Source of the DNA: a phage | Length of the DNA stretch: 64,000 nucleotides | Sequence record: PZ583743.1 | Reading direction: 5' to 3' (one strand) | Part shown: positions 1 through 64,000 of the stretch, piece after piece | How positions within the stretch are numbered: position 1 is the first letter of the stretch | Layout: each line of letters starts with the position of its first letter | Position numbers and translations under genes: made by a program | The notes under the pieces: model-generated | What the model was told of the DNA's origin: nothing | The model's database searches: none | The model's input: only the letters and a program-made list of their open reading frames with translations

Positions 1-658
1 ATACGTAAAAACGAATAGCTTCCAATGCATTGATTACGTGCAGGCAGAGGTAAAGAGATTTCATTAGTGCTCGTTTAGTACATTCAACAACTTTGCCTAA
101 CTCTTCTTTACGAAATCCTTCTGATAAAATTCCTTCATAATCTTCAACCGCATTCTGATATTCACGAGTCTTAACTAGAACGTCATCATAATAACGACCA
201 ATAGATTCAGCACGTTTCATGATAGCTTTATCTAATACAATCTCATCAAATACCTTTGATGGATCAGTATAAAGATTTCGCATAATATGAGTATATGAAC
301 GGCTGTGAATAGTTTCACTAAAAGTCCATGTAGCAACCCATGTATCAAGACTTGGGTCTGAAATTAACGACATAAGTACAGCAGACGGTGCACGACCCTG
401 AATGCTATCCAAAAGTGATTGATACTTCAGGTTATTAGTAAAAATATCTTGCTGATACTGAGGAAGCTTGTTAAATTGTGCAGCATCCATCATCAAGTTT
501 ACTTCTTCAGGACGCCAGAAAAATGACAACTGTTTTTCGGTTAAATCTTCAAAAACTTTATGACGTTGAATATCATAACGCGCAATACCAAGACCTGAAC
601 CGAAGAACATAGGTTCTTTTAAAACATCAACTGGATTTGTATTAAAAACTGTGCTCAT
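1..658 (-). CDS. nrdB: Ribonucleotide reductase small subunit NrdB, N-terminal 219 codons; gene runs past the window start
   Basis: Minus-strand ORF from ATG at 658 (MSTVFNTNPVDVLKEPMFFG..., ...ETIHSRSYTHIMRNLYTDPS...) is open to position 1; not in ORF track because truncated; lies downstream of nrdA as in T4. Confidence 0.85.
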   Translation of the reverse strand, partial: MSTVFNTNPVDVLKEPMFFGSGLGIARYDIQRHKVFEDLTEKQLSFFWRPEEVNLMMDAAQFNKLPQYQQDIFTNNLKYQSLLDSIQGRAPSAVLMSLISDPSLDTWVATWTFSETIHSRSYTHIMRNLYTDPSKVFDEIVLDKAIMKRAESIGRYYDDVLVKTREYQNAVEDYEGILSEGFRKEELGKVVECTKRALMKSLYLCLHVINALEAIRFYV

Positions 659-709
659 AAATTTTCCGCTTAGTTAATAGATAGTGACTCGTCCGTGAGT
701 CAAATTATA

Positions 710-2974
710 TCATAATTTACAGGATGAACAATCTTCAGCTTTTGGAGTTTCTATTTCATAATCATCAGTACCAGAACCGTCACGTGTATTATGATAATAG
801 AAATTTTTTCCGCCAAAATACCAAAAGTACAAAAGGTCATCAATCATTACAGACATTGGAACCTTTCCTTTTGGAAAAATCTGCGGGTCATAATATGTAT
901 TCGCTGAAGCTGATTGACATACCCATTTCAGCATAATAGCTACCTGCGTAAGATAAGGTTTATTACCTTTCTTAGCTAATTTCCACGTATAATCATAGAG
1001 GTCTATGTTATGCTCAATATTGGGCACGACTTGATTAAAGGAACCCTCTTTTGATTCTTTAACAGAGACTGGTCCGCGTGGAGGCTCGATACCGTTTGTA
1101 CTGTTAGAAACTTGGGAAGATGACTCACATGGCATAAGTGCTGATAATGTGCTATTACGGATGCCAAAGAGCTTAAGGTCTTCCCGCAGCGACGACCAGT
1201 CACAAACGTATTTTGGAGCTGCGATTTGGTCAATCTTTTTATTGTACCAGTCGATAGGTAATTCGCCTCGAGACCAACGAGTGTCTGAATAATACTCGCA
1301 AGGTCCTTTTTCTTTGGCGAGCTTAATGGATGCTTTAATGAGTCCATACTGTAATCTCTCAAATAGTTCATGTGTTAAATCGTTAGCATCTTCATAAGAA
1401 GCAAAGTTACTTGCTAGCCAAGCTGCATAGTTAGTAACACCTACACCAAGATTTCGACGCTTTTTAGCTTTTTCTGCTTCAGGAACTGGATATCCTTGGT
1501 AATCCAAAAGATTATCAAGAGCGCGAACTTGAACTTCTGCTAATTCATTAATTTTATCTTGGTCTTGCCAATCGAAGTTATCCAACACAAATGCAGATAA
1601 CGTGCACAATCCAATTTCGGCATCAGGGCTATTCACATCATTTGTTGGAATAGCAATTTCACAGCACAAGTTACTCTGACGAATAGGTGCCTTTTCACGA
1701 ATAAACGGAGTATAGTTATTCGTATTATCAATGAACTGTACATAAATCCTTGCTGTTCCTGATCGTTCAGTCATGAGCAATTCAAACAGTTCACGGGCTT
1801 TAATACGCTTTTTACGAATATTAGGGTCTTTTTCTGCGGCTTCGTATAATTCGCGGAAACGGTCTTGGTCTTTAAAATAAGAATAATAAAGTTCGCCACC
1901 CATTTCATGCGGACTAAACAAAGTAATGTAATCGTTCTTTCCGAATCGTTCCATCATCAAATCATTCAGCTGGACGCCATAATCCATATGACGAATACGG
2001 TTTTCTTCTACGCCTTTGTTATTTTTCAAAACGAGAAGATTTTCAACTTCCAAATGCCAAATAGGATAATAAGCAGTAGCAGCGCCGCCACGAATTCCGC
2101 CTTGTGAACATGATTTAACAGCAGTCTGAAAATGTTTCCAAAAAGGAATAACGCCAGTATGACGCACTTCACCTGTGCCAATCTTAGAACCTTCGGCACG
2201 AATCATACCAACATTAATGCCGATTCCAGCTCGTTTAGAAATATACTCAACAATTGAAGCAGAAGCCTTATTGATAGACTTCAGCGAATCACCTGCTTCA
2301 ATAACAACGCATGAACTAAACTGTCGAGTTGGAGTACGACATCCAGCCATAATAGGAGTTGGCAGTGAAATCTGTCGAGTAGATACTGCTTCATAAAAAC
2401 GAATAACATGTTTTAATCTGTCAACAGGTTCATCTTGATGCAATGCCATTCCAATAGTCATAAATGCAAACTGTGGAGTTTCATAAATTTGACCAGTGGT
2501 TTTATCTTTAACGAGATATTTTTCTTTTAATTGCATCGCCCCGGAATAAGTAAATTCCATATCCCGCTCGTGCTTAATTTTTGATTCTAAAAATGTAATT
2601 TCTTCTGCAGAATATTTTGACAACAATTCAGGGTCGTATTTACCTTCATTTACACAGTAAGAAATATGGTCAATAAATGAACGGGGCTCATACTGCCCGT
2701 AAACATGTTTACGAAGAGCAAACATTAAACAGCGCGCAGCTACATATTGATAATCAGGCTCTTCAACTGAAATAGAATTCGCAGCAGCCTTAATTACAAT
2801 GGTTTGAATGTCATCAGTGGTCATTCCATCACGGAGATATGATTTAATATTTTCATATAATTCATAAGGATCTACAGATGTTCCTTCAGCTGCCCAAGAT
2901 AAAACTTTAATAATTTTTTGCGGGTCAAAGCTTTGAGAAACACCACTACTTTTGATAACATTAATTAATTGCAT
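710..2974 (-). CDS. nrdA: Ribonucleotide reductase large subunit NrdA
   Basis: 754 aa, same length as T4 NrdA; class Ia RNR sequence ending CSSCKL; between td and nrdB. Confidence 0.95.
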   Translation of the reverse strand: MQLINVIKSSGVSQSFDPQKIIKVLSWAAEGTSVDPYELYENIKSYLRDGMTTDDIQTIVIKAAANSISVEEPDYQYVAARCLMFALRKHVYGQYEPRSFIDHISYCVNEGKYDPELLSKYSAEEITFLESKIKHERDMEFTYSGAMQLKEKYLVKDKTTGQIYETPQFAFMTIGMALHQDEPVDRLKHVIRFYEAVSTRQISLPTPIMAGCRTPTRQFSSCVVIEAGDSLKSINKASASIVEYISKRAGIGINVGMIRAEGSKIGTGEVRHTGVIPFWKHFQTAVKSCSQGGIRGGAATAYYPIWHLEVENLLVLKNNKGVEENRIRHMDYGVQLNDLMMERFGKNDYITLFSPHEMGGELYYSYFKDQDRFRELYEAAEKDPNIRKKRIKARELFELLMTERSGTARIYVQFIDNTNNYTPFIREKAPIRQSNLCCEIAIPTNDVNSPDAEIGLCTLSAFVLDNFDWQDQDKINELAEVQVRALDNLLDYQGYPVPEAEKAKKRRNLGVGVTNYAAWLASNFASYEDANDLTHELFERLQYGLIKASIKLAKEKGPCEYYSDTRWSRGELPIDWYNKKIDQIAAPKYVCDWSSLREDLKLFGIRNSTLSALMPCESSSQVSNSTNGIEPPRGPVSVKESKEGSFNQVVPNIEHNIDLYDYTWKLAKKGNKPYLTQVAIMLKWVCQSASANTYYDPQIFPKGKVPMSVMIDDLLYFWYFGGKNFYYHNTRDGSGTDDYEIETPKAEDCSSCKL

Positions 2975-3291
2975 AAGTCCTCAACTTGAAAATCGTCTTT
3001 AAACAATCGGTTAACTATATGAGCTATTATATCACCATGACACGGCTTTGGTTTACATGTGCATCCTAGCCTCATTCCACGTAAAGGCTCTAAATGTGCT
3101 TTAGTTATTTCTCCGGATTTAATTCGACGTATAAAATCTTTTTTGAATAATTCAATGGCAGCCTCCCGGCTGCCAGCATCTTTACCGACGTAATTTCCCC
3201 AAAATGTACCACGGTGAATATTAACATCAAAGTCGGATTTATATTTATTCACTACTTGGCATAGACGGCCCGCGCGGTGATAATTCGTCAT
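2965..3291 (-). CDS. Conserved hypothetical protein (T4 nrdA.1 position), Cys-rich [11 protein letters not shown] motif
   Basis: 108-aa ORF between td and nrdA. Confidence 0.6.
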
Positions 3292-3508
3292 ATTGTTTTT
3301 CCGTTAAAACAGTAATATCATAATAACAATCTGAAGAAGTTTTAACCGTAGAAATTTTATTATCAAAATACTCACGAGTCATTTTATGAGTATAATATTT
3401 TTTGCCATAAATTATAATAGGCTGATTTGGTCCTGGAACTTCTAACTCGCTTGGGTTAGGAAGTGTAAAAAGAACTACACCAGAAGTATCTTTAAATCGT
3501 AAAATCAT
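3245..3508 (-). CDS. Hypothetical protein (T4 nrdA.2 position)
   Basis: 87-aa ORF; overlaps next ORF start by 47 nt in another frame. Confidence 0.5.
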
Positions 3509-3531
3509 ATATCCTCACAATTAATAATTAA

Positions 3532-4392
3532 TTACACCGCCATTTTTCCTTTAATAGGAGGGTGAGATACATAGTTGTTAAGAACAAAATTATGCGGCTT
3601 TGCGAATTGACTCAACCAAAATACCTGTGATTCTGTGTCCCATTCATCAAATTCATCTGGAAATTTTAATTGTAATTCGCATAAATCCATAGGTTCACGA
3701 CGCAAAATTTCTTTACATTGTTCTATGTGATTCATATAGATATGAGTATTACCACCAGAAAATATCAAATCTCCTGGAATAAGATTACACATCTTAGCTA
3801 CAATATGAACTAATGCAGCATATGATGCAATGTTGAATGGCAAGCCCAAGAACACGTCAACACTTCTTTGATACCACTGCAAATCCAAATAGCCATTACG
3901 CACATTAAACTGATAGAACATATGACAAGGCGGTAATGCCATTTGCTTGAGTTCAGCTGGATTCCATGCTGAAACAATTTGACGTCTATCATTTGGCAGT
4001 TTTTTAATACGATCAACAACTTCTATAATTTGGTCTACACCGCCAAAATCACGCCATTGTTTTCCATAAATTGGACCAAGTTCACCGCTATGATATCCTA
4101 AATCTTTTGCTTGATTTTCGTAATTTTCATCCCAGACTGTTTTGCCTTGAATTAATGAATCATGCTGAATTAATCGTAAATCATTTACGTTAGTACTTCC
4201 TGATAAAAACCATATTAGCTCAGCAATGCAAGCTTTCCAGGCGAGCTTCTTAGTTGTTACTGCAGGAAAACCTTTACTTAAATCCCAGCGTAATTTAGTA
4301 CCGAACAGAGCAATTGTTCCTGTGCCTGTTCGGTCATCAGTTTCATAGCCATTTTCAAAAATGTCTTTAATTAAATCTTGGTATTGTTTCAT
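3532..4392 (-). CDS. td: Thymidylate synthase, uninterrupted (no group I intron)
   Basis: 286 aa continuous ORF with ThyA motifs (LPPCH, FNIASYA); T4 Td is 286 aa. Confidence 0.95.
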   Translation of the reverse strand: MKQYQDLIKDIFENGYETDDRTGTGTIALFGTKLRWDLSKGFPAVTTKKLAWKACIAELIWFLSGSTNVNDLRLIQHDSLIQGKTVWDENYENQAKDLGYHSGELGPIYGKQWRDFGGVDQIIEVVDRIKKLPNDRRQIVSAWNPAELKQMALPPCHMFYQFNVRNGYLDLQWYQRSVDVFLGLPFNIASYAALVHIVAKMCNLIPGDLIFSGGNTHIYMNHIEQCKEILRREPMDLCELQLKFPDEFDEWDTESQVFWLSQFAKPHNFVLNNYVSHPPIKGKMAV

Positions 4393-4437
4393 TTAGTACC
4401 TTATATAAATTATAATACATTTTATGAAGCTAAATAA

Positions 4438-4785
4438 TCAATACGGTTTAGCGTCAAATTTTCTTTCAATTTCAGGCGTAAAATACAATTCTTTACCACG
4501 CTTGGAAAAGCGACCAATAATATGATAATTATTCTCATCAAACGTGATATTGCCGATATCCATAGCTTTCAACCAAATATCGATATTTCTGTCAAGCTTT
4601 ATATCAAAATTCCAATACGGAGAACTATTACCGAAAATACTACAAGCGGATTCAGTGAAACAACTGCTATAAATCTTGTCTTTAGGAACTACTAATTGAT
4701 AGACGCCTTTAATAAACTGAGGACCCTGCCATTTTGGTTGTTTCACGTCTTTTTCTAATAGAATAGGGTAATAATTAAAATTCAT
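4438..4785 (-). CDS. Hypothetical protein encoded in a frd-td insertion
   Basis: ORF track 4438..4797 (119 aa, GTG start); likely ATG start at 4785 giving 115 aa; no recognisable motif. Confidence 0.5.
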   Translation of the reverse strand: MNFNYYPILLEKDVKQPKWQGPQFIKGVYQLVVPKDKIYSSCFTESACSIFGNSSPYWNFDIKLDRNIDIWLKAMDIGNITFDENNYHIIGRFSKRGKELYFTPEIERKFDAKPY

Positions 4786-4805
4786 ATTTTCCGCCACGTG
4801 TTATT

Positions 4806-5632
<827 letters not shown>

Positions 5633-5640
5633 TTTATCTC

Positions 5641-5976
5641 CTAATATAAAGGATCGGGAACATATCCACTAGCTTTAATCATTTTAACTAAGGTTACCAT
5701 TCCTTTGTTAACTGCTTGTGAGATTTCATCAAAAACTTCATCACTAAAAAGTTCTAACACTCCCTTCTGAACTTTTAATTTACAACCAACAATTTCGTCA
5801 TCGCCTATAGTAAATTCATTACCGCCAATTCCACCGAAAAACTTAATTACCCCAGTTAACTGTCTTCCACGAGAATATGGGTCATGTGATAAAGTAATAT
5901 GAGTCACCCCAGGTACAGTTTTAAATTGACAGCGAATGTTTACTTGGGAAATTCCAGTTACATGAATGTCAGACAT
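5641..5976 (-). CDS. Hypothetical protein (frd-upstream cluster)
   Basis: 111-aa ORF. Confidence 0.5.
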   Translation of the reverse strand: MSDIHVTGISQVNIRCQFKTVPGVTHITLSHDPYSRGRQLTGVIKFFGGIGGNEFTIGDDEIVGCKLKVQKGVLELFSDEVFDEISQAVNKGMVTLVKMIKASGYVPDPLY

Positions 5977-5986
5977 AATATTTTCC

Positions 5987-6229
5987 TCAAACAGACTTTT
6001 TCACAGTTTTCCAATCAGCTTTAAACTGATCAACATCAGAATGGTAAATCCAGAATCCTGCGCTTTCTCCATCCTCATAAAGAGGGCATCCATCACATTC
6101 ATCTTCCCATCCCATATCACGTAAAAGATGTTCAGCTTTTTCAACGAGTTCAGAATCTTTACCGATGATATTAAAATACCATTTACCTCTAACTTCTGAA
6201 TCTTTGATGCTCTGGCGTTGTAATCTCAT
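5987..6229 (-). CDS. Hypothetical protein (frd-upstream cluster)
   Basis: 80-aa ORF with AAGGAG SD and its own early promoter at 6255..6284. Confidence 0.55.
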   Translation of the reverse strand: MRLQRQSIKDSEVRGKWYFNIIGKDSELVEKAEHLLRDMGWEDECDGCPLYEDGESAGFWIYHSDVDQFKADWKTVKKSV

Positions 6230-6254
6230 TTTATTCTCCTTAGTTGATAGGGTA

Positions 6255-6284
6255 ATAGTATCACACTACTACCCTTCTGTAAAC
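6255..6284 (-). promoter_or_regulatory. T4-type early promoter (GTTTAC, 18 nt, TACTAT)
   Basis: Minus-strand -35 at 6279..6284 and -10 at 6255..6260; precedes ORF 5987..6229. Confidence 0.55.
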
Positions 6285-6661
6285 TACTTTTTGAAAGTTT
6301 TTCGCAAAAGTTCAATGATTTCATCTACATTGTTTTCGTCAACAATGCAGTGAATTTTTGTTACGCCAGAAACCTTGTCTTCGACTTCATCTTCAGAAGT
6401 CGGTTCTTTATACTCGCAGAAACAATGAAATTCGTCTTCGCAAATTTCTGAAAGTCTATCACAAAGGTGAAAATGCTTTCCATTAGCGCATTCAATGTGT
6501 TTTACCGCTTTAAATCCATTAGCAAAGAAAACTTCTTTAACTTCAAACCATCCGCCATTTTCTCGAATAATTTTAACTATTGACGCGTTGGATCGTGGGC
6601 TATAATTAATAAATGTATCAATAAGTCTTGGAACAAGTTCATACTTTTTGCCAATATACAT
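6284..6661 (-). CDS. Hypothetical Cys/His-rich protein (frd-upstream cluster)
   Basis: 125-aa ORF; HIECANGKHFHLCDRLSEICEDEFHCFCEY segment suggests metal binding. Confidence 0.5.
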   Translation of the reverse strand: MYIGKKYELVPRLIDTFINYSPRSNASIVKIIRENGGWFEVKEVFFANGFKAVKHIECANGKHFHLCDRLSEICEDEFHCFCEYKEPTSEDEVEDKVSGVTKIHCIVDENNVDEIIELLRKTFKK

Positions 6662-6681
6662 TACGTTTTCCTCATTTTAAC

Positions 6682-6698
6682 GGGGCTGTAATAGCCCC
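6682..6698 (-). promoter_or_regulatory. Intercistronic RNA hairpin
   Basis: ggggct-gtaat-agcccc between stop at 6706 and ATG at 6661; no U-run. Confidence 0.4.
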
Positions 6699-6705
6699 TT
6701 GATAA

Positions 6706-6936
6706 TTATTGTTCAATCAATCCCATGTAAAATTCTGCGTCTTCAGAATCCATGCCGTCACAATACTCATTAGCCATAAAGCGGGTGAGGTCTTCAAGAG
6801 GGCCTTCAATGACAATAGAAAAATTGCAATAATTAGGATCATCGTGAATACTTGTGATACTAAGTCTAGTATAACGATTACGAATAATTTCTTCAATATA
6901 TTCAAAATCAACGATGTCAATATCAACTTTAGCCAT
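6706..6936 (-). CDS. Hypothetical acidic protein
   Basis: ORF track 6706..6957; SD AAAGAGGAA precedes internal ATG at 6936 (MAKVDIDI...), consistent with promoter at 6980..7009. Confidence 0.5.
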
Positions 6937-6979
6937 ATTATTTTCCTCTTTAATCATCAGCAGTATTGCCGATAGTTGT

Positions 6980-7009
6980 ATAGTACCACAGTATGCTTTG
7001 GTTGTAAAC
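6980..7009 (-). promoter_or_regulatory. T4-type early promoter in cassette A
   Basis: -35 GTTTAC at 7004..7009, 18-nt spacer, -10 TACTAT at 6980..6985; directly downstream of the gene 32 terminator. Confidence 0.6.
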
Positions 7010-7033
7010 CGTTTTGTGAAAAAATTTTTGAAA

Positions 7034-7059
7034 TAAAAAAGGGGACCTCTAGGGTCCCC
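7034..7059 (-). terminator. Rho-independent terminator after gene 32
   Basis: Hairpin ggggacc-tcta-ggtcccc at 7041..7059 followed on the minus strand by a U-run (plus A-run 7034..7040). Confidence 0.7.
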
Positions 7060-7081
7060 AATTAATTAGTAATATAATCTA

Positions 7082-7990
7082 TTAAAGGTCATTCAAAAGG
7101 TCATCCAGGTCCGTGTCATCAGCACTAGATGAACTGCCAGAGCTTGAGCTCATAAAATCATCTTCAGTTTTTGTTTTGAAGTCATCAACATTGAATGCAT
7201 CCAAATCATCAGCAACTTTATCGGCTTTCTTAGCAGCAGTTGCTGCGGCACCACCCATAGCAGCAGTTCCCATAACTTGACTGAACTTAGTGCTCAATTC
7301 TTCAAACGATTTGAATTTATCTTTAGAAGTCATTTCAGAAAGGTCAACCATTTGTTCGAACAGTTCTTTCTGGAAAGATTCATCATCAATGTTTGGAATC
7401 GCAGATTGATTCAGGAATTTAGATTCGTCGTAGTTACTAAAACCAGAAACTTGTTTAACTTTCAGTACAAAGTTAGCACCTTCCCACGGACAAGTTACAT
7501 CAACCGGGGTTTCACCCATTTCAACATCAACTGCAATCATTGCATTGATTTTATCCCAGATTTTCTTACCGAAGCGGTATTTAAATACTTTACCTTCATT
7601 TTCTGGAGCAGCTGGGTCTTTTACTACAAGAATGTTAGCCCAGTAAGAAGTTTTACGTTTAACAAGACCGTACTCTTTATTGTCAGTGTTATACAAATCA
7701 TTTTTATTGATGTACTGACATACTGGACAAGAATCGTAATCACCGTGGGTAGATGAACAGTTTTCAATATACCATTTACCATTTTTCTTGAAACCGTGAT
7801 TTACAAGAATTGCGAATGGTGCTTGTTCATCATTTTTAGACGGAAGAAAACGAATTACTGCTTGACCGTTACCCGCATTGTCGAGTTTCAGTTTCCACTC
7901 GCCTTTATCTTCAGAAGAAAAACCACCTTTATTTCCAGCCAGTTTAGCCATTTGTGCAGCGAGTTCAGCAGTAGATTTACGTTTAAACAT
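7082..7990 (-). CDS. 32: Single-stranded DNA-binding protein gp32
   Basis: 302 aa; [17 protein letters not shown]..., zinc site [14 protein letters not shown], acidic C-terminus; T4 gp32 is about 301 aa. Confidence 0.95.
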
Positions 7991-8035
7991 TTTTTATTTC
8001 CTTTTTAATTTAATTAACAGTTGGTGCTATGACGA
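7991..8035 (-). promoter_or_regulatory. Gene 32 5' leader, AT-rich translational operator region
   Basis: Unstructured A/U-rich tract ttaattaaattaaaaaggaaataaaaa upstream of gene 32 ATG, as in T4 gp32 autoregulation. Confidence 0.5.
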
Positions 8036-8074
8036 TGTATGACCTCATAGCTGGTCAGTGAGATAATTATAATC

Positions 8075-8082
8075 TATTTATA
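8075..8082 (-). promoter_or_regulatory. Late promoter TATAAATA for gene 32
   Basis: Exact TATAAATA on minus strand about 85 nt upstream of gene 32 ATG. Confidence 0.5.
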
Positions 8083-8090
8083 ATAAGCAA

Positions 8091-8744
8091 TTAGTACTTA
8101 CAAGATTTCACAGTTTCAATAAAAACACTTTTAGCTTTCTGCGAATCAATATTTAAAATTTTTCTATAAGCCTTTAACTTTATAGAATAATTATTCCAGA
8201 CTAAATTATCAGTCTGTTCGTCATGTTTATCAATTATATTTAAAAACGAATCAAGCAAGATAAACGTCTCAAACGAAATTATATTCGATTGAAGTAGTTT
8301 AAAAATATAACTTGATTGAACTTTTGGATTATACTCAAAGATTTCTTTAAAAGCAGAAACTTCAACTTTTTTACTAAAATAATAAATGTTGCGAATATCT
8401 TCTTCAAACTTAAATTTAATTTGCTTTAAGCGTCCGATATATTCACGATAAAACACAAGTGCATCAGCGTCAGAGATGTCACCAATCCAAGCATCTTGGT
8501 TAGCAACAAGATTGCTTATAAAGATTAAAGCAAGTTCCTTTAATTTATATTTTTCTGATAACTTCTGGAAAAAATACTTATCCCTTCGCTTTTGATAAGC
8601 GGCATCAGACACCCGCATGCACCAATTATACTTAATTACATCATACTTTCCATTCATATGTTGTTTTATCATTAAGTATAATTTATAAACTGATTTACCA
8701 TCAATGTATCTTTCACCACCAGCAGGCATGCGGAGTTTAATCAT
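8091..8744 (-). CDS. 59: Helicase loader gp59
   Basis: 217 aa, same length as T4 gp59; immediately upstream of gene 32. Confidence 0.9.
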   Translation of the reverse strand: MIKLRMPAGGERYIDGKSVYKLYLMIKQHMNGKYDVIKYNWCMRVSDAAYQKRRDKYFFQKLSEKYKLKELALIFISNLVANQDAWIGDISDADALVFYREYIGRLKQIKFKFEEDIRNIYYFSKKVEVSAFKEIFEYNPKVQSSYIFKLLQSNIISFETFILLDSFLNIIDKHDEQTDNLVWNNYSIKLKAYRKILNIDSQKAKSVFIETVKSCKY

Positions 8745-9079
8745 AGTAGAAAATCTAATGTATTAGTTTTTTCACAACGAACAACAGAAGGACGTAAAAG
8801 ATTTTCGTCAATAGCTTCTGACTGAATTTTTTCAATTATACCCGAAGGAATAAATTTAGCAAATTGAGTTTCAGGAATAGAATTTTCTTCCAAGAATGCT
8901 GTTGTAGCTTCAAGATAACTCATTCCAAACTCTTCTACCATTTTTTCAATAATAAATCCATTTTCTTGGCGGTCAAGAAGCTTTGCTATTTCATCCTTTT
9001 CTTTCTTAATTGAAAGTTCTTTTTCTGAAAGACCGGTCTCATCGACCGGACGAATATCATTTAGAGAAAACTGTGTCAT
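8741..9079 (-). CDS. 33: Late transcription co-activator gp33
   Basis: ORF track 8741..9088; start at 9079 (MTQFSLNDIRP...) gives 112 aa as in T4 gp33. Confidence 0.8.
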   Translation of the reverse strand: MTQFSLNDIRPVDETGLSEKELSIKKEKDEIAKLLDRQENGFIIEKMVEEFGMSYLEATTAFLEENSIPETQFAKFIPSGIIEKIQSEAIDENLLRPSVVRCEKTNTLDFLL

Positions 9080-9326
9080 AAAGTTCAACTACCTCTTCAG
9101 TTTCAGCTTCAAACACATCACGGTTATCTTTATGATACAAAGCTAAAAGACGATTAAACATCTTACCATCAACGCCAAGTTCATCTTTAGCACGAATTCG
9201 AATGTCTTTAATCAATTCATTATAACCGGAAATTTTCAGTTTATGATCAGATGCTTCTTTGATAAATTTAGCTAAGTCTTCGCCATGGATAGCTTCATCA
9301 AATTCAACCATTTCTTTTTTAGCCAT
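9057..9326 (-). CDS. dsbA: dsDNA-binding protein DsbA
   Basis: 89 aa, between rnh and 33 as in T4. Confidence 0.8.
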   Translation of the reverse strand: MAKKEMVEFDEAIHGEDLAKFIKEASDHKLKISGYNELIKDIRIRAKDELGVDGKMFNRLLALYHKDNRDVFEAETEEVVELYDTVFSK

Positions 9327-9334
9327 TATTCACC

Positions 9335-10252
9335 TCAAAATTCATTAATGCTATTAGTTAATTTAGAAAGACCCGCTTTTACAAAATATGAATAAATTTT
9401 GCCACGCGGTGGTAATTTATATGAATTATAGTAATTCACAATATTTGAAGCAATATTATCAGGAATATAATCAAAATCAATTAGAACTAAATTTTCTTTA
9501 TATCGATTATATTCAGATTCAGTGAGAAGCACCTTAGCTTGCTCACGGTCATTAGCAATAGCTTCAACAATAGAGGTTTTCATTGAAGGAGTTCGTTCAC
9601 CTTCAACTCTAGTAAACCAAAAGTCAGATCGTACTTTAACTGAAGCAACGTTATCCTTTTTGTCGCCTTTAAGGATTTTAGTCATACAGTCAATTTCAGC
9701 AGAACCGCTTTTAATTTTAACCCATTTCTTGTGCATCGGTGACCATTGCTTAACATTTGGGTATTTGTGAAGTTGAGTAAAGTCACCATCCGACGAAATG
9801 ATTAAAATCTTATGTCCTTCTAAAGAGAACTTTTTAACAAGAACAGCAATGTGGTCATCTGCTTCATACTTATCAATATCCATAACGATGTATGGCATAT
9901 AAGCTTTCAATTCATCTATAACTTTATGACTAGATTCAAAATAACCTTCCCAGTCCCAAGTAGATTCTTCTCGTGCTTTTCCACGGTTTTTCTTATAATA
10001 ATAAGCGAAATCACGACGCCAGTATCCAGATTTCGCGTTATCAATACACAATACAATTTTAGTGTATCCAAGAGTTTTTGCTTTTTTGACATTAAACTTA
10101 ATTGAGTTCAATATCAAATGACGAACCATTGATAAGTTAATTTTTTCTTTATCTGGAAAGTTTACTAGAGCAGTTGAAAGCGCAATTTGACTAAAGTCAA
10201 TTAAGCAAATTCCTTCTTTGTAATCTTCATCCAGCATCATTTCTAAATCCAT
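9335..10252 (-). CDS. rnh: RNase H (5'-3' exonuclease, FEN family)
   Basis: ORF track 9335..10267; GAGG SD precedes ATG at 10252 (MDLEMMLDEDYKEG...) giving 305 aa as in T4 RNase H. Confidence 0.9.
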   Translation of the reverse strand: MDLEMMLDEDYKEGICLIDFSQIALSTALVNFPDKEKINLSMVRHLILNSIKFNVKKAKTLGYTKIVLCIDNAKSGYWRRDFAYYYKKNRGKAREESTWDWEGYFESSHKVIDELKAYMPYIVMDIDKYEADDHIAVLVKKFSLEGHKILIISSDGDFTQLHKYPNVKQWSPMHKKWVKIKSGSAEIDCMTKILKGDKKDNVASVKVRSDFWFTRVEGERTPSMKTSIVEAIANDREQAKVLLTESEYNRYKENLVLIDFDYIPDNIASNIVNYYNSYKLPPRGKIYSYFVKAGLSKLTNSINEF

Positions 10253-10281
10253 ATGAACCTCGTTCAATTAGTGAGATTTCT

Positions 10282-10311
10282 ATTATATACCATCCAAATC
10301 TTAAAGTAAAC
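10282..10311 (-). promoter_or_regulatory. T4-type early promoter for rnh
   Basis: -35 GTTTAC at 10306..10311, 18 nt, -10 TATAAT at 10282..10287; supports rnh start at 10252. Confidence 0.55.
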
Positions 10312-10314
10312 AAG

Positions 10315-10322
10315 TATAAATA
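10315..10322 (+). promoter_or_regulatory. Late promoter TATAAATA for gene 34
   Basis: Exact TATAAATA 35 nt upstream of gene 34 ATG; AGGAG SD follows. Confidence 0.7.
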
Positions 10323-10356
10323 CTTATTATTGAAAACACAATAGGAGCCCGGGAGA

Positions 10357-13300
10357 ATGGCCGAGATTAAAAGAAAGTTCAGAGCAGAAGATGGTCTGGA
10401 CGCAGGTGGCGATAAAATAATCAATGTAGCTTTAGCTGATCGTACCGTAGGAACTGACGGTGTTAACGTTGATTACTTAATTCAAGAAAACACAGTTCAA
10501 CAATATGATCCAACTCGTGGATATTTAAAAGATTTTGTAATCATTTATAATAATCGTTTTTGGGCAGCAACGGATAATATTCCAAAACCTGCTGGAAGTT
10601 TTAATAGAATTCGTTGGAAAGCATTACGTACTGATGCCGTATATACAACCGTATCATCTGGACCATATCAATTAAAATCCGGAGAAGCAATTTCAGTAGA
10701 TACATCAGTTGGTAATGACATTGAGTTTAATTTACCACCTTCTCCGCTTGATGGAGAAACCGTAATAATTCAAGATATTGGTGGAAAACCTGGTATAAAT
10801 CAGGTTAAAATAAATTCTTCAAATCAGAGTATTGTTAATTTTAGAGGTGAACAAGTACGTTCAGTTCTAATGACTCATCCAAAGTCACAGATGATATTCA
10901 TTTTTAATAATCGTTTGTGGCAAATGTATGTTGCTGATTATAGCAGAGAAGCTGCGATTGTTACTCCATCGACTGCATATCAAGCACAATCTAATGATTT
11001 TATCGTGCGTAGATTTACTTCCGCTGCGCCGATTAATATTAAACTTCCGAGATTTGCTAATCATGGCGATATTATTAATTTCGTTGATTTAGATAAATTA
11101 AATCCACTTTATCATACAATTGTCACGACATATGATGAAACAACTTCAGTACAAGAAGTTGGAACTCATTCTATTGAAGGCCGTACATCGATTGACGGTT
11201 TCTTGATGTTTGACGATAATGAAAAATTATGGAGATTGTTTGACGGGGATAGTAAAGCACGTTTACGCATTATAACAACTAATTCTAATATTCGTCCAAA
11301 TGAAGAAGTTATGGTATTTGGTGCGAATAACGGAACAGCCCAAACAATTGAACTTCAGCTTCCAACCGATATTTCCATTGGTGATACTGTTAAAATTTCC
11401 ATGAATTACATGAGAAAAGGACAAACAGTTAAAATCAAAGCTGCCGGTGAAGATAAAATTGCTTCTTCAGTTCAATTGCTGCAATTCCCAAAACGCTCAG
11501 AATATCCACCTGAAGCTGAATGGGTGACTGTCCAAGAATTAGTTTTCAATGGTGAAACTAATTATGTTCCGGTTTTACAACTTGCTTATATAGAAGATTC
11601 TGACGGAAAATACTGGGTTGTACAACAAAACGTTCCAACGGTTGAAAGAGTCGATTCTTTAAATAATTCTACTAGAGCAAGATTAGGCGTAATTGCTTTA
11701 GCTACACAAGCTCAAGCTAACGTCGATTTAGAAAATTCTCCGCAAAAAGAATTAGCAATTACACCAGAAACATTAGCTAACCGTACTGCTACAGAAACTC
11801 GTAGAGGTATCGCAAGAATAGCAACTACTGCTCAAGTAAATCAGAACACTACATTCTCTTTTGCAGATGACCTTATCATCACTCCTAAAAAGCTGAATGA
11901 AAGAACTGCTACAGAAACTCGTAGAGGTGTTGCTGAAATTGCTACACAGCAAGAAACTAACGCAGGTACTGATGATACTACAATCATCACTCCTAAAAAG
12001 CTTCAAGCTCGTCAAGGTTCTGAATCATTATCTGGTATTGTAACCTTTGTATCTACCGCAGGAGCTACTCCAGCTTCTAGTCGTGAATTAAATGGTACGA
12101 ATGTTTATAATAAAAACACTAATAATTTAGTTGTTTCGCCTAAAGCTTTGGATCAGTATAAAGCTACTCCAACCCAACAAGGCGCAGTAATTTTAGCAGT
12201 TGAAAGTGAAGTAATTGCTGGACAAAGCCAAGAAGGATGGGCAAATGCGGTTGTAACGCCAGAAACGTTACATAAAAAGACATCAACTGATGCAAGAATT
12301 GGTTTAATTGAAATTGCTACACAAAGTGAAGTTAATACAGGAACTGACTATACTCGTGCAGTCACTCCTAAAACTTTAAATGACCGTAGAGCAACTGAAA
12401 GTTTAAGTGGTATAGCTGAAATTGCTACACAAGTTGAATTCGACGCAGGCGTCGACGATACTCGTATCTCTACACCATTAAAAATTAAAACCAGATTTAA
12501 TAGTACTGATCGTACTTCTGTTGTTGCTCTATCTGGATTAGTTGAATCAGGAACTCTCTGGGACCATTATACCCTTAATATTCTTGAAGCAAATGAGACA
12601 CAGCGTGGTACACTTCGTGTAGCTACACAAGTTGAAGCTGCTGCAGGAACATTGGATAATGTTCTAATAACTCCTAAAAAGCTTTTAGGTACTAAATCTA
12701 CTGAAGCACAGGAAGGCGTTATTAAAGTTGCAACTCGGTCTGAAACTGTAGCTGGAACGTCAGCAAATACTGCTGTATCTCCAAAAAATTTAAAATGGAT
12801 TGTGCAGAGTGAACCAACTTGGGCAGCAACTACTCTGATAAGAGGGTTTGTTAAAACTTCATCTGGTTCAATTACATTCGTTGGTAATGATACCGTTGGT
12901 TCAACGCAGTCATTAGAATCATATGAGAAAAATGGTTATGCAGTATCACCATATGAATTAAATCGCGTATTAGCAAATTATTTGCCATTAAAAGCAAAAG
13001 CCGTAGATAGTAATTTATTAGATGGTCTAGATTCGCTCCAGTTCATTCGTAGGGACATTGCACAAACAGTTAATGGTTCACTAACCTTAACGCAACAAAC
13101 GAATCTGAGTGCCCCTCTTGTATCATCTAGTACTGCTACGTTTGGTGGATCAGTTTCGGCAAATAGTACATTAACTATTTCTAATACTGGAACGGCAACT
13201 CGTCTGATTTTTGAAAAAGGACCTCAAACTGGGACGAACCCAGCTCAAACGATGACAGTCAGAGTGTGGGGAAATCAATTCAGCGGTGAATCGGACACAA

Positions 13301-14226
13301 CACGTTCTACCGTATTTGAAGTTAGTGATGAAACGTCTAATCACTTTTATTCTCAGCGCAATAAAGCTGGTAATATAACATTTAATATAAACGGTACAGT
13401 AACGCCGATAAATGTGAATGCTTCAGGAACATTGAATGCGAATGGCGTTGCAACATTTGGTAATTCAGTCACTGCTAATGGCGAATTTATCAGTAAATCA
13501 TCGAATGCTTTTAGAGCAATAAACGGTGATTATGGATTCTTTATTCGTAATGATGGTGCTAACACCTATTTTATGCTTACTGCATCTGGTGATCAGACCG
13601 GTGGATTTAATGGATTACGTCCTTTAACTATTAATAATGCATCTGGTCAAGTAACGATTGGTGAAAGCTTAATCATTGCCAAAGGTGCTACTATAAGTTC
13701 AGGTGGTTTAACTGTTAACTCGAGAATTCGTTCTCAGGGTACTAAAACCTCTGATTTATATACCCGTGCGCCAACATCTGATACTGTAGGATTCTGGTCA
13801 ATCGATATTAATGATTCAGCCACTTATAACCAGTTCCCGGGTTATTTTAAAATGGTTGAAAAAACTAATGAAGTTACTGGACTTCCATACTTAGAACGTG
13901 GTGAAGAAGTTAAATCTCCTGGTACATTGACTCAGTTTGGTAACACACTTGATTCACTTTACCAAGATTGGATTACTTATCCAACGACCCCAGAAGCACG
14001 TACCACTCGCTGGACACGTACATGGCAGAAAACCAAAAACTCTTGGTCAAGTTTTGTTCAGGTATTTGACGGAGGTAACCCTCCTCAACCTTCAGATATA
14101 GGAGCGATCCCATCTGATAATGGAATAATAGGTAATCTTACTATTCGTGATTTCTTGCGAATTGGTAATGTTCGCATTATTCCTGACCCAGTGAATAAAA
14201 CTGTTAAATTTGAGTGGATTGAATAA
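10357..14226 (+). CDS. 34: Long tail fibre proximal subunit gp34
   Basis: 1289 aa, same length as T4 gp34; internal TPKKL repeats; TATAAATA late promoter upstream. Confidence 0.95.
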   Translation: MAEIKRKFRAEDGLDAGGDKIINVALADRTVGTDGVNVDYLIQENTVQQYDPTRGYLKDFVIIYNNRFWAATDNIPKPAGSFNRIRWKALRTDAVYTTVSSGPYQLKSGEAISVDTSVGNDIEFNLPPSPLDGETVIIQDIGGKPGINQVKINSSNQSIVNFRGEQVRSVLMTHPKSQMIFIFNNRLWQMYVADYSREAAIVTPSTAYQAQSNDFIVRRFTSAAPINIKLPRFANHGDIINFVDLDKLNPLYHTIVTTYDETTSVQEVGTHSIEGRTSIDGFLMFDDNEKLWRLFDGDSKARLRIITTNSNIRPNEEVMVFGANNGTAQTIELQLPTDISIGDTVKISMNYMRKGQTVKIKAAGEDKIASSVQLLQFPKRSEYPPEAEWVTVQELVFNGETNYVPVLQLAYIEDSDGKYWVVQQNVPTVERVDSLNNSTRARLGVIALATQAQANVDLENSPQKELAITPETLANRTATETRRGIARIATTAQVNQNTTFSFADDLIITPKKLNERTATETRRGVAEIATQQETNAGTDDTTIITPKKLQARQGSESLSGIVTFVSTAGATPASSRELNGTNVYNKNTNNLVVSPKALDQYKATPTQQGAVILAVESEVIAGQSQEGWANAVVTPETLHKKTSTDARIGLIEIATQSEVNTGTDYTRAVTPKTLNDRRATESLSGIAEIATQVEFDAGVDDTRISTPLKIKTRFNSTDRTSVVALSGLVESGTLWDHYTLNILEANETQRGTLRVATQVEAAAGTLDNVLITPKKLLGTKSTEAQEGVIKVATRSETVAGTSANTAVSPKNLKWIVQSEPTWAATTLIRGFVKTSSGSITFVGNDTVGSTQSLESYEKNGYAVSPYELNRVLANYLPLKAKAVDSNLLDGLDSLQFIRRDIAQTVNGSLTLTQQTNLSAPLVSSSTATFGGSVSANSTLTISNTGTATRLIFEKGPQTGTNPAQTMTVRVWGNQFSGESDTTRSTVFEVSDETSNHFYSQRNKAGNITFNINGTVTPINVNASGTLNANGVATFGNSVTANGEFISKSSNAFRAINGDYGFFIRNDGANTYFMLTASGDQTGGFNGLRPLTINNASGQVTIGESLIIAKGATISSGGLTVNSRIRSQGTKTSDLYTRAPTSDTVGFWSIDINDSATYNQFPGYFKMVEKTNEVTGLPYLERGEEVKSPGTLTQFGNTLDSLYQDWITYPTTPEARTTRWTRTWQKTKNSWSSFVQVFDGGNPPQPSDIGAIPSDNGIIGNLTIRDFLRIGNVRIIPDPVNKTVKFEWIE
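11760..12720 (+). repeat. Tandem coding repeats in gene 34 (about 120-bp units)
   Basis: Repeated actgctacagaaactcgtagaggt and actcctaaaaagct segments at 120-bp spacing. Confidence 0.6.
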
Positions 14227-14234
14227 GAGGTATT

Positions 14235-15350
14235 ATGGAAAAATTTATGGCAGAGTTTGGACAAGGATACGTCCAAACGCCATTTTTATCGGAAAGTAAT
14301 TCAGTAAGATATAAAATAAGTATAGCGGGTTCTTGCCCGCTTTCTACAGCAGGACCGTATGTTAAATTTCAGGATAATCCTGTCGGAAATCAAACATTTA
14401 GCGCAGGTCTTCATTTAAGAGTTTTTGACCCTTCAACAGGAGCATTAGTTGATAGTAAGTCATATGCTTTTTCTACTTCAAATAATACTACATCAGCTGC
14501 TTTTGTTAGTTTCATGAATTCTTTGTCAAACAATAGACTTGTTGCTATATTAACTAGCGGAAAGGTTAATTTTCCTCCTGAAGTGGTATCTTGGTTAAGG
14601 GGAGCAGGAACTTCAGTTTTTCCATCAGATTCAGTATTGTCAAGATTTGACGTATCATATGCTGCTTTTTATACTTCTTCTAAAAGAGCTATTGCATTAG
14701 AGCATGTTAAACTAAGTAATAGAAAAAGCACAGATGATTATCAAACTATTTTAGATGTTGTATTTGATAGTTTAGAAGACGTCGGAGCTACGGGATTTCC
14801 TAAAAGAACATATGAAAGTGTCGAGCAATTTATGTCAGCGGTTGGTGGAACTAATAACGAAATTGCGCGATTGCCAACTTCAGCTGCTATAAGTAAACTA
14901 TCTGATTATAATTTAATTCCTGGTGATGTTCTTTATCTTAAAGCACAGTTATATGCTGATGCTGATTTACTTGATCTTGGAACTACAAACATATCCATTC
15001 GTTTTTATGATGCATCAAATGGATATATTTCCTCTACCCAAGCTGAGTTTACTGGGCAAGCTGGGTCTTGGGAATTAAAGGAAGATTATGTAGTTGTTCC
15101 TGAAAATGCAGTCGGATTTACTATATATGCGCAGAGAACTGCTCAAGCTGGTCAAGGCGGCATGAGGAATTTAAGCTTTTCTGAAGTATCAAGAAATGGC
15201 GGCATTTCAAAACCTGCCGAATTTGGCGTCAACGGTATTCGCGTTAATTATGTCTGTGAATCGGCTTCACCTCCAGATATAATGGTACTTCCTACACAAG
15301 CCTCTTCTAAAACTGGCAAAGTGTTTGGGCAAGAATTTAGAGAAGTTTAA
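14235..15350 (+). CDS. 35: Long tail fibre hinge protein gp35
   Basis: 371 aa (T4 gp35 372 aa); follows 34. Confidence 0.9.
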   Translation: MEKFMAEFGQGYVQTPFLSESNSVRYKISIAGSCPLSTAGPYVKFQDNPVGNQTFSAGLHLRVFDPSTGALVDSKSYAFSTSNNTTSAAFVSFMNSLSNNRLVAILTSGKVNFPPEVVSWLRGAGTSVFPSDSVLSRFDVSYAAFYTSSKRAIALEHVKLSNRKSTDDYQTILDVVFDSLEDVGATGFPKRTYESVEQFMSAVGGTNNEIARLPTSAAISKLSDYNLIPGDVLYLKAQLYADADLLDLGTTNISIRFYDASNGYISSTQAEFTGQAGSWELKEDYVVVPENAVGFTIYAQRTAQAGQGGMRNLSFSEVSRNGGISKPAEFGVNGIRVNYVCESASPPDIMVLPTQASSKTGKVFGQEFREV

Positions 15351-15355
15351 ACTGA

Positions 15356-15380
15356 GGGAGCCTTCGGGTTCCCTTTTTCT
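15356..15380 (+). terminator. Rho-independent terminator after gene 35
   Basis: Hairpin gggagcc-ttcg-ggttccc followed by tttttct. Confidence 0.6.
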
Positions 15381-15381
15381 T

Positions 15382-15389
15382 TATAAATA
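15382..15389 (+). promoter_or_regulatory. Late promoter TATAAATA for gene 36
   Basis: Exact TATAAATA 24 nt upstream of gene 36 ATG. Confidence 0.65.
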
Positions 15390-15412
15390 ATATTAAAATA
15401 AAGGGGCATATA

Positions 15413-16063
15413 ATGGCTGATTTAAAAGTAGGTTCAACTGTGGGTGGATCTGTCATTTGGCATCAAGGAAATTTTCCATTGAATTCAGCCGGTGACGATG
15501 TACTCTACAAATCATTTAAAATATATTCAGAATATAATAAACCGCAGGCAGCTGATAACGATTTCGTTTCTAAAGCTAATGGTGGTACTTACACCGGTCC
15601 AATTACTATTAATTACGGGGTAAATAGTTATCTTCAATTAAGTAATAATGAAACCCCAATTCGAATTCGTTCTGGCGGCGGTACCGGTAATACTCTTGTA
15701 GTTGGCGGCTCTTCCGGTGGTATTAGTTTTAGACCTGCAGGTAGTGAAATCACTACTGGGCAAATTACTATTACGCCAGAAGGTTTGACAACATTTACTA
15801 GGGCTGTAACGGCTCCATCGGTAACTGTTACATCTACTCCTTCCGCAGCATCTGATGTTACTCGTAAAGATTATGTCGATGGAGCAATAAATACTGTTAC
15901 GGCAAATGCAAACTCTAGGGTATTACGCTCTGGAGATACTATGACAGGAAATTTAACTGCGCCAAACCTTTTTTCACAGAATCCTGCATCTCAACCCTCA
16001 CATGTTCCACGATTTGACCAAATCGTGATTAAGGATTCTGTTCAAGATTTCGGCTATTATTAA
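15413..16063 (+). CDS. 36: Long tail fibre distal small subunit gp36
   Basis: 216 aa; late promoter and upstream terminator; between 35 and 37. Confidence 0.9.
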   Translation: MADLKVGSTVGGSVIWHQGNFPLNSAGDDVLYKSFKIYSEYNKPQAADNDFVSKANGGTYTGPITINYGVNSYLQLSNNETPIRIRSGGGTGNTLVVGGSSGGISFRPAGSEITTGQITITPEGLTTFTRAVTAPSVTVTSTPSAASDVTRKDYVDGAINTVTANANSRVLRSGDTMTGNLTAPNLFSQNPASQPSHVPRFDQIVIKDSVQDFGYY

Positions 16064-16071
16064 GAGGACTT

Positions 16072-19020
16072 ATGGCTACTTTAAAACAAATACAATTTAA
16101 AAGAAGCAAAACTGCAGGTCAACTTCCTGCCGCTTCAGTATTAGCCGAAGGTGAATTGGCTATTAATTTAAAAGATAAAACAATTTTCACAAAAGATGAC
16201 TCAGGCAATGTTATAGAATTAGGTTTAAAATATGGAGGAACAATTGATGGTTCTTTAACTGTTAATGGAAATATAATTGGAAATTTAACAGGTAACGCTG
16301 CAACTGCAACGAAATTAAAAACAGCACGAAAAATTAATGGTATATCCTTTGATGGGTCAAAAGATATCACGCTAACTCCATCTGACATAAATGTCAATAG
16401 CACAACATTTATAAAAAATAATGGCGAATTACCTGTTGATGCTAATTTAGATGAGTATGGGCCTGTTGAAGAATATCTTGGAGTTTGGTCGAAAGCAACT
16501 TCAACCAACGCTCAACCAGCAAATAAATTTCCAGAACAAAATGCTGTAGGTGTGCTAGAAGTATTTGTGGCCGGTCAATTTGCTGGTACTCAGAGATATA
16601 CAACTAGATACGGAAATGTTTATATTCGTTCCTTGACTGCTACATGGAACGGAGTAAATGGTCCGTGGAGTGTGTGGCGAAATATTCAATCCGGTACTCG
16701 TCCACTGTCAACAACAATTGATCTTAATGATCTAGGAGGCGCTGAACACTTTGGTTTGTGGCGAAATAGTTCAAATTCCATTGCTACCTTTGACAGAAAT
16801 TTCCCAGAAGAAGGATCGTCAGCTCAAGGACTTTTAGAAGTATATGAAGGTGGAAACTATTCTCGCACACAGAGATATACGACCAGATTTGGTGTTGTTT
16901 ATACTCGCTGTCTTACTGCTGCGTGGGATGCTTCTGCGCCTAAATGGGGACCGTGGCAACAAGTCGGTAATGTCACACCGGCGACTTTCTATGACGGAAA
17001 CCTGAATGATTTTAAAACTCCTGGGTTATATAATATTTTAGGCACTGATGCCGTTATTAATTGTCCTACAGGCGAAGGTTTACCAGCCGTTATTGTTGGT
17101 TTGCTGGAAGTTAAACAACGTGCTTCTGGCGGTGCTATTTTCCAAAAATTTACTACTGCCGGAACGGGTGAAACTACTCGCGATCGTATTTTTGAGCGCG
17201 CATATACCGGCGGTGCGTGGGGTGCATGGAACGAAGTATATACATCTTATTCTCTGCCAATTACTTTGGGTATGGGTGGTATTAAAGCTCAATTAGCGGA
17301 GTTAGATTGGCAAACCTTTGATTTTGTCCCTGGTAGTATGTTTAGCGTTCCTTTGAACAAAATAAAGAACATGCCAGCTAATATGGATTGGGGTACGATT
17401 GACGGAAACTTAATTATGTTTTCTGTTGGTCCTAGCGAGCACACCAGCACAGGACGTACTGTTCAGGTTTGGCGTGGTACTGTATCCCAGACAAACTACC
17501 GTTATTTTGTCGTTCGTGTATTCGGTAATTCAGGAAATAGAACTTGCACAGTTCGTCGCGTTGTTCTTGAAGATGGTCGCCATTCTTGGACGGCACAACA
17601 AGATTTTAGGGGCGCGGTTAATCTTTACGGTGCTACATATCTTCGTTCAAACAATAAATTAACATTAGATCCGAGTGCATATATTCAAGCACCAGCAAGC
17701 GGTTCTGGTTCTAATACTTACGCAAATCAGAATACTACTATTGCGCCATTATATCAGGCCATTGACGATTCAAATAAAAACCAGTTTGCTCCTATTGTAA
17801 AACAGAAAAACACTGTAACAAATATTACTATGGCTTCTGGTATGGATATTGCTAGTTCAGAATATCGTATCATTGCTCAAGGTGATTTATCCGCTACTGG
17901 AACTACAGCTAATGAATTAGCTACATGGCGTTTCTTGCCGTCTGGCCGATTCATGTCACAAAGCCGAGTTTATGCTGGCGCAGCATTCCTTAATACCGAT
18001 GGTAATATTGCTGGTTCAATCTGGAAGAAATATAACAATGCGACAAATTTAGATGCTGCCTTGAATACTCGCGTAGGTAAAGGCGGTGATACGATGACAG
18101 GTCGGTTAACAATCAATGCACCTAATGATTCTATCGTATTATCAACAACTGCTAGTAATTCTTTGCATATTCGCGGTGACATAGACGGGACTGGTAACTG
18201 GTATATTGGCAAGGGTGGTGCTGATAATTCGCTAGCATTTTATAGCTATGCTACTCAGGCGGCAGTACATATCACAAACAATGGTGAGATTTCGCTAAAT
18301 CCACAAAATATCGCAATGGTTAACGTTAACCGCGATCGTGTACACATTAACGGTTCTGGATGGATTGCTAGACAACCGGGTGATTGGGGCAACCAATGGC
18401 GAGTAGAAGCTCCATTATTCGTTGATCATGGTTATGTTTCACAGGATTGTTATTATCCTATTCTTAAAGCAAGAAGCGTTATAACCAATCAAGGATATAG
18501 CACCGCTGTTGACTTTGGTATGCGTCGTATTCCATCACAGTGGGGGCAAGCAATCATTCGTGTCGGATCCACGGAGGCTTCTCCTGATGCTGGACACCCA
18601 CAAGCTGTGTTTGAATTCCATCATGATGGATTCTTTTATACACCAGGAAATGGTAGCTTTAGCGATGTGTATATTCGTTCTGACTCCCGTCTCAAGATTA
18701 ATAAAGAAGAATTAGAATATGGAGCGGTCGAAAAAGTTTGCCGACTGAAAGTTTATATTTACGATAAAGTTAAGTCTATTAAAGACCGTAGTGTTATTAA
18801 ACGTGAAGTTGGTATTATTGCTCAGGACCTTGAAAAGGAATTACCGGAAGCTGTATCTAAAGTTGAAGTTGATGGATCTGATGTTCTGACAATTTCTAAC
18901 TCTGCTGTGAATGCTCTTTTAATTAAGGCTATTCAGGAAATGAGTGAAGAAATTAAAGAATTGAAAACGCCTCTCTTTACTAAAATTGTTCGCAAAATTA
19001 GTAAATATTTTAAATTCTAA
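16072..19020 (+). CDS. 37: Long tail fibre distal subunit gp37 with C-terminal intramolecular-chaperone-like domain
   Basis: 982 aa; internal triplicated module (LEVxxxG...QRYTTRxG.VY.R.LTA.W); C-terminal about 110 aa (SDSRLKINKEELEYGAV...GIIAQDLEKELPEAV...) resemble self-cleaving chaperone domains. Confidence 0.9.
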   Translation: MATLKQIQFKRSKTAGQLPAASVLAEGELAINLKDKTIFTKDDSGNVIELGLKYGGTIDGSLTVNGNIIGNLTGNAATATKLKTARKINGISFDGSKDITLTPSDINVNSTTFIKNNGELPVDANLDEYGPVEEYLGVWSKATSTNAQPANKFPEQNAVGVLEVFVAGQFAGTQRYTTRYGNVYIRSLTATWNGVNGPWSVWRNIQSGTRPLSTTIDLNDLGGAEHFGLWRNSSNSIATFDRNFPEEGSSAQGLLEVYEGGNYSRTQRYTTRFGVVYTRCLTAAWDASAPKWGPWQQVGNVTPATFYDGNLNDFKTPGLYNILGTDAVINCPTGEGLPAVIVGLLEVKQRASGGAIFQKFTTAGTGETTRDRIFERAYTGGAWGAWNEVYTSYSLPITLGMGGIKAQLAELDWQTFDFVPGSMFSVPLNKIKNMPANMDWGTIDGNLIMFSVGPSEHTSTGRTVQVWRGTVSQTNYRYFVVRVFGNSGNRTCTVRRVVLEDGRHSWTAQQDFRGAVNLYGATYLRSNNKLTLDPSAYIQAPASGSGSNTYANQNTTIAPLYQAIDDSNKNQFAPIVKQKNTVTNITMASGMDIASSEYRIIAQGDLSATGTTANELATWRFLPSGRFMSQSRVYAGAAFLNTDGNIAGSIWKKYNNATNLDAALNTRVGKGGDTMTGRLTINAPNDSIVLSTTASNSLHIRGDIDGTGNWYIGKGGADNSLAFYSYATQAAVHITNNGEISLNPQNIAMVNVNRDRVHINGSGWIARQPGDWGNQWRVEAPLFVDHGYVSQDCYYPILKARSVITNQGYSTAVDFGMRRIPSQWGQAIIRVGSTEASPDAGHPQAVFEFHHDGFFYTPGNGSFSDVYIRSDSRLKINKEELEYGAVEKVCRLKVYIYDKVKSIKDRSVIKREVGIIAQDLEKELPEAVSKVEVDGSDVLTISNSAVNALLIKAIQEMSEEIKELKTPLFTKIVRKISKYFKF

Positions 19021-19026
19021 CAACAA

Positions 19027-19044
19027 GGGGGAAATGCCCCCTTT
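19027..19044 (+). promoter_or_regulatory. Hairpin between genes 37 and 38
   Basis: ggggg-aaatg-ccccc then tttgg; TATAAATT (7/8 late-promoter match) follows. Confidence 0.35.
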
Positions 19045-19056
19045 GGAGTATAAATT

Positions 19057-19839
19057 ATGGCAGTAGTTAGTGTTCCTGGTTGGATTGGAAGTTCAGCCGC
19101 AAATGAAACAGGGCAACGATGGATGAGTCAAGCGGCTGGTCAACTAAGATTGGGTGTTCCTTGCTGGATGAGTCAATTTTCAGGTCGCTCGCGAGAAATT
19201 ATTCATACACTTGGTGCAGACCATAACTTCAATGGTCAGTGGTTCCGTGATAGATGCTTTGAGGCAGGTAGTACACCTATAGTGTTTAATATTACAGGTG
19301 ATTTAGTATCATATTCTAAAGATGTTCCTTTATTCTTTATGTACGGAGATACACCGAATGAATATGTTCAGTTGAATATACATGGCGTAACGATGTATGG
19401 TCGTGGCGGGAATGGCGGTAGCAATAGTCCTGGATCAGCTGGGGGTCATTGTATTCAAAATGATATTGGTGGGAGACTAAGAATTAATAATGGCGGAGCT
19501 ATTGCTGGCGGTGGCGGTGGCGGTGGCGGCGGATATTATTCTCCTTTTTCACAAATGAGATTGACCTTTGGCGGTGGCGGCGGTCGTCCGTTTGGCGCTC
19601 CGGGCGGATCTATTGATATGCAATCAGGAGCAACTGCTGGTACTATTTCTGCACCAGGCTCAGGGTCTGTGAACGGTATCTATAGCGGCGGGTCTGGTGG
19701 TGAAGTTGGATCCGCAGGGGGTAGATGTAATATTCGTGGTCAAGGATATGAATACGATGGCGGAGCTGCTGGTTATGCCGTCATAGGGTCTACGCCGACA
19801 TGGCAAAACGTTGGAGCAATATATGGTCCAAGAGTATAA
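19057..19839 (+). CDS. 38: T2-type receptor-recognising adhesin gp38 (glycine-rich motifs)
   Basis: 260 aa with [25 protein letters not shown] and [12 protein letters not shown] motifs; T4 gp38 is a 183-aa chaperone without these. Confidence 0.85.
19507..19585 (+). repeat. Glycine-codon (GGY)n tracts in gene 38
   Basis: ggcggtggcggtggcggtggcggcgga and ggcggtggcggcggt encode the poly-Gly motifs. Confidence 0.7.
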
Positions 19840-19869
19840 TTTGAATAAATATCCTTAAAAGGAGGGTCT

Positions 19870-20526
19870 ATGGCAGCACCTAGAATATCATTTTCGCCCT
19901 CTGATATTCTGTTGGGTGTTCTAGATCGCTTGTTCAAAGATAACGCTACCGGGAATGTTCTTGCTTCCCGGGTAGCTGTCGTAATTCTTTTATTTATGAT
20001 GGCGATTGTTTGGTATAGGGGAGATAGTTTCTTTGAGTACTATAAGCAATCAAAGTATGAAACATACAGTGAAATTATTGAAAAGGAAAGAAATGCACGC
20101 TTTGAATCTGTCGCCCTGGAACAACTCCAGATAGTTCATATATCATCTGAGGCAGACTTTAGTGCGGTGTATTCTTTCCGCCCTAAAAACTTAAACTATT
20201 TTGTTGATATTATAGCATATGAAGGAAAATTACCTTCAACAATAAGTGAAAAATCACTTGGAGGATATCCTGTTGATAAAACTATGGATGAATATACAGT
20301 TCATTTAAATGGACGTCATTATTATTCCAATTCAAAATTTGCTTTTTTACCAACTAAAAAGCCTACTCCCGAAATAAACTACATGTACAGTTGTCCATAT
20401 TTTAATTTGGATAATATCTATGCTGGAACAATAACCATGTACTGGTATAGAAATGATCATATAAGTAATGACCGCCTTGAATCAATATGTGCTCAGGCGG
20501 CCAGAATATTAGGAAGGGCTAAATAA
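19870..20526 (+). CDS. t: Holin T
   Basis: 218 aa, same length as T4 holin; N-terminal TM segment; follows 38. Confidence 0.9.
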   Translation: MAAPRISFSPSDILLGVLDRLFKDNATGNVLASRVAVVILLFMMAIVWYRGDSFFEYYKQSKYETYSEIIEKERNARFESVALEQLQIVHISSEADFSAVYSFRPKNLNYFVDIIAYEGKLPSTISEKSLGGYPVDKTMDEYTVHLNGRHYYSNSKFAFLPTKKPTPEINYMYSCPYFNLDNIYAGTITMYWYRNDHISNDRLESICAQAARILGRAK

Positions 20527-20799
20527 TTATTTGTTTGTATACATCTCTAGATATCGATATACACCCTCAAAACCCTCGTTGAATTCGTCGATGAGGGTTT
20601 TCTTATCTTCTTGAGTTAATTCAGAAACAATTTTACGGAATGAATTCTGATTTAACTTTCTACCTTCATGCGTTACTCCAATCTCATTCAGAAATGCAAT
20701 AAAATTAGCACGATTCTCAACAATATCTTCTCTGGAAAATTTAATCAAAATAGACGCAACAGTAATAATTTCACGAACTGTATCAATATTTTTATTCAT
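20527..20799 (-). CDS. asiA: Anti-sigma70 factor AsiA
   Basis: 90 aa; MNKNIDTVREIITVASILIKFSREDIVENRANFIAFLNEIGVTHEGRKL... matches T4 AsiA. Confidence 0.9.
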   Translation of the reverse strand: MNKNIDTVREIITVASILIKFSREDIVENRANFIAFLNEIGVTHEGRKLNQNSFRKIVSELTQEDKKTLIDEFNEGFEGVYRYLEMYTNK

Positions 20800-20811
20800 T
20801 AACTATACCAC

Positions 20812-20964
20812 TCAATTAGTTGACTTTATTATAATATCATCAGACGCTTTATTTGTAAACTGGTCTGTGTTATTTTCTTCAAAAATTTTTTCTACGAATT
20901 CTTTGAACGACTCACGTTCCTGAGCTACATTATGCTCGATTACCTTTTCAAGATTATGACTCAT
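20812..20964 (-). CDS. Small hypothetical protein (50 aa)
   Basis: ATG overlaps upstream stop (ATGA); below ORF-track size cut-off; contains the asiA promoter. Confidence 0.35.
   Translation of the reverse strand: MSHNLEKVIEHNVAQERESFKEFVEKIFEENNTDQFTNKASDDIIIKSTN
20831..20860 (-). promoter_or_regulatory. T4-type early promoter for asiA
   Basis: -35 GTTTAC at 20855..20860, 18 nt, -10 TATTAT; lies inside small ORF 20812..20964. Confidence 0.55.
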
Positions 20965-21239
20965 TCGAAATAATCTTCAATTTCGTAATCATGGACATAA
21001 ATCATTATAGTTTTTAATACATCATCAATACTTTTTCCTGGAGCTGGAATTACGTAAAAATATCCCTCCTTTGAGTTATCTTTATAAGTTCCAATCAAGA
21101 AATCATTATTCTCGCGATGTAGTTCTTCAACTAATTCATTAACAATTGAGTGGTATAAATTTGGTAGAAACTTATATAGCTTTTCTAGAATATCAATTTT
21201 GATTGTGTATTGAACCACAGATTGAGAATCAATAATCAT
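20961..21239 (-). CDS. arn: Probable anti-restriction protein Arn (McrBC inhibitor)
   Basis: 92 aa, acidic, next to asiA as T4 arn; assignment by position and size only. Confidence 0.55.
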   Translation of the reverse strand: MIIDSQSVVQYTIKIDILEKLYKFLPNLYHSIVNELVEELHRENNDFLIGTYKDNSKEGYFYVIPAPGKSIDDVLKTIMIYVHDYEIEDYFE

Positions 21240-21322
21240 AGACCTTCCCCTTATGTTTCTGTTTGCGATTAGATTCTTTAAACGCTTTCTTCTTATCCTT
21301 ATGGACAGAAGCTTTATTAAAA

Positions 21323-21541
21323 TTATGTTTTGCGACTAAATTGTTCATAGTGCTGAATTACCTCTCTTAAACATTTGCATGTGAATGAAAACTTTTTAGC
21401 TACACCACATTCAAATATATGTTCTCTTAAATCACGCGTGTCAGTATATCCCATCTCAACAATAAAATGCCGTATTAGATTTTTATCTTTATCGTTGAGG
21501 GAATTAAAATAATCGGATTTTGAATTAATTTCCCTGGCCAA
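21323..21541 (-). CDS. Hypothetical protein
   Basis: 72-aa ORF in asiA-motA intergenic cluster. Confidence 0.5.
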   Translation of the reverse strand: MAREINSKSDYFNSLNDKDKNLIRHFIVEMGYTDTRDLREHIFECGVAKKFSFTCKCLREVIQHYEQFSRKT

Positions 21542-21821
21542 ATTGAATCACCTTCAGTTGACGTTTTAGTTCTTTTATCATTTCTTCGTTCATCGCAATA
21601 TAAAGATCACGTAAAGCAGGTTTTAGCATTCCATTTATTGGGGAACTAAATGGACATACATAATCTTTTCCTACGAGCTTTTTAGTTAATTCCATATCAC
21701 AAAACTGAAATGCAGGTTCATTAGCATAAATTCCCCAATTAGTTGACATCATTTTATTGGCATATTCCAACGCCTGGATTTGATTAGTAATTCCATCAAT
21801 TTGAAACTTTTTAATATTCAT
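21525..21821 (-). CDS. Hypothetical protein
   Basis: 98-aa ORF. Confidence 0.5.
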   Translation of the reverse strand: MNIKKFQIDGITNQIQALEYANKMMSTNWGIYANEPAFQFCDMELTKKLVGKDYVCPFSSPINGMLKPALRDLYIAMNEEMIKELKRQLKVIQFGQGN

Positions 21822-22282
21822 TAGTAAAGGTCCTCAGAGTAAAGTTCTTTTTCACTACCACCACGTTCAATACGTACTTGTCCAGCGTAAGTTGCAATAA
21901 TCATTGCTTCTTCACGTGTCCAATAATTACTATATTGGTCAATAAACCCTTGATCACCATCACAAACTTGCTGAGTAACTAATTGAGGTTTAACTACATC
22001 TAAAACTTCTGCCATATCTTTAGAATAATGACGAGCACCCGGAATAATAAGAGTTCGTCCATCTTTTAATTTAAAACGGTTGGCTGCGCAAACAATTCGT
22101 CGTTGATACTTTTGGTTTTCGTCCCAATATGCGGTCTGCCAACAGATTTCAGGAACTTCTTTTAGAATATCTTCTTCTGTGCATTTATAACCATGTGCTT
22201 TAAATTTTTCAACAAGACTTTCTGGAGTTTCACGAGATAAAGGAACATTCAACATTTTTAAACGATTAATAAATGGATTCAT
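21821..22282 (-). CDS. Hypothetical protein
   Basis: 153-aa ORF. Confidence 0.5.
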
Positions 22283-22608
22283 TTAAACCATCCTTTAATA
22301 CGCTGCCACAAAGTTTTCTGCTGAGCTTTGTTAACACCAATTGAGCGAATAACTGGTTGAGATTCCTGGAATTCTTTATAATCAGCAAGGTAAATTTCGT
22401 AAGCTGAATCTGTAAAGGAACTTATAGCTGCCATGAAATTATTGCGAATGCCTACTGGAGCATCTTTACTTTCACGAATAATCATGTATTTGCCAGTCTT
22501 AATCTTTACGATAGTTCCAAGATAAGCTCCATGATACCAGATGTCCCACCCCTCTTGAGTGGGTTCTGCACAACGACGAAGTTCATTGATAATTTCTAAC
22601 TTGTTCAT
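22279..22608 (-). CDS. Hypothetical protein (T4 motA.1 position)
   Basis: 109-aa ORF immediately downstream of motA. Confidence 0.5.
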
Positions 22609-22618
22609 TATTTATTCC

Positions 22619-23254
22619 TCACAGTTCAGATGCTACGGTGATTACAGCTTCAATGTTTTCTGCCGAGCGTTTAATGTCAAGATACACATTACCGTTTTTA
22701 GCGATTTTACATGACATTCCGATATCAGTAAATTTCTGAATATGATGTTCCATCATTTTGTATCCAAAAATTCGCATATTTCCATTGTTGTTAATTTCAA
22801 AATTACGAATTCCGTGAGTGCGTTTTTCTAAAATAGCGAGATAGTTACTACGATAAGTTTCAATCTTTTTAAGAACAAATCCATTTTCATCTAAAAGTTT
22901 TAACATGAAGTCTTTATCTTCTTCCATATCAGAAGTAATTTCGCGAGCTTTACGTGTTGCTCGTTTTTTCAACAGTTCAGGAGCATTTTCCTGTGCGTAT
23001 AAAGTTGCCGCATTTGAAATAATATCCTGAGCTTCACCAGTAATGATTAATCCATCACCAGATTTCTCCACCAGGCCTTTTTTAATCAATACCCCAATAT
23101 TACTATTAACTACTGCATTACCTAAATCTGGATGCACCTCACGAACTTCTGCAGCTGTAATGAAATCTTTCTTAGCAATGGTAATTAAAATCGCAGCAGT
23201 TTTTTCATTCAGAACATCGTTAGAAGCTTTGATGATGTAAGTTACTTTAGACAT
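22619..23254 (-). CDS. motA: Middle transcription activator MotA
   Basis: 211 aa; MSKVTYIIKASNDVLNEKTAAILITIAKKDF... matches T4 MotA. Confidence 0.9.
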   Translation of the reverse strand: MSKVTYIIKASNDVLNEKTAAILITIAKKDFITAAEVREVHPDLGNAVVNSNIGVLIKKGLVEKSGDGLIITGEAQDIISNAATLYAQENAPELLKKRATRKAREITSDMEEDKDFMLKLLDENGFVLKKIETYRSNYLAILEKRTHGIRNFEINNNGNMRIFGYKMMEHHIQKFTDIGMSCKIAKNGNVYLDIKRSAENIEAVITVASEL

Positions 23255-23295
23255 TTTCTAATCTCCGTAATTCTGTATCAGTAGTTGATAGTTGT

Positions 23296-23325
23296 ATAGT
23301 ACCACAGTATGCTTTGGTTGTAAAC
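23296..23325 (-). promoter_or_regulatory. T4-type early promoter for motA (cassette B)
   Basis: -35 GTTTAC at 23320..23325, 18 nt, -10 TACTAT; near-identical to cassette A. Confidence 0.6.
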
Positions 23326-23350
23326 AGTTTTGTGAAAAAAATTTTGAAAT

Positions 23351-23376
23351 AAAAAAGGGAGAGCCTCAGCTCTCCC
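23351..23376 (-). terminator. Rho-independent terminator after gene 52 / small ORF
   Basis: Hairpin gggagagc-ctca-gctctccc at 23357..23376 followed on the minus strand by a U-run. Confidence 0.7.
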
Positions 23377-23381
23377 TAAAA

Positions 23382-23531
23382 TTACTGCATGACTGTGATA
23401 ACTGTCATGATAACACGTTGAATGCCGAACGCAAGAAGACCTCCTGCTACGGCTGGAACAACACCTAGCCCCGCTAGTAAAATGCCACCAGATACTAATG
23501 CCGCGCTTGTAATACCAATGAATGGACTCAT
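23382..23531 (-). CDS. Small membrane protein (49 aa; T4 52.1 position)
   Basis: ATG overlaps gene 52 stop (ATGA); hydrophobic; followed by terminator. Confidence 0.5.
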   Translation of the reverse strand: MSPFIGITSAALVSGGILLAGLGVVPAVAGGLLAFGIQRVIMTVITVMQ

Positions 23532-24856
23532 TTGATTTCCTCTAAATCTTTGGTGTATTCGGTAACTACATCAGTAGTTTTCCAATATTCGTTTTCTTCT
23601 TTTTTAGCTTTAGCTTCTTCAGCAAGTTTCTTTGCTTCATCGGAAGTCATATGAAAAATATTCATTCCGACTAGTTTATCAACATAAGAAGAATACATAT
23701 CAATTTTAGAAAGTTCTTCGGTCAGTTCTTTGCGAGTTTTACCCTGCACAACAATTTCACCTGAAATTACTTTCTTAATGAAATGTGCCTTGGCAAAGGC
23801 TAAACGAAATGCTGATTCAGTTTCTTTAATTTTGTTATCAATTCGTTTTTGGACGTAAGTTTTACGAACTTCAACAAAGTCTTTAATTAAATCAACTACG
23901 TTATCGTAAACTTGTAGCTTTCCTTTCTCATTAATGACTGTAATATTCTGAGAACGACGCTCAATCAACCCGAAGTCTTTCATGATTTTTGCATGGCGTT
24001 CTTCTTCGTTATCACTCAAAGAGTATTCTTTGCGGAATTTAACTTTAAATCCAAAACCATGCTCACCGCAAGCATCATCCCATGTAATGAAGCCTTTATC
24101 TTCAAGCGGGTCTAAGATTTTACTCACGTAAGTTTCACGATCATACTTATACGGAATTTCAGTGATATTCATTTGAGTTCGTGAAGTAAACTTGTACGTT
24201 CCACGAATTTCATATTGACCATCAATTTCAACGACTTCACCACGAAATTCTGGGAATTCTACCTTCGGTTTAGTTACTTTCTTTCCTTGAAGAGCTTGTA
24301 GTACAGCTTTCTTGACAGAAGAAACACTATGAGGAAGAATGTAAGTTGCATAACCAGTTGCAATACCGGAAACACCATTAAGAAGAACAGTAGGAATAAT
24401 AGGCAAATAGAAAGCAGGAGGAATGTGTTCTTTATCTTGATGTACCGGAGCATATTCAGTATCTTTATATACGTTATAGAAATTTTTACTTACGCGAGCA
24501 AAAATATAACGACTTGCTGCTGCTTTTTGGACGGTACGAGAACCAAAGTTTCCTTGGCCGTCTAACAAAGGAAAGTTATTATTCCATGTGTTAGCCATCA
24601 AAGCCCCCGCATCTTGTGCAGAGTTTTCACCATGATGATATCCAAGGTCTGCTACACCACCTGCAATAGAAGCAAGTTTGTGAAACTTATCTTTATTTCC
24701 CCGTGCCAAATCAAGAGCTCGAGCAATAACAAATCGTTGAACTGGCTTAAATCCATCAATCATATTTGGAATAGCACGATTTTCAACCGTGTACATAGCA
24801 TAAGCCAATGCTTCATTATCAATGATACTTTTTAAATCGCGATTATTCAGTTGCAT
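23528..24856 (-). CDS. 52: DNA topoisomerase II medium subunit gp52
   Basis: 442 aa, same length as T4 gp52; GyrA-like N-terminus with active-site region. Confidence 0.95.
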   Translation of the reverse strand: MQLNNRDLKSIIDNEALAYAMYTVENRAIPNMIDGFKPVQRFVIARALDLARGNKDKFHKLASIAGGVADLGYHHGENSAQDAGALMANTWNNNFPLLDGQGNFGSRTVQKAAASRYIFARVSKNFYNVYKDTEYAPVHQDKEHIPPAFYLPIIPTVLLNGVSGIATGYATYILPHSVSSVKKAVLQALQGKKVTKPKVEFPEFRGEVVEIDGQYEIRGTYKFTSRTQMNITEIPYKYDRETYVSKILDPLEDKGFITWDDACGEHGFGFKVKFRKEYSLSDNEEERHAKIMKDFGLIERRSQNITVINEKGKLQVYDNVVDLIKDFVEVRKTYVQKRIDNKIKETESAFRLAFAKAHFIKKVISGEIVVQGKTRKELTEELSKIDMYSSYVDKLVGMNIFHMTSDEAKKLAEEAKAKKEENEYWKTTDVVTEYTKDLEEIK

Positions 24857-24860
24857 AAAT

Positions 24861-25001
24861 TTACCATACTAGTGAATGTAGTGCCATAATAACATCAGAA
24901 ATGAAAAGCACGACTTGAATTAATCCGAACATTACTCCATAATATAGCGCTATCAATAAAATAGCAAGGGCTACCGAGTAGCCCAAGATTTTCTTAATCA
25001 T
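24861..25001 (-). CDS. Tiny hydrophobic protein (46 aa)
   Basis: Minus-strand ORF between ac-like ORF and gene 52; start overlaps upstream ORF end. Confidence 0.35.
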   Translation of the reverse strand: MIKKILGYSVALAILLIALYYGVMFGLIQVVLFISDVIMALHSLVW

Positions 25002-25152
25002 TAGTAGATAACAACACAAATGTTAAATATGCACACATACCCTGGGCTAAAGCTTGTGAAAACACACTGCTAGCATCGATACAGATAGTTAAAACACATG
25101 CTACTATCCAACAAATAAATGAAATAACTCCTAATAATTTTGCAATATTCAT
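24994..25152 (-). CDS. Small membrane protein, probably Ac (acridine sensitivity)
   Basis: 52 aa, MNIAKLLGVISFICWIVACVLTICIDASS...; position between stp and 52 as T4 ac. Confidence 0.5.
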   Translation of the reverse strand: MNIAKLLGVISFICWIVACVLTICIDASSVFSQALAQGMCAYLTFVLLSTND

Positions 25153-25159
25153 ATTTTCC

Positions 25160-25240
25160 TCACTGGCGTCCGAAGACGCCTTTAGTTTTAAGATTGTTAC
25201 GATAGAACTGCATCACGTGTTCGTTATGGAAATTACTCAT
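25160..25240 (-). CDS. stp: Stp peptide (26 aa), activator of the host PrrC anticodon nuclease
   Basis: Translation [26 protein letters not shown] matches T4 Stp; ATG overlaps ndd stop. Confidence 0.8.
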
Positions 25241-25695
25241 TAATATGCCTGCAAAACAAATTTAAAGTTATCAGCCAACATACGGTTCATTTCTTCAAGT
25301 GTTTGATACTCAGAATGATGATTACGAGTAAACGCTAAAGCTAACTGACCTTTTCCAAATCCCGTCGTCAGAGGTTTCATCTTAGAAGCAGGTAGATAAA
25401 ATACTGTGTATGGAACATTGTTATTTGCAATAGTACGCGCGAGCTGGGACCGACGCTGACGAATATGACTTAGAACTGCACTGAATCCTTGCTTAGAACG
25501 CTGATTACCTACATAAAATCGCGCAGATACACACGGACTATCAAATGGACCACCAAATTTGCTCACTAAAAAGTAAAATCCAGGGTTAGACAAAATGTCT
25601 TTATGCGGAGTTCCAAAAACCCATTCACCGCCCTTGATTGTACCAATAACAGTTGCGCCTGCATTATTCAGATCAGTAACAGTCATGTATTTCAT
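25240..25695 (-). CDS. ndd: Nucleoid disruption protein Ndd
   Basis: 151 aa, same length as T4 Ndd; between denB region and stp. Confidence 0.8.
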
Positions 25696-25715
25696 ATTGA
25701 TTTCCTCTAATTATT

Positions 25716-25740
25716 TTCTACTCCAAGGCCGTATGTATTC
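25716..25740 (-). promoter_or_regulatory. RNA hairpin in ndd leader
   Basis: ggccgtatg-tatt-catacggc (8-bp stem); no U-run; GGAG sites nearby. Confidence 0.35.
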
Positions 25741-25754
25741 ATACGGCTGTTAAA

Positions 25755-25970
25755 TTAATCGTCGCAGTCGACACTTAATTCCCAGAATTCTTCTACAGTA
25801 TAAGTTTCAGTATCATTTTCAATACAGAAACGTTCATTACTGTTATTTGCTAAAGTAGCGTTAACTGTCATTTTCTCGCTAGTACTCTTAAGAGGTGAAA
25901 TACGAATTAACTGATCACCATTATCTAAGCAAAAAATTTCACCGACCTTTACATCTTTAAAAATTTTCAT
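25755..25970 (-). CDS. Hypothetical protein (ndd.1-like position)
   Basis: 71-aa ORF. Confidence 0.5.
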   Translation of the reverse strand: MKIFKDVKVGEIFCLDNGDQLIRISPLKSTSEKMTVNATLANNSNERFCIENDTETYTVEEFWELSVDCDD

Positions 25971-25978
25971 AATTCACC

Positions 25979-26089
25979 TCAGGGAGTATAAAATCCAAAT
26001 GCAGTTGTTGACCATCCCATCCAATATGGGAAATTTGCACCAATGTAAAACATAAGAATATAAAACCAACCACTCAGCAAATTCATCAT
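25979..26089 (-). CDS. Tiny hydrophobic peptide (36 aa)
   Basis: ATGA overlap with upstream stop; part of cluster of tiny membrane ORFs as T4 ndd.2-ndd.6. Confidence 0.35.
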   Translation of the reverse strand: MMNLLSGWFYILMFYIGANFPYWMGWSTTAFGFYTP

Positions 26090-26283
26090 TTTACACCATT
26101 CCAAATTGTTTCAACCACAGATTTTAAACCATTTTGGTGAATATCCATTCCGACAACCGCCATCAAATAGATTCCAACCACAACTGACCCCAAGGCGAAA
26201 ATCAGCATGAAAATGAATAAAGCAGGAAAAATATTATCAAAAAACCATTCCATAAATGTAAAAGCACTGCGTTTACGCTTCAT
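26086..26283 (-). CDS. Small membrane protein
   Basis: ORF track 26086..26304; GAGGAAAA SD precedes ATG at 26283; two TM segments. Confidence 0.5.
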   Translation of the reverse strand: MKRKRSAFTFMEWFFDNIFPALFIFMLIFALGSVVVGIYLMAVVGMDIHQNGLKSVVETIWNGVK

Positions 26284-26290
26284 ATTTTCC

Positions 26291-26404
26291 TCACATAAAT
26301 CCAAAGTAAGCGTTTAATACATCAATCATTAAAACGATTGGGAATATACTTAAAACTACTAGTATTATAACTACATTCCATATAGCTTTAACAATCTTTT
26401 TCAT
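26291..26404 (-). CDS. Tiny hydrophobic peptide (37 aa)
   Basis: First ORF after early promoter 26433..26462. Confidence 0.35.
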   Translation of the reverse strand: MKKIVKAIWNVVIILVVLSIFPIVLMIDVLNAYFGFM

Positions 26405-26432
26405 TTTCTATTCCTCCGTAGTTGATAGAGTA

Positions 26433-26462
26433 ATAATACCACAGAGGAACAGTCTTGTAAAC
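26433..26462 (-). promoter_or_regulatory. T4-type early promoter (cassette E)
   Basis: -35 GTTTAC at 26457..26462, 18 nt, -10 TATTAT; precedes tiny hydrophobic ORFs. Confidence 0.5.
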
Positions 26463-26564
26463 AACTTTTTTAAAAATATTCGTAATAAATGTGAATACCA
26501 ATCACCACTGCCGAAACTTGTGCAACCCACCACGCACAAGCAATAAGCACAGAATTAAAAATTT

Positions 26565-26651
26565 TCATAATAACCTCATCACAAAAGTAAATGTTAAACA
26601 AATTAATGGAATACTAATTAACCAAACGAAACACCACCATAATGAACTCAT
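26565..26651 (-). CDS. Tiny hydrophobic peptide (28 aa)
   Basis: MSSLWWCFVWLISIPLICLTFTFVMRLL; coupled to neighbours. Confidence 0.3.
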   Translation of the reverse strand: MSSLWWCFVWLISIPLICLTFTFVMRLL

Positions 26652-26679
26652 AGTTCAATCTCAACGATTTTCATTTTAC

Positions 26680-26886
26680 TCAATAATCCGCTAAAAGATC
26701 GACGATTGCATCACGAAGACACTTATTCGCAATACGTTTAAGAGCAATTTCAGTTTCTGGAGCATTTTGAATAATCATTGAATTCAATTCAGCCTCAGCA
26801 AACTGAAGTTCTTTAACTAATTCAGCTTTATATTTTCCTTGCCCTTTCTTAGCTTTTGCTCGTTTTAATTCAGCTGTAGTAAACAT
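26680..26886 (-). CDS. Hypothetical protein
   Basis: ORF track 26680..26898; conserved leader tttggagaataaaATG places start at 26886. Confidence 0.5.
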   Translation of the reverse strand: MFTTAELKRAKAKKGQGKYKAELVKELQFAEAELNSMIIQNAPETEIALKRIANKCLRDAIVDLLADY

Positions 26887-26920
26887 TTTATTCTCCAAAT
26901 CCGTATCAGTTGATAGTTGT

Positions 26921-26950
26921 ATAGTACCACAGTCCTTGTGGTATGTAAAC
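26921..26950 (-). promoter_or_regulatory. T4-type early promoter (cassette C)
   Basis: -35 GTTTAC at 26945..26950, 18 nt, -10 TACTAT; leader identical to cassette D. Confidence 0.6.
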
Positions 26951-26967
26951 CGTTTTGTGAAAATTTT

Positions 26968-27525
26968 TTAAATGGAAAGATACCATCCGTTGTAGTTGCT
27001 TTTTCTTACAACCTTACGAAGGTCTTCTCTATCACCGATGAACTTCGGAGTGTACTGGATGACACCTGGATGAATTTCTTTAGTGTTGAATATAATTATA
27101 CAGTCAGCGACTTGGTGATTCAGAATGGGCCCTAGATTTATTCCAGAACCGTATGGATACTCCCCGCTGCATCCGGTTGTTACCGAAATCCAACGTGAGT
27201 CAGTTTGATGTGTTTTGACTTCTACACGAAGCCCACAGTATTTTGGATGCGCCAATACATCCCATGCGTAAGTATACGGGTCATTAACATCCTCTTGGCC
27301 TTTGTTAACATATCCGCTTAGCCAATCTGCTACAAAAAATTCTGCGTACACAGCGATACGGCATCTTTCAATAACTTCTGCTTTATCCTGATTAGGATTT
27401 TGTTTTAAAGAGTATCTTGCTGTATCAGCAATTTTGACCTTCATTTCACTAGTCAAATCATTGTTCGATAGGGTAAATGTCGGAATCTGAAATAGTCTCT
27501 GTAAACCTGGATTCGTTTTCTGCAT
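26968..27525 (-). CDS. denB: Probable endonuclease IV DenB
   Basis: 185 aa, same length as T4 DenB; downstream of rIIB; assignment by position and size. Confidence 0.6.
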   Translation of the reverse strand: MQKTNPGLQRLFQIPTFTLSNNDLTSEMKVKIADTARYSLKQNPNQDKAEVIERCRIAVYAEFFVADWLSGYVNKGQEDVNDPYTYAWDVLAHPKYCGLRVEVKTHQTDSRWISVTTGCSGEYPYGSGINLGPILNHQVADCIIIFNTKEIHPGVIQYTPKFIGDREDLRKVVRKSNYNGWYLSI

Positions 27526-27583
27526 TAAACTTTCCTTTTACGTCGGAATCACTGATATTCATATAATAAATCATAGTTTCCCT

Positions 27584-27608
27584 TAAAACAAAAGGGCCGA
27601 AGCCCTTT
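27584..27608 (-). terminator. Rho-independent terminator with UUCG tetraloop
   Basis: Minus strand GGGCUUCGGCCC followed by UUUUGUUUU, after stop at 27612. Confidence 0.6.
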
Positions 27609-27611
27609 ATT

Positions 27612-27863
27612 TTATTTGAATTGTGCAATTCTTTTCTCTAAACAATCTGCGTAAGATTTCATTGAGATAAACTGCGAAAGCAGCAGTTCTTGCTCAACTG
27701 CATTAACCATTGAAAACTTTTCACTTTCTAAAAATTTGCTCAGTGCATTAATTTTGAGCATTAATTGATCGTATTCTTCTTTTACTCGTGCTTGATAACC
27801 TAACATAATTTTCCTCAGTAATGGGCCGAAGCCCTTATTTAAATTGTTCAGTAACGTCTTCAA
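27612..27863 (-). CDS. Hypothetical protein (T4 rIIB.1 position)
   Basis: 83-aa ORF; followed by UUCG hairpin terminator. Confidence 0.5.
   Translation of the reverse strand: MKTLLNNLNKGFGPLLRKIMLGYQARVKEEYDQLMLKINALSKFLESEKFSMVNAVEQELLLSQFISMKSYADCLEKRIAQFK
27823..27834 (-). promoter_or_regulatory. UUCG-tetraloop hairpin at rIIB 3' end
   Basis: gggccgaagccc; no U-run. Confidence 0.4.
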
Positions 27864-28773
27864 CTACTTCGTATTGACAGGTACGCATTTTAGCATCGTT
27901 GTAATCAATCGGAATTGATACTACATCACGCGGATGTACTTTAACTTTTACAACTCGGCTGGTTGAACTACCAAAGTGACGAATATAAGATTTAGAACAC
28001 ACATGCAGACCACGAGAACAAGTTTGTGTATCATCGTCATTCACACGAGTACGTGGCATTTTAACTACTTTACCAGGGCTGTTATCAAAAGTATTTGAAT
28101 GACAGTCAAAGTAATTGCTGCGAACTACTTTCCAAGCATAGAAGTAGCCGTCTTCTGTAATTTCAATATCGTTTGCTACCAAGAAATCAAAGAGTCGAGA
28201 TACTGCTTTTTGGCTTGGGTTTTCCAGCAGATTTTCCAGGAACGGAAAATAAAATTCAAAGTTTTCGCCTTTTTCCATCGAATCGAGAATACGATCAACT
28301 AAACCAGACCGCAATTCAATGTTTTGATAGAACAAGCTTCCACCTTCAATTCGAACATCACCCGAAATATATTTTTCAACAGCGCGACGAACGTTAATTT
28401 TTTGTGCCGCTTCTTCTAATTTATCTGCAACAAGCAGGTTAAGAATTTCCTGGAAGTTTGAATGAGTATTAGGAGTTGCGTTATAAGTTACGCCGTCAAC
28501 AGTAATTGAAATGAATTTTTTAGATGCATTCCAAATAATGTCAGATTTAGCAACTGGAGCAATAGCTACATCACTCTTAACTTCAACTGTAATGTCACCG
28601 CTAATGGTAACTTTAGAGCGTTCAGCTTCTTTAGCATTTTTCAAAACACGACGGATTGTGTCAACCGATACACCTTGCCAATCAGCCAATTCCTGTTGGG
28701 TATAATTACCGCTTGAATACAGTTTAACAATTTCAGCTTGTTCGTTTTTGGTCAGGCATTTAATATTGTACAT
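27835..28773 (-). CDS. rIIB: Lysis inhibition / Rex exclusion protein rIIB
   Basis: 312 aa; MYNIKCLTKNEQAEIVKLYSSGNYTQQELADWQGVSVDTIRRVL... matches T4 rIIB. Confidence 0.95.
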   Translation of the reverse strand: MYNIKCLTKNEQAEIVKLYSSGNYTQQELADWQGVSVDTIRRVLKNAKEAERSKVTISGDITVEVKSDVAIAPVAKSDIIWNASKKFISITVDGVTYNATPNTHSNFQEILNLLVADKLEEAAQKINVRRAVEKYISGDVRIEGGSLFYQNIELRSGLVDRILDSMEKGENFEFYFPFLENLLENPSQKAVSRLFDFLVANDIEITEDGYFYAWKVVRSNYFDCHSNTFDNSPGKVVKMPRTRVNDDDTQTCSRGLHVCSKSYIRHFGSSTSRVVKVKVHPRDVVSIPIDYNDAKMRTCQYEVVEDVTEQFK

Positions 28774-28784
28774 AATTTTCCTTA

Positions 28785-30962
28785 TTAGGCCGCAAGGGCC
28801 TTCATAGTTTTAGCGATTTGGGAAACTTCATCATCACTTAAAGAGTTGCGATAACCGATGAAATCGGAAACAATACGGAATTTCTTGGTAAACTCAGCAA
28901 CCATTTTATCACTGTTTTTTGAAGCATTATTTGATAATACATCAAAAAGATTAGTTACTGTCCAGATGTCATGACCGATGGTACCTTTTCCACCGTTGAA
29001 ATATATACCTTGCAATGAACTAACCATATTACCAAGGCGAGTATATTCTTCGGAAACTTCATCTGCACTGAAGTACTTCATCATAAAATCTAACTCAGGA
29101 TACTTGATAATTTTATCAATATATCGTTTAGCTGAACTTGAATAACCTACATACTTATCATAATCTACATCATCAAAAGCATCTACATATAAATCACGCA
29201 AAGTTTCAAAAATACATTGACACTGACCGAGTTCTTTTACCTTTTTCTGTAAAAGTGGACGAATAACATAAAATTCATTAATGCCAATAAGATTAGCCAT
29301 ACGAATCAAAATATTCGTAGATGGATGACAAAGCGATGTAGTACCATCCATAGAGAAAATATCAGAACGATGCATGTATGCTACATAACCAGTAATTTCA
29401 TCTGCTTCTGATGTGAGCGTAAACAGTTCCTCTTTTTCCCAGCGCCCGTCTTTAATTTCAAACTTAAATGCAGTAGCAGCTTTAGGACGAGGAGCTGTAC
29501 TTTTTACTGCCTTTGGAATATAACTTTTAACTAAAGCTTCAATTTCTGACAAATAATGAATGTTAACTTCATCACTTTCAAACATTGCCATAATATCAGG
29601 AAGCAAATCAATCTGTGATTCTACTTCCGGATTAATAAACAAAAGGCGTTCATTGTGATGAATATTTAAGGTGTTATTAAATTCATTATCATCTAACGCA
29701 CGTGCTAATCCACGGACAATATTAACACGATTTTTAGTATTATCAATAACAATATTAATTTTTGTCGTATTAATACCGAACAGACGATAACTTGATGCAA
29801 CGGCTGAAGTTTCATGGCTTTGCTTAATGCGTTTTAGTCGAGGGTCAAGATTTACTTCATACACAACTCCTGCATTACATAACTTACTGTCAGGTTCAAA
29901 CATGCTCTGCATCTTTTTATATGACAGATTTTTAGTCGTGAATTTGACCGAATTACTAATCATATAATCTCGAGCAGAATATCCCATCTTCATCAATTCA
30001 CGGTATGTATGACGAGGAGATGTAGATTCTTTAAATCGTTTTACATCTTCATTGAATGCCTTCTCACTAAGCTCTTTAACACGCTCAATAATATTTTTAC
30101 GAGTACGATCATCTAGTGAAAGAGCCTCGCGCGATGGAGCAATATCAAGTGAACCCATTGGAAACTTAATATAATTCACTTCATTGCGAATGCTTAACCA
30201 GTTACGCTCTCTAATAACGCCATCAATAGGATAAACAATACCACCATAGATAGCGTACAATCCACCACGATCTGGCCAGTATCTTTCTGGATTTACGCCG
30301 TAGTAGTCATCAAAATCCGGAAAATAATCAATTTCGCGGTCAAGACCATTAATGATAGCCAAATCTTTGAATGGTCGCATGATATAAGAAACTTCATAAG
30401 CAAAGTTTCTAAAATCTTTTTCTTCAACTGGAACTACGATTTCAATACCAGTTTTATCGTTTGGACCCATTTCTTTTACGAATGTAGGTTTAATCTGTGG
30501 ACCATCACCATCCATGTAAGCTACATAACCGCGAATTTCGCCTTTATGATATGAAGTAATACTAAATGTATCAGTATAACTAAACGGAGATTTAGAACCT
30601 AAACCAAATCCACCAATGAAATCGTTAGATTCAGCCTTAGATGAACTAAAGTATGAATTATACAACCCAGGAGAATTATCATCACCCTGAATATCAAAAT
30701 CGCTCATACCCGGACCAAAATCTCGACAAACAAATCGCGGATCTAATCGTCCTGGAACTTGTATGATAAATTTTTCAGGATTTCCATTAAGAGCATGGGC
30801 ATCAATCATGTTGGTAATCAATTCACGGACTACTGCGCGAATCTTGTTTGTATATAAATCAGATGATAGAATTTTAAATACTTTAGGAGACGCTGTGATG
30901 CTAAATGCTTTTGATTTAGAACCATTACCAAGAATTGTTTCTTTTTCAGTGGTGATAATCAT
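28785..30962 (-). CDS. rIIA: Lysis inhibition / Rex exclusion protein rIIA
   Basis: 725 aa, same length as T4 rIIA; directly upstream of rIIB. Confidence 0.95.
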
Positions 30963-30972
30963 AATTTCCTCA

Positions 30973-31176
30973 TTAATTCATATTACGCTTAATAACTTCA
31001 GCAACTTCTAGTAGTTCATCTTTAGTTGCGGTGTCGGATTGAATTTTATCTCTAATATTCTTAAAGCGGTTTTTAAACTCTTCGGCTTCTCCCATATCGA
31101 AAAAGCGTTGAATGATTCTATATTCTCGATGAACTGCTTTATCAAAAAGTTCTAAATTTACTTTATATGATTTCAT
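30973..31176 (-). CDS. Hypothetical protein (T4 rIIA.1 position)
   Basis: 67-aa ORF with own early promoter at 31202..31231. Confidence 0.55.
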
Positions 31177-31201
31177 TTCAATATCCTCATTTGCCCAATT
31201 A

Positions 31202-31231
31202 ATTATACCACATCCTTGTGGTAAAGTAAAC
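31202..31231 (-). promoter_or_regulatory. T4-type early promoter for rIIA.1 / rIIA
   Basis: -35 GTTTAC at 31226..31231, 18 nt, -10 TATAAT at 31202..31207. Confidence 0.6.
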
Positions 31232-33051
31232 TACTGGCTCATCCATTCTTTACGAAGGTCAGCATTATCTCCCATGAGCATTTCAAAAAGCTCTTTCCAG
31301 TTCTCAGGAAGTTTAACAACATCATATACTGGGTTTTGAATCATCTCACGATATTCAGATTTTTCCAAAGAGCCAAGTCCTTTAATATAACGGATGCTAT
31401 GTTTAGGTAGAGCATCTTTGGCACTCTCATATTCAGCGACTGTATAAAACCATTCTTGTTTTTTACCGACCTGAGCGATGATTACAGGAGTTTTGACAAA
31501 GCGAATTCTTCCTTGTTCAAACAGTTCTGGCCAATTACTAAAAAATCCGAGCAGAGAAGGATAAATGCTTCCTAGACCATCATGGTCAGCATCAGTCATA
31601 ATAGCAATATTATGATAATTCAAGTTTTCAGCTTTTTCACCGAGAACTAATCCAGTGATTGCGCAAATATCAAACAGTTCTTTGTTTTTAAGCATGTCAG
31701 CATATGACATGCCCCAACTGTTGAGAACTTTACCACGTAATGGATAACCACCGTGAAGTTCTTTATCACGAACATCAATAAGATATCCGATAGCCGAATC
31801 ACCCTCAGTCAAGAAAAGAGTAGTATCAGCATCTTTACCACAAAGATTCGCTTTAATATGTTTATGAACCTTAGCTTTAGAAGCCTTTTTAGCTGCTTTA
31901 GTTTCTGCTGCTTTTTCTGCCGCTAATTTACGAGCCAAAGCAGCTTCAATAATCGGCATTAGAATTGCTTCATTATTTAGAATAGCACGTGAAATCTTTT
32001 TAGCATCAAGTTGAATATGACTACGGATTTCACCAAATGGAGAAGTCAAACGCTCTTTAGTTTGAGAATCAAATCGCATGTTTTTCATATCACGGACAAA
32101 CATAACGATAGTCAAACATTCTTTAACGCGTGCTTTAGTCACATCAATTTTGAACTTACGTTTGATTTGTGGAATAAGGTCTTCACAAATATCATCCATA
32201 ACACAGTCAATGTGATGGCCACCATTCTTAGTGTGAATGTTATTCACATAAGTTAATTGACGAAAACCATCCGGTGAACGACCAACCGCAATAGAGCAAT
32301 TTTCTTGTTCTTGAACGATAGCATGCTCATCATATTGACGTGCATATTTCTTAAAATTGCCCTGAACCTTTTTACCATTAAAGGTAAATTGAATATCAGG
32401 ATAAACTACTGCAAGTGTCTGGAGACGATCTAGTGTAATGTCAAGATAAACTTGAGATAGCTCATTAGTTTCAAATGACATAAAATCAGGAATGAAAGTA
32501 ACACGAGTTCCTTTCCATTTTCCAGGAATAGTTTCCCATGATTTATTTTCCATGCCATTTGAACAACGAACTACAATATTATTTTGACCATCGCCAGTTT
32601 CACCGACAAACATCACAGAAAAAATGTTAGTTAAACTAGAACCAACACCGTTCATACCGCCGGTGACGCGTTCTTTATCATCACCAAAGTTACCACCTGC
32701 TTTTGGAATAGTCCATGCAGCAACAGGACCAGGAATTTCTTCACCAGTAGGTGTTTTAACCATCGCCTGTGGAATACCGCGACCGTTATCTTCAACTGTT
32801 ACTTGATTGTTTTTGATAGTAACATTAATTTTATTTGCGAATTTAAACTTAGTACGAATACCTTCATCTACTGAGTTATCGATAATTTCATCAATAAGCT
32901 TAACAAGACCAGGTACATACTGAACACTTTCCCATTTACCAAACAGAAAGCGCTCATGCATTTCATTAGCGGAAGAGCCAATGTACATGCCGCTACGCTT
33001 TTTGATATGTTCAATATCGCTCAGAATTTTAATTTCATTCTTAATCATCAC
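31231..33051 (-). CDS. 39: DNA topoisomerase II large subunit, unsplit gene 39 (T4 39 plus 60 equivalent)
   Basis: 606 aa continuous ORF with GyrB-like ATPase and Toprim segments; no hop or inserted ORF. Confidence 0.9.
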   Translation of the reverse strand: MMIKNEIKILSDIEHIKKRSGMYIGSSANEMHERFLFGKWESVQYVPGLVKLIDEIIDNSVDEGIRTKFKFANKINVTIKNNQVTVEDNGRGIPQAMVKTPTGEEIPGPVAAWTIPKAGGNFGDDKERVTGGMNGVGSSLTNIFSVMFVGETGDGQNNIVVRCSNGMENKSWETIPGKWKGTRVTFIPDFMSFETNELSQVYLDITLDRLQTLAVVYPDIQFTFNGKKVQGNFKKYARQYDEHAIVQEQENCSIAVGRSPDGFRQLTYVNNIHTKNGGHHIDCVMDDICEDLIPQIKRKFKIDVTKARVKECLTIVMFVRDMKNMRFDSQTKERLTSPFGEIRSHIQLDAKKISRAILNNEAILMPIIEAALARKLAAEKAAETKAAKKASKAKVHKHIKANLCGKDADTTLFLTEGDSAIGYLIDVRDKELHGGYPLRGKVLNSWGMSYADMLKNKELFDICAITGLVLGEKAENLNYHNIAIMTDADHDGLGSIYPSLLGFFSNWPELFEQGRIRFVKTPVIIAQVGKKQEWFYTVAEYESAKDALPKHSIRYIKGLGSLEKSEYREMIQNPVYDVVKLPENWKELFEMLMGDNADLRKEWMSQ

Positions 33052-33075
33052 TTATCCTCGTTTGGTTTCGGGAAT

Positions 33076-33101
33076 ATTATACTCCGGTAATCATAAAGCT
33101 A
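33076..33101 (-). promoter_or_regulatory. Possible middle promoter for gene 39 (imperfect MotA box plus TATAAT)
   Basis: Minus strand TAGCTTTA, 12 nt, TATAAT; box has one mismatch to TGCTTtA. Confidence 0.35.
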
Positions 33102-33118
33102 AAGGCCCGAAGGCCTTT
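33101..33118 (-). terminator. UUCG-tetraloop hairpin after lipoprotein ORF
   Basis: aaaggcc-cgaa-ggccttt overlapping the stop at 33118. Confidence 0.45.
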
Positions 33119-33387
33119 TATTTAAAACGGATAGTCGAATCCTTAAAGAACAGCCCAGAACATACTGTTCCTTCTACTTTCTGCCCAGTAGGTCCAATAG
33201 CACGAAATCCAGTATGTTGGAAATCATTTTCAGAACAACCGAACCAGTTATATCCAGTGATTTCAATATTAGTAAAACCGCTTGAAGACAAAACTTTGGT
33301 TGCATTATCAGCATCAGTACATCCTACTAAAGACACTGCTAATACTAATGCTGCGATAGAACGATTAATATATTTCATAGTTTTCAC
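33118..33387 (-). CDS. Putative lipoprotein
   Basis: 89 aa; signal peptide with lipobox LVGC. Confidence 0.55.
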   Translation of the reverse strand: MKTMKYINRSIAALVLAVSLVGCTDADNATKVLSSSGFTNIEITGYNWFGCSENDFQHTGFRAIGPTGQKVEGTVCSGLFFKDSTIRFK

Positions 33388-33755
33388 TTAAATTTAATGG
33401 CTTGAAGGAGACTAATAATTCTCAAGCGACTTCTTTCATCTTTAACTGTAAATGAAAGAGGGTCACCAGATTTCATAGTGATAGTGCATTCAAAATCAAA
33501 ATCTTCTGTAACTTCTTCGAAGAAGTCAAATTCTTCATCATAAATTAGAACATTACTCTGAAAGCTGTGAAGAATTTTTCCGTCATTTCCAGATGCTGTA
33601 CTAATCATTGTAACATTATTACCTTTCATATCTTCAACGATAAATTCGCTTGTAGATATTACATTACTAATAGAACCATTCCTATAAATAGCAGAAAATA
33701 GATATTTCTTTTCTTCACCTTCGCGAATGCGATATTTCTTACCGATTTTAAACAT
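33384..33755 (-). CDS. Hypothetical protein
   Basis: 123-aa ORF. Confidence 0.5.
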   Translation of the reverse strand: MFKIGKKYRIREGEEKKYLFSAIYRNGSISNVISTSEFIVEDMKGNNVTMISTASGNDGKILHSFQSNVLIYDEEFDFFEEVTEDFDFECTITMKSGDPLSFTVKDERSRLRIISLLQAIKFK

Positions 33756-33757
33756 AA

Positions 33758-33934
33758 TTACCCTTTAAGTAAGTCGTAAAATCCGCCATTCACATGCTTA
33801 GGGGCAGAGACTAACCGAATAGCAATCCGATGACAATCAGGACATACATCAGTATCTCTTTCAGAAATTTTCTTGATTTTTTCGTATTCTTTTGCGCAGT
33901 CTTTTGATTGACATTTATAATCATAAAGCGGCAT
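33758..33934 (-). CDS. Small zinc-ribbon protein (FmdB-like, 58 aa)
   Basis: MPLYDYKCQSKDC...CPDCH two CxxC pairs; below ORF-track cut-off; coupled to neighbours. Confidence 0.45.
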   Translation of the reverse strand: MPLYDYKCQSKDCAKEYEKIKKISERDTDVCPDCHRIAIRLVSAPKHVNGGFYDLLKG

Positions 33935-33936
33935 AA

Positions 33937-34350
33937 TTATTCCTTAAAGTGAGCTTTCAACATCTGATACAAGGACCATGCCTGTTCATCATTTTCAATA
34001 GTAACTTTCATTACAGGGAATTTAGATTGATCAGTTATCGGTGCAGATTCTTCCTGCTCTTCAGCTGCCTGGTATGGATTTTCAACTTCATTAAAGAATT
34101 CAGCTTCATTCGATGAAAGCCAAATAAAATCTTCATCCAAAATATCTTTACCAGAAGATAGTACTAAATTTCCAGCAAATGACATAATTTTAATAGGACG
34201 CCCAAGAGCATCCACATCTAAAATTTTAAAAGGATGCATACCTAAACGGCGTGCATAGATTCCGTTATCAGTATGGTCTTTAATAAAATTTTCTTGAGCT
34301 TGTTTATTTTTAAATTGATACCATTTATTAACTTCAAATTTAATAGCCAT
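33937..34350 (-). CDS. Hypothetical acidic protein (T4 goF position)
   Basis: 137-aa ORF. Confidence 0.5.
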
Positions 34351-34565
34351 TAATAAATTTCCTTCCAGTAAGTTGTACCATCTTCAGTGATTTCACGAAA
34401 TACACCGTAAATTGGTTGTTTATCCCCAACCTTTTCATACACATAAACCGAAGTCAAGTGAGTAAACTTAGCAGTGTGTTCCTTTTGAACTACTACCAAA
34501 TCTGGATCGAATAACACATCTTCAAATTCGTCATTAGTGCAGTTCTGAACAATTTTACGTTTCAT
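34350..34565 (-). CDS. Hypothetical protein (T4 cef position and size)
   Basis: 71-aa ORF. Confidence 0.45.
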
Positions 34566-34664
34566 TACAATTTCCTCGTTAATTGAACATTGGAGCGATG
34601 CGTTTCAGAAGAGTAGCAGCACCTTTGGCAAATTTTCCATTTTATTCTCCAAATTATTTTCTAT

Positions 34665-34707
34665 ATCAGTAGTTGATATTGATATAGTACCATAATCAAC
34701 TACTGAT
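34665..34707 (-). repeat. Perfect 13-bp inverted repeat with 17-nt loop in promoter-like cassette
   Basis: atcagtagttgat ... atcaactactgat; loop contains tatagtacca; followed by ggagaataaaATG and an 11-codon ORF. Confidence 0.5.
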
Positions 34708-34737
34708 GTATATAGTTTTATGAAAAAATTTTAAACT

Positions 34738-35229
34738 TTATGCATAGCGAGCTTTGCTGTAGTGTTTAATCCAACTTTCAGGAATGACTTTGTATGTTCC
34801 TAAAAATACCGCGTTGTATAACTTAACGCCATCTTCTACCCATTGATCAGTAATGTATGCACACATAGCGCGAGTACGCCGAGGAAGTGGTTGTCCACCT
34901 TCGATAAATTCAAACTCATAAGGAGCAATGAACTTGATAGCTCGACCGAGTTTCCACTTAAAGTCTACACCTACATGCGAAGTATCAATCGTTTCAATTC
35001 CTTTAGCGGGAACAGCTTTCAAAAACGCAGATTCAAGAAATTTCGCGCGAACATAACCAAACTGAGGTTTAGACTTTCCATCTTTAGGAATGATACGCAC
35101 TTTTACTTCAGAATCTTCATCTTTAACGCCGTGTTTAAGCTGAATGCTTACAATTTCGACCAATTTTCCTGCTGCTTTAGAACGGGATTTATCAGATACA
35201 CGAGCAATTTCACCAATATTAATAATCAT
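34738..35229 (-). CDS. MotB-like protein
   Basis: 163 aa (T4 MotB 162 aa); early promoter at 35274..35303; shares C-terminal TDQWVEDGV motif with next ORF. Confidence 0.55.
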   Translation of the reverse strand: MIINIGEIARVSDKSRSKAAGKLVEIVSIQLKHGVKDEDSEVKVRIIPKDGKSKPQFGYVRAKFLESAFLKAVPAKGIETIDTSHVGVDFKWKLGRAIKFIAPYEFEFIEGGQPLPRRTRAMCAYITDQWVEDGVKLYNAVFLGTYKVIPESWIKHYSKARYA

Positions 35230-35273
35230 AGTTATCTCTCACTTGTTAAAAAGATTTTATACTCCACAGGACC

Positions 35274-35303
35274 ATTATACTCTGGTCCCAAGAGTTTGTA
35301 AAC
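35274..35303 (-). promoter_or_regulatory. T4-type early promoter for MotB-like gene
   Basis: -35 GTTTAC at 35298..35303, 18 nt, -10 TATAAT at 35274..35279. Confidence 0.6.
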
Positions 35304-35305
35304 TA

Positions 35306-35851
35306 TTAATTCAAAATAGCTACCACCGCACTACGAGGTACTACACTAAAATCTCCTGCATGGACAACGTTCAGAAGCTCAACACCATCTTCAATCCACT
35401 GGTCTGTTACCCAACCACAGATAGGATTATCAAAAGGACGACGGATAGACACAGCAGCACACAACAGGTCTGTAGGGTCTTGTTCTTCAACTTCTTGGAA
35501 CAGGATGAACTCATCTTCATAAACCAGGTTTTTCTTTATTTTGTTATTATCTAACCGGCGACCGTGGATGACGTAAGATTTGTCAAACCACTCACTTTTG
35601 GCAAATTCTTCAACAATAAATTCGCCTTCGCCAAAAACATCCGTCAGAGTTTTATAACCAGAAATCAAGGCATTAGTTTTAATTTCAGTTTCAACCAGTT
35701 TGTAGGTTTTGCCGATTTCAATAGCGGTAGTCATAGTAGGTTCCTTAATTTCCAGTGGTTTAACAGGGCATACATAAGTACTTACAACGTCAAAATCAAT
35801 CAGTTTAGCTGCCGGATTCGGTGTGTATTCAGGATTATAATTAAATTTCAT
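35306..35851 (-). CDS. Hypothetical protein, paralog of the MotB-like C-terminal domain
   Basis: 181 aa; CGWVTDQWIEDGVELLNVV vs CAYITDQWVEDGVKLYNAV in the neighbour. Confidence 0.5.
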   Translation of the reverse strand: MKFNYNPEYTPNPAAKLIDFDVVSTYVCPVKPLEIKEPTMTTAIEIGKTYKLVETEIKTNALISGYKTLTDVFGEGEFIVEEFAKSEWFDKSYVIHGRRLDNNKIKKNLVYEDEFILFQEVEEQDPTDLLCAAVSIRRPFDNPICGWVTDQWIEDGVELLNVVHAGDFSVVPRSAVVAILN

Positions 35852-35853
35852 AA

Positions 35854-36354
35854 TTATCTCATTTCAATAAAATCTACAAGTTCAGCATGGGATTTACGGA
35901 ACATTACTTGATGCCCGCCAACGATAACTTGGTCATCTGGTACTTCGTATACAGCAAGATAAAATCCTTTCGAAGCTAATTCTTCACGCTCTTCTCGTGT
36001 GAACCATCTCATCATATCATATTCGCTAGCGAAAGCAAAATGATAAAGAGCTATAAACCATCCTGGAATATGATATTCTACTCCAACATAATCTTTCTTG
36101 AACTTAGTATTAATTACTATATTAGCGTTTTTAACTAATAGTTTATCTTCGTGTGGTAAAGGAATTCTTTTATTATTATCGCTATGATGCATAAAATTAG
36201 GTCTGTCATAACCTACGTGTAATAGCCACTCTTCGCTCCATGAATCTATTATACTCCTGTACGGCGTTATTTGAACACAAAGATTTCGACGTATTGTTAT
36301 AGCATCTTCATAATCAAGAATACTAAACGATGATTCAACACGATAAATTTTCAT
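35854..36354 (-). CDS. Hypothetical protein
   Basis: ORF track 35854..36393; promoter 36382..36411 and GAGGA SD place start at 36354 (MKIYRVESS...). Confidence 0.5.
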   Translation of the reverse strand: MKIYRVESSFSILDYEDAITIRRNLCVQITPYRSIIDSWSEEWLLHVGYDRPNFMHHSDNNKRIPLPHEDKLLVKNANIVINTKFKKDYVGVEYHIPGWFIALYHFAFASEYDMMRWFTREEREELASKGFYLAVYEVPDDQVIVGGHQVMFRKSHAELVDFIEMR

Positions 36355-36381
36355 TTTATTATCCTCAGTAGCTACGGTGTT

Positions 36382-36411
36382 ATAATACCACAACTAACCG
36401 AGGAAGTAAAC
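36382..36411 (-). promoter_or_regulatory. T4-type early promoter
   Basis: -35 GTTTAC at 36406..36411, 18 nt, -10 TATTAT. Confidence 0.5.
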
Positions 36412-36417
36412 AACTTT

Positions 36418-37101
36418 TTATCGTTTTGTTGGAAGAGATAGAGGATCGCAATCTTCCTCTGATGGAGCATCTTCAAGACCCATAGCATATCGCAAAGCGT
36501 ACTTCATCATCAGGATGTCTTTCGCACAGTCATGAATAGAATCATGCGCAACGAATCCATCTAAAGTTCCTTTTGGAAGAGGACACGTGGTCATATCACG
36601 AACAAGCAGAAGTGCTTCAATTCTGGTACGAATATCACGCTGATTCCAGAATTTACATGGTTCTAACTTAAATGTGTCAAGTTCATTCTCAGAAACACCA
36701 TTAAGACGTTGAATATCACGAATGAGATCGACTAAAATTGGAAAATCAAACGACATTCCACGGCACCAGCCTTGAGATTTCCAAGGATCGATATTATGTG
36801 CATTGATGTAATCATTAAATTTCGCAATACCGTCGATAGTGCTTACATCTTCATCGGACGGTGCAATATTTTTTCGAGCTTCAGGAGACTGATTTTTCCA
36901 CCATTCGATAGTGCTTTTAGTAAAAAGACGATGTCCTTTTTGGCTTTTTAAATCAAATTTGATTTTAATGCCGCGTGAAACTAATTCATCAAATGTTTCA
37001 ACTACTTCTGGGTTAGGGTCAAAAGCAATTACAGCTAAATCAATAACAGCTGCTTTTTCACCACTTCCCATTGTTTCAAAATCTATAATAAAATCAAACA
37101 T
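36418..37101 (-). CDS. dexA: Exonuclease A (DexA)
   Basis: 227 aa, same length as T4 DexA; N-terminal DEDD-type motif FIIDFETMG. Confidence 0.8.
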   Translation of the reverse strand: MFDFIIDFETMGSGEKAAVIDLAVIAFDPNPEVVETFDELVSRGIKIKFDLKSQKGHRLFTKSTIEWWKNQSPEARKNIAPSDEDVSTIDGIAKFNDYINAHNIDPWKSQGWCRGMSFDFPILVDLIRDIQRLNGVSENELDTFKLEPCKFWNQRDIRTRIEALLLVRDMTTCPLPKGTLDGFVAHDSIHDCAKDILMMKYALRYAMGLEDAPSEEDCDPLSLPTKR

Positions 37102-37343
37102 TAAATTTTCCTTGCTAAATCGCGAATTTGACCTACAGTATAATCTTGAATATAAACTTTATTAATAGGTTCATCAATAAATTTTGCCATAGATTCAATA
37201 TCTTTTTGTATTTCTTCAAGACTGTATACTATCTTTAAAGCTTTTTCGCGAATAGTAATATTTTCAGGACCCTGATTTTCTTCAATGACAGTTTTAACAT
37301 TTGTCATAAGAGATTTAAACTGGTACCAACTCAATTCAATCAT
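37101..37343 (-). CDS. Hypothetical protein (T4 dexA.1/dexA.2 position)
   Basis: 80-aa ORF; similar architecture to next ORF. Confidence 0.5.
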   Translation of the reverse strand: MIELSWYQFKSLMTNVKTVIEENQGPENITIREKALKIVYSLEEIQKDIESMAKFIDEPINKVYIQDYTVGQIRDLARKI

Positions 37344-37596
37344 TAATAATCGCCTTATAAAGATAGCTAATTTCGCCTAAAATATAATCATTGATTGTAA
37401 CAGTTTTCACTTCACCACAAAAGAATTCTAACGCAATTAAATCTCGTTCAATTTCTTCTAATTGAAGCCTCAACTTACTAGATTCTATTTTTAGAGTTTC
37501 ACGATTTTTGCTATAAGCAATTTCATAAATTTCGCTTACTTTATCTTGAAGAAGATAAAACTGATCTTTAGTTATTTCCACGAATAGCTTCCTCAA
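37336..37596 (-). CDS. Hypothetical protein (T4 dexA.1/dexA.2 position)
   Basis: 86-aa ORF. Confidence 0.5.
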   Translation of the reverse strand: MRKLFVEITKDQFYLLQDKVSEIYEIAYSKNRETLKIESSKLRLQLEEIERDLIALEFFCGEVKTVTINDYILGEISYLYKAIIND

Positions 37597-37602
37597 ATTT
37601 AA

Positions 37603-38922
37603 TCATACATAAAACACATCATAACGACCACGGGTAACACCAACATAAAGAAGTTGTTGAGCCAATTCAGCATCTGCATAATGAATACAAGGCGTATAAA
37701 TGAAAGCACGGTCTACAGACATACCTTGAGCTTTGTGGAATGTTGATGCAGGAAGTGCTTTCACTTTACTAAACTGTGATTTAGCATCCCAAAAATCACT
37801 CCATGGAGCCTTTCCGCCTTTATTCCAATTTTTGTAAGTTTCTGCAGTTTTACCTAAAAATAAGTTAAACTTATACAGCTCTTCATCAGATGAAATTATT
37901 TTAATCTTTTCACGATAATATTCATCATCGCCGTAAGTTTCTACTGTTAAATCCCAATGACGAATTAGATATTCTCCAGAAACACCACGAGCTTTAACAA
38001 ACGTCGATGTATATTCTGCTTCTATAATACGAACTAATTGTCCGTTATTAAAAATAATTTCTGACACAGGCTTTCCATCAATTTTATATGTTTTAATTAA
38101 CGGTTCCTGCATTACAATAATTTCACCAACGATAAAATCTTTATCAGTTTCAAAAATCTTTTTACGAATAATGCTATTTAACTTATCAACAGATTTATTC
38201 GTAAATGCCATTACACGATTTTCAAACAAATCATCTAGTGATTTTACGATTGAAAAATAATTTACCATAAAATCGCGTAAAGCGGTATCACCAGTAAATC
38301 CACGTACTCCATGTCCGTCAACAACTTTATCATAAATCCACTTACCGTTGCGAACATCAGTAGCTACATCAATAATAGGAGCATTACTGCGTTTAACTTC
38401 AGTGAGTTCACACTGATAAAAATCTTTGTGTGTAAAGAATGGACTGATATAAGCAGTGTTTTCTCCTGGGTCAACAGGTCTAATTTGCTTATTATCGCCT
38501 ATTCCAATTATAGTACACCACGGCGGGATAGTTGAAAGCAGAATTTTAAATAGCTTTCTATCATACATTGACACTTCGTCGCAGATTAATACTCTGCATT
38601 TAGCTAAATCCGGTACTTCTTTTTGTTCAAAAAGAACGTTTTCTTCATATGTTACTGGGTTAATTTTAAGAATGCTATGAATAGTACTTGCTTCTTTCCC
38701 TGATAGTTTTGAAAGAATCTTTTTAGCTGCATGAGTAGGAGCTGCTAAAATAATACCAGTTTCACCCGTAGATATTAAAGCTTCAATGATGAACTTAGTA
38801 AGAGTAGTCTTACCGGTACCAGCAGGTCCATTAATAGTTACATGATGTTTCTTTTCTTTAATAGCCCTCATAACGATGTTAAAGGCATTTTTCTGGCCTT
38901 CTGTCAAATCATCAAATGTCAT
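37603..38922 (-). CDS. dda: Dda DNA helicase (SF1B)
   Basis: 439 aa; Walker A GPAGTGKTT; T4 Dda is 439 aa. Confidence 0.9.
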   Translation of the reverse strand: MTFDDLTEGQKNAFNIVMRAIKEKKHHVTINGPAGTGKTTLTKFIIEALISTGETGIILAAPTHAAKKILSKLSGKEASTIHSILKINPVTYEENVLFEQKEVPDLAKCRVLICDEVSMYDRKLFKILLSTIPPWCTIIGIGDNKQIRPVDPGENTAYISPFFTHKDFYQCELTEVKRSNAPIIDVATDVRNGKWIYDKVVDGHGVRGFTGDTALRDFMVNYFSIVKSLDDLFENRVMAFTNKSVDKLNSIIRKKIFETDKDFIVGEIIVMQEPLIKTYKIDGKPVSEIIFNNGQLVRIIEAEYTSTFVKARGVSGEYLIRHWDLTVETYGDDEYYREKIKIISSDEELYKFNLFLGKTAETYKNWNKGGKAPWSDFWDAKSQFSKVKALPASTFHKAQGMSVDRAFIYTPCIHYADAELAQQLLYVGVTRGRYDVFYV

Positions 38923-39230
38923 CGGAAAGTCCCTGCAATTGGAATACTAACAATACGCCCAGTATCTAGAATTCGTTGATATAATCTTTGTGTATCTACA
39001 TCAGGCTTAACATGTTTAACTTCTATTTTATTAAACCAAAATTTACGTGGAGTCTCAACTAATCTCGGAATTCCTTTACCTAAAGCTAGTCGATACTGCT
39101 CTTTAAGAGTGGTAAATACTTTATCAGCAATCTTCCATTCAAAAAATACAGCAGGACGATGTTCATCAAGTGGAACTGGCGCCGTAAATCCGTCTTTGTC
39201 TCGGTAAACTATCGCATATACATAAACCAT
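38919..39230 (-). CDS. Hypothetical protein (T4 dda.1 position)
   Basis: 103-aa ORF. Confidence 0.5.
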   Translation of the reverse strand: MVYVYAIVYRDKDGFTAPVPLDEHRPAVFFEWKIADKVFTTLKEQYRLALGKGIPRLVETPRKFWFNKIEVKHVKPDVDTQRLYQRILDTGRIVSIPIAGTFR

Positions 39231-39231
39231 A

Positions 39232-39978
39232 TTATCCTCGGATAAGTTTAAAAATTGAACAATTTAGCGGGTATCCTCTTTTCAGTTTAAGTTTATCAAT
39301 AAAAGACAAATTTTGATACCGCTCTACACCTTGAATAATTTTATCACACATATCATATTGCATTTCTGCTTCTGACAGCTTTTTCACAATTTTCCAATCC
39401 GAGCCTTTAAGAAGAACGTTCAATTTAACAACTTCAGCGCCTTCTGCTATGCGAGAACCATCAATACGTGCTTTAAGTGCTACAATCGTTAGCTTAACGT
39501 CAGAGGTTTGTTTTGATTTAGAAAGCTGAGAAATGTGCTCAATTCGGTTTTCGCGTTTTTTCTGTATAGCTTTAATTTGATTATAAGTCTTTTTGATTTT
39601 AGCCCATTTCTTTTCATCTAAATTTAGTTTATGAACTTTTTTCGCAGATGAACGACCAATTCGCAAAGCAAATAAATCACGCTTTTCAATCAACTCTTCT
39701 AAAGTATAATCAGAACGAAATGTATTATACTTTTTCTTTACTGCAATAACATTCCCTTTAATGTATCCAACGTTATTATCAAAACGTTCTAATGATAATT
39801 TCTCTCCTTCAATACGATTATCAAAAGGTTCTCCCGAGTAAGCACAAACTTTTTGATCTAAAATGTTCTTAATGTAATTGAAGTCTAAGTTAAAATCTTT
39901 AGAACGTCTTTTAGCAGATGCCTGAGTATGCTCTAGACGACGTTTAATTTTACGAATTTGGTTATTAGACAGCTTCAT
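39232..39978 (-). CDS. srd: Probable Srd
   Basis: 248-aa basic protein between dda and modA with own early promoter; positional assignment. Confidence 0.5.
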   Translation of the reverse strand: MKLSNNQIRKIKRRLEHTQASAKRRSKDFNLDFNYIKNILDQKVCAYSGEPFDNRIEGEKLSLERFDNNVGYIKGNVIAVKKKYNTFRSDYTLEELIEKRDLFALRIGRSSAKKVHKLNLDEKKWAKIKKTYNQIKAIQKKRENRIEHISQLSKSKQTSDVKLTIVALKARIDGSRIAEGAEVVKLNVLLKGSDWKIVKKLSEAEMQYDMCDKIIQGVERYQNLSFIDKLKLKRGYPLNCSIFKLIRG

Positions 39979-40008
39979 ATTTTTCTCACGGACGGGTTAA
40001 CTACTTAT

Positions 40009-40038
40009 ACTATAACATTTTTACTTCAGCTTGTAAAC
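40009..40038 (-). promoter_or_regulatory. T4-type early promoter for srd-like gene
   Basis: -35 GTTTAC at 40033..40038, 18 nt, -10 TATAGT. Confidence 0.5.
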
Positions 40039-40094
40039 AACTTTATGAAAAATGCTTTAAAACTTTCATGGTATAATGAATCTAAGTCCTTCCA

Positions 40095-40697
40095 TTATAG
40101 ATTAAATCCTTCAAAATCAAGAGTATAGATAGTATATGTTGAATACTTTTTGTACTCATATCTATCTGCAATTCTAAATACACTTCCAGCTGGTATCATT
40201 ACTTCTTGTTCATCTGAAACTAATTCCATATTACGATAGCGATGGCTATCCGGAAACTTAAAACTCGGACTATATTCTTTACAACGTAAAGCTTTTATAG
40301 CATACTCCTGGAAATTAAATACCATAGGAGCTTTGAATTCAAAAATAACTTGTGTGTTGTATTCTAATCCAGAAGCAAAATGTAGAGCTATATTTTTATC
40401 ATATGAAGCTGATACTACTTTATCAAATGTAATAATATCAATTCCTTGATTTAACACTTGCTTAGTCTCAACTGGAACACCTCTCCAAAGAGGTTTATCG
40501 TTTGGAACCAAACGAGATTTGACTATTTCATTTAACCAAGAATGATCGTCTGGTTTATTAGTAATACAATGAATTAAAAGTTCAATTTCAGATAAATTAA
40601 ATCCTTCAGAAAGTAATTCTTCACGAATAGAAGCACGCACCGATGCATCCATTGATTTTATTTTAAAATCTTTTAGTTGCATTACTGAGTATTTCAT
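40095..40697 (-). CDS. modA: ADP-ribosyltransferase ModA
   Basis: 200 aa, same length as T4 ModA; R-S-EXE type motifs (LWRG, EQEVMIP). Confidence 0.75.
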   Translation of the reverse strand: MKYSVMQLKDFKIKSMDASVRASIREELLSEGFNLSEIELLIHCITNKPDDHSWLNEIVKSRLVPNDKPLWRGVPVETKQVLNQGIDIITFDKVVSASYDKNIALHFASGLEYNTQVIFEFKAPMVFNFQEYAIKALRCKEYSPSFKFPDSHRYRNMELVSDEQEVMIPAGSVFRIADRYEYKKYSTYTIYTLDFEGFNL

Positions 40698-41317
40698 TCA
40701 ACTACCTCAATATCATAAACTTTAAATGTTCCAAATGAATCGTGTAATTTTTCTTTTGAAATAGAAGTTATTCTATACTTTCCAATTGGAATCATCCATT
40801 CTTGTTCACGCACAATCATCATTAAGTTATCAGTACGCTCTGAATCTAATCCATCAGTATCTTCATATGTATACTTAAATTCAGTATTAGGAGAAGAAAG
40901 TATAATATCGCTGATATGGTCAGAATAATTAAAAGCTTTATCAGTTTTTAAGCGAAATATTATTTCAGTGAAATACTCAACATAAGAAAAACCACATGCT
41001 GTGTGCAAACTAGTAGTAAATGAATCTACTCTGTTCGTTGAAAACACTTCTCCAACTTGTAAATCTTTAATGAGTTCTTTTGTCGATTTTGATATACCAC
41101 GATATAGCCGATAAGGCGATTTAGTTAAATGCTTTTTAACGATTTTATTCAACTGCCGATGAAGAGCTTCATTCTTTTTGGCTTCCATACACTGCCAAAG
41201 AATTGACTGCTCAAAGTCAGTAAATTTTTCACAGACTTTTTTATACATATCATATTGAAAATCAACACTTTCAGCTTTTATAGATAACTGTTCAACATCT
41301 GCAAGATTAATAATCAT
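40694..41317 (-). CDS. modB: ADP-ribosyltransferase ModB
   Basis: 207 aa, same length as T4 ModB; LYRG and EQEWMIP motifs; paralog of ModA. Confidence 0.75.
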   Translation of the reverse strand: MIINLADVEQLSIKAESVDFQYDMYKKVCEKFTDFEQSILWQCMEAKKNEALHRQLNKIVKKHLTKSPYRLYRGISKSTKELIKDLQVGEVFSTNRVDSFTTSLHTACGFSYVEYFTEIIFRLKTDKAFNYSDHISDIILSSPNTEFKYTYEDTDGLDSERTDNLMMIVREQEWMIPIGKYRITSISKEKLHDSFGTFKVYDIEVVE

Positions 41318-41343
41318 GATAGCCTCCGTATACTTCAGAAGCT

Positions 41344-41373
41344 ATCATATCATCGTTAGAAAGGAAAGTAAAC
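41344..41373 (-). promoter_or_regulatory. T4-type early promoter for modB
   Basis: -35 GTTTAC at 41368..41373, 18 nt, -10 TATGAT; GGAGG SD before modB ATG. Confidence 0.5.
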
Positions 41374-41384
41374 AACTTTTTGAA

Positions 41385-41567
41385 TTATTTTGCCCAGGGA
41401 GCCCAGGGCGGAGGGTCAAGATGGTATGAAGCTAGTTCTTCTAGAAGAGCATCTGGGGCTTCAATTCCATAATTCTGTAATACTATACGGTACTCTTTCT
41501 TATAATCACTAGAATCATTCTGGATATTCGTAGAATGATTATCTTCTAACATCTCAAATAAATCCAT
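41385..41567 (-). CDS. Hypothetical protein
   Basis: 60-aa ORF. Confidence 0.45.
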   Translation of the reverse strand: MDLFEMLEDNHSTNIQNDSSDYKKEYRIVLQNYGIEAPDALLEELASYHLDPPPWAPWAK

Positions 41568-41575
41568 ATTAATTC

Positions 41576-42046
41576 CTAGCGATAAAAACCAAAATAACGA
41601 TTAGCTTCAATAATTTTTCTTTCTTCTTCGGACATTCTCCAGCGTAGTCCAACATCAAAATGAGCCCAGACCATCTTAACAAATGCATTTATATCTTTAA
41701 TATCTTCAATAATGAATGTTTTACTTTTAAAAGGTTGACTCGCTAATTTAACCTTATCATCTTCAAACAGGTCAAAAAGACCATATTCATGAGCTCTTTT
41801 ATAGCCTTTGATAGTTAAAGCCTCAGAAGAAGAAAACGGTGAATCAGTATTCTGTAAAATATCTTCAGTATGCTTTATAATTAGAATAACATTTTCTGGA
41901 TATTTTCTTTCTTTTATATCTTTAATTAAAAGATCCGGATTTTCTGCTAAAGGAATAATTAATGAGCATTTTTTATCAAGTGCATTTACTGATTTACCTT
42001 CTTTAGACATAAATTCTATTGAATAATGTTTTGCTACTTCAATCAT
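41576..42046 (-). CDS. Hypothetical protein (T4 mrh region)
   Basis: 156-aa ORF. Confidence 0.5.
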
Positions 42047-42203
42047 GTGATTTCCTTTTGCCTACTAATGGGCCGTCAGGAATTTTGTTTTCCTGGATAT
42101 ATTTCTCATTTTCTTCCATCATTTTACTGCCAATTTTAAGAAGCAAATCCAGTGCTTCATTTGCTTTAGCCTTGGCCTCTTCTAGCGTCATATCTCTGTT
42201 CAT
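42039..42203 (-). CDS. Small hypothetical protein (54 aa)
   Basis: ATGA overlaps at both ends with flanking ORFs; below ORF-track cut-off. Confidence 0.4.
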
Positions 42204-42403
42204 GATTTATCCCCATAGATATCTCTCATCAATTTAAGCGCTGAGCGTTCTAATTTCTTTTCTTTCTCAGCACTAATCATTGATTTCATCCATTCTTCCG
42301 ATTCGTTCTGCATTTCTTTATTTGCTTGTTCAACCCAACCATCATCAATGTACATTGAGTTTGGTCTATTGAACCATTCAAACATTTTCTTCAGAACTTT
42401 CAT
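42200..42403 (-). CDS. Hypothetical protein
   Basis: 67-aa ORF. Confidence 0.45.
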
Positions 42404-42875
42404 TTGTTTTACCTAAAACGACAGTAGAAGCATCGTCAAATTCATGAATTTTTAGCAAATTTGGATGTAAACTATTCCATACAGAAGAAATAAAATATGA
42501 TAAAGCGTCTTCACTCGCAATTATAAATTTATTTCCTTTATCTATTTTCCAACTATATAATGAATCGTACGAATAGAAAGATAAAGGTTTATCATTATAT
42601 TGTTCTGCGCTAACATTAATGTATTCGGATTTAGTAAATGCTTCAATTGCTCTAAATGGAATATTTGGTACAGTTTCAATAATTCCGATCTTTTTAAGTT
42701 TTATTTCAGCATCTTCTGGAACTGGCATTGAAACGAAATTTTCTACGAGATACATTGGGTCACAATAACCCTTATCAATCATTACTGCTACGGTAATTGG
42801 AACATCTTTAGCAAATGACATGCTATTACTGCTAATATACATTTCAAACAAAATCGCTTCCATAATTTTCCTCAA
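42378..42875 (-). CDS. Hypothetical protein
   Basis: 165-aa ORF. Confidence 0.5.
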
Positions 42876-43210
42876 TCACAAGATGTAGATGAACAACTAG
42901 AATCACAAGAACTTCCACATGAATCGCCCGTCCACACATGAACAGGAACATTAGTATCATATGAATCAGAACTAGACTGTGTATTCTGCGTATTAGATGA
43001 TGTAGGTGTTGACCAACGCCAAGGATTTTTATAATATTCCTGGGCTTCTTCATAAGTCATAGTAACTGCTTCTACTGTTCCATCTCCCATATAAACATAT
43101 TCAACTACAGTTAAAGGAAGGTAGTCATTTGAAATAGGAACTACACCTTCTCCGGGAGTTGTAGAGAAAAAATCCGTAAAGAAACTTTTAAACCAATTAA
43201 AGATAAACAT
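42872..43210 (-). CDS. Hypothetical protein with Ser/Cys-rich C-terminal tail
   Basis: ORF track 42872..43255; likely start at 43210 coupled to upstream stop; tail [18 protein letters not shown]. Confidence 0.45.
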
Positions 43211-43422
43211 TACAAAAAGCCTCTTTGAAATTCGACTCTTTGAAATCCACCCCAATCAGTGTATCGCATTTCAGCATTGAACTCGACTGAACCATCTGCA
43301 TGCATCATGAATGAATGCGTGACGATATCACAATCCCAGCTTTTCATACCCCATTTATCAGAGATAGCTTTATCAAGAACCTTCTGGAGGTCTTCATTTG
43401 GTTTAATCCAGCGATTTAACAT
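43210..43422 (-). CDS. Hypothetical protein
   Basis: 70-aa ORF with early promoter 43449..43478. Confidence 0.5.
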   Translation of the reverse strand: MLNRWIKPNEDLQKVLDKAISDKWGMKSWDCDIVTHSFMMHADGSVEFNAEMRYTDWGGFQRVEFQRGFL

Positions 43423-43448
43423 AGTGCTCTCCTCTATAAGATAATTTT

Positions 43449-43478
43449 ATTATACCATACTCATTTTGGAAAGTAAAC
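43449..43478 (-). promoter_or_regulatory. T4-type early promoter
   Basis: -35 GTTTAC at 43473..43478, 18 nt, -10 TATAAT at 43449..43454. Confidence 0.55.
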
Positions 43479-43518
43479 CGGTAAAATGAAAAAAGGACTC
43501 CCGAAGGAGTCCTTGAAT

Positions 43519-43764
43519 TTATTCACCAGTTACTTTCCACAAATCTTCGTTTGCAGTAATCCATTCAGTACGTTGATTTTCTTCATATACTGTAGAATAT
43601 GCTGCTTTTTCTGAAGGGAATATCTGATAATGAGCGCCAGAAATTTTGTGAACGTCAGAATAAAGAGGGAAAGCTACAGAAATTTCCTTTCCTTCAATTT
43701 TCTTATTTCCATCTAATTTTTGCTCAAATGTTTTAATATTAACATAACCGCGAGTACTAGCCAT
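43519..43764 (-). CDS. soc: Small outer capsid protein Soc
   Basis: 81 aa (T4 Soc 80 aa); TATAAATA late promoter 30 nt upstream. Confidence 0.9.
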   Translation of the reverse strand: MASTRGYVNIKTFEQKLDGNKKIEGKEISVAFPLYSDVHKISGAHYQIFPSEKAAYSTVYEENQRTEWITANEDLWKVTGE

Positions 43765-43779
43765 GTAATTCTCCTTTAT

Positions 43780-43989
43780 TTAAATTACATGACTATTTAT
43801 AATAAATTCTTGCGGAACGTTAAAATACCCAATTTTAGTTAATATAACAACATCACCGTTAATAATTACCGGAGAATAATCGGCTGGAGCATTAAACTTC
43901 CAATGAGCTCTAATATTATATCCATCAGAACCAAATGCTCAACTAGCCGGTCTCCCGGCTTTTTGCCATGCATAAAAATCAAATTTCAT
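43780..43989 (-). pseudogene. ORF interrupted by a single in-frame TGA (16 codons, TGA, 52 codons); candidate pseudogene or readthrough gene
   Basis: ATG overlaps upstream stop; MKFDFYAWQKAGRPAS, TGA, AFGSDGYNIRAHWKFNAPADYSPVIINGDVVILTKIGYFNVPQEFIINSHVI; no start codon after the TGA. Confidence 0.4.
43794..43801 (-). promoter_or_regulatory. Late promoter TATAAATA for soc
   Basis: Exact TATAAATA on minus strand 30 nt upstream of soc ATG, inside the 3' end of the interrupted ORF. Confidence 0.7.
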
Positions 43990-44186
43990 TTTGAATGCTC
44001 TATAATTAATTTTAAGGCTTCTTCATGCACCTTACCTAATTGTATATGTCCAGTTTTAATTGTGTAAGCTTTGTGGAGCTGATTAGATAGGAGCTCGTAT
44101 GTGAGCTCCTTGTCATAATTTTTAAATAGCTGGTCAATACGTTTCTTGTGGGCTTTCTTAAGTTGACGTTTATTTAAACGAGCCAT
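43986..44186 (-). CDS. Hypothetical basic protein
   Basis: 66-aa ORF coupled to gene 56 stop. Confidence 0.5.
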   Translation of the reverse strand: MARLNKRQLKKAHKKRIDQLFKNYDKELTYELLSNQLHKAYTIKTGHIQLGKVHEEALKLIIEHSK

Positions 44187-44704
44187 TAATAACCTCGGTC
44201 TTGACGAGCGAAGTTTTCAGCATTTTTCAGATAATAAAGTTTAAAGATTTCTTCAGCCGTAAGACCGAGACCTTGGAACATGTTCAGAACGAAATGAAGA
44301 ATATCAATCATTTCGAATTTAATTTCCAACTGGTCTTGTGGAGACAAATCAGTAATCAGAGTTTCACGTCGTTCACCATGTTGAGCTTTCCAAGGCTTCC
44401 ATACAGCAGATGCATCTTTTTCACCATTGCTCATACCACCAAGAGAAGTCAATAGTTCGCGGAATTCATCATCAATATAATCTTTCTGATTACGCAGCCA
44501 ATCAACAACTTCACCCGCAGTAGCCAAATCATCAGGATGACGGTTATATTCAGGTTTATCTTTAGCTAAACGAACCTGTAGAGATTTCTGCATATCAAGC
44601 ATAACCTGCAGCGGGTCTTTTTCATCACCGAGAATATCCCAGTATTCATTTTGAGCTTTATCAGCGCCTTCGATCAGTTGACTACATTCGTTAAAGTAAG
44701 CCAT
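44186..44704 (-). CDS. 56: dCTPase/dUTPase gp56 (MazG-like)
   Basis: ORF track 44186..44719; start at 44704 (MAYFNECSQLIEG...) gives 172 aa vs T4 gp56 171 aa. Confidence 0.8.
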   Translation of the reverse strand: MAYFNECSQLIEGADKAQNEYWDILGDEKDPLQVMLDMQKSLQVRLAKDKPEYNRHPDDLATAGEVVDWLRNQKDYIDDEFRELLTSLGGMSNGEKDASAVWKPWKAQHGERRETLITDLSPQDQLEIKFEMIDILHFVLNMFQGLGLTAEEIFKLYYLKNAENFARQDRGY

Positions 44705-44764
44705 TATTTTTCCTTTCAATTCATTAATAAGTTAAATAATTATATCATTTGAGTATGTAAGCAA

Positions 44765-46104
<1,340 letters not shown>

Positions 46105-46129
46105 TATATCATCCTCAGCAATTTATTTT

Positions 46130-46159
46130 ATAATACCATAACAAGCTGAGAAAGTAAAC
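46130..46159 (-). promoter_or_regulatory. T4-type early promoter for the nuclease-like ORF and dam
   Basis: -35 GTTTAC at 46154..46159, 18 nt, -10 TATTAT. Confidence 0.55.
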
Positions 46160-46177
46160 AAATTTATGAAATTTGTG

Positions 46178-46184
46178 ATAAATA
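46178..46184 (+). promoter_or_regulatory. Late-promoter-like ATAAATA box for plus-strand small ORF
   Basis: gATAAATAtt 19 nt upstream of ATG 46204; 7/8 match to TATAAATA. Confidence 0.3.
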
Positions 46185-46203
46185 TTAATTTAAAGGAGGA
46201 CAT

Positions 46204-46404
46204 ATGGCACAAAAATTAATGGCACTTGTTAATGCCATCAAAGGTAATAAGAAACGTATAGCTTTTACTATTTCTGCTATGGTAGGAATTTTACTCTGGA
46301 ACTTTATTTTATCACCAATTGCAATTGCGCATGGTGTTAATATTCCAGTAGTTACTCTTGATACATTCGTAGATCTAGCATTTGCTTTAGTTGGGTTAAT
46401 TTAA
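46204..46404 (+). CDS. Small membrane protein (66 aa), plus strand, convergent with gene 61
   Basis: AGGAGG SD 4 nt upstream of ATG; two hydrophobic segments; ATAAATA box 19 nt upstream; stop overlaps gene 61 stop. Confidence 0.5.
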   Translation: MAQKLMALVNAIKGNKKRIAFTISAMVGILLWNFILSPIAIAHGVNIPVVTLDTFVDLAFALVGLI

Positions 46405-47429
46405 ATCTTGGCATATTTAGATAACCGCATTTTAGCCATTAACCCCTGGGCAATATTATTTTTCATATATTCCATAATTTGTTCAGGGGTTGCACCTTCC
46501 TTTCTAATCATATCATTAACATCTTTTGATTTCCAGGGAGATTTATCCCAAAACATAACCCTTTCTCCTGCATCAACTAATTTAGTCATTCGCTTGATAG
46601 TGTCAGGGTGACGAGGTTCATTATCTAAAACCCACACTCGTCTATCTTTAAATGGAACAACTTCTAGGTCTAATTGACCACCTGTAATAGCTATACCATT
46701 TTCAATAAAAAGCGAATCTATAGGTCCTTCTAGAACATATACATCACCATCTTTGACTCGTTCGACTCCATAGATTTTTGTTGCCTCAGGATAAGCTTTG
46801 ATGGTGATATATTTTTGAGGAGCATCTTTCTTTAATGCACGTCCTTGAAAAGACTCAGCTTTTCCGTTAGCATTATAAATTGGAATAACAAGACGAGGCT
46901 CAGGTGTTTCCTTTTTATATGTTCCTGGAGCTATACTATTAACTAATTTAGGCCATTCAGTTGTAAACCAAAGATATTTCCATTTATCCTTTGGAATACA
47001 ACGAGCTTTTACATATTTTATAATTGGATGGTCTTCCGCCAATTTATCTAATCTGATGCATGACGGAAGAGATTTAATTATTTTCTTCTCAGGTTGTTTA
47101 GGAAGTTCTTTAGGTTTTTCTACTGGACGACTTTTACCTTTTTCTTTTCTTATTTCAAAGATATACTCACGATATAAATCAGGTTCAAACTCCTTTAAAT
47201 ATATTCCGATTGGTGCATGATAGTTACAGTTATAACAATGAATATTTCCTTCATTATTATCGCCATAATACCATCCACGGGCTTTATTTTGATCGGTTTT
47301 TGAATCTCCACAAACGGGACATCTAAACCGTAATTTAAAAGTTGAACTATTATTTACTTGTGCGAATTTAGGTAAATGAGCCAATGCACGGTATGCAAAC
47401 TCATTATCAATCCAAGGTATTGATGACAT
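46401..47429 (-). CDS. 61: DNA primase gp61
   Basis: 342 aa, same length as T4 gp61; N-terminal zinc-binding CPVCGDS...CYNC and Toprim region. Confidence 0.9.
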   Translation of the reverse strand: MSSIPWIDNEFAYRALAHLPKFAQVNNSSTFKLRFRCPVCGDSKTDQNKARGWYYGDNNEGNIHCYNCNYHAPIGIYLKEFEPDLYREYIFEIRKEKGKSRPVEKPKELPKQPEKKIIKSLPSCIRLDKLAEDHPIIKYVKARCIPKDKWKYLWFTTEWPKLVNSIAPGTYKKETPEPRLVIPIYNANGKAESFQGRALKKDAPQKYITIKAYPEATKIYGVERVKDGDVYVLEGPIDSLFIENGIAITGGQLDLEVVPFKDRRVWVLDNEPRHPDTIKRMTKLVDAGERVMFWDKSPWKSKDVNDMIRKEGATPEQIMEYMKNNIAQGLMAKMRLSKYAKI

Positions 47430-47431
47430 TT

Positions 47432-47596
47432 TTACTCTTCTTTTTCTTTAGATTCCTCTTTTTTCTTTTTAGGAATCTGTTCAGGACCTTTATTTACTAC
47501 AGCACCTGACGTTGTTCCAGTGGAGATATTTTCAGGATTACCACCTGAATCTCCAGCTACCATATCTTCTTTAATAAATTCTTTATATGTTTTCAT
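47432..47596 (-). CDS. Small hypothetical protein (T4 61.1 position, 54 aa)
   Basis: MKTYKEFIKEDMVAGDSGGNPENI...; below ORF-track cut-off. Confidence 0.45.
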   Translation of the reverse strand: MKTYKEFIKEDMVAGDSGGNPENISTGTTSGAVVNKGPEQIPKKKKEESKEKEE

Positions 47597-47597
47597 A

Positions 47598-48224
47598 TTA
47601 ACCTCTATTCATAAAAGCATTAAAAATTTGGTCATCAATAGAAACATCTACTTTAGACTGTTTTTCTGATGGTAATTCATATCCACATATTACAATTTTG
47701 TGATCAATATCAAAATACACAGAAGCAATATGATTAATGATGTTTTCAGTAAAGTCTAAATCAACATCAATATCTTTTTGACCACAGCCCAAAGGATAAA
47801 TAATGCGAGTAATTCGATTATCTTTAACAAAGATTCCACCGACATACTCTGTGCTGCGTTTAAAGTCTACACGCCAACGAAATGAAAAATATTCAGGCTC
47901 TTTATGAGCTCTGCTCATAGGACACAACGAGTAACTAGAATAAGAGATGTCAAATCCTACGCCTTCAATATGAGCCAAAGTATCATGATTAAACCAATTA
48001 TAATCGTACGCCAAATCCATTAGATTATAATATGTAAAAGGCACCGGATTAACGTCATTAATCACAAGCATGTAATTAGCAACTGCTATAATTTCATTGT
48101 TTTTAACGAATACAAACCGTGATTGATGCGAATGACCTGGACCCGCGTTTTCACGATTAATGATATAACACTGGGCACCTTTATATTTGTATGTATCTTT
48201 GCACTTGTGCATTTGATAGAGCAT
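47598..48224 (-). CDS. Hypothetical protein (T4 61.2 position; possibly the anti-DarT factor AdfA family)
   Basis: 208 aa; position and size match T4 61.2; family link is from memory. Confidence 0.5.
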   Translation of the reverse strand: MLYQMHKCKDTYKYKGAQCYIINRENAGPGHSHQSRFVFVKNNEIIAVANYMLVINDVNPVPFTYYNLMDLAYDYNWFNHDTLAHIEGVGFDISYSSYSLCPMSRAHKEPEYFSFRWRVDFKRSTEYVGGIFVKDNRITRIIYPLGCGQKDIDVDLDFTENIINHIASVYFDIDHKIVICGYELPSEKQSKVDVSIDDQIFNAFMNRG

Positions 48225-48517
48225 TATTCACCTACCACTTCAGCGATGATATTTTTATTATTAAAGTTTTTATCGCAATACAGAACATAATTATACTGCA
48301 TTACACCACCAGATTTAAGTTGTTTTTGCACTTTAGCTTTCATTTCAGGACGATCGCGCTCAACGATATTCATAATATCCGCTTCAATTTGAGTTTCAAC
48401 TTCAGTCTGATCTGCAGTCATAGACCATTCGCACAAATCTTTGTCATAACCCGCCATAGCAGGCTGAGCAGCGCAAGAAGATAAAGCAAAAATTGCAGCA
48501 AAGATAAATTTTTTCAT
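48224..48517 (-). CDS. sp: Probable spackle periplasmic protein
   Basis: 97 aa with N-terminal signal peptide MKKFIFAAIFALSSCAAQPAMA; position of T4 sp (61.3). Confidence 0.6.
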   Translation of the reverse strand: MKKFIFAAIFALSSCAAQPAMAGYDKDLCEWSMTADQTEVETQIEADIMNIVERDRPEMKAKVQKQLKSGGVMQYNYVLYCDKNFNNKNIIAEVVGE

Positions 48518-48545
48518 GATAATCTCCTCAGTAGTTTATGTTTAT

Positions 48546-48575
48546 ATAGTATCTCAATTTCCAATAAAAGTAAAC
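48546..48575 (-). promoter_or_regulatory. T4-type early promoter for sp
   Basis: -35 GTTTAC at 48570..48575, 18 nt, -10 TACTAT. Confidence 0.55.
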
Positions 48576-48577
48576 AG

Positions 48578-48835
48578 TTATTTTAAAACTTCTGCATAAT
48601 CACATGTTACAAACTGTTTCTCTAACTTGGCGATTTTACGAAAGTATCTTTTGCATTGACGAATCTGTCGCTTTGTAGGGCGCACAGCAAACTTAATAAA
48701 TTCCACTCGACCAAATGGAGGGCTTTCTTCTGCCGGAATATCTAATACTAATTCCCACGTATCTGCAATAAGTGCTTTGAATTGAGTATTTTTCCTGACA
48801 TTATACGGAGTAGGTTTAAATAAAACGATATGCAT
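48578..48835 (-). CDS. Hypothetical basic protein (T4 61.4 position)
   Basis: ORF track 48578..48877; GAGGA SD precedes ATG at 48835 just after dmd stop, giving 85 aa. Confidence 0.5.
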   Translation of the reverse strand: MHIVLFKPTPYNVRKNTQFKALIADTWELVLDIPAEESPPFGRVEFIKFAVRPTKRQIRQCKRYFRKIAKLEKQFVTCDYAEVLK

Positions 48836-48836
48836 A

Positions 48837-49019
48837 TTATCCTCGGCAATCCACTTCACATACCTTCTTGTCATCAATGAAAGCTTTAACTAGTGCTTTA
48901 TTAACTTCAGCATATTGAGTAGTAGCCCATTGAACGTCATCTTTCATCATTGTGGTCTCTTTAGTAAACATGCTTTCATTCTTAAACCACCCCATAAAAA
49001 CTACCTTTACCAATTCCAT
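48837..49019 (-). CDS. dmd: Dmd antitoxin-like protein
   Basis: 60 aa; MELVKVVFMGWFKNESMFTKE... matches my recollection of T4 Dmd; own early promoter. Confidence 0.7.
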   Translation of the reverse strand: MELVKVVFMGWFKNESMFTKETTMMKDDVQWATTQYAEVNKALVKAFIDDKKVCEVDCRG

Positions 49020-49048
49020 AACAATCTCCTCATTTAACCAACAAGACT

Positions 49049-49078
49049 ACTATACCATAGTCTTGTCAGCTTGTAAAC
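49049..49078 (-). promoter_or_regulatory. T4-type early promoter for dmd
   Basis: -35 GTTTAC at 49073..49078, 18 nt, -10 TATAGT. Confidence 0.55.
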
Positions 49079-50505
49079 TAAAATTTTAATTCATTCGCCA
49101 AAGCATCTAACTGAGCTCGAGTGGATTCATTTCTTTGATAGCGATTCTGCTCAGCTTGTATCTGTTGTGAACCTGCTACCTCACTCACTTCAGTTGGAGT
49201 AGAATCTTGTTCAATTTCTACCCATTTCTGATTTCCTTTTTGAACACCCATCAAAAACTTATTCCATTTATTCTTATCACCATATCGTGATTTGATTTGC
49301 TTAATAAGTTGTTGTTCAGCAGCTGCTAACTCCTCGGTTTCAATGACCGCAAGCATAAAATCAGCTGTTGCTGGAAGACCGGCAGATTCTGCAATATCGC
49401 TCATGTTAACATCAGAAGAATCCCAAGCTTGTTTACCAACCTGTGCTGCAGTCCAAAGAACAGTTTCGGTTTCAACAGCAAGAGCACGCAATTCCTCTGC
49501 AATGGCTTTAACAGTTGTGTAACTATTTTCTGAATAAACTCTGATGCGGCAAGATTTACAAATACCTAGATAGTCGACAATAATGATTGTTGGAACAAAA
49601 TTTTTCTTGAGCTTCAATTCATTCAAGAGAGACCTGAATGTGTTAGCATCTGCCCCACCAGTAGGATACTGTTTAACGATTAAACGACCGAGAGTAGATT
49701 TCTCACGCCATTTTTCCATTTTTCCTTTATACTCAGCGTAAGAAATATGCCCATCATCAATATCATCAAGAGAAACATCAAGCATATTAGCATCAATACG
49801 TTTAGCGCAGACTTCTTCTGCCATTTCCATGGAAATGTAAAGAACATTATGTCCGAGCTGTAAATAATCTGCTGCTAATGAACACAATCCTAATGACTTA
49901 CCAACGTTAACGCCAGCCATTAAAACGTTCAGTGTTCCAGTCTCAGCTCCGCCTTTAGTAATTTTATTTAGAATTTTGAGTTTAAATGGAACCTTACGAG
50001 CTTTATTCATATAAGATAGCCAACGTGCTTCATAGTCATCCATCCAATCATGACCAACGTAACTATCAAATGAAATTGATAATGCTTGGCGCATGATGTC
50101 AGGAATAGCACCAACATCCGGCATTTTCTTATTTCGTTTTTCCGGAGGAAGCTCAGCATTGGTTTGAATTTCAATTATTTTAGACGTAGCATTAAACATC
50201 GCCCTTTGCTGAACATATTTTTCTGTTTCTTTTACTAACCAGCTGTGGTCTTCCGGAGAATCGGTTAGTTTTGAAATAAGTGTTTTTACACCAGAATATT
50301 CTGTTTCAGTAAATGAACTATTTTCTAATGCAACATTTAACGCATTAATAGATGGAACGCTATGATACTCATTAACATGTGATTTAATTAATTTGAATGT
50401 ATTTTTAGCTGGACCACTTTCAAAATATTCTGAATCCATATATGGCCAAACTTTTGAAAAATAAGCTTGATCAAATATGAGATGAGAAAGAATAATTTCT
50501 ACCAC
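49078..50505 (-). CDS. 41: Replicative DNA helicase gp41 (DnaB-like)
   Basis: 475 aa, same length as T4 gp41; Walker A GVNVGKS; GTG start. Confidence 0.95.
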   Translation of the reverse strand: MVEIILSHLIFDQAYFSKVWPYMDSEYFESGPAKNTFKLIKSHVNEYHSVPSINALNVALENSSFTETEYSGVKTLISKLTDSPEDHSWLVKETEKYVQQRAMFNATSKIIEIQTNAELPPEKRNKKMPDVGAIPDIMRQALSISFDSYVGHDWMDDYEARWLSYMNKARKVPFKLKILNKITKGGAETGTLNVLMAGVNVGKSLGLCSLAADYLQLGHNVLYISMEMAEEVCAKRIDANMLDVSLDDIDDGHISYAEYKGKMEKWREKSTLGRLIVKQYPTGGADANTFRSLLNELKLKKNFVPTIIIVDYLGICKSCRIRVYSENSYTTVKAIAEELRALAVETETVLWTAAQVGKQAWDSSDVNMSDIAESAGLPATADFMLAVIETEELAAAEQQLIKQIKSRYGDKNKWNKFLMGVQKGNQKWVEIEQDSTPTEVSEVAGSQQIQAEQNRYQRNESTRAQLDALANELKF

Positions 50506-50514
50506 ACTTACTCC

Positions 50515-50877
50515 TTAAAAGAATTTAAATTTTTTCTTTGACCTTTTATTAAATGCATCTTGTAGTTGCATTGTAATACATTTTTCTACATGAGGAGCTA
50601 ACTCAGCTTTTCTTTCTTGGTCAAGAACAGCAAAGTCCATTACGACTTTTCCATCAACCCAATCTAATTTTGTCACATACACAATGTGTGTAGAACCATC
50701 TTCTAGTTTAATGACAATCTCCTGGATAACATTTTCCATGGCAGATTTAATTATCTTAAGAGATTCATTAAAAAGACGTTCTTTTCTTTCTTCTTCCCCC
50801 TCCGAAGAGGGGGATTCGTCGATAATTTCTAGATCTAAATCTAAATCATCTTTATTCATTAAATTCTTCCATATCAC
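50515..50877 (-). CDS. 40: Probable gp40
   Basis: 120-aa ORF between uvsX and 41; start overlaps uvsX 3' end. Confidence 0.55.
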   Translation of the reverse strand: MIWKNLMNKDDLDLDLEIIDESPSSEGEEERKERLFNESLKIIKSAMENVIQEIVIKLEDGSTHIVYVTKLDWVDGKVVMDFAVLDQERKAELAPHVEKCITMQLQDAFNKRSKKKFKFF

Positions 50878-52033
50878 TTAACTGATCTAGGTCAGTTTCT
50901 AAATCAGCTGCTGATTTACTTTTACTTTCTGGAGATTTAAATTTTTCAACCTTTGAGTTAATCAATTCATCAACTTCAGCTTCAACAATTTCATTACTAT
51001 CAATAGCACCTAATTGATAAGCACGTTTAATAGCATCTCGGAATGGTTGATGCTTAAATAAAGGACCCCAGAATGTAGTGCAGTTGGTATCTTTTGCACG
51101 CCAAGATTTTTCTTCGCGAATCATCTCGCCTGTTTCTTCGTCAAGAAATTCACGAGCATACCAGCCATTTTTAGGTTTTACTACAAATCCTAATTCAAGA
51201 GCCATATCTAACAATCCAGAATAAGGATCGATACCACCGTCAAATTTAACATCAATAAAGAATTTACTTTTTTCTTTAACGGTACGAGATTTTTCTACAT
51301 TTAGAACAAATTGATACCCCTGAAGATCAGAACCATCTTTAATCTGACGCTTACCGATAATGAATACAGTATCAGCTGAATACATTACGCCTGTACCACC
51401 TGTCATCACGGTTTTACTAAACATTTCAATGGTTTCAATTGTATGGTTAACCGCAACACATGGAATATTTTTAATGCTAAAATAAGGAGTAACAATACGG
51501 AATAATGACTTCAGTGATTTAGCACGAGTCATATCTGCCACAGATTTTTCATTCAAGGCATCTTCCGTTTCTTTCTTAGAAGCCATATTACCAATTGAGT
51601 CGATGAATACAATAACCTTTTCACCACGCTCAATAGCTTCAAGCTGATTCACCATATCAATTTTCAGTTGTTCAACTGACTGGATTGGCGTATGAATTAC
51701 TCGTTCTGGGTCAACTCCCATGGATCGCAAATAAGCTGGAGTAATACCAAATTCGCTATCATAGAATAGACAAACTGCATCAGGATATTTGTTCAAATAT
51801 GCCGCAACCATAGTCAAAGACATATTTGATTTAAAGTGTTTAGAAGGCCCTGCGAAAATAGTTAAACCGGACTGCATTCCACCATCAATCGCACCGGAAA
51901 TAGCGATATTAAGCATTGGAATTTTTGTACGGATTACATCCTTTTCATTAAAGAATTTAGATGTAGTCAGTTCAGCAGTCATTTTAGAAGTGGAAGCTTT
52001 AATCAAACGGGATTTTAAATCTGCAATAGACAT
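50852..52033 (-). CDS. uvsX: Recombinase UvsX (RecA-like)
   Basis: 393 aa; Walker A GPSKHFKS; near-identical to T4 UvsX. Confidence 0.95.
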   Translation of the reverse strand: MSIADLKSRLIKASTSKMTAELTTSKFFNEKDVIRTKIPMLNIAISGAIDGGMQSGLTIFAGPSKHFKSNMSLTMVAAYLNKYPDAVCLFYDSEFGITPAYLRSMGVDPERVIHTPIQSVEQLKIDMVNQLEAIERGEKVIVFIDSIGNMASKKETEDALNEKSVADMTRAKSLKSLFRIVTPYFSIKNIPCVAVNHTIETIEMFSKTVMTGGTGVMYSADTVFIIGKRQIKDGSDLQGYQFVLNVEKSRTVKEKSKFFIDVKFDGGIDPYSGLLDMALELGFVVKPKNGWYAREFLDEETGEMIREEKSWRAKDTNCTTFWGPLFKHQPFRDAIKRAYQLGAIDSNEIVEAEVDELINSKVEKFKSPESKSKSAADLETDLDQLSDMEEFNE

Positions 52034-52110
52034 TCATTTTTTCCATAGGCATCATTATATTTTCCTCACTGGTTAAAGATAGAATAATTATAACACAATA
52101 AATTTAGGCA

Positions 52111-52959
52111 TTAATCAACTGCTATTGGATGAATAGCATTAAACTTATGAAATGCTTCTGATTTTTCTTTACGCGAAACACACATGCGAAGAACCTTTAA
52201 TGGCTCGTCTTCTTCACCCAACGATTTTCGTTTTTCAATATTCGATGTTTTCCAACGAGCTTGCTCTGGAAACTCTCTATTGATTTGCTCAAGCGCTCTA
52301 TTATGTTTAGAATTACTACGAATTGAACTACATCCACCGGGAGCGTGTGATTTTCCAGATACAACTAGATATTTGAACAAGGCCAAATGCGGATAACCTT
52401 GATTAATTAAATTGAGAAATGCATACATATCTTCGCATAAATCAATTTTTCCATACCCAATTTGTTCTGTCGTAAGTTTTCCGAGGTCATACCATGTATT
52501 CGTGAATCCATATGAGTTTTCACGATAATTACCCCAAGATGAAGTAATTTTAAAAATTGGTAGACGAGCATGACCGTGATAATACCCGCAATCCATGGCA
52601 TCTTCAACATATTGAATCAATTCATAGAACTGTTCACGAGTTAATTGATTAATTTTATCTACACGCCGTTTATCGTCTCTCTTTCGTATTGAACTCATAC
52701 GAATAGTAGTATCATCATCAATCATCCAGATTCGTTGACCTGCATACATATCAGTAATTGCTTTACGAGTACCAGCAATTCCATTAACATCATCAGGAAT
52801 AGTTATAATTTTAGCTCTAGACCCATAAGCGTCATAATAAGCTTTTTCTTCGTGTTTACGTACTACAATATGAGGTTCATAATCAGTTGGAAACATATCA
52901 AGGGCAGAAACTGCCCCTACGCGTTGATAACTTGGAATTACGAATTGAATCATTTCCAC
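52111..52959 (-). CDS. GT-A fold glycosyltransferase at the T4 beta-gt locus
   Basis: 282 aa; FVIPSYQR and IWMIDDDTT (DxD) motifs; between uvsX and 42 where T4 has the 351-aa GT-B beta-gt. Confidence 0.6.
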   Translation of the reverse strand: MEMIQFVIPSYQRVGAVSALDMFPTDYEPHIVVRKHEEKAYYDAYGSRAKIITIPDDVNGIAGTRKAITDMYAGQRIWMIDDDTTIRMSSIRKRDDKRRVDKINQLTREQFYELIQYVEDAMDCGYYHGHARLPIFKITSSWGNYRENSYGFTNTWYDLGKLTTEQIGYGKIDLCEDMYAFLNLINQGYPHLALFKYLVVSGKSHAPGGCSSIRSNSKHNRALEQINREFPEQARWKTSNIEKRKSLGEEDEPLKVLRMCVSRKEKSEAFHKFNAIHPIAVD

Positions 52960-53690
52960 TCACCGTTATAATCTTTTTTCGCAATATGAATTTCGCCAGT
53001 TTTCCACCAATGGTCAACCAAATAAAAATGACGGGAATACACATGAAGGCTCCCGACATTCCATATAATGGAACCTGCTTTATACTGACGAGTTGAATCA
53101 CCTGCATTCAAATCAGATACTAATTTATCTAGTACATATTTTTGCCATGCATAATCATTACGGAATCCGAAGACCACGTCATTTGAACGCATGTTAACCA
53201 CTGCATTAATTTTCTTATCACGAATCAGGTACTGTACTGTATTAGTACACATGAAATCCGACATGCCATCTTTATTGTAGTCAAACTGCATGGATGGACG
53301 AGTATAAATCATGATACCGCGTCGAGAATCAGGATTTTGACCAAGTTCAGCTAAACACATATCATACTGGGCATAGTTATCTTCTGACCAGATGGCCCAA
53401 CCATAATTCGAGTTAATTTCGCCTTTAGAAGATGCTACCTGCTGCCAAATCTTCGGCGTTTCACCTGGAATATCTTTAACAAACAAACTTTGAGACTTAT
53501 ACCATTCAAGTTCACGCTGAATGTATTCATCATTAAGAGCGCCAAAAATAAAAGGTTCATCTGCTACAAATGATGCACCAATAATTTCAATAGTTTTAAC
53601 ACCGGTTTTATCAATTACGAAATCTTTTTCCTTTAATGCAAGACCCAAATCAAGACGGATTTCTTCAACTGTCATATAATCGTTAATCAT
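52950..53690 (-). CDS. 42: dCMP hydroxymethylase gp42
   Basis: 246 aa, same length as T4 gp42; thymidylate-synthase-like fold. Confidence 0.9.
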   Translation of the reverse strand: MINDYMTVEEIRLDLGLALKEKDFVIDKTGVKTIEIIGASFVADEPFIFGALNDEYIQRELEWYKSQSLFVKDIPGETPKIWQQVASSKGEINSNYGWAIWSEDNYAQYDMCLAELGQNPDSRRGIMIYTRPSMQFDYNKDGMSDFMCTNTVQYLIRDKKINAVVNMRSNDVVFGFRNDYAWQKYVLDKLVSDLNAGDSTRQYKAGSIIWNVGSLHVYSRHFYLVDHWWKTGEIHIAKKDYNGEWK

Positions 53691-53697
53691 TTAAACC

Positions 53698-53847
53698 TCA
53701 ATTGATGCATTCATATTTAATTTGTAACAGTAATAAACCCCAACCTAAAATAATAGTTGGAATCATAAGAGGAACCGTTACACTATAGTATATACTTATT
53801 ATAATCATCAAGATTAAAAGCAACACTGCTATAATTTTGCTTTTCAT
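53698..53847 (-). CDS. Tiny membrane protein (49 aa)
   Basis: ATGA overlap with imm stop; MKSKIIAVLLLILMIIISIYY... Confidence 0.4.
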   Translation of the reverse strand: MKSKIIAVLLLILMIIISIYYSVTVPLMIPTIILGWGLLLLQIKYECIN

Positions 53848-54095
53848 TCCTTCTCTCTGATGATAATTACTTGATTTGGCTGTGCAGACTTTTTAGTTTC
53901 ACCAGCAATTGACCAAATAAATGTAATAAACCAACCAATGATTGACCAGTTAAACAGTAAAGATGTAAAAAAGATTCCTACTGTCGATTTTGACCCACGC
54001 ATCAAGGCAATGAACCAAGGAAGCATGTATATAATAATAGCCAACACACCTGAAACTAAAACCATAAAAATTGAACCTGCTACTAAAGTTTCCAT
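53844..54095 (-). CDS. imm: Immunity (superinfection exclusion) membrane protein Imm
   Basis: 83 aa, same length as T4 Imm; two TM helices; between 43 and 42. Confidence 0.75.
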   Translation of the reverse strand: METLVAGSIFMVLVSGVLAIIIYMLPWFIALMRGSKSTVGIFFTSLLFNWSIIGWFITFIWSIAGETKKSAQPNQVIIIREKE

Positions 54096-54102
54096 GTTTT
54101 CC

Positions 54103-54483
54103 TCACTTAGTCAAATTTTTTACACATGAATTATAAGAATTTACTACATACTCCATCGGAGCATTTTTACCAGTACGCCATTGATAATTATTAGCCCAAT
54201 TTGCCCAAAGTTCAGCGCAGTAGTTTTCAATTTTTTCTTCGCGTGTAATTACATCCGAATTACGATATGCTTGAGCAGATTCATCTGGACGAATAGCCTC
54301 GTCAAAATTCGCCTGCATTTGTTCTACTGTCTGTTTTGGAGCTTCTTTATAACACTTGACATTAGGATTATAAAATTTGCTTGAACAGTTTACAATTTTT
54401 CCTACATCAGACTGATTTACTACCGGTCCTTGAGCTACACAGCCAGTAAGACCCAATGCAATAACCAAAATAGCGATTTTCAT
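54103..54483 (-). CDS. Putative lipoprotein (126 aa)
   Basis: ORF track 54103..54672; promoter 54518..54547 and leader tttggagaATG place start at 54483; signal peptide with lipobox LTGC. Confidence 0.55.
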   Translation of the reverse strand: MKIAILVIALGLTGCVAQGPVVNQSDVGKIVNCSSKFYNPNVKCYKEAPKQTVEQMQANFDEAIRPDESAQAYRNSDVITREEKIENYCAELWANWANNYQWRTGKNAPMEYVVNSYNSCVKNLTK

Positions 54484-54517
54484 TTCATTCTCCAAATCCG
54501 CATCAGTTGATAGTTGT

Positions 54518-54547
54518 ATAGTACCATAGAAGAACAGTCTTGTAAAC
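54518..54547 (-). promoter_or_regulatory. T4-type early promoter (cassette D) for lipoprotein ORF
   Basis: -35 GTTTAC at 54542..54547, 18 nt, -10 TACTAT; leader matches cassette C. Confidence 0.6.
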
Positions 54548-54630
54548 AGTTTTGTGAAAAAATTTTTAATGAATTCCAGGGGTCCAGAAACATCTGTTTT
54601 TCCTAAGTATAGATTTATATTACTTGTATG

Positions 54631-54651
54631 AAAAAGGGACCCGGAGGTCCC
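54631..54651 (-). terminator. Rho-independent terminator after gene 43
   Basis: Hairpin gggacc-cgga-ggtccc at 54636..54651 followed on the minus strand by UUUUU. Confidence 0.7.
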
Positions 54652-54664
54652 TAGATTTATTCTA

Positions 54665-57361
54665 TCAGCCAAACAGGAAGTCTAACGAGGCTTTTTCTTC
54701 ATAGTCCATACCCGCTGACTCACACATACCCGCAAGCGGTTTAACAAACGATTTTTGGAACAAAGTTGAGTAATCAATCCAAGACAGTACATCAGAACGA
54801 ATTTCTTTTGGAAGTTCCGTACCCGATGGCCAAGCAATGCACTTGTCACCAAATGGATTTCCCTCACGTAATGGAAGAACCATTACTTTATTTCCATCCA
54901 AAATTGGAGCTACACCTAAACCGCTAACAGCTCGACGATAAGTTAGCACCCCACGAATGTGGAACGGGCATTTAAATCCTGGCCAACCTTTATCGTCATA
55001 TTTCGCTATATCGTTCGCAGTTTTTACTTCAGCAATAACTTTATAGTCAAGTTGACGATATTCTTTCTCAAAGTTCTTATAGTATTCTTGGACAGACTCT
55101 TCACCTTCCTGAAGAATGCGACGAATACTTTCTTCGAGAGCTTCTTGTACTGCTTTTGGTGTTGAACTCTGCTGAGTTTCCATACCCATGATTTTTAGAT
55201 GTGGTTCAGCAAATCGTTTATCTTCCATATCATAAACGTTCAGAGCATAACGTTTTTTCGCTTTCCAAAATCCACCAACACCCTTTGAACCAAGCGGAGG
55301 ACAAGAAATAGCTTCACGGTCCATATGCATCAGATGCTCGCGGTTATTCATATAATCACATAACTCACGATATGCAACATCAATCATAGGTTCCATCTTT
55401 TTCTTACCGAACTGATTCATGAATTCAACTAAATCATTTTGTTCTTTAAAGCGGTCAAGACCTACTTTTTCAATAACTTTATCTACACAAACATATACAG
55501 AATCAGTATCACCCGCTGCGATGAAATCTTCGCCATTAGTTCCACACACCTTATTCAAGTATTCATTAATTTTACGAGCAATCCACTGAATACCAACTTG
55601 ACCAAAAATTGTGATAGCAGTAGCATTTCGCAAATCATAATAACGGAAATGAATATTACCAAGAGCACCATAAAGACTGTTGATAAGAATTTTACGGTTT
55701 AGCTGATTTGTGTTAGCAAGAGTAGCTGCTTTTTCACATTCTTCAATCAAACTATTAAGAACAGATTCGGTGTAATTCGATAATTCATTTAAGAAATCAT
55801 CATTGAACTTAACATATCGTTCAACTTCTGGTTTAGTTGAACAAGACCCTGCACCTTTCATAATAATCTTTTTAATAGCTTCGGCATTCATTTCTTCAGC
55901 GAACATTTTCTTTTTCCAATCTTTACGCTGGAAAAATACTTTAGCGATTTCCTTTGGAATGATACCTTCTTGATGCTTATCATACATCCATCCATTCGGA
56001 GAACAAGAATATTCATCGCTTGGCTTAGGAGCTGTTCCTGCGATATATTCATGAATTGGATGAACTTTGAACTGTCCACGAATAGTTTCAGGACTAATGT
56101 TAACCTGACGAATAATGCTCGGATACAGAGACGTCAAGTCAAAACTCATAATGTATCGACGGGCAATCGGTTTAGGTTCAAACACAAATGCACCTGGAAA
56201 ACTCTGTTTAACGTGCGAACCTTGTTGAGGAATAACCTTATGTTCACCTTTCAATGAGTTAAAAATAATAGCATCCCAAGTTTTAATAGGACTCATTACA
56301 CCAGAAAAAGGCATTTTAGCGTAATAAGACATACTTAAAACTAGATCGATAAACCCGCGAATTTTATCAATTGCTTGAACTGATTCTACGTCAATAATGT
56401 TATAACTAATGTATCGTTGATGATTAGTCTCACGAAGTTTATTAATAGGACCATCATATGGTAATTTACCTTTTTTGGTTTCATGTTGAGCAACTGATTC
56501 CAAAGAGAATGATGGCAAATTAGTAAATGCGAATTTCTTGTACAAATCTAAATAATCAAGAATAGATACGCCATCAATAGAATAAATTTCTTTGCTACCG
56601 TACATATTTTGAATTAGTTTAGATTTTACTCGACCGATTGGAGAGAAGCGTTTCATACTACGTTCGCCGAGAACCATTTTAACACGATTCATGATATACG
56701 GAACGTCAAATCCCTCAATATTCCAACCGGTAAAAATAGCAGGTCGTTTCTGTTCCCAGAGATTAATATATTCCATGAGCATATCACGCTCATTATCAAA
56801 TGGCATATAAATTACTCGGTCAAGAATTTCTTGAGGAACTTCATCACCACCTTCACAGTCAAGTTTAGCAGCTAACTTTGCATCCCATTTTGATACTGAA
56901 CCGTACATTGAATTCAACAAATCAAAGACGTAAAAACGGTCGTCAATTGAATCATAATGAGTGATAGCATCAATTTCATATTCTGCTTTCATTGGGTCAG
57001 GAAATTTATCACCAGTAACCTCAATGTCACAGTTAGCTACACGAACAAATTTTCGGTCATAAACAATTTCTGAACCATACGTATCACTGATATAAGCGAG
57101 TTTAAAATCGTTCATACCGAGAGCTTCGAGACCGATGTCTTCCATTCGCTTCATCCAATCTCGTGCATCTTTCATTGATGGAAATTTTTGAGGAGCGCAG
57201 TTTTTACCGTAAATGTCTTTGTATTTTGATTCTTCCTTACAATGCCTAAACATAGTCGGAAGATATTCTACTTCGCGAGTACGTTCCTTTCCATTTTCAT
57301 CAATATAACGTTCAACAATATTATTTCCGACTGTTTCGATAGAGATATAAAATTCTTTCAT
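54665..57361 (-). CDS. 43: DNA polymerase gp43 (family B)
   Basis: 898 aa, same length as T4 gp43; exonuclease FDIE and polymerase DTDS motifs. Confidence 0.95.
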   Translation of the reverse strand: MKEFYISIETVGNNIVERYIDENGKERTREVEYLPTMFRHCKEESKYKDIYGKNCAPQKFPSMKDARDWMKRMEDIGLEALGMNDFKLAYISDTYGSEIVYDRKFVRVANCDIEVTGDKFPDPMKAEYEIDAITHYDSIDDRFYVFDLLNSMYGSVSKWDAKLAAKLDCEGGDEVPQEILDRVIYMPFDNERDMLMEYINLWEQKRPAIFTGWNIEGFDVPYIMNRVKMVLGERSMKRFSPIGRVKSKLIQNMYGSKEIYSIDGVSILDYLDLYKKFAFTNLPSFSLESVAQHETKKGKLPYDGPINKLRETNHQRYISYNIIDVESVQAIDKIRGFIDLVLSMSYYAKMPFSGVMSPIKTWDAIIFNSLKGEHKVIPQQGSHVKQSFPGAFVFEPKPIARRYIMSFDLTSLYPSIIRQVNISPETIRGQFKVHPIHEYIAGTAPKPSDEYSCSPNGWMYDKHQEGIIPKEIAKVFFQRKDWKKKMFAEEMNAEAIKKIIMKGAGSCSTKPEVERYVKFNDDFLNELSNYTESVLNSLIEECEKAATLANTNQLNRKILINSLYGALGNIHFRYYDLRNATAITIFGQVGIQWIARKINEYLNKVCGTNGEDFIAAGDTDSVYVCVDKVIEKVGLDRFKEQNDLVEFMNQFGKKKMEPMIDVAYRELCDYMNNREHLMHMDREAISCPPLGSKGVGGFWKAKKRYALNVYDMEDKRFAEPHLKIMGMETQQSSTPKAVQEALEESIRRILQEGEESVQEYYKNFEKEYRQLDYKVIAEVKTANDIAKYDDKGWPGFKCPFHIRGVLTYRRAVSGLGVAPILDGNKVMVLPLREGNPFGDKCIAWPSGTELPKEIRSDVLSWIDYSTLFQKSFVKPLAGMCESAGMDYEEKASLDFLFG

Positions 57362-57380
57362 AGATATTCCTTAGTTTATA

Positions 57381-57398
57381 GCCCGAGTTATTAGGCTC
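57381..57398 (-). promoter_or_regulatory. Gene 43 translational operator hairpin
   Basis: Minus strand GAGCCUAAUAACUCGGGC upstream of SD AAGGA and gene 43 ATG; matches the T4 gp43 operator as I recall it. Confidence 0.6.
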
Positions 57399-57420
57399 TT
57401 GATATATTATACTCCAAATA

Positions 57421-57436
57421 AGGGGCCGAAGCCCCT
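57421..57436 (-). terminator. UUCG-tetraloop hairpin after regA
   Basis: aggggc-cgaa-gcccct followed on the minus strand by UUAUUU. Confidence 0.5.
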
Positions 57437-57440
57437 TTGC

Positions 57441-57809
57441 TTAATTACCAATCGTATATTTAGGAACGAGTTTCCATTCATGTTTTTGCTTAAAAGAAAT
57501 AACTCGGAAGTTATTAGTTAAGTCTTTCATAAAAGTTCTTTGACCGGGAGCGATTTCAATCAGTCCCCAATCTTCTAACAGCCATGCAATCGAATCACGA
57601 CGAACTTCATCTTCTTCTGTCATTTCAACCTGGCGACCATCCATACGAAGCATTTCTTTAAAATGAACGATATAGTATAGTCCTTTTTTCTGGAGAATAT
57701 GACAGGATTGATACAGAACTTTATCTTTATTATTAGCAATTCCCATACGAGTCAAAGTTTCTTTAACTTTCAGAAAATCTTCAGGTTTTTTAAGAGTAAT
57801 TTCAATCAT
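57441..57809 (-). CDS. regA: Translational repressor RegA
   Basis: 122 aa, same length as T4 RegA; between 62 and 43. Confidence 0.85.
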   Translation of the reverse strand: MIEITLKKPEDFLKVKETLTRMGIANNKDKVLYQSCHILQKKGLYYIVHFKEMLRMDGRQVEMTEEDEVRRDSIAWLLEDWGLIEIAPGQRTFMKDLTNNFRVISFKQKHEWKLVPKYTIGN

Positions 57810-57810
57810 T

Positions 57811-58374
57811 TTACCATTCCAATGCTAGTTTTTTGAGTTGTTTCTGTTCTTTTACATTCTTAGTCACTTCTTTCAAAAAATCATCCGTGACTAAACCTTT
57901 TAGTTCTTTTAATACTAAAGGAAGTTTTCCATTTTTAGTAAGAATTGATTTATAGTTAATTGCATCATTTGTATTAACTTGATACCGCTTAGCAAGTAAC
58001 TTAATAATCAATACTTCGGTAGAATCTTCAACCAGTTTTGCCCATTTACCATATCTTTTACCACGAGGAACAGCAGCCATCAGATAATTAAAATGGGCTT
58101 CATCGCTTAAACCTGATCCAATTAAATTCATAGCATATACAGCTGGCATGCACTCCGGAAATTGTGATAATGCATTCTCAACCATGTATTTTGAATAATC
58201 TTTTTGAGCAATAGAGCATTTAGTTTTATTATTAATAGCTCCAATTATTTCAAAAAACTCATTTTCAGCTTTTTCTTTAAAAGAATCAGCAGCAGATTGG
58301 ACAGCTGTCCAATCTTTTGAATACCAAGCAACTTGATGCTCGTTTAATTGAATATCATCTTCAAATAAGCTCAT
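57811..58374 (-). CDS. 62: Clamp loader small subunit gp62
   Basis: 187 aa, same length as T4 gp62. Confidence 0.9.
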
Positions 58375-58375
58375 A

Positions 58376-59335
58376 TCACTTCCACTGCATTTCGCATGCC
58401 AATTGAATGAAAAGATATGCTAAATGTAATTCCGTATTAGCCGCAATTCCATGATACTGGTTATTTTCACCAACAATTTCATACATACGAATAATACTTT
58501 GCGGAGTTACGCGTGTATAGATTTCTTCAGCAAGTTTACCAACGAACCACGAATAATCAGCCGCATATTTTGGTGCTAAAGCTCTGAGTTGTTTAACATC
58601 TTTATTTTTGAGAGACTCAAGAACATCATCAATAGCACCACGATCGTTAGTAACCAGTGATAAAATACCAGCATCCAAAACACCTTTAGATGAATAACTA
58701 TCGAGCTCGCCGATAGTTTTACGAAAATCAGGAAAATTCTTTTTAACCAAAGCTGCTACAACTTTCATATCAGCTATAGCAATTCCTTCACGCTTACAGA
58801 TTTCAGTCAATCGACGAATCATCTGCTTCATCATTTCAATTTTATCTTCATCGGTCGGTTGACCGAACGTAATAACTCGGCAGCGTGACTGAAGCGGTTT
58901 AATAATACCATCAATATTGTTAGCAGTAATAATAATACTACAGTTTGAACTATAAGCTTCCATAAAGGAACGAAGATGTCGCTGAGACTCTGCTAATCCT
59001 GAACGGTCAAATTCATCAATAACGATTACTTTTTGACGACCATCAAATGAAGCTGCGCTAGCAAAATTAGTCAAAGGACCGCGAACGAAATCAATTTTAC
59101 AATCTGACCCATTCACAAACATCATATCAGCATTTACGTCATGACACAATGCTTTTGCTACGGTTGTTTTACCTGTTCCTGGAGAAGGAGAATGAAGAAT
59201 AATATGTGGAATCTTACCTTTACTTGTAATAGATTTAAAGGTTTCTTTATCAAAGGCGGGAAGAATACATTCATCGATAGTAGATGGACGATATTTCTGT
59301 TCAAGAATGTGTTCTTTTTCATTTACAGTAATCAT
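58376..59335 (-). CDS. 44: Clamp loader large subunit gp44 (AAA+)
   Basis: ORF track 58376..59350; start at 59335 ([17 protein letters not shown]...) gives 319 aa as in T4; Walker [11 protein letters not shown]. Confidence 0.9.
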
Positions 59336-59369
59336 AATTTCCTCATTCAAGTTTTAGTGTAAATTATAA

Positions 59370-59383
59370 AGGGCCGAAGCCCT
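59370..59383 (-). promoter_or_regulatory. UUCG-tetraloop hairpin between genes 45 and 44
   Basis: agggc-cgaa-gccct just after gene 45 stop. Confidence 0.45.
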
Positions 59384-59386
59384 CTA

Positions 59387-60073
59387 TTAAAAATCGTGGG
59401 TAGAATCAGCTTCAAGAGCTACTACATAATTCGCATGTTCACCTTCAAATTTAGCAGCGCCTTGTTTACCTTTTGCCCAGAGCAGAAGTTTATAATTTCC
59501 TGGTTGCATTTTCATATTTGCCATATTGATAATGAAATTAAATGTATTTTCACCATCATAATCACCAAGAGTCAAAGAATATTTAACACGGGTCAGAGCA
59601 GAATCTTCTACTTTATTAAAACCGTTAATTACGATTTTACCTTCTTTTACCGTGATAGCAATTGTATCAATTTGCAGACCACGAGATACACGCAACAGTT
59701 GTTGAAGGTCTTCAGCTTTAATTTCAGTAACAACAGATGCTACTGGGAATGGAATTGGTTTATTAGGAGCAACTACTGTACTCGGATCAGCTGCTGGCCA
59801 AAAAATTGTTGAACGAGCATCAGCAATTTTAATATTTCCATCTTCTGACTGGGAAATTTCTGCATCATCATTAACTAGAGACAGAATACCGAGAAAACCG
59901 TTCAAATCGTAAATTGCTACATCAAAATCAATAGTGTCAGAAATATTTGCTTCTGCATAAGTTGTACCATTAACCGCGCGAGTCATAATAAATTGACCGG
60001 ATTTAAGCATAATACCGGAGTTAATAGTAGCGAAATTTTTAAGCAGAGCAGTAGTATCTTTAGACAGTTTCAT
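59387..60073 (-). CDS. 45: Sliding clamp gp45
   Basis: 228 aa, same length as T4 gp45. Confidence 0.9.
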   Translation of the reverse strand: MKLSKDTTALLKNFATINSGIMLKSGQFIMTRAVNGTTYAEANISDTIDFDVAIYDLNGFLGILSLVNDDAEISQSEDGNIKIADARSTIFWPAADPSTVVAPNKPIPFPVASVVTEIKAEDLQQLLRVSRGLQIDTIAITVKEGKIVINGFNKVEDSALTRVKYSLTLGDYDGENTFNFIINMANMKMQPGNYKLLLWAKGKQGAAKFEGEHANYVVALEADSTHDF

Positions 60074-60128
60074 GTAATTTCCTTCAATTCAAATGAGATT
60101 TAATTTTATAACTAATTTAATAAAGCAA

Positions 60129-60518
60129 TTAACGATTAAAATCAGCAGCAATTGTTTCCGCAACAATTTGAGCAGCAACAATTAGACGTTCATCTGCATT
60201 ACCGCAATAATCATCTTCAAGGCGTTCACCACATGAAGTCATAATAAATTTAGCACCAGCATTTAGAGATTCTGTCGTATGTTTGCGCATCAGTTCAATC
60301 CATTTATCACTCACTTCACGATCGATAGCTTCATAATATGCATGACGAGCAGGTGCAGATTTAATTTTGTTCTGAATAACTTCCATTGCGTTATCAGAAA
60401 GAGACAAAACCCATGCTCGACGAATTTTATTTTGGTTTTGCGGATTTGATTCAGAACGCACGTGTTTTGGCTGGATATCTTTTACATCAACAGTATAATT
60501 CACAGTAATTTTAGTCAT
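60129..60518 (-). CDS. rpbA: RNA polymerase-binding protein RpbA
   Basis: 129 aa, same length and position as T4 RpbA. Confidence 0.7.
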
Positions 60519-60527
60519 AATACACCT

Positions 60528-60716
60528 TTAGTCATAATAATCAGTAACAGTCCAAGCTTCATTTCTGTTGGACATTATTTTCGTATATTCTGCTTTAAAT
60601 GCATTCTTAAGCATAGATTCAGTAACTATATGCTCTTCATTAGAAAAATTATTTCTCAGAATATATCGTTTTATTTCAGGAATAGTTAATAGATGCTGTC
60701 CAGTTGAATATTCCAT
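60528..60716 (-). CDS. Hypothetical protein (T4 45.2 position)
   Basis: 62-aa ORF with MotA-box middle promoter upstream. Confidence 0.55.
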   Translation of the reverse strand: MEYSTGQHLLTIPEIKRYILRNNFSNEEHIVTESMLKNAFKAEYTKIMSNRNEAWTVTDYYD

Positions 60717-60733
60717 GTTTTTCCTCCATAGAG

Positions 60734-60760
60734 ATTATACTCTAATAAATTAAAGCATAA
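60734..60760 (-). promoter_or_regulatory. Middle promoter (MotA box plus -10)
   Basis: Minus strand ttaTGCTTTA, 11 nt, TATAAT; about 18 nt upstream of ORF 60528..60716. Confidence 0.55.
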
Positions 60761-60771
60761 TCTCTTATAAA

Positions 60772-62454
60772 TTAAACCATTACAGTAAATCGACCAACTT
60801 TCTTCATTTGAAGATGCTGACCATATTCTTGTGGGTCATGGTCTTTGTGCGAAATTATAAAAACATTAGTATTTTTCATTGAATTTATAATATTCGCTAC
60901 ACCTTTAATACCTTCGGCATCAAATGACCCATCAAACACTTCATCAAGAATTAATGTACTAATACTAACACCAGATACAATAGAAGCAATATCACGCCAA
61001 GTAAATAAAAGAGCAATATCGATTCGTGCCTTTTCACCTTCACTAAATGAAGCATAACTAAAATCTTCACGACCACGGGATTTAATTGTCTCATTAAATT
61101 CTTCATCTAATGTAAACACATAATCCGCTTCCATTATTTTAAGATAATAGTTAATCTGCTTATTAAATAATGGAATGTACTTTTTAATAATAGCACCTTT
61201 AATACCAGAATCTTTGAGCATGTCAGTCAAAATTCCTCTGTGGTATTTTTCCATTACTAAATTAGTTTTTGTCTTAACAATTTTATCAAGTTCTTCTTGA
61301 AGCAGTGCTATTTCATCAGCATGGTCAATAAACTCGGATGATGCTTTTTCTATAGCCGCTTTAACTTTTTTAGCTTTATCTACCGTCGTGATTAAGGATT
61401 GCTTTTTATTGCGAATATCATTTGCCAATGACTGCTGAGTCTTAATATTATCTCGGTATTCATCAACAAGAACTTTTAAATTATCACGATGTGTTGAAAG
61501 CTGTTCAAACGAATGCGTGCATTCAGAAACTTTATCTTTAATTTTAGAAACAACTTTATCACCGGAACTTAACTGTGACAAACAAGTTGGACATAATCCA
61601 CCTTCGTGATACATATTAATGACTTTATTATACGAGTCAATTTTTGATTTAATTAAAAATGCTTCTTGACCGATTTTATTAAATGCATCAGTCGGGTCTT
61701 CATCCAAAACAATATTAACTAATCTTTCATTAGCTTCTTCTATTTCCGATTTTAGCGTTCTAGCTTCTTTTGCCAAATCATCATACATATTCTGCAGACG
61801 AGTAAGGTTATCACCAGTTAATTTTTTCTGGCGTTCAACATTATCGTTATATATTTTAATTTGTTGGATAATACTATCTTTTTTAACATCAAGCACTTGG
61901 TTTTGTGAATTTAATTCACGTATTAGTGCTTTATTAAGCTTATCCATTTCAGCTAATGTTCCTACTTCGAGCAGGTCTTCGACAAGCTTTCTTCTTGCAG
62001 GAGTGGATAGGCCCATGAAAGGGGTATATCCAGCCGTGCCGAGTACGACGATCTGTTTGAAACTGGCGTATGACATTCCGATAAGCTGTTCAAATTCTGC
62101 TTGGAAATCTTTACTGCTGGCAGATTCATTAAGACGTGTACCGTTAACGGTGATTTCGAAAACATTCGGTTTTTGTCCTCTTTTGATATAGTACTTTTTT
62201 TCATCATATTCCATCCACAGTTCAACTAAAAGTTCTTTCTTATTTGTGCTGTTTATTAATTGGCCTTTCTTTACATCACGGAATGGCTTGCCAAAAAGCC
62301 CAAATGTGATGGCTTCTAACATAGTAGACTTACCACCGCCATTTCGCCCAGTAATAAGAGTTTTTTGAACCTTATCTAATTGAATGTCAATAGGATTTCC
62401 ACCTACTGACATTATATTTTGATACCTAACTCGGTTTAGTTTAAAATTCTTCAC
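60772..62454 (-). CDS. 46: Recombination endonuclease subunit gp46 (Rad50/SbcC-like ATPase)
   Basis: 560 aa, same length as T4 gp46; Walker A GRNGGGKST; GTG start in ORF track. Confidence 0.9.
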   Translation of the reverse strand: MKNFKLNRVRYQNIMSVGGNPIDIQLDKVQKTLITGRNGGGKSTMLEAITFGLFGKPFRDVKKGQLINSTNKKELLVELWMEYDEKKYYIKRGQKPNVFEITVNGTRLNESASSKDFQAEFEQLIGMSYASFKQIVVLGTAGYTPFMGLSTPARRKLVEDLLEVGTLAEMDKLNKALIRELNSQNQVLDVKKDSIIQQIKIYNDNVERQKKLTGDNLTRLQNMYDDLAKEARTLKSEIEEANERLVNIVLDEDPTDAFNKIGQEAFLIKSKIDSYNKVINMYHEGGLCPTCLSQLSSGDKVVSKIKDKVSECTHSFEQLSTHRDNLKVLVDEYRDNIKTQQSLANDIRNKKQSLITTVDKAKKVKAAIEKASSEFIDHADEIALLQEELDKIVKTKTNLVMEKYHRGILTDMLKDSGIKGAIIKKYIPLFNKQINYYLKIMEADYVFTLDEEFNETIKSRGREDFSYASFSEGEKARIDIALLFTWRDIASIVSGVSISTLILDEVFDGSFDAEGIKGVANIINSMKNTNVFIISHKDHDPQEYGQHLQMKKVGRFTVMV

Positions 62455-62714
62455 AAAAGATTCCTTTTAATGTATCTTTTAGACCATTCTATCATATCAT
62501 CATAATCTAAAAAGTATTCATCAAATTCAGCCATGCAAACAACACCTTGTGCTGCTTTTGATGTGATATAAATTATTCCAACATATCTAGAATCTTCTTC
62601 GGTGTAATCAATATTTGCTATGAATTCATCGTTAATGTCAAATGTCGAAAACTTCACAGTATGCATCCTTAATACAAGATACAGCCATATCTTGTAATGA
62701 TTTAGGTGTGTCAT
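62451..62714 (-). CDS. Hypothetical protein (start uncertain)
   Basis: 87-aa ORF overlapping next ORF in another frame; SD-backed internal GTG or ATG start is likely. Confidence 0.4.
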   Translation of the reverse strand: MTHLNHYKIWLYLVLRMHTVKFSTFDINDEFIANIDYTEEDSRYVGIIYITSKAAQGVVCMAEFDEYFLDYDDMIEWSKRYIKRNLL

Positions 62715-62901
62715 TATCTAAAATGTTGAAGTTAAAAGATACAGCCCAGTCAGTGCAGACCGTGACCTTTTTAATACAATTATCTTCAACCTCTAGTGGT
62801 TCAAACCAGTATTCAATAATTTCTTTATGACCAATATCATCTTTTACTTCACATTCAAAATGCTGACTCATCATAACATTTTTAAATTCATCAAAAGTCA
62901 T
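62638..62901 (-). CDS. Hypothetical protein
   Basis: 87-aa ORF coupled to gene 47 stop. Confidence 0.5.
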   Translation of the reverse strand: MTFDEFKNVMMSQHFECEVKDDIGHKEIIEYWFEPLEVEDNCIKKVTVCTDWAVSFNFNILDNDTPKSLQDMAVSCIKDAYCEVFDI

Positions 62902-63917
62902 TGTGTTGCCTCTACATATAACTGATTTGCATATTGAATAAGTGCTTCACGGTCAGAATCAGTGATGTCTGGAATTGCATTAATGTATTCTTCCATCAAC
63001 GTCTGAAGAGATTGAACTTCAACTTCTTCACTATCATCTGACTCGACAGAGTTATCAATCTTTGACACAACTCGTAATGAATGCACAACTTTTTCTAGTT
63101 CAGATTCGAACTTCGTCAGATTTTTGTCTACTTCAGTTACTATAACACGTACTGATAGATTTGTAAAATCTTTATAGTCAATTTTTCCTTTAAATGGATA
63201 ATGAATTCTACGATGCCAGGTAGTATTGTTTGGAATAAATTCCATTCGTTCTGTTTCTGTATCAAACATCCAGAACCCACGAGGGTCATTCTCGTCACCT
63301 GCAGTTAGTGTCCATGGTGTCCCAATATATCTGACGTTTGCAGCCTCAGAAATAGTATGGAAGTGACCAGACCACACTTCTTTATAAGTCTTAAGGAAAT
63401 CAGGTTCAAGACCGTGAGATTTCATTCCTTTATAAAAATAAAATCCATTCAGTTCCCAGTGACCAACACAAAAAGAAGCAGATGAAGTTTTGATATGCTC
63501 AAGAATTTCACCAGTATTTTCTTCACACATCCAAGGAATTAAATCAATCAAACATCCGTCAAAATCTACTGTAGTAGGCTTATCATATACTTTAACATTA
63601 GGATATTTAGCCAAAAGCTCAGTAGAGGCATTTGGATGCATTACATTTTTATAGTGGAGATCGTGATTTCCTACAATAGTGTGTAATGTAATTCCAGCAT
63701 CATCAAGCGTTTGAACTATTTCACGGGCAAACTCCATAGTTTTATGTGTGATCGCTTTTCGCACATCAAAAATATCACCATATTGAATCCAGGTAGTAAT
63801 TCCATTTTTCTTAGAATATTCTATTGCTTGTTTAATTCCATCAATTTGAATACCGCGAATCCACTCATCATCAGCTTTAACGCCTAAATGCCAATCACCT
63901 AAATTTAAAATTTTCAT
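62898..63917 (-). CDS. 47: Recombination endonuclease subunit gp47 (Mre11/SbcD-like)
   Basis: 339 aa, same length as T4 gp47; phosphoesterase motifs LNLGDWHLG and GNHD. Confidence 0.9.
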   Translation of the reverse strand: MKILNLGDWHLGVKADDEWIRGIQIDGIKQAIEYSKKNGITTWIQYGDIFDVRKAITHKTMEFAREIVQTLDDAGITLHTIVGNHDLHYKNVMHPNASTELLAKYPNVKVYDKPTTVDFDGCLIDLIPWMCEENTGEILEHIKTSSASFCVGHWELNGFYFYKGMKSHGLEPDFLKTYKEVWSGHFHTISEAANVRYIGTPWTLTAGDENDPRGFWMFDTETERMEFIPNNTTWHRRIHYPFKGKIDYKDFTNLSVRVIVTEVDKNLTKFESELEKVVHSLRVVSKIDNSVESDDSEEVEVQSLQTLMEEYINAIPDITDSDREALIQYANQLYVEATQ

Positions 63918-64000
63918 ATATCAAGAACCGTCATTGAAATGCAAAATAAAATTATTGAAATAAATCCATCTGGAGTGCTAAAGAACCCAATCCAACATGC
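63914..64000 (-). CDS. C-terminal end of an upstream ORF (partial, product unknown)
   Basis: Open frame ending ...GFISIILFCISMTVLDI with TGA overlapping gene 47 ATG; 5' part outside window. Confidence 0.3.
   Translation of the reverse strand, partial: ACWIGFFSTPDGFISIILFCISMTVLDI

Follow-up and report, generated by a model that had tools for sequence, protein, structure and literature searches.

In bacteriophage T4, the genes for dihydrofolate reductase (frd) and thymidylate synthase (td) overlap by 4 nt (ATGA) in the reference record (NC_000866), as the initial annotation of the locus described here had stated. The closest described counterpart of the present locus is found in T6, whose record (AY262134.2) names a gene td.1 (protein ABI48938.1), with a 348-nt CDS, between frd and td; in RB51 the same gene is called RB32ORF229c. 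Literature searches for td.1, RB32ORF229c and phrog_1928 turned up no account of the gene: the paper on mobE draws on the T6 record and does not discuss td.1, and a review of T4-related genomes is likewise silent on it.

Two further systems bear comparison with this locus. Protozoa and plants possess a bifunctional DHFR-TS that includes a junction peptide. Arbiol and colleagues reportedly described, in 2010, PeSL ‘mobile regulatory cassettes’, said to be ORF cassettes that are flanked by repeats and lie in plastic parts of T4-type genomes.

The window, the 64,000-nt stretch of phage record PZ583743.1 that was analysed, carries td.1 between frd and td on the minus strand. The overall explanation that we favour, with moderate confidence, is that td.1 is a real and known gene, that it occupies a cassette site with three alleles, that T4 has probably lost it, and that its product may have a binding role. 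In itself the finding is an ordinary one, an already-annotated conserved hypothetical gene. Its interest lies in a protein that is phage-only and strongly conserved, has a confident predicted structure, and is embedded, often with translational coupling, in the DHFR-TS operon of many genera.

Organisation of the frd-td.1-td locus

Relative to T4, the extra DNA amounts to exactly 417 bp, as established by alignment with T4 and T6 and by exact repeat mapping. The initial annotation had placed about 410 bp of extra sequence, holding an ORF of 115-119 aa, between frd (4806) and td (4392), which is correct. Alignment of the junction across T-even genomes (T4, T6) sets this 417-bp unit between two 15-nt repeats, and the features of the locus are collected in Table 1.

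Table 1. Features of the frd/td junction and of related loci. Positions are those of the window, except in the last row, where they are those of the phage or contig named.
Feature	Coordinates	Strand	Description	Source
frd, dihydrofolate reductase	4806-5387	-	193 aa; upstream flank of cassette	ORF list
Direct repeat, left copy TAAATGAAATAACAC	4798-4812	-	9-nt perfect core at 4812-4804; covers frd stop codon	Repeat search, exact 9-mer mapping, T4 alignment
frd-td.1 spacer	4786-4805	-	20 nt; Shine-Dalgarno-like GGCGG at 4795-4791	Read from sequence
td.1 CDS	4438-4785	-	115 aa plus stop TGA at 4440-4438; 13.7 kDa, pI 8.5, PHROG 1928	ORF list, T6 annotation
td.1-td intergenic spacer	4393-4437	-	45 nt; promoter-like element and td Shine-Dalgarno AAGG at 4402-4399; lacking in T4	
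Direct repeat, right copy TAAATGAAACAATAC	4381-4395	-	Covers td start codon	Repeat search, 9-mer mapping, T4 alignment
td, thymidylate synthase	3532-4392	-	286 aa, without intron; downstream flank of cassette	ORF list
Second ORF after Td.1 homologue	S16 gp154 (L005) 2809-3159; L004 6332-6673; L013 3308-3658; L015 3308-3664		Overlaps Td.1 homologue and td	

The longest td.1 frame in the ORF list runs from 4438 to 4797 (minus strand) and gives 119 aa from a GTG codon. Translation more probably begins at the ATG at 4785-4783, which yields 115 aa; GGCGG lies 5 nt ahead of this ATG, and the records of relatives annotate the same start. ORFs on the opposite strand at td.1 are short (30-57 aa). In this genome td.1 overlaps neither neighbour, with gaps of 20 nt on the frd side and 45 nt on the td side. 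At its start the frd-side spacer holds a vestigial mini-frame, ATG AAA TAA, which shares sequence with the frd stop. This spacer is conserved in ime09, T6, Lutter and PST. Phage SF lacks it, and there the frd stop is overlapped by the ATG of td.1.

Both flanking genes show variation of their own. Upstream, two further small ORFs lie between frd and frd.1, at 5387-5632 (minus strand, 81 aa, phrog_3183) and 5641-5976 (minus strand, 111 aa, phrog_3566); the corresponding gap in T4 is only 72 bp, and ime09 has the 81-aa ORF without the 111-aa ORF, so that the frd-frd.1 interval is another variable slot beside the frd/td junction. Downstream, td is mosaic in this genome: Shigella phage CT01 alone matches it over its full length (99.9%), and the Td protein is only 83% identical to that of ime09, although frd and td.1 are 97-98% identical to their ime09 counterparts. 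Many records match td only from query base 159 or 314 onward, from which the 3' part of td, especially 3532-3845, is read as a divergent allele.

td.1 as a conserved protein-coding gene

The ORF at 4438-4785 is a real protein-coding gene, the td.1 of the T-even frd-td operon, and was already annotated as such. Its protein matches the PHROG 1928 profile with E=1.6e-35, residues 8-115 aligning with profile positions 2-125 of 126; the nearly full-length profile match, the size and motifs, and the same-strand position between frd and td all agree with membership of this family, which has no functional label. Run on the window, the family profile recovers the td.1 ORF alone (E=1.8e-39), which rules out a second td.1 paralogue there. 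Among 1.84 billion representative proteins, the family HMM gave 22 matches, 20 of them clusters of 95-116 aa; P0021 and P0023, spurious matches to long eukaryote-like repeat proteins, were excluded from the family. Across the family alignments Q16, W19, G27, G91, K95 and G97 are invariant, and Y29, N79, F93 and F102 are at least 90% conserved. Four motifs are conserved in the family: Q..W, (H/K)G(I/V)Y, GN and IGRFxKxG....F.

Comparison with relatives by the pairwise Nei-Gojobori method gave dN/dS values of 0.01-0.1 for Td.1, with dS reaching 0.8 within the genus: 0.011 against T6 and Lutter (dS 0.33), 0.05 against F2 and SF (dS 0.67-0.78), and 0.10 against a metagenomic homologue at 63% identity. 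For frd, the values in the same pairs are higher (0.14-0.28). The DNA of td.1 is mostly 90-99% identical to that of other records and the protein is at least 99% identical in 218 records, so most differences are synonymous; the Td.1 of this genome is identical (100%) to the RB18 protein and one residue apart from that of T6 (99%). This pattern of codon substitution indicates that td.1 is under strong purifying selection.

Td.1 is a soluble, mildly basic, mostly beta protein, from a family with a median pI of 8.6. An AlphaFold model built from a 33-sequence alignment has a mean pLDDT of 92, a pTM of 0.85, about eight strands and one helix; it was used in place of a model from 4 sequences, which gave a poor pLDDT of 60.

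The view of the initial annotation, that the ORF has no recognisable motif, agrees with the results of the domain searches. Pfam, at E-values up to 10, found no domain in the Td.1 of the window and, across 23 family members, gave just scattered, unrelated single-member matches, with no GIY-YIG, HNH, LAGLIDADG or PD-(D/E)xK domain. Td.1 likewise had no match in NCBIfam, nor in PADLOC, which covers defence proteins and not anti-defence proteins. A sequence search of the PDB, with the single sequence and with a profile, gave at best a dynein at E 0.044, which is not credible. Foldseek comparison of the model with the PDB returned nothing below E 0.7, and thus no significant relative among solved structures, and the structural matches in BFVD were all uncharacterised proteins of T4-type phages (Pectobacterium PM2, Serratia Muldoon, Erwinia Cronus, Aeromonas Ah1 and phiAS5).

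The weak structural matches in the PDB are enriched in OB-fold binders of ssDNA or RNA and are not significant, and no significant superposition of Td.1 on a five-stranded OB barrel was found. On the predicted fold, Td.1 could conceivably be a small OB-fold-like nucleic-acid binder, acting either on ssDNA or RNA or as a translational regulator of the frd-td-nrd mRNAs; we consider this decidedly improbable.

Annotation and distribution

The initial annotation had named one finding that would refute its reading, namely that the ORF is a conserved and annotated gene in most T4-like phages, and the distribution bears this out: td.1 is not novel to this genome, and is known, annotated and widespread. 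Its DNA is found in 367 phage records, including T2, T6, RB3, RB32 and RB68. By tblastn, td.1 was detected in 580 records, out of 1068 that encode a T4-type Frd, and 349 of the 580 have at least 95% protein identity; the figure of 580 is a lower bound, since a single-sequence tblastn probably misses more distant members. This is the distribution of a conserved, annotated gene of most T4-like phages.

The family is confined to T4-type phages and lies nearly always between frd and td. Diverged homologues occupy that position in phages of Klebsiella, Salmonella, Enterobacter, Citrobacter, Erwinia and Edwardsiella, and the position is kept in genera that share only about 47-50% identity in Frd. 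The same-strand arrangement is seen in the window, ime09, T6, F2, SF, PST, S16, Mexia and three metagenomic T4-like contigs (L004, L013 and L015); the exception is a distant family member (P0024) that adjoins neither frd nor td. In Klebsiella phage Mexia the td.1 homologue shares 17 nt with frd and 8 nt with td. Salmonella phage S16 has 4-nt overlaps at all junctions and carries, in addition, a td.1 paralogue. In the three contigs the order is DHFR, Td.1, a second ORF of 113-118 aa, and TS. The second ORF of S16 and L004 is a PHROG 1928 paralogue, about 20% identical, with an hhalign probability of 96%; from their size and position alone, we infer that the second ORFs of L013 and L015 are also td.1 paralogues.

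The names given to td.1 homologues are inconsistent, and include ‘putative homing endonuclease’, ‘putative glucose-1-phosphate adenylyltransferase’, ‘putative dihydrofolate reductase’ and ‘reductase’. Such discordant labels occur in MZ501113, MZ501047, MZ501067, PQ571308, MN580668, MW749000 and PP526941, and the domain searches support none of them. The dihydrofolate reductase label was rejected: td.1 has no DHFR_1 domain (PF00186), and the real frd is the neighbouring gene.

A link between td.1 and the intron of td was also considered. In T4, T6 and PST, td is interrupted by a group I intron with I-TevI. Of these phages T6 and PST also carry td.1 and T4 does not, and in this genome and ime09 td.1 accompanies an intronless td; on these grounds the link was rejected.

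Three alleles at the frd/td junction

Phages differ in what lies between frd and td, and three alleles make this position a small cassette site. The suggestion in the initial annotation that it is a site for accessory genes was sound, the junction being variable. Among Tequatrovirus-like records, about 365 carry td.1; about 138 carry an unrelated 68-aa ORF (phrog_9550), whose start overlaps the frd stop (ATGA) and whose stop overlaps the td start (TAATG); and the fused T4-type junction (ATGA), the rarest of the three, is found in 32. Taken together, these counts roughly equal the 538 records with matching flanks. The fused junction was counted with a 50-bp T4-junction probe at a tightened E-value, each half of the probe extending through the repeat. 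Its carriers are the T4 isolates, RB55, RB59, vB_EcoM_112, HY03, SG1, G28, F1, FN, JEP6, FL12, FL18 and G2133; the fused arrangement recurs in more diverged phages, JK45 among them.

The 68-aa allele is exemplified by Yersinia phage PYps10T (L007, 791-997), in which it fills the slot that corresponds to 4393-4805 of the window. Its protein is strongly basic and unrelated in sequence to Td.1, and one record labels it DUF4858. Records of Klebsiella and Serratia phages contain more distant copies of this ORF, with identities of 60-80%.

The repeats that bracket the 417-bp unit are imperfect direct repeats of 15 nt, identical at 13 of 15 positions (87%), with a 9-nt perfect core and a spacing of 417. 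The ATGA overlap of frd and td in T4 corresponds to exactly one copy, the right copy, of this repeat. The alleles are related by recombination at short repeats, which arise where the frd stop meets the start codon of the gene that follows (TAAATGAA...).

Such a repeat-bounded unit might be taken for part or remnant of a mobile element, either a free-standing homing endonuclease that has degenerated or an insert of transposon type that duplicated its target site. Some BASEL-collection records do label td.1 a ‘putative homing endonuclease’; free-standing endonuclease genes of T-even phages do sit between conserved genes, as with the nearby mobE and segG; and the 417-bp unit is bounded by direct repeats of 9-15 nt. 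The direct repeat, however, is for the most part dictated by the stop codon of frd and the start codon of td. Near the ends of the unit lies a weak inverted repeat of 18 nt, complementary at 14 of 18 positions; as the best terminal inverted repeat it is marginal, was picked after the fact and is matched by 3.5% of shuffles, and transposon-like ends were rejected. The unit holds no transposase, td.1 being its sole ORF; a protein of 115 aa is too small for an endonuclease; neither the 23 family members in Pfam (GIY-YIG, HNH, LAGLIDADG or any other domain) nor NCBIfam, nor any structural match of Td.1 to a nuclease, supports such an activity; and purifying selection over the whole protein argues against a decaying remnant. 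A mobile-element origin of this kind is scarcely credible.

Direction of change

The initial annotation had regarded the extra DNA as an insertion in this genome relative to T4, a polarity that is probably reversed. T4 and its closest relatives have probably lost td.1, by deletion between the 15-nt repeats. The change is read as a deletion in T4, and not as an insertion in this genome, because the fused junction occurs in 32 records only and because the frd of T4 is nested among those of td.1-bearers: in a neighbour-joining tree of frd, T4 (fused junction) and PYps10T (68-aa cassette) nest among PST, the window and ime09, all of which bear td.1, and the td.1-bearing F2 branches outside this group. 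The repeats alone are neutral as to the polarity of gain or loss.

The gene has also moved in other lineages. SF and JK45 differ by td.1 and yet have frd and td genes that are 98.1% and 95.8% identical; the td.1 of SF is 97.4% identical to that of F2, whereas the frd genes of these two phages are only 64.7% identical. Near-identical flanks in SF and JK45, together with an F2-like td.1 in SF, indicate that td.1 moved as a discrete cassette between unrelated flanks. SF is classed as a Mosigvirus (L011) and JK45 as a Tequatrovirus (L008), F2 being the L010 entry, an instance of fine-scale mosaicism across genus labels.

After the frd stop of the present genome, ATGAAATAACAC resembles the td start ATGAAACAATAC at 10 of 12 positions. 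This sequence (ATG AAA TAA CAC) has the look of a decayed td start, which makes an older insertion into a fused junction plausible as well, and both gain and loss of td.1 have probably happened.

Loss of td.1 from T4 would account for the lack of any study of the gene in the model phage. T4 has the rarest of the three alleles (32 of about 535 Tequatrovirus-like records), and if the loss that we consider probable did take place, the textbook overlap of frd and td is a derived state; td.1 itself, present in most relatives of T4 and absent from the model phage, is unstudied.

Expression signals

The spacer between td.1 and td contains a promoter-like element, made up of TTGATT (4441-4436) or the MotA-box-like AGCTTCA (4431-4425), followed by TATAAT (4414-4409). 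A promoter scan scored 4441-4412 at 9 of 12 matches, which is a consensus match only, and in the Lutter record the corresponding position is annotated as a promoter. Conservation of the element extends to ime09, T6, Lutter and PST; F2 and SF lack it. No terminator-like stem-loops were found within 3400-6400.

A putative sigma-70 promoter also lies inside frd, at 5035-5008 (minus strand), about 220 nt upstream of td.1; it reads TTGACC-16 nt-TATAAT and matches at 11 of 12 positions, and the T4 equivalent is a weaker match (TTGATC...TGTAAT).

An Rfam search gave no credible match. Its sole hit, a fly lncRNA at E 0.11, falls below threshold, and a hidden RNA gene was rejected.

Proposed role of Td.1

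Our tentative proposal is that Td.1 may serve the folate/thymidylate branch of phage dNTP synthesis, as a binding partner or modulator; its basis is gene neighbourhood and translational coupling. A role in this branch is suggested by the conserved position of td.1 across genera, by stop codons that overlap the next start, and by the strength of purifying selection. Under this proposal Td.1 would be a non-enzymatic binding protein, without a catalytic motif; it would be translated from the same mRNA as Frd and Td; its action, as accessory partner or modulator, would be on Frd, Td or the equivalent host enzymes; and it would be dispensable in laboratory hosts. T4, the RB69-like phages and the roughly 138 Tequatroviruses with the other cassette do without td.1, which is thus not needed for Frd or Td activity. 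These phages count against the proposal, as do the distant P0024, which lies apart from frd and td, and the gaps that separate td.1 from its neighbours in this genome.

Alternatively, Td.1 could be a host-takeover or anti-defence protein unrelated to nucleotide metabolism, for which the frd/td junction would be merely a permissive slot in an early or middle operon, open to the entry and exit of small cassettes. The presence/absence polymorphism of td.1, with an unrelated alternative cassette in the same slot, would fit such a protein, as would the exchange of the cassette between otherwise near-identical flanks, the tandem td.1 paralogues of some genera, the dispensability of td.1 in T4, and the nature of the family as a phage-only orphan without a known fold. 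A dN/dS of 0.01-0.1, however, with 349 of 580 records at 95% identity or above, is unusual for arms-race genes, and the position between frd and td is fixed across genera in which Frd has diverged to about 47-50% identity. The lack of a PADLOC match also counts against a takeover or anti-defence function, though PADLOC covers defence, not anti-defence, proteins. We regard that function as somewhat unlikely, and retain the modulator of the folate/thymidylate branch as our working proposal.

Comparison with known systems

The closest known system is the td.1 of T6, which is the same gene: it has a 348-nt CDS, a 99% identical protein and the same place between frd and td, and differs by one residue and in nothing of substance. 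The T4 junction has the same flanking genes, and its sequence corresponds to one copy of the 15-nt repeat found around td.1 here; it differs in lacking the 417-bp unit, and with it td.1, the Shine-Dalgarno spacer and the promoter-like td.1-td spacer. The phrog_9550 cassette shares the frd/td slot with td.1, but belongs to another PHROG and encodes a protein that is 68 aa long, strongly basic and unrelated in sequence.

The likeness to the PeSL cassettes is one of behaviour, a small ORF being gained or lost as a unit via short flanking repeats in otherwise collinear genomes. The repeats themselves are different, those of PeSL being a promoter-plus-stem-loop of about 50 nt and those of td.1 coding-junction sequences of 9-15 nt, and whereas PeSL cassettes lie in hyperplastic regions, td.1 is inside a core metabolic operon. 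Identity with a PeSL-type cassette was rejected on the grounds of the 9-15-nt stop/start repeats, the lack of a terminator-like stem-loop, and a promoter-like element on one side only.

With the bifunctional DHFR-TS the comparison is an analogy only: in both cases a polypeptide is encoded between the DHFR and TS frames and made with both, but Td.1 is a separate protein and not a linker, and T4 works without it. A stronger form of the comparison, which we consider improbable, would make Td.1 a new-fold subunit that physically links or regulates the phage DHFR and TS, tuning dihydrofolate channelling or thymidylate output in the dNTP-synthetase complex. Were it true, Td.1 would be the non-covalent counterpart of the protozoal DHFR-TS fusion, missed for decades through its deletion from T4.

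Follow-up and report, generated by a model that had tools for sequence, protein, structure and literature searches.

Early promoter and leader units of the T4 type, mosaic in structure and followed by different small ORFs, in a Tequatrovirus genome

Regulatory cassettes called PeSLs were defined in the phages RB49 and phi1 as an early promoter with a stem-loop (upstream of it, between its boxes or over the -10), a Shine-Dalgarno sequence (SD) and an ATG; they concentrate in hyperplastic regions, where they recombine to delete, insert and exchange ORFans and to form mini-circles (Arbiol et al. 2010, PMC2839356). The definition was extended to the T4/PST pair with the consensus TTTACW-N17-TAYWAT, and Fig. 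6A of that study presents an exchange of ndd.4/ndd.5 in which these two phages are the partners (Comeau et al. 2014, PMC4122927). The early promoters of T4 are UP/-35/TGn/-10 promoters with additional consensus regions, some of which are stimulated by Alt ADP-ribosylation of RNA polymerase (Hinton review, PMC2988021). One of them, Pe26.4, was placed at map unit 27,044 in a T4 transcription study (PMC6024815).

Units of this kind recur in the phage DNA described here. The window, i.e., the complete stretch of 64,000 nucleotides that was analysed (PZ583743.1), is from a Tequatrovirus (T4-like) genome: a 2-kb query around the finding matched 638 phage records, the best of them at 97-98.5% identity in the denB-rIIB region, and BLAST against T4 showed that positions 139,065-168,903 followed by 1-36,530 of T4 are the collinear counterpart of the window. 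The minus strand holds most of its early genes, and rIIB lies at 27835-28773. Collinearity is interrupted at 658-714, 3831-3868, 8054-8095, 31566-31631, 43801-44223 and 52021-52968; these gaps coincide with the T4 mobile endonuclease genes mobE, I-TevI, segG, 60.1/mobA, segF and segA, which seem to be absent from the window. In place of the segA/beta-gt region, the window has about 950 bp with a 280-aa ORF (52953..52111). About 540 bp are inserted relative to T4 between dam and gene 61 (45544-46172, minus strand); the 186-aa ORF located there (46104..45544, minus strand) has its own early promoter, with the -35 at 46158, and this complete promoter-ORF module is absent from T4. An intact 65-aa membrane ORF at 26086-26283 (minus strand), found also in UFV-AREG1 and in the loci L010, L018 and L019, corresponds in the ndd.3/ndd.2a region of T4 to two short ORFs (26 and 25 aa in the scan), so that in the T4 reference it appears to be split or frameshifted. 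In addition, the homologue of tail-fibre gene 34 contains 3-4 diverged direct repeats of about 40 nt (11785-12683, plus strand; families D5 and D8).

The original prediction reported a promoter-leader repeat at 26891-26969 and 54490-54567, with related copies at 26405-26480 and 34650-34737. Exact string searches, shuffles and a repeat search confirmed the two main copies, both on the minus strand, and the two related copies are also present. The 39-nt string TGGTACTATACAACTATCAACTGATRCGGATTTGGAGAA, which includes the -10, the leader and the SD, has exactly two copies in the window, at 26891-26929 and 54488-54526 of the minus strand, where none is expected from 100 shuffles; over 49 nt, the identity of 26884-26932 and 54481-54529 is 94% (repeat search, family D4). 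The -35 segment TTTTCACAAAACKGTTTAC occurs without mismatch at 26945-26963, 54542-54560, 7004-7022 and 23320-23338, and with up to 3 mismatches it has 7 matches versus 0.15 expected. The copies at 7004-7022 and 23320-23338 had not been listed, nor had the pair 6971-7043/23287-23359 to which the repeat search led, and in which the upstream half of the frd.3 unit and the motA unit share 97% identity over 73 nt. That is, the four loci proposed were too few. The family has at least seven members in the window, namely ahead of the 68-aa ORF, imm.1, motA, frd.3, frd.1 and ndd.4, and upstream of cef, and about ten in the 118 kb of T4 that were scanned. In anchored pairwise comparisons over 70 nt, the units of the 68-aa ORF, imm.1, motA, frd.3 and cef share 64-90% mutual identity and those of ndd.4 and frd.1 form a linked pair; among generic early promoters the values are mostly 40-55%.

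The prediction of units with promoter, leader, SD and start codon on the transcribed (minus) strand is well supported. Each copy comprises, in this order, an A/T-rich block, (G)TTTACA, 17 nt, TGG-TACTAT, 25-43 nt, GGAG, 4-6 nt and ATG. The arrangement GTTTACA-N14-TGG-TACTAT, found at 26950-26921 and 54547-54518, is the -35/spacer/TGn/-10 configuration of T4 early promoters, and in both main copies AAAAAATTTTCACAAAAC adjoins the -35 on its upstream side, at the place of an A/T-rich UP element (-40..-60). The pattern GTTTACW-N14-KRK-TAYWRT has 15 matches in the window, all on the minus strand, versus 0.32 expected, and the window contains 18 promoter-ORF pairs in total. A generic sigma-70 consensus scan gave no enrichment over shuffles (73 found, 79 expected); because the DNA is AT-rich, such a scan is uninformative, and only the T4-specific pattern is informative. 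One detail of the prediction needs correction: the leader, SD and start codon are as proposed, but GGAGAA does not abut the ATG, since four bases (TAAA or TGAA) lie between them.

The unit ahead of the 68-aa ORF (26887-26980) is located between denB (27525..26968) and that ORF (26886..26680). It consists of the UP element (approximately 26980-26951), the -35 (G)TTTACA (26950/26949-26944), TGG with the -10 TACTAT (26929-26921), a predicted start near 26914, the leader (26914-26887) and, within it, GGAG (26896-26893). Its partner, between gene 43 and imm.1 (54484-54580), has the -35 TTTACA at 54546-54541, TGG with the -10 TACTAT at 54526-54518, a predicted start near 54511 and GGAG at 54493-54490. 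The ndd.4 unit (26405-26490; ORF 26404..26291) has its -35 at 26461-26456 and the -10 TATTAT at 26438-26433, and the unit between motB and cef (34641-34740) has the -35 TATACA at 34712-34707 and the -10 TACTAT at 34689-34684. For motA (23255-23377) the -35 is at 23324-23319 and the -10 at 23301-23296, preceded by an intrinsic terminator (23377-23356); for frd.3 (6937-7060) they are at 7008-7003 and 6985-6980, preceded by a terminator-like hairpin. Finally, the frd.1 unit (6230-6310) has its -35 at 6283-6278, the -10 TACTAT at 6260-6255 and the SD-to-ATG block GGAGAATAAAA at 6239-6229. All of these are on the minus strand.

In T4, the same units are found at the orthologous sites ahead of ndd.6 (with the -35 at 167085, the orthologue of the 68-aa-ORF unit), ndd.4, motA, frd.3, imm.1 and cef, and further members lie upstream of nrdC.10, nrdC.8, e.8 and mobD.5. 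The unit with its -35 at 23324 is the motA early promoter region. In the T4 imm.1 unit, the A that follows the TACTAT by 7 nt falls exactly on map unit 27,044. The imm.1 unit of the window (-35 at 54546) aligns with this T4 unit and is thus the orthologue of a recognised T4 early promoter, Pe26.4; the starts near 54511 and 26914 are predicted from this homology. With confidence, we assign to the units the predicted function of T4 early promoters with RegB-type translation-initiation regions. The proposal of a new cassette family is accordingly not borne out: what was seen belongs to the classical T4 early promoters, of which it forms a sub-family, and has been described before under the name of PeSL regulatory cassettes. 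Because both the anatomy and the exchange of the ndd.4/ndd.5 cluster are in the PeSL literature, the finding is a rediscovery.

The strong RegB/S1 cleavage sites of T4 early translation-initiation regions have the consensus GG*AGRAYARAA (Uzan & Miller review, PMC3014915). The block GGAGAATAAAA matches GGAGRAYARAA exactly. Only three exact matches exist in the window, at 26886-26896, 34640-34650 and 6229-6239, versus 0.39 expected, and all three are SD-ATG junctions of family members, the second being the GGAGAATAAAA block of the cef-upstream unit (34650-34640). The imm.1 copy, GGAGAATGAAA, has one mismatch to the consensus, as does the motA copy. The regB gene itself lies outside the window. 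The coincidence of the RegB consensus with the SD-ATG junction implies that function accounts, at least in part, for the sharing of SD and start codon, as a consensus that would serve fast translation followed by rapid inactivation by RegB.

The leaders of the 68-aa-ORF and imm.1 units (-35 at 26949 and 54546) showed no structure upon RNA folding (z near 0), and 17 of the 18 early leaders are unstructured. For this reason, a reading of the leaders as riboswitches, attenuators or 5'-hairpins was rejected. A scan of the whole window at the Rfam gathering thresholds returned no family. The only stable 5'-terminal hairpin among the 18 leaders is that of frd.3 (6948-6973, minus strand), AUCGGCA-auac-UGCUGAU, with -7.6 kcal/mol and z -3.35; it may be an mRNA stabiliser. 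Many early leaders (those of the promoters at 54546, 34712, 26949, 26461, 23324, 6283, 48574 and 36410) have in common a consensus similar to AUCAACUACUGAGGAG, and the sub-family leader resembles this consensus with an insertion of 9-15 nt (TACGGATTT and similar) before GGAG. A palindrome, TATCA-N2/5-TGATA, is located at +2..+16.

The element that names the PeSLs, the stem-loop, is clear only in the cef-upstream, motA and frd.3 units. In the first of these, a perfect 13-bp inverted repeat, ATCAGTAGTTGAT at 34665-34677 and ATCAACTACTGAT at 34695-34707, spans the -10 (folding z -5.5); the motA and frd.3 units have terminators upstream. The unit of the 68-aa ORF has a 7-bp stem, TACCACA/TGTGGTA, in its 17-nt spacer, a length that 25% of random windows reach. 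Within -75..+60 of the imm.1 unit, no stem reaches 6 bp, and the same holds for the ndd.4 unit. Folding of the 90-120 nt upstream revealed no convincing terminator adjoining the promoters at 26949, 54546, 34712 and 26461 (z -1.6, -1.5, +0.2 and -2.4, respectively), and the fold with z -2.4 lies within the ndd.5 coding region. Among these four, the sole adjacent terminator-like element is a GGGACC..GGTCCC hairpin near 54631-54650, about 90-100 nt upstream of the 54546 promoter. Stems that span the -10 were also seen in two other promoters on the minus strand, namely a 9-bp stem, ACAAGACTA/TAGTCTTGT, at the 49077 promoter (49042-49067) and a 6-bp stem, GGACCA/TGGTCC, at the 35302 promoter (35270-35289). 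A separate family of hairpins of the GGGCC-GAAG-GCCC type (AAAGGGCCGAAGCCCTTT) is found at 27591-27616, 27820-27845, 33101-33126, 57420-57445 and 59368-59393; of these, the one at 27591-27608 has a terminator score on either strand.

The cef-upstream unit had been described as a 13-bp perfect inverted repeat followed by GGAGAATAAA-ATG and an ORF of only 11 codons (34640..34605), possibly a cassette remnant. All of these features are present. The same element lies between motB and cef in T4, and its 11-codon ORF keeps position and length there, with 3 amino-acid differences (MENLPKVLLLF at 34605..34640, minus strand, versus MENSLKVLILF); the element is thus old. Over about 107 nt, the unit is paralogous to the promoter-leader of T4 e.8; the similarity reaches as far as ATGGAWAATT, i.e., codon 3, and stops there. 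Given this abrupt end, the ORF does look like a remnant, and the pattern would fit either a remnant or a recombination joint just inside an ORF. The possibility that its tail is the 3' end of e.8 was rejected, as no similarity extends past codon 3.

We compared the ORFs that follow the leader across genomes, and the same unit indeed precedes different ORFs. BLAST of the 49-nt -10-to-ATG unit against a phage collection found 533 copies in 348 records, among which phages of Escherichia, Shigella, Enterobacteria and Yersinia predominate. The comparison with IMG/VR comprised 20 loci from few contigs, and the breadth of the distribution consequently rests mainly on the phage-record BLAST. An identical leader (...CAACTGATACGGATTTGGAGAATAAA-ATG) stands ahead of at least six different, unrelated ORFs: the 68-aa ORF in the window phage and UFV-AREG1; an 87-aa ORF in L010, L018, L019 and L023; imm.1; a 78/85-aa signal-peptide ORF in L012, L013, L015 and L020; the 322-aa NrdC.10; and, in T4, an 8-codon mini-ORF. 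The 68-aa accessory ORF (MFTTAELKRAK..., 26680..26886, minus strand) belongs to phrog_4535, has no Pfam family and is absent from T4. The mini-ORF, MKIVEIEL (26648..26674, minus strand, in the window), equals the last 8 codons of the 87-aa ORF, which is intact in UFV-AREG1, L010, L018 and L019 and is cut by the locus end in L023; the mini-ORF is a deletion scar between AAATGAAA repeats.

The denB-ndd.6 locus has four arrangements behind one promoter, namely the mini-ORF and ndd.6 in T4; the 68-aa ORF, the mini-ORF and ndd.6 in the window phage; the 68-aa ORF, the 87-aa ORF and ndd.6 in UFV-AREG1; and the 87-aa ORF and ndd.6 in L010, L018 and L019, with L023 ending within the 87-aa ORF. The gene 43-imm.1 locus has two: in some phages, the 78/85-aa ORF is inserted between the leader and imm.1, with a flanking repeat of about 14 bp (ATGAAAATCG...). 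Where indel junctions were resolved, they are at 8-14-bp repeats around the ATG, outside the long promoter homology. Judging from these arrangements, ORFs are gained and lost precisely at the leader/ATG junction, and the promoter stays put.

These comparisons qualify what had been proposed about the ORFs. Both copies were said to drive accessory ORFs; the ORFs 26886..26680 and 54483..54103 exist and match phage protein families, but the second is the homologue of imm.1, a conserved T4 gene (54103..54483, minus strand; a 126-aa predicted lipoprotein with the lipobox MKIAILVIALGLTG before its C, DUF5481 in Pfam, phrog_1754). Acquisition of the ORFs as modules agrees with the presence of the same unit ahead of different ORFs; the units themselves, however, are at orthologous sites in T4 and hundreds of relatives, and recent acquisition does not hold for imm.1 and motA, which are conserved in T4. 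Nor does the unit look portable in the sense intended: because the units keep their orthologous positions and ORFs enter or are lost in the interval from the leader to the gene behind it, at the 8-14-bp repeats, the promoter is not seen travelling with each ORF. The repeat units are therefore real but already known, and the idea of modularity is backed by cross-genome data but published.

Part of the similarity among units is functional constraint, acting on the UP/-35/TGn/-10 elements and on the RegB/S1 consensus. If this were the whole explanation, the units would resemble one another purely because RNA polymerase, the ribosome and RegB/S1 recognise them, and would neither exchange sequence among themselves nor take part in gene shuffling. 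The conserved blocks do coincide with the UP, -35, TGn, -10 and SD/RegB consensus elements, and unstructured leaders are expected of selected translation-initiation regions. The spacers, however, vary freely among the 18 promoters and yet match in pairs. Those of motA and frd.3 are 100% identical over 23 nt, and the imm.1 unit combines the spacer of the ndd.4 unit (91%) with the -10..+16 segment of the 68-aa-ORF unit (100%). Moreover, the frd.3 spacer differs between the two phages despite orthologous flanks: in the window phage, frd.3 has the spacer and upstream block of motA, whereas the T4 spacer (agcataaagcttta) is that of the T4 nrdC.10 unit. Among the IMG/VR loci, five spacer types and five or six leader types reassort between genomes, and the joint is always within the shared core TGGTACTATACAACTATC. 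Identical non-consensus spacers exceed what promoter function alone would account for, and thus indicate recombination or gene conversion between units. We therefore regard a purely functional origin of the similarity as unlikely.

A different possibility is that the palindromic segment TATCA-N2/5-TGATA (at about +2..+16) is an operator for a phage or host DNA-binding protein, with a regulation of its own such as early shut-off or Alt responsiveness; the Hinton review (PMC2988021) lists early shut-off as unexplained, and likewise the promoter determinants of Alt stimulation. The segment is common to the 68-aa-ORF, imm.1, motA and cef-upstream units of the window and to most T4 members. However, the ndd.4 and frd.1 units lack its right half-site, L004 and L013 have a broken one (TATCAACTAATAC) although their promoters are otherwise intact, the spacing of the half-sites varies from 2 to 5 nt, no protein is known to bind it, and shared descent explains the similarity equally well; an operator is thus highly improbable. 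Another proposal, that a dedicated phage protein for recombination or regulation specifically recognises the core TGGTACTATACAACTATC together with the palindrome, is very unlikely as well; if true, gene shuffling or early shut-off would be an active, site-specific process and not a by-product of general homologous recombination. There is, lastly, scarcely any chance that the units are autonomous, self-inserting mobile elements of a MITE-like or homing type. Many dispersed copies with sharp similarity boundaries might suggest as much, but their orientation is always that of the early genes, they are always directly upstream of an ORF and at orthologous sites in T4 and relatives, and in the window sequence the similarity ends at the promoter and the start codon, and neither terminal inverted repeats nor target-site duplications surround the units.

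Taken together, the evidence makes it very probable that these are early promoter-leader units of the T4 type, mosaic by descent and exchange, that act as crossover points for ORFs as in the PeSL model. Host sigma-70 RNA polymerase would read them as immediate-early promoters, starting about 7 nt downstream of the -10. The transcript would begin with an unstructured leader of 25-45 nt, whose GGAG and A-rich tail (GGAGAATAAAA) would allow efficient translation, until the phage RegB/S1 endoribonuclease switches the early mRNAs off at GGAGAATAAAA within minutes. The high similarity within the sub-family would reflect common descent and repeated homologous recombination or gene conversion between units, generating the mosaics. 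Because up to about 100 bp of near-identical DNA precedes many genes, the units, together with the short repeats at the ATG ends, would be crossover points at which small ORFs are inserted, deleted and exchanged between co-infecting T4-like phages. Recombination specific to PeSLs we rate below promoter identity, since a stem-loop is present in some copies only and the junctions are at ATG-proximal repeats; with junctions at 8-14-bp repeats, deletion between short repeats or illegitimate recombination could explain the indels without a PeSL-specific process.

The analysis thus confirms that standard T4 early-promoter/leader units exist in the window phage and mark where small accessory genes come and go. 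For annotation, it provides predicted early transcription starts, likely RegB sites and three variable ORF slots, and it is a clean worked example of promoter mosaicism combined with ORF indels at the leader/ATG junction.

Among known systems, integron cassettes and the 'morons' of lambdoid phages are similar in outcome, i.e., small accessory ORFs behind a resident promoter, but this is an analogy only. No integrase appears in the ORF lists, the family searches or the T4 annotation of the regions examined, and no attC or attI was noticed when the sequence was read; here, unlike in integrons, the promoter repeats themselves give the homology. Like PeSLs, the units have the A/T-rich region, the sigma-70-like promoter, the SD and the start codon of the downstream ORF; they are in hyperplastic regions, beside ORF indels and replacements between close relatives; their chimeric structure implies recombination between cassettes; and the ndd.4/ndd.5 cluster of Fig. 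6A is bordered by the 26949 and 26461 units of the window. They differ from PeSLs in that only some copies have a convincing stem-loop, and in that the observed indel junctions are at short ATG-proximal repeats and not within the promoter. As with the RegB/S1 sites of T4, GGAGAATAAAA, a putative site, lies in the unstructured intergenic leader of early genes. With the T4 early promoters, such as Pe26.4 and that of motA, the units share the UP element, the -35 GTTTAC, the 17-nt spacer, TGn, the -10, the strand and the gene contexts. The window phage differs from T4 in the 68-aa ORF behind its ndd.6-proximal promoter and in the motA-type spacer of its frd.3 promoter; otherwise its units are nearly identical in sequence to their T4 orthologues, and nothing essential differs.

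Follow-up and report, generated by a model that had tools for sequence, protein, structure and literature searches.

Does the frame lying directly upstream of soc in this phage DNA, which is open except for a single in-frame TGA, represent a gene recently lost by a nonsense mutation, or a gene which is still expressed by reading through the UGA codon? Both possibilities had been left standing in the initial annotation. The window, i.e. the complete stretch of 64,000 nucleotides analysed here, comes from a T4-like phage (Tequatrovirus), and the order of genes on its minus strand around the locus is dam (44765-45544), gene 56 for the dCTPase, soc.2, the interrupted frame, and soc. The relevant features are the following.

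44186..44719, minus strand: gene 56, coding for the dCTPase and leading the 56-soc.2-soc.1 unit (ORF list, annotations of relatives)
43986..44186, minus strand: soc.2, 66 aa, the upstream partner, whose start overlaps the stop of gene 56 (TAATG)
43780..43989, minus strand: frame assigned to soc.1 (DUF7422), 69 codons plus TAA, with a stop at codon 17 (translation, Pfam, intact orthologues)
43942..43989, minus strand: residual 16-codon ORF, MKFDFYAWQKAGRPAS, whose ATG overlaps the stop of soc.2 (ATGA)
43939..43941, minus strand: codon 17 as a premature opal stop, TGA (compared with PP01 and Shfl2)
43780..43938, minus strand: orphaned 52 codons plus TAA, nucleotide-identical to intact PP01 (alignment)
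43866..43982, minus strand: 38-codon ORF in the +1 frame relative to soc.1 (ORF list; annotated in phages with the TGA allele)
43794..43801, minus strand: T4-type late promoter TATAAATA for soc, within the 3' end of soc.1 (sequence, T2 annotation)
43519..43764, minus strand: soc, small outer capsid protein, 81 aa, intact (Pfam Soc PF16855, 8.2e-54)

The frame opens with the ATG at 43989-43987, passes through 16 sense codons to the TGA at 43941-43939, and continues over 52 sense codons to the TAA at 43782-43780, the minus-strand translation of 43780-43989 reading MKFDFYAWQKAGRPAS, stop, AFGSDGYNIRAHWKFNAPADYSPVIINGDVVILTKIGYFNVPQEFIINSHVI, stop. Its ATG overlaps the TGA stop of soc.2 within an ATGA (43989-43986), which indicates translational coupling, and with the TAATG overlap taken into account, 56, soc.2, and soc.1 make up a single unit with coupled translation. 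Beyond the TGA, the soc.1 frame contains no ATG, GTG, or TTG. The layout described initially, with an ATGA-coupled ATG, 16 codons, a TGA, and 52 further codons devoid of stops and starts, agrees with the translation throughout. The associated claim that such a stop-free run is unlikely by chance stands only in part: the run is real, but its improbability is weaker than implied, because a probability of about 0.013 for 52 stop-free codons at the local composition translates into chance runs of the order of 100 over the six frames of 64 kb. The chance argument therefore appears weak if taken alone, and it is rather homology which identifies the frame as a real one.

As judged from this homology and from the gene order, the interrupted frame is soc.1, an accessory gene of T2-type Tequatroviruses coding for a 69-aa protein. 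The Pfam query was the protein of PP01, to which the window frame becomes identical once codon 17 is read as Arg; it matches PF24197 (DUF7422) with residues 1-69 on profile positions 1-69 (E 2.9e-46, 155.9 bits at a cut-off of 27 bits), and the frame with Arg-17 restored matches PHROG 5773 (4e-41). An intact soc.1 is annotated at the equivalent position in PP01, Shfl2, T2, KIT03, and RB18, and the order 56/soc.2, soc.1, soc is shared by the window with PP01, Shfl2, T2, KIT03, AV110, Shf125875, and RB18; soc.1 of T2 and its relatives likewise lies between 56/soc.2 and soc and is 69 codons long. A tblastn search detected soc.1 in 239 phage records, ranging over Tequatrovirus, Mosigvirus, and Karamvirus and from 100% down to about 59% identity, and an ORF spanning this region is thus conserved in related phages, contrary to what would have refuted the initial annotation. 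In a database of 5.8 billion proteins soc.1 makes up only 11 clusters, a protein-seeded scan of IMG/VR returned three loci only, and the pairwise dN/dS values among orthologues lie between 0.12 and 0.52, with about 0.2-0.4 as the figure for intact ones. By these values soc.1 is a real gene under constraint, but its family is a narrow one. An AlphaFold model of Soc.1, which was based on a six-sequence alignment, is of low confidence (mean pLDDT 62.6, pTM 0.42).

The lesion is a single C>T transition, located at position 43941 of the window, which turns codon 17 from CGA (Arg) into TGA. In the alignment with PP01 and Shfl2 this codon is the sole in-frame difference between the window and PP01, the 68 sense codons being identical without exception (68/68), and compared with T2-type soc.1 only a 16-aa peptide is expected. 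Comparison with related phages, which had been proposed as a check on the nature of the TGA, does reveal a sense codon in the orthologues: codon 17 is CGA in PP01, Shfl2, T2, KIT03, LF73P3, RB18, L006, and L025, with LF73P3 as the nearest intact relative carrying the C at 43941, while outside Tequatrovirus the codon is AAA (Lys) in Mosigvirus and CCT (Pro) in Karamvirus. The occurrence of Arg, Lys, or Pro at this position across three genera indicates that a sense codon was the ancestral state, the codon from which the TGA arose being CGA, and the complete lack of differences from intact PP01 over the 52 downstream codons indicates that the mutation is recent.

The frame in the window is very probably an opal nonsense allele of a non-essential gene, of recent origin and circulating in nature, and thus a case of ordinary gene loss. 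The pseudogene alternative contained in the initial annotation is favoured by the CGA codon of the orthologues, whereas programmed readthrough is disfavoured by the stop being a derived minority allele. Ribosomes finishing soc.2 would be expected to restart at the overlapping AUG and to translate 16 codons before being released by RF2 at the UGA, which would leave the peptide MKFDFYAWQKAGRPAS as the only product and soc.1 functionally lost. A few percent of these ribosomes, at the most, might misread the UGA with tRNA-Trp and yield a full-length R17W protein, and such a residual product would reflect the ordinary leakiness of any opal mutation rather than a programmed device. Classical opal mutants of T4 and E. 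coli offer the closest likeness, in that an early sense codon has likewise become UGA and a few percent of readthrough by tRNA-Trp is expected in K-12; the soc.1 TGA differs from them in being a natural polymorphism of environmental isolates instead of a laboratory mutant.

The loss of soc.1 should be tolerated because the gene is non-essential. T4 carries segF in place of soc.2 and soc.1, as is also stated in a passage of PMC5931544 citing Belle et al. 2002, and the absence of both genes from T4 shows that a T-even phage can do without either. The segF cassette of T4 represents an alternative occupant of the slot between gene 56 and soc; there, both genes have been replaced by a homing endonuclease gene, whereas soc.2 is intact in the window and soc.1 has suffered a point mutation. 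The variability of the locus with regard to soc.1/soc.2 and segF was already known, and the case as such carries little biological weight beyond the routine turnover of accessory genes in T-even phages. Other, independent lesions of soc.1 are found as well: a CGA allele is disrupted by a 1-nt insertion in L020, a frameshift occurs at about codon 29 in L022, and the N-terminus is disrupted in the Mosigvirus Shf125875 (NC_025437.1, 389-613), where it reads NET*FLCM... and the annotated soc.1 CDS begins only at a Met inside the frame, corresponding to residue 8. The T2 record AF374619.1 from 2001 contains a soc.1 of 40 aa (775-897) with a 1-nt deletion relative to modern T2 (69 aa), which is probably an old sequencing error; the same error has likely also seeded a UniRef entry. 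In one 167-kb ENA scaffold, L021 (scaffold_29 of ERZ16268256), the TGA is followed downstream by two further changes, a private 1-nt insertion situated about 23 codons beyond it and outside any homopolymer, and a Phe>Ser replacement, while gene 56, soc.2, soc, and mrh.2 have normal lengths there. These lesions look like decay after inactivation, seen in one metagenome-assembled scaffold only. In the GenBank isolates with the TGA allele the downstream frame is fully open and has acquired no new changes, at a divergence too low to inform on selection either way.

The expression of soc should be unaffected by the lesion, since soc relies on a late promoter and a ribosome-binding site of its own, both situated 3' of the lesion. 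The motif TATAAATA corresponds to the T4 late-promoter consensus, and a distance of 30 nt separates it from the soc ATG at 43764. Its counterpart in the T2 record AF374619 carries the label 'late promoter', and the soc late promoter is thereby confirmed at the 3' end of soc.1, where it had been placed initially; soc is further preceded by its own GGAG ribosome-binding site (Shine-Dalgarno). For gene 56, the same T2 record shows an upstream middle promoter box together with a -10 signal. As a separate observation, the A-run in the spacer between soc.1 and soc shows a one-base deletion at position 43778, shortly before the soc Shine-Dalgarno sequence (TAAATAAAGGAG vs TAAATAAAAGGAG), which is present in the window, HP3, and LF73P3, but not in YUEEL01, PP01, Shfl2, and L021. 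The extra base in this spacer run accounts for a length of 752 rather than 751 nt of the region in some relatives and lies outside soc.1.

The TGA allele is not confined to the window. The exact 61-mer containing it is found in 19 GenBank records, which cover 17 named phages, TOPO13 perhaps being YUEEL01 deposited a second time, and the exact 61-mer with CGA is found in 74 records representing intact Tequatrovirus alleles. HP3 and its derivatives add four records, in which the TGA is preceded by an altered codon 16 (AGT>TTT, S16F), and the ENA scaffold L021 also contains it, the share of the TGA allele being about 13% of the records holding this soc.1 segment. Over 751 nt around the site the window is 100% identical to nine GenBank records from eight phages, namely ES19, ES21, ZN18, ECO07P4, ECO07P5, a51, 107, and DCP2, and for a51 the identity extends over the whole 1351 nt that were compared. 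The sources of the allele span laboratories, hosts, and countries, as exemplified by 107 (USA), a51 and YUEEL01 (Korea), and ZN18 (on Yersinia). A search of IMG/VR and the JGI metagenomes with an allele-neutral DNA pattern recovered three loci, which are ZN18 and two intact ones, and no new TGA allele.

At least three haplotypes with the TGA exist in GenBank, represented by the window, YUEEL01, and HP3, plus the one of L021. The window and YUEEL01 have a distinctive haplotype in gene 56/soc.2 in common, as well as the T at 43941, and 3' of the stop YUEEL01 carries the Shfl2-like variants D36, V42, and N66, all of which are present in intact alleles. This pattern fits a single origin of the TGA followed by recombination further downstream. 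In HP3, codons 16 and 17 read TTT TGA, which lies two steps from AGT TGA, as in the window, and likewise two from ATT CGA, as in the intact RB18 type; a second independent CGA>TGA event is possible in that lineage. As a point against plain loss, the allele has persisted and recombined, being neither purged nor reverted; its persistence on several haplotypes would also be in keeping with a non-essential gene evolving neutrally. Incidentally, HP3 (NC_041919.1, 168 kb) is listed as 'Rosemountvirus' in the RefSeq taxonomy, yet it is 99.3% identical to the window across the T4-type locus, and its placement is probably a taxonomic mis-assignment.

Among the alternatives to a plain nonsense allele, expression of soc.1 by UGA readthrough has to be considered first, either because a low level of the Trp-containing protein suffices or because the allele has been selected for reducing the dosage. 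In E. coli, UGA leaks more than any other stop codon, by about 1-4% in K-12. Readthrough in strain BW25113 amounts to about 2% at 37 °C, as against 4% at 25 °C (PMC10570021), older work gives 1e-2 to 1e-3 (PMC4989110), and this passive leak could give traces of a Trp-17 protein. Some functional product might result, as residue 17 is variable (R, K, or P), the allele occurs in 23 records and several haplotypes with an intact downstream frame in all GenBank isolates, and the AGT>TTT change of the codon just 5' of the stop in HP3 could in principle alter the termination context. However, the TGA is derived and in the minority, every other orthologue examined having a sense codon, and the stop is not conserved among the relatives which keep the downstream frame, where 23 records with TGA stand against at least 74 with CGA. 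In addition, the TGA is joined to a downstream frameshift in L021, and the TGA genomes are too little diverged for an open frame to signal selection. The absence of soc.1 from T4 and its frameshifts in other assemblies likewise argue against a function in need of preservation.

No tRNA genes are present in the window, none of the 11 tRNAs in the cluster of phage 107, the one TGA genome whose tRNA cluster was scanned, has a UCA anticodon (0/11), and an Rfam scan of 43400-44300 returned no family at threshold, the 19 bits reached by IBV_D-RNA (vs 35) being attributable to chance. Neither a suppressor tRNA in phage 107 nor an Rfam recoding element thus supports readthrough. The 3' context of the stop is UGA G, unchanged relative to the CGA G of the intact alleles, and no stimulatory structure was found 3' of the TGA. 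The only clear hairpin is located 5' of the stop, at 43946-43959 on the minus strand and covering soc.1 codons 11-15 (GCCGG-GAGA-CCGGC), with a perfect 5-bp stem and a GNRA-type loop. It is also present in intact alleles; the stem is kept in Karamvirus (GCCGG-ACGT/TCGT-CCGGC) and broken in KIT03, and it is dictated mostly by the invariant AGRPA motif.

A case of programmed readthrough in a coliphage is that of Qbeta, where host tRNA-Trp reads the UGA of the coat gene to yield the A1 extension, which is essential. The soc.1 locus resembles it in having an in-frame UGA followed by an open frame, but in Qbeta the UGA is conserved and naturally terminates a complete, functional protein, whereas that of soc.1 is a derived minority allele at codon 17 of a gene which in its orthologues continues through this position with a sense codon. 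On balance, biologically relevant expression of soc.1 by readthrough is considered unlikely. A related proposal holds that the opal allele acts as a selected 'dimmer', with passive or context-tuned readthrough (cf. the altered codon 16 of HP3) leaving a few percent of Trp-17 Soc.1, or that the loss of soc.1 is advantageous in some hosts. Either would explain the spread of the allele onto several haplotypes and several continents, and the proposal is regarded as highly unlikely. The naturally occurring TGA/CGA pair provides near-isogenic material for testing the role of DUF7422.

The annotation of several TGA-allele phages implies a further alternative, according to which the real gene would be the +1-frame ORF of 35-38 codons and the soc.1 frame would be irrelevant. 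This ORF is labelled 'putative transmembrane protein' or 'hypothetical protein' in 107, a51, and CHD2BS1, is annotated also in the CHD/G3 series, and stays open over about 40 codons in nine of nine orthologues examined, including Karamvirus at 59% identity. Yet where soc.1 is intact annotators choose soc.1, the +1 frame is conserved no more than frame 0 forces, neither its TTG nor its ATG is preceded by a Shine-Dalgarno sequence, and it belongs to no protein family, the only database proteins in this frame being frameshift chimeras with soc.1. The curated Pfam match and the dN/dS values below 1 all belong to frame 0. Its openness probably follows from the constraint acting on frame 0, and from these comparisons the ORF is judged to be an annotation artefact; that it represents the actual gene is hardly credible. 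Other TGA-allele records (YUEEL01, HP3 RefSeq) leave a gap at soc.1, and the gene should rather be flagged as a pseudogene in all genomes with this allele.

In RefSeq/PHROGs, soc.1 appears as 'head protein' and soc.2 as 'virion structural protein' (NC_054930, NC_015457, NC_054931). These terms look as if they had been propagated from the 'soc.' prefix rather than derived from evidence, given that soc.1 and soc.2 belong to the middle-promoter unit of gene 56, upstream of the soc late promoter.

A sequencing or assembly error in this genome, with the gene being truly intact, would need just the single-base difference from intact alleles, and old records of the locus do contain probable errors such as the soc.1 frameshift in T2 AF374619, but the identical T recurs in 19 exact-61-mer records, the four HP3 records, and the ENA scaffold, which come from different groups and platforms, and the lesion is a substitution rather than a homopolymer indel, so the chance of a mere read error is negligible, and with the TGA reproduced in 23 GenBank records (19 + 4) this reading may be regarded as effectively refuted. 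Recoding of the UGA, either as selenocysteine or by a phage opal suppressor derived from tRNA-Arg(UCU), is equally far from plausible: the tRNA-Arg(UCU) of T4-type phages is one mutation away from UCA and a 101-nt region at the site folds somewhat better than shuffled sequence (z = -2.7), but the tRNA-Arg of TGA-phage 107 has the wild-type UCU anticodon (tct) and none of its 11 tRNAs reads UGA, no SECIS or other Rfam family reaches the threshold, the homologues carry Arg, Lys, or Pro at codon 17, and the local hairpin, which intact alleles possess too, is situated before the stop. Slippage at the 'GCT TTT TGA' of HP3 was considered separately and rejected, as neither a +1 nor a -1 shift re-enters the soc.1 frame.

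Two further observations concern the surroundings of the locus. Within gene 56, the gene reportedly targeted by T4 SegF, the window and YUEEL01 differ from PP01/Shfl2 at about 90 of 290 positions between 44258 and 44548, while downstream from about 44257 they are almost identical to them, which constitutes a sharp mosaic boundary and looks like a recombination junction. On the other side of soc, the mrh.2-like ORF of 70 aa (43210-43422, minus strand) is present as a divergent allele in the window and YUEEL01, with several indels and a length of 213 nt vs 207 nt in PP01/Shfl2, and may be seen as a further sign of mosaicism around soc.

Follow-up and report, generated by a model that had tools for sequence, protein, structure and literature searches.

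Gene content of the region between the primase and helicase genes

The DNA analysed here is a stretch of 64,000 nucleotides from the phage sequence record PZ583743.1, which we refer to as the window. The phage is a Tequatrovirus, and the segment at positions 47432-49019 was 99.8% identical to the corresponding DNA of phages ES19 and ES21, with near-identical DNA present in 540 phage records. This segment contained 5 small ORFs of 54, 208, 97, 85 and 60 amino acids on the minus strand, located between the gene for primase (gene 61) and the gene for helicase (gene 41), all of which were present as described in a first-pass annotation made from the sequence. The genes and promoter features are listed below, along with the evidence for each assignment.

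46401-47429, minus strand: gene 61, DNA primase (flanking gene); 336/342 residues identical to T4 gp61, annotated thus in T4
47432-47596, minus strand: gene 61.1, 54 aa; 52/54 residues identical to T4 gp61.1, match to phrog_1823
47598-48224, minus strand: adfA (gene 61.2), 208 aa, anti-DarT factor A; Pfam PF23813, 199/208 residues identical to T4 gp61.2
48224-48517, minus strand: sp (gene 61.3), 97-aa precursor of the periplasmic protein Spackle; Pfam PF25676, 93/97 residues identical to T4 Sp, PDB 6x6o
48546-48575, minus strand: promoter-like site upstream of sp; GTTTAC(T), 17-nt spacer, TACTAT; read by eye
48578-48835, minus strand: tifA (gene 61.4), 85 aa, basic, predicted RNA-binding ToxN inhibitor; 83/85 residues identical to T4 gp61.4, DUF7279
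48837-49019, minus strand: dmd (gene 61.5), 60 aa, antitoxin mimic; Pfam PF17587, 59/60 residues identical to T4 Dmd, PDB 5hy3_B
49049-49077, minus strand: early promoter of the dmd-tifA operon; TTTACA, 17-nt spacer, TG-extended TATAGT
49078-50505, minus strand: gene 41, replicative helicase (flanking gene); 472/475 residues identical to T4 gp41, Pfam DnaB_C (2.3e-17)

The 5 proteins were 96% to 98% identical in sequence to gp61.1, gp61.2, Sp, gp61.4 and Dmd of T4, and the order of the genes was the same as in the T4 record. The Pfam search yielded full-length matches for 4 of the 5 ORFs, the exception being the ORF of 54 amino acids. The homology to T4 genes named in the first-pass annotation was thereby borne out, all of its gene assignments were correct as judged from the Pfam matches and the identity to T4, and no observation conflicts with the gene identities. 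The tifA gene was taken to encode 85 amino acids from an ATG codon, in accordance with the T4 annotation and the literature; in the mechanically produced list of ORFs it covers 99 amino acids from an upstream TTG codon.

The gene identities, the gene order, the key residues and the promoter motifs described here are established for the window. The biochemical activities of the encoded alleles, on the other hand, are those expected from the T4 and RB69 orthologues, to which they are 96% to 98% identical.

It was also noted that an ORF with a restriction-endonuclease fold is located just outside the cluster, at positions 45544-46104, between dam and gene 61. Many T-even phages, T2 included, carry a gene of this type that is translationally coupled to dam, and the 2 genes could represent a phage-borne pair resembling a restriction-modification system.

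Promoters and transcription units

Each of the 5 genes had been suggested to have either its own early promoter or a tight coupling to its neighbor. This agrees with what was found, namely 2 promoter-like sites, with the remaining junctions consisting of gaps of 1 to 2 nt or an overlap of 1 nt. The tifA gene was located directly downstream of dmd in the same operon, with a gap of 1 nt after the dmd stop codon, the start of adfA overlapped the stop of sp by 1 nt, and gene 61.1 ended 2 nt upstream of the start of gene 61.

The promoter of dmd was the best site in the promoter scan, with matches to 10 of the 12 consensus positions plus the TG extension. Its sequence was identical in T4, where an early promoter upstream of dmd drives the expression of dmd and 61.4 (PMC9391042), and the GTTTAC box was also kept in RB69. 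The site upstream of sp was weaker, matching the sigma-70 consensus at 8 of the 12 positions, which is under the threshold of the scan. The GTTTAC box and the spacing of this site were kept in both T4 and RB69, and we infer from reading the sequence that it serves as a promoter. Since the generic sigma-70 scan as a whole did not perform above chance, with 19 sites observed versus 18.0 expected, the promoters were called on the basis of conservation and of published data (PMC9391042) rather than from the scan. No terminator was found in a scan of positions 46300-50600.

With this arrangement, the cluster would be transcribed leftward from 2 early promoters, as 2 tightly coupled units. In the T4 omics data, 61.2, sp, 61.4 and dmd were classified as early at the level of both RNA and protein, and 61.1 as early at the level of RNA.

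Putative inhibitors of toxin-antitoxin systems

The ORF of 60 amino acids, previously described as a Dmd-like antitoxin mimic, was identified as Dmd. The protein matched PF17587 over residues 1-60 (profile positions 1-60 of 60, E = 1.8e-45) and the PDB entry 5hy3_B, which is named "Antitoxin Dmd" (E = 9.6e-37), and the sole difference to the T4 protein was I22T. T4 Dmd is known to inhibit the RnlA and LsoA toxins, and by its near-identity the protein in the window would bind and block these 2 RNases.

The adjacent ORF of 85 amino acids had been considered the least characterized of the 5, with the reservation that a toxin inhibitor had been mapped near dmd in T4. This inhibitor is in fact the product of the same ORF; gp61.4 was renamed TifA in 2022 as an inhibitor of ToxN (PMC9391042). 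The ORF is also well characterized, in that genetic data are available, the protein co-precipitates with ToxN in vivo, and a paper on the mechanism was published in 2023 (PMC10853763). The TifA homologs of T2, T4, T6 and RB69 inhibit ToxN and rescue plating on hosts that carry toxIN, and the native, single-copy tifA gene of T4 is sufficient against toxIN on the chromosome but fails against toxIN on a plasmid (PMC9391042). TifA in the window matched the Pfam family DUF7279 (PF23945) above the cut-off (E = 2.2e-20) and differed from T4 gp61.4 by V69A and I83V, while a sequence search of the PDB identified no relative. It has kept K55, R56 and R59 of the positive cluster required for RNA binding, the 3 residues that were mutated together in the study of RNA binding by RB69 TifA (PMC10853763), and interface residue 41 was Phe, as in the weaker, T4-type allele. 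TifA would thus be expected to bind both ToxN and RNA, trapping ToxN on abundant RNAs of the cell in the form of an inactive ribonucleoprotein.

The ORF of 208 amino acids corresponds to gp61.2, or AdfA, of a family linked to escape from DarTG (PMC11257639), as had been surmised. Residues 1-208 matched positions 1-211 of 211 in PF23813 (E = 1.9e-134), with 9 differences to T4 gp61.2, and no relative of AdfA was identified in a sequence search of the PDB. His165, present in both the window and T4, occupies the alignment column of Arg164 in RB69. A His residue in this column marks the allele that binds and neutralizes DarT1, whereas the RB69 allele with Arg164 is non-neutralizing (PMC11257639). 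AdfA in the window would accordingly be predicted to bind DarT1, a DNA ADP-ribosyltransferase. In T4, counter-defence against DarTG1 rests mainly on AdfN (gp30.3), and the loss of adfA is therefore without phenotype on this system (PMC11257639).

Spackle and the limits of the island

The secreted protein of 97 amino acids was confirmed to be Spackle. It matched the T4_Spackle family (PF25676) over its full length (E = 3.3e-45), as well as the PDB entry 6x6o (4.3e-60), and the mature chain in PDB entry 7cn6 aligned from residue 23, downstream of a signal peptide of 22 residues. There were 4 substitutions relative to T4 Sp, 2 of which were located in the mature part. Mature Spackle is a helical protein of 75 amino acids with a disulfide bond between Cys29 and Cys81 (PMC7677548), both of which were present. 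The protein would be exported to the periplasm, where it is predicted to inhibit the gp5 lysozyme domain of superinfecting T-even phages. Spackle is a superinfection-exclusion protein, the target of which is the gp5 lysozyme of the incoming phage and not a host defence (PMC7677548), and the inclusion of sp among the anti-defence genes was therefore not upheld.

The description of the region as an anti-defence island was thus correct in part. It applies to dmd, tifA and adfA, which are located within 1.4 kb and have orthologs that were experimentally shown to neutralize defences, but not to sp or to 61.1, which has no known anti-defence role and behaves like a conserved companion of the primase gene rather than like cargo of the island. 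The cluster is mixed, and the island label fits only 3 of the 5 genes. Overall, we consider it highly probable (roughly 0.9) that the region is a T4-type early cluster with the order 41, dmd-tifA, sp-adfA-61.1, 61, of which 3 products neutralize the toxins of toxin-antitoxin systems.

An alternative is that the interval between genes 41 and 61 is an ordinary hyperplastic slot that collects unrelated small early genes, and that the anti-toxin genes ended up there by the chance of insertion. The gene content of the interval varies widely among relatives, from 11 genes in RB69, including imm and imm.1 for superinfection immunity and 4 ORFs of unknown function, to a single 61.1 homolog in Aeromonas phage 31.2, and adfA is missing in T2 (PMC11257639). 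Moreover, Spackle and Imm are directed against other phages rather than against host defences. Chance insertion does not, however, sit easily with the finding that dmd and tifA are adjacent and co-operonic in T2, T4, T6 and RB69 (PMC9391042), nor with the presence of 3 independent genes against toxin-antitoxin systems within 1.4 kb, which is the defining pattern of anti-defence islands. We find this explanation rather improbable, and the 2 views of the region are largely compatible.

Functions have been published for 4 of the 5 genes, adfA, sp, tifA and dmd. Since 3 of the genes encode published inhibitors of toxin-antitoxin systems, the island is real but not new, and it was already known as such, given that the region was named "anti-TA island" in 2022 (PMC9391042). 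The genes, their functions and the island concept were published for T4 between 2012 and 2024, and the island itself adds nothing to this literature. With alleles that are near-identical to those of T4, the analysis of the window serves to close the question.

Gene 61.1 resembles a segment of the major capsid protein

The fifth gene, 61.1, is a conserved, primase-linked gene rather than a variable accessory gene. It was located directly upstream of the primase gene in T4-like phages of hosts ranging from Escherichia to Vibrio, even where the island was absent. The family consisted of 51 sequence clusters and included short and long forms. No match to gp61.1 was obtained in Pfam or NCBIfam, permissive thresholds included.

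A BLASTP comparison aligned gp61.1 to residues 57-93 of T4 gp23 with 43% identity (E = 1e-8), gp23 was ranked first in a PDB-wide search with gp61.1 (E = 0.0085), and the hhalign comparison matched residues 2-46 of gp61.1 to residues 57-101 of gp23 with a probability of 97.2%. In the alignment, the cleavage site of gp23, L-T-E65/A66, coincided exactly with I-K-E10/D11 in gp61.1. These comparisons lend good support to the interpretation of 61.1 as an ancient and widely conserved paralog of the gp23 segment 57-101, which spans the cleavage site of the prohead protease and the N-fist. A search with the 61.1 profile against 1.84 billion representative proteins retrieved 61.1-type proteins only, with no match of capsid length at E <= 0.001. 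The link to gp23 thus emerges only when the search is restricted to the T4 ORFs or the PDB, or when profiles are compared with each other.

The possibility that gp61.1 is itself a Gp23 major capsid protein (PF07068) was considered because databases refer to its homologs as "major capsid domain-containing protein". This identity was rejected, as there was no Pfam match at E values up to 10, the homology was local and confined to residues 57-101, and none of the 51 family representatives was of capsid length. Likewise, a serine-protease reading of the GDSGG motif in gp61.1 was dismissed because the protein is only 54 amino acids long and the corresponding position in gp23 reads GDHGY.

From its N-terminus, gp61.1 consists of the sequence MKTYKEFIKE, which resembles a capsid targeting sequence, a conserved I-K-E/D junction, a core similar to the gp23 N-fist, and a tail rich in Lys and Glu. 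The first 10 residues were the same as in MKTYQEFIAE, the capsid targeting sequence of the internal proteins IPII and IPIII, at 8 of 10 positions. Among the ORFs of the window and of about 103 kb of T4, the pattern MKT(Y/F)xEFIxE occurred in gp61.1, IPII and IPIII only. Across the family, a hydrophobic-x-Glu motif preceded the core in 61 of 66 members, with the Glu present in all 66, and many of the short-form homologs in distant phages began with MK[TS]F.EF. In the long forms, the targeting sequence was replaced by an N-terminal domain of about 100 amino acids, to which nothing in Pfam, T4 or the window corresponded. A literature search, the reach of which did not extend to the 2003 review of the T4 genome, returned no report on gp61.1 or on its likeness to gp23 or to the targeting sequence.

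Possible roles of gp61.1

One tentative explanation for these features is that gp61.1 is a passenger of the prohead core. The first 10 residues would target the protein to the capsid, gp21 would cut after Glu10, and the product of 44 residues would be packaged and possibly injected in the manner of IPI-III. The processed peptide would start at Asp11, with DMVAGDSGGNPENIS(I/T)GTTSGAVVNK at its N-terminus, and comprise the N-fist-like core and the basic tail. Consistent with such a role, gp61.1 has kept the targeting residues 4 and 7 and the processing residues 8 and 10 of the IPII/IPIII sequence (PMC9026906), and the restriction of the targeting pattern to gp61.1, IPII and IPIII among the scanned ORFs, the coinciding cleavage sites, the hydrophobic-x-Glu motif of the family and the N-termini of the distant short forms all point in the same direction. 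Furthermore, the homologous segment of gp23 faces the scaffold inside the prohead before expansion (PMC9546572), and the genes for IPI-III are likewise classified as early at the level of RNA. On the other hand, the late promoter TATAAATA was not found within the island, the gp61.1 protein was unclassified in time-resolved T4 proteomics, and it is absent from the listed components of the prohead core (PMC9958956). The long-form homologs, with their different N-terminal domain, have no targeting sequence, and the hydrophobic-x-Glu motif could be kept in the family for another reason. We consider packaging in the prohead possible, albeit with a probability well below even.

It is also conceivable, but in our view doubtful, that gp61.1 mimics the N-terminal segment of gp23 in soluble form and acts early and outside of the capsid. 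It could then serve as a decoy for, or an antagonist of, a host factor or a defence sensor that detects the major capsid protein, or as a regulator with a link to primase expression. This would be in line with the well-supported homology to gp23 residues 57-101, with the early RNA, and with the location of the gene, which is next to counter-defence genes, translationally coupled to gene 61, and retained directly upstream of the primase gene from Escherichia to Vibrio phages. However, we know of no defence system that senses the 57-101 region of gp23, and the Gol peptide that activates Lit presumably maps a little further along the protein, at about residues 93-122. Moreover, a decoy with the features of a trigger should set a sensor off instead of blocking it.

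If the processing and packaging of gp61.1 in the prohead were true, the protein would be a candidate injected effector encoded beside the genes against toxin-antitoxin systems, and the 61.1 family would represent a conserved capsid-associated module of the Straboviridae. This provides a testable hypothesis for one of the roughly 100 functionally unexplained genes in T4.

Comparison with T4 and RB69

The N-terminal features of gp61.1 are most readily compared with those of IPII and IPIII in T4, with which it shares 8 of the 10 N-terminal residues and the (L/I)-x-E processing motif, although gp61.1 is only 54 amino acids long and otherwise dissimilar to the internal proteins.

For the cluster as a whole, the gene order, gene lengths, promoter placement and key residues were the same as in the anti-TA island of T4 (Srikant, Guegler and Laub 2022, PMC9391042). 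The differences were limited to point substitutions, of which AdfA had 9, Sp 4, TifA and gp61.1 2 each, and Dmd 1. Outside of the cluster, T4 has lost the gene with the restriction-endonuclease fold that is present in the phage studied here.

In RB69, a Mosigvirus, the dmd, tifA, sp, adfA and 61.1 genes were found in the same relative order and with GTTTAC early-promoter boxes, but together with 6 extra genes, imm, imm.1, ORF032c, ORF033c, ORF040c and ORF041c. The 61.1 gene of RB69 is a long form that is split into ORF032c and an ORF of 92 amino acids. Its AdfA protein has Arg164 and represents the non-neutralizing allele (PMC11257639), and its TifA protein, which is 70 amino acids long and has His41, is the stronger inhibitor (PMC10853763).

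Gene content of the interval between genes 61 and 41

The first-pass annotation had placed five small ORFs at 47432-49019, between the genes for primase 61 and helicase 41, which was confirmed in every detail, and the gene assignments that it gave were all correct by identity to T4 and by Pfam.

46401-47429, minus strand: flanking ORF of 342 amino acids, gp61 (primase), 336/342 residues identical to T4
47432-47596, minus strand: 54 amino acids, gp61.1, 52/54 identical to T4, no Pfam match above the threshold
within 47432-49019, minus strand: 208 amino acids, gp61.2 (AdfA), 199/208 identical to T4, full-length Pfam AdfA
within 47432-49019, minus strand: 97 amino acids, Sp (Spackle), 93/97 identical to T4, full-length Pfam T4_Spackle
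ATG at 48835, minus strand: 85 amino acids, gp61.4 (TifA), 83/85 identical to T4, full-length Pfam DUF7279
within 47432-49019, minus strand: 60 amino acids, Dmd, 59/60 identical to T4, full-length Pfam Dmd
49078-50505, minus strand: flanking ORF of 475 amino acids, gp41 (helicase), 472/475 identical to T4

The matches to AdfA, T4_Spackle, DUF7279, and Dmd were all above the threshold, and the PHROGs assignments agreed with Pfam. The gene order was the same as in the T4 reference record (61, 61.1, 61.2, sp, 61.4, dmd, 41). The DNA at 47300-49200 matched 540 phage records, nearly all of them from Tequatrovirus, with identities of 99.8% to Escherichia phages ES21 and ES19 and 99.7% to Yersinia phage ZN18. 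It was also noted that the tifA frame continues without a stop beyond its ATG as far as a TTG at 48877 (48578-48877, minus strand), which would yield a protein of 99 amino acids overlapping dmd and is the start used in the mechanical ORF list. The ATG of the 85-amino-acid form is preceded by a GAGGA ribosome-binding site, and both the T4 annotation and the published work on T4 use this form.

Transcription units

Promoter-like sites were identified in two of the intergenic gaps, whereas the remaining junctions in the island had gaps of 1 to 2 nucleotides or an overlap of 1 nucleotide.

58-nucleotide gap between gene 41 and dmd: promoter-like site, TTTACA-17-TATAGT, extended TG
60-nucleotide gap between tifA and sp: promoter-like site, GTTTAC(T)-17-TACTAT

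This arrangement points to two predicted transcription units, dmd-tifA and sp-adfA-61.1-61. The site upstream of dmd is identical in T4 and shares the GTTTAC box with RB69; the site upstream of sp is a poorer match to the sigma-70 consensus, and its GTTTAC box is retained in both T4 and RB69. Since a generic promoter scan gave no overall excess over chance (19 sites versus 18.0 expected), the two sites were called on the basis of conservation and the literature. An early promoter 5' of dmd has been described as driving dmd and 61.4 (PMC9391042), in line with the dmd-tifA unit. No terminator-like site was found in a scan of the island region. In a time-resolved omics study of T4, 61.2, sp, 61.4, and dmd were classified as early at both the RNA and the protein level, and 61.1 as early RNA, its protein being left unclassified (PMC9697503 supplement).

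Functions of dmd, tifA, adfA, and sp

The functions of these proteins were carried over from orthologues with 96% to 98% identity. T4 Dmd is described as an antitoxin mimic that counters RnlA and LsoA; the Dmd encoded here matches PDB 5hy3 chain B, which bears the name "Antitoxin Dmd". The escape of T4 from toxIN evolved through amplification of the dmd-tifA locus; plating was restored by tifA alone and required its translation, TifA co-precipitated ToxN during infection, and disruption of tifA lowered plating on chromosomal toxIN about 100-fold (PMC9391042). TifA binds ToxN and RNA and holds the toxin inactive in a ribonucleoprotein, for the most part on 16S rRNA, with a potency tuned by residue 41, which is a weak Phe in T4 and stronger as Ser or His (PMC10853763). 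The TifA examined here has F41 and the K55/R56/R59 cluster, and should thus act like T4 TifA.

In RB69 AdfA, R164H confers binding to DarT1, and T4-type alleles naturally contain His (PMC11257639), as does the AdfA in the window in the column of RB69 R164. Deletion of adfA in T4 had no phenotype, since defence by DarTG1 is countered there mainly by gp30.3 (AdfN) (PMC11257639). Spackle is a periplasmic protein that inhibits the gp5 lysozyme domain on superinfecting phage (PMC7677548), and its 22-residue signal peptide and Cys29/Cys81 are retained in the window protein.

The toxin inhibitor that the first-pass annotation mentioned as mapped near dmd is the 85-amino-acid ORF itself, which was wrongly taken to be the least characterized gene of the cluster, since TifA is well characterized (PMC9391042, PMC10853763). 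The idea of an anti-defence island stands, and the region was named an "anti-TA island" in 2022 (PMC9391042), but the label misfits 2 of the 5 genes: Spackle serves exclusion between phages, and no role is known for 61.1. The finding is real and its main interpretation is right, although already known, and outdated on its one open point. What remains of interest is gene 61.1, along with a putative endonuclease-fold gene adjoining dam.

Gene 61.1 is conserved and related to the major capsid protein

Gene 61.1 was identified by tblastn in 1494 phage records, among them phages of Escherichia, Klebsiella, Acinetobacter, Aeromonas, and Vibrio. In the genomes checked (RB69, Aeromonas 31.2, Vibrio QD01, and Klebsiella CPRSB), it was located directly 5' of the primase gene, a position conserved across the Straboviridae, which makes it a conserved gene rather than cargo of the island. 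The family formed 51 clusters at 50% identity and has two architectures, a short form that often starts with MK[TS]F.EF, and a long form with an additional conserved N-terminal domain of roughly 100 amino acids, which had no Pfam match and occurs in neither T4 nor the window. In RB69 this domain is a separate ORF, and the long form is thus divided between ORF032c and 61.1, which overlap and are read in different frames; the division could stem from a frameshift, from recoding, or from an error in sequencing. ORF032c (4318-4784, minus strand, in L003, the RB69 record) matched the domain with a profile E-value of 1.3e-19. In the Klebsiella phage CPRSB record (L008), the 61.1 homolog at 2600-3130 is annotated as "major capsid protein", and several short ORFs stand in place of the intact primase, helicase, and 61.1 long form, suggesting that the assembly is rich in frameshifts.

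The database label of 61.1 homologs is "major capsid domain-containing protein". Residues 2-38 of gp61.1 showed 43% identity to residues 57-93 of the T4 major capsid protein gp23 (BLASTP, E = 1e-8). A profile of 17 homologs searched against 2129 six-frame ORFs recovered gp23 at E = 1.1e-7 (runner-up, E = 6), gp23 ranked at the top of a PDB-wide search with gp61.1 (E = 0.0085), and a profile-profile comparison of 23 short-form homologs with 11 gp23 N-termini aligned gp23 57-101 with 97.2% probability (E = 2.9e-11). The family profile retrieved no capsid-length protein at E <= 0.001 from 1.84 billion representative proteins; the relationship is visible only in restricted and profile-profile searches. 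By these alignments, gp61.1 is a paralogue of gp23 residues 57-101, which comprise the propeptide end, the cleavage site L-T-E65/A66 of the prohead protease gp21, and the 25-residue "N-fist" of the mature form gp23*, a segment that, until expansion, is located in the prohead interior close to the scaffold (PMC9958956, PMC9546572). In the PDB search, the E65|A66 site aligned exactly with I-K-E10|D11 of gp61.1, and D11 was paired with the first residue of the mature gp23* chains. All 66 family members examined had the junction Glu, and in 61 of them position -3 was hydrophobic.

The start of gp61.1, MKTYKEFIKE, is alike in 8 of 10 positions to the capsid targeting sequence MKTYQEFIAE of the internal proteins IPII and IPIII, and only the ORFs for gp61.1, IPII, and IPIII matched the targeting-type pattern in the window and 103 kb of T4. 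Residues 4 and 7 of this sequence serve targeting and residues 8 and 10 processing (PMC9026906), and all four are kept in gp61.1. A literature search found no paper on the likeness of gp61.1 to gp23 and IPII/IPIII.

We tentatively prefer the reading that gp61.1 would be directed to the prohead and packaged after cleavage by gp21, with a probability of roughly 30%. Counting against packaging, no local late promoter for 61.1 was found in the island, and the protein is unclassified in T4 proteomics (PMC9697503 supplement) and missing from the published inventory of the prohead core (PMC9958956). The early RNA class of 61.1 does not decide the question, since IPI-III belong to the class "early RNA, late protein". 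That gp61.1 might be a non-packaged mimic or decoy is somewhat less probable.

Neighboring genes and plasticity among relatives

Two further ORFs were identified outside the island.

45544-46104: 186 amino acids, between dam and gene 61, stop codon overlapping the dam start codon by 1 base
46204-46404, plus strand: 66 amino acids, hydrophobic, converging on gene 61 with a 4-nucleotide overlap at the end of that gene

The 186-amino-acid ORF had sub-threshold Pfam matches to the DpnII and BanI endonucleases. It is full-length in T2 and about 160 other phages, whereas about 550 bp are missing at this site in T4 and only a 28-amino-acid C-terminal remnant is left in the T4-type phages vB_EcoM_F1 and PD112. 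The 66-amino-acid ORF, a member of phrog_2024 with a strong AAGGAGG ribosome-binding site, has a homolog with 54% identity in RB69 (ORF029w) and is conserved at 17738-17938 in the T4 reference record, where it is not annotated. The interval between genes 41 and 61 is itself plastic between relatives: RB69 contains eleven genes, including imm and imm.1, T2 is without adfA (PMC11257639), and in Aeromonas phage 31.2 the 61.1 homolog is the only gene in the interval.

Follow-up and report, generated by a model that had tools for sequence, protein, structure and literature searches.

A gene between uvsX and gene 42 of a phage genome very probably encodes the T2/T6-type enzyme that extends alpha-glucosyl-hydroxymethylcytosine in phage DNA

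We analysed a 64,000-nucleotide stretch of phage DNA (sequence record PZ583743.1; hereafter the window) in which a gene on the minus strand, ba-gt, lies between uvsX and the dCMP hydroxymethylase gene 42 (Table 1). Alternative names for this gene and its product are ggt, TAGT and glucosyl-DNA beta-glucosyltransferase. A mechanical open reading frame listing begins the gene at an in-frame GTG at 52959 (52111..52959, minus strand), giving the 282-aa protein originally predicted; the reading frame is present, and its start was corrected to the ATG two codons downstream, which overlaps the gene 42 stop codon as ATGA and is the start used in the T2, ZN18, Geo and BGP annotations (all 280 aa). Given this overlap, ba-gt and gene 42 are probably co-transcribed and translationally coupled. 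A scan for promoter and terminator consensus sequences around ba-gt returned 13 matches (11.3 ± 3.2 in shuffled sequence), which is no higher than shuffled and thus permits no statement on a dedicated ba-gt promoter. On the other side, only a 77-bp spacer (52034-52110) separates ba-gt from uvsX, as is also the case in T2, T6 and ZN18. The surrounding 20 kb are approximately 97% identical to Tequatrovirus genomes (for example, Yersinia phage ZN18 and Escherichia phage HP3), and the gene order around ba-gt is the same as in both of these phages.

Table 1. Coordinates of ba-gt, its conserved codons and associated features within the window
Feature	Position	Strand	Basis or remark
ba-gt / ggt / TAGT CDS	52111..52953	-	280 codons plus stop, ATG at 52953
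R11 codon, IPSYQR motif	52921..52923	-	99% conserved in 143 relatives
D79-D80-D81 codons (GATGATGAT), DxD motif	52711..52719	-	99/100/96% conserved in 143 relatives
E174-D175 codons, 'ED' motif	52429..52434	-	E174 78%, D175 100% conserved
gene 42, dCMP hydroxymethylase (hmC precursor)	52950..53690	-	ORF, Pfam Thymidylat_synt E 4.6e-16
uvsX	50852-52033		other neighbour of ba-gt
gene 56, dCTPase/dUTPase	44186..44704	-	ORF, Pfam dUTPase_2 E 1.1e-06
spacer upstream of gene 47	63918..64000	-	window end, 83 bp past gene 47

The window also holds other genes of the hydroxymethylcytosine (hmC) pathway. The T2 and T6 records list the counterpart of gene 42 as gp42, and the position of gene 56, whose product bars unmodified cytosine from phage DNA as part of the same modification pathway, matches gp56 in the T2, T6 and ZN18 records. 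Searches of the whole window with T4 b-gt and T2 a-gt (tblastn) recovered no alpha-gt or beta-gt homologue and no second DNA glucosyltransferase, with nothing below E 1 for T4 b-gt. Over its final 101 bases (63900-64000; the spacer together with the initial 18 bases of gene 47), the window shows 2 differences from ZN18. There, 94 bp separate the point that matches the window end from the alpha-gt stop codon, and alpha-gt directly follows gene 47 in ZN18, T2 and T6. Since about 94 further bases lead to alpha-gt in these relatives, the gene is expected just outside the window, and we infer from this synteny that the genome of this phage carries it.

Two small open reading frames of the window were also observed. 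The first (53698-53847, minus strand) encodes a very hydrophobic 49-aa product (MKSKIIAVLLLILMIIISIYY...) and takes up most of the approximately 150-bp gap from gene 42 to imm, a gap without annotation in the T2, T6, T4 and ZN18 records; its start overlaps the imm stop codon as ATGA, and it could encode a small membrane protein that annotation has missed, or be a chance open reading frame. The second (45544-46104, minus strand; 186 aa) lies immediately downstream of dam (44765-45544), with which it has one boundary base in common, and has weak, sub-threshold Pfam matches to the DpnII (E 0.0045) and BanI restriction endonucleases. [quoted passage not shown] A phage with a GATC-type nuclease remnant adjoining its GATC methylase could merit a look.

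The product of ba-gt is very probably the T2/T6-type beta-glucosyl-HMC-alpha-glucosyltransferase that extends alpha-glucosyl-hmC in phage DNA, as the original prediction had proposed from motifs and position. The protein is identical to the T2 ggt product at 271 of 280 residues (97%) and to the intact T6 copy (AP018814) at 269 of 280 (96%); it matched PHROG 842, 'beta-glucosyl-HMC-alpha-glucosyltransferase', at E 1.5e-87. Full-length identity to the T2 and T6 enzymes, the slot between uvsX and gene 42, and the presence in the window of the hmC synthesis genes 42 and 56 place the gene in the ba-gt orthologue group, the members of which in T2 and T6 have the same length (280 aa), slot, ATGA overlap and conserved residues. 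The motifs quoted in the prediction were found as given (FVIPSYQR at residues 4-11, IWMIDDDTT at residues 75-83), and its observation is confirmed, with the small start-codon correction, by the open reading frame, these motifs, the neighbouring genes and the lack of similarity to T4 b-gt. Its assignment to 'GT-A / GT2' held for the fold and not for the family: Glycos_transf_2 (PF00535), the GT2 sequence model, gave no significant match, whereas Pfam PF20691 (TAGT, TET-associated glycosyltransferase) matched at 39.4 bits (gathering cutoff 27.5) over residues 3-207, corresponding to profile positions 2-205 of 205. TAGT is itself of the GT-A type and has been described as the sister family of GT2 (PMC13216743). 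NCBIfam holds no model for the ba-gt protein. Orthology, fold, intact conserved residues and synteny are thus given by the analysis itself.

Consistent with a GT-A fold, the protein has a single Rossmann-like alpha/beta/alpha domain, with the DxD motif ending a central strand, and structural likeness to solved GT-A enzymes. An initial structure model, based on 10 sequences, was mediocre (pLDDT 69), with weak Foldseek matches (E about 1e-3) confined to the N-terminal half, and was superseded by a model based on 124 sequences. The nearest solved structures are TarP/TarS, cellulose synthase and GalNAc-T, which have teichoic acid, polysaccharide or protein acceptors; GT2-family inverting GT-A enzymes listed as related are TarP/TarS, AvpGT, cellulose synthase and SpsA. 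Conservation was scored over 143 distant relatives with a median identity of 23% to the window protein, and, beyond the motifs in Table 1, R63 (93%), G186 (100%), G206/G207 (99/100%) and R212 (99%) were conserved; R11 is also invariant in A1 and A2. All of these residues are present in the window protein. Its R11 corresponds to the 'R', and its E174-D175 to the EDY/F motif, of the R...DDD...ED signature published for phage GT-A DNA glycosyltransferases and the trypanosome base-J glucosyltransferase (bioRxiv 10.1101/2023.12.21.572611). A sequence search of the PDB gave chance matches only (E > 1), indicating that no family member has a solved structure, and residue roles are therefore assigned by analogy: R11 would contact the nucleotide-sugar, D79-D81 would bind a divalent metal and the UDP diphosphate, and D175 would be the catalytic base for inverting transfer.

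In T4, the slot next to gene 42 is occupied by b-gt (351 aa), the product of which resembles that of ba-gt in being UDP-glucose-dependent and in forming a beta linkage on hmC-derived DNA. However, the T4 enzyme has a GT-B rather than a GT-A fold and no sequence similarity to the window protein (best BLASTP E value 3.9 against T4 b-gt, of the GT-B family PF09198), and it converts bare hmC to mono-beta-glucosyl-hmC, its acceptor not being alpha-glucosyl-hmC. The T4 gene order is uvsX, segA, b-gt, 42, and the window lacks the GIY-YIG homing endonuclease gene segA (T4 3571-4236). The synteny of the slot with T4 b-gt has been stated previously (PMC13390438). The prediction had framed the gene as standing where T4 has beta-gt, which is correct for the slot, but the rarity that this implied belongs to T4. 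Matches to the ba-gt DNA came from 480 phage records, and in 475 of these the identity was at least 90%, with named products among the matches given as 'beta-glucosyl-HMC-alpha-glucosyltransferase' or 'glucosyl transferase'; in the same collection, alpha-gt matched 504 records and T4-type b-gt 29, many of the latter being T4 isolates or derivatives. Alpha-GT and beta-GT occur together in 6 of 753 GT-encoding phage genomes (PMC13216743), and a-gt and ba-gt were found in 12 sequenced 'RB' phages (Thomas et al.). Together, these counts make the window an example of the majority arrangement and T4 the outlier.

Labels in some public records depart from these identities. In KM607002 (RB55) and KM607003 (RB59), a b-gt 100% identical to that of T4 carries the label 'beta-glucosyl-HMC-alpha-glucosyl-transferase', which properly belongs to the unrelated GT-A enzyme, and RefSeq records name gene 42 'thymidylate synthase'. 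Both labels are erroneous, and predictions of DNA modification that rely on them could go astray.

The product, linkage and protective effect of the enzyme would be those described in the literature on relatives. In the Durham phage collection, in which DNA nucleosides were determined by HPLC/MS (2026; PMC13390438), the DNA of phages vB_Eco_Geo and vB_Eco_BGP contained 5-hmdC, alpha-glucosyl-hmdC and alpha-gentiobiosyl-hmdC at about 1:2:2, with the disaccharide alpha-linked to the base and no beta-glucosyl-hmdC detected. The TAGT protein of these phages is identical to that of the window at 278 of 280 residues (E33K and V50I, with K33 and I50 in the window and E33 and V50 in Geo and BGP; neither K33 nor I50 is at a family-conserved position), and all three phages have the same genes flanking ba-gt, dam followed by the small restriction-enzyme-like open reading frame, and an I89/K95/R97/I101/S202/H203 haplotype in common. 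With Geo and BGP as proxies, the donor, linkage and modification of the window phage may be regarded as largely settled. Deletion of ba-gt from T6 renders the DNA degradable by Brig1, an alpha-glucosyl-hmC-specific glycosylase, and the phage more sensitive, and T6 without ba-gt has been described as having only alpha-glucosyl-hmC. An arabinosyl-type modification, as in RB69 and Mosigvirus, was also rejected, gene 42 and ba-gt being as in T2/T6; the region's approximately 97% identity to Tequatrovirus genomes also counters it.

How much of the modification is disaccharide varies widely among phages with similar enzymes. Gentiobiosyl-hmC has been put at about 5% in T2 and 72% in T6, a 14-fold difference between phages with nearly identical enzymes; near-identity (approximately 97% for T2) thus does not fix the extent of modification, and any extent of diglucosylation that we infer for the window phage cannot be read from identity alone. 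The window protein differs from that of T2 by 9 substitutions and from that of T6 by about 10, one of the former being at position 11, where T2 has H in two independent records that agree (MH751506 7286-8128; AP018813 4283-5125) and the window has the consensus R, as do 99% of the 143 distant relatives and all other T-even copies examined. R11H is therefore a candidate explanation for the low gentiobiosyl-hmC content of T2 (about 5%) relative to T6, and a statement of this link was not found in the literature examined. The window also lacks the lesions of two T6 records: an amber at codon 10 (CAG to TAG) in MH550421 (7138-7980), which is annotated as 261 aa from M20, and the loss of one GAT from the GATGATGAT run in AP018814 (4135-4974), which turns the invariant DDD into DD. 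Since T6 is the classic high-gentiobiose phage, these lesions are stock-specific mutations or sequencing errors; in the former case, they would suggest that ba-gt is dispensable in the laboratory.

These alleles bear on whether the gene might be weakly active in the window phage, leaving its DNA almost entirely mono-alpha-glucosylated as in T2. Such an outcome would be in keeping with the meagre gentiobiosyl-hmC of T2 despite its 97% identical gene, and with the dispensability in laboratory culture that lesions in both public T6 records suggest, but we consider it improbable: R11H in T2 affects a 99%-conserved residue, whereas the window protein has R11 and the full set of other conserved residues, which makes a T2-like weak enzyme less likely, and the Geo/BGP allele, only two residues away at positions outside the family-conserved set, accompanies gentiobiose on about 40% of cytosines.

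A second alternative is that the enzyme is the first transferase, acting directly on hmC. The protein belongs to Pfam TAGT, and many TET-associated GT-A enzymes work in this way; other such phage enzymes put sugars straight on 5hmC (bioRxiv 10.1101/2023.12.21.572611), and many phages have a TAGT homologue without alpha-GT or beta-GT (PMC13216743). The same study records TAGT homologues alongside alpha-GT or beta-GT and regards the family's acceptor specificity as unsettled. Yet the alpha-linked disaccharide and lack of detected beta-glucosyl-hmdC in Geo and BGP, like the description of T6 without ba-gt, argue against a direct transfer to hmC, which we regard as highly improbable. In classical genetics of the 1960s by Revel, Hattman and Luria, T2 and T6 alpha-gt mutants reportedly have non-glucosylated DNA, which also counts against it. 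The TET/5mYOX-associated GT-A enzymes and the trypanosome JGT have PF20691, the GT-A fold and the R...DDD...ED signature in common with the window protein at approximately 20-30% identity, but they mostly add the first sugar to 5hmC or 5hmU that a dioxygenase generates once the DNA has been replicated, whereas the window enzyme would extend a sugar on hmC that a thymidylate-synthase homologue supplies ahead of replication. A non-DNA acceptor (a cell-envelope polymer or protein) or a sugar other than glucose, which the acceptors of the nearest solved structures could suggest because fold alone does not identify the acceptor, is already effectively refuted by the 96-97% orthology to the T2/T6 enzymes rather than to a non-DNA glycosyltransferase, the placement of the gene within the hmC pathway and its probable translational coupling to gene 42, the gentiobiose measured in DNA of phages with a near-identical protein (PMC13390438) and a T6 deletion phenotype that concerns DNA.

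For the preferred reading, a T2/T6-type enzyme extending alpha-glucosyl-hmC, the following pathway is proposed. Gp42 would make hm-dCMP and gp56 would remove dCTP, such that the polymerase incorporates hmC; an alpha-glucosyltransferase, the gene for which lies immediately beyond the window end in relatives, would put alpha-linked glucose on hmC in duplex DNA; and the ba-gt enzyme, expressed early with gene 42 through the ATGA overlap, would use UDP-glucose to add another glucose at O6 of the first in a beta-1,6 linkage, yielding gentiobiosyl-hmC. In this single-domain GT-A enzyme, by analogy, D79-D81 would hold the divalent metal and the UDP diphosphate, R11, R63 and R212 would contact the nucleotide-sugar, and D175 would act as the base, activating O6 on the acceptor glucose for an inverting displacement from alpha-donor to beta-product. 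The disaccharide may then shield the DNA from enzymes that recognise alpha-glucosyl-hmC (for example, the Brig1 glycosylase).

The finding is correct and already known, in that the gene, the fold, the synteny with T4 b-gt and the product have all been published. The genes were reportedly cloned by Winkler and Rueger, in Nucleic Acids Res 1993. Knowledge of the product goes back to the early 1960s (Kornberg et al. 1961; Kuno and Lehman 1962), and reports of the fold and synteny appeared in 2026. A further idea, which we hold to be rather unlikely but worth stating, is that the ba-gt allele sets the ratio of mono- to di-glucosyl-hmC in T-even phages, with R11H explaining the low content of T2; if true, the window phage would be predictably intermediate, like Geo and BGP (about 1:2:2), and the sugar pattern that decides sensitivity to Brig1-type glycosylases could be readable from ba-gt alone. 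For annotators, the window represents a typical T2/T6-type Tequatrovirus, the DNA of which, by analogy with its relatives, most likely carries alpha-glucosyl- and gentiobiosyl-hydroxymethylcytosine rather than the alpha- and beta-monoglucosyl-hmC that occur together in T4.
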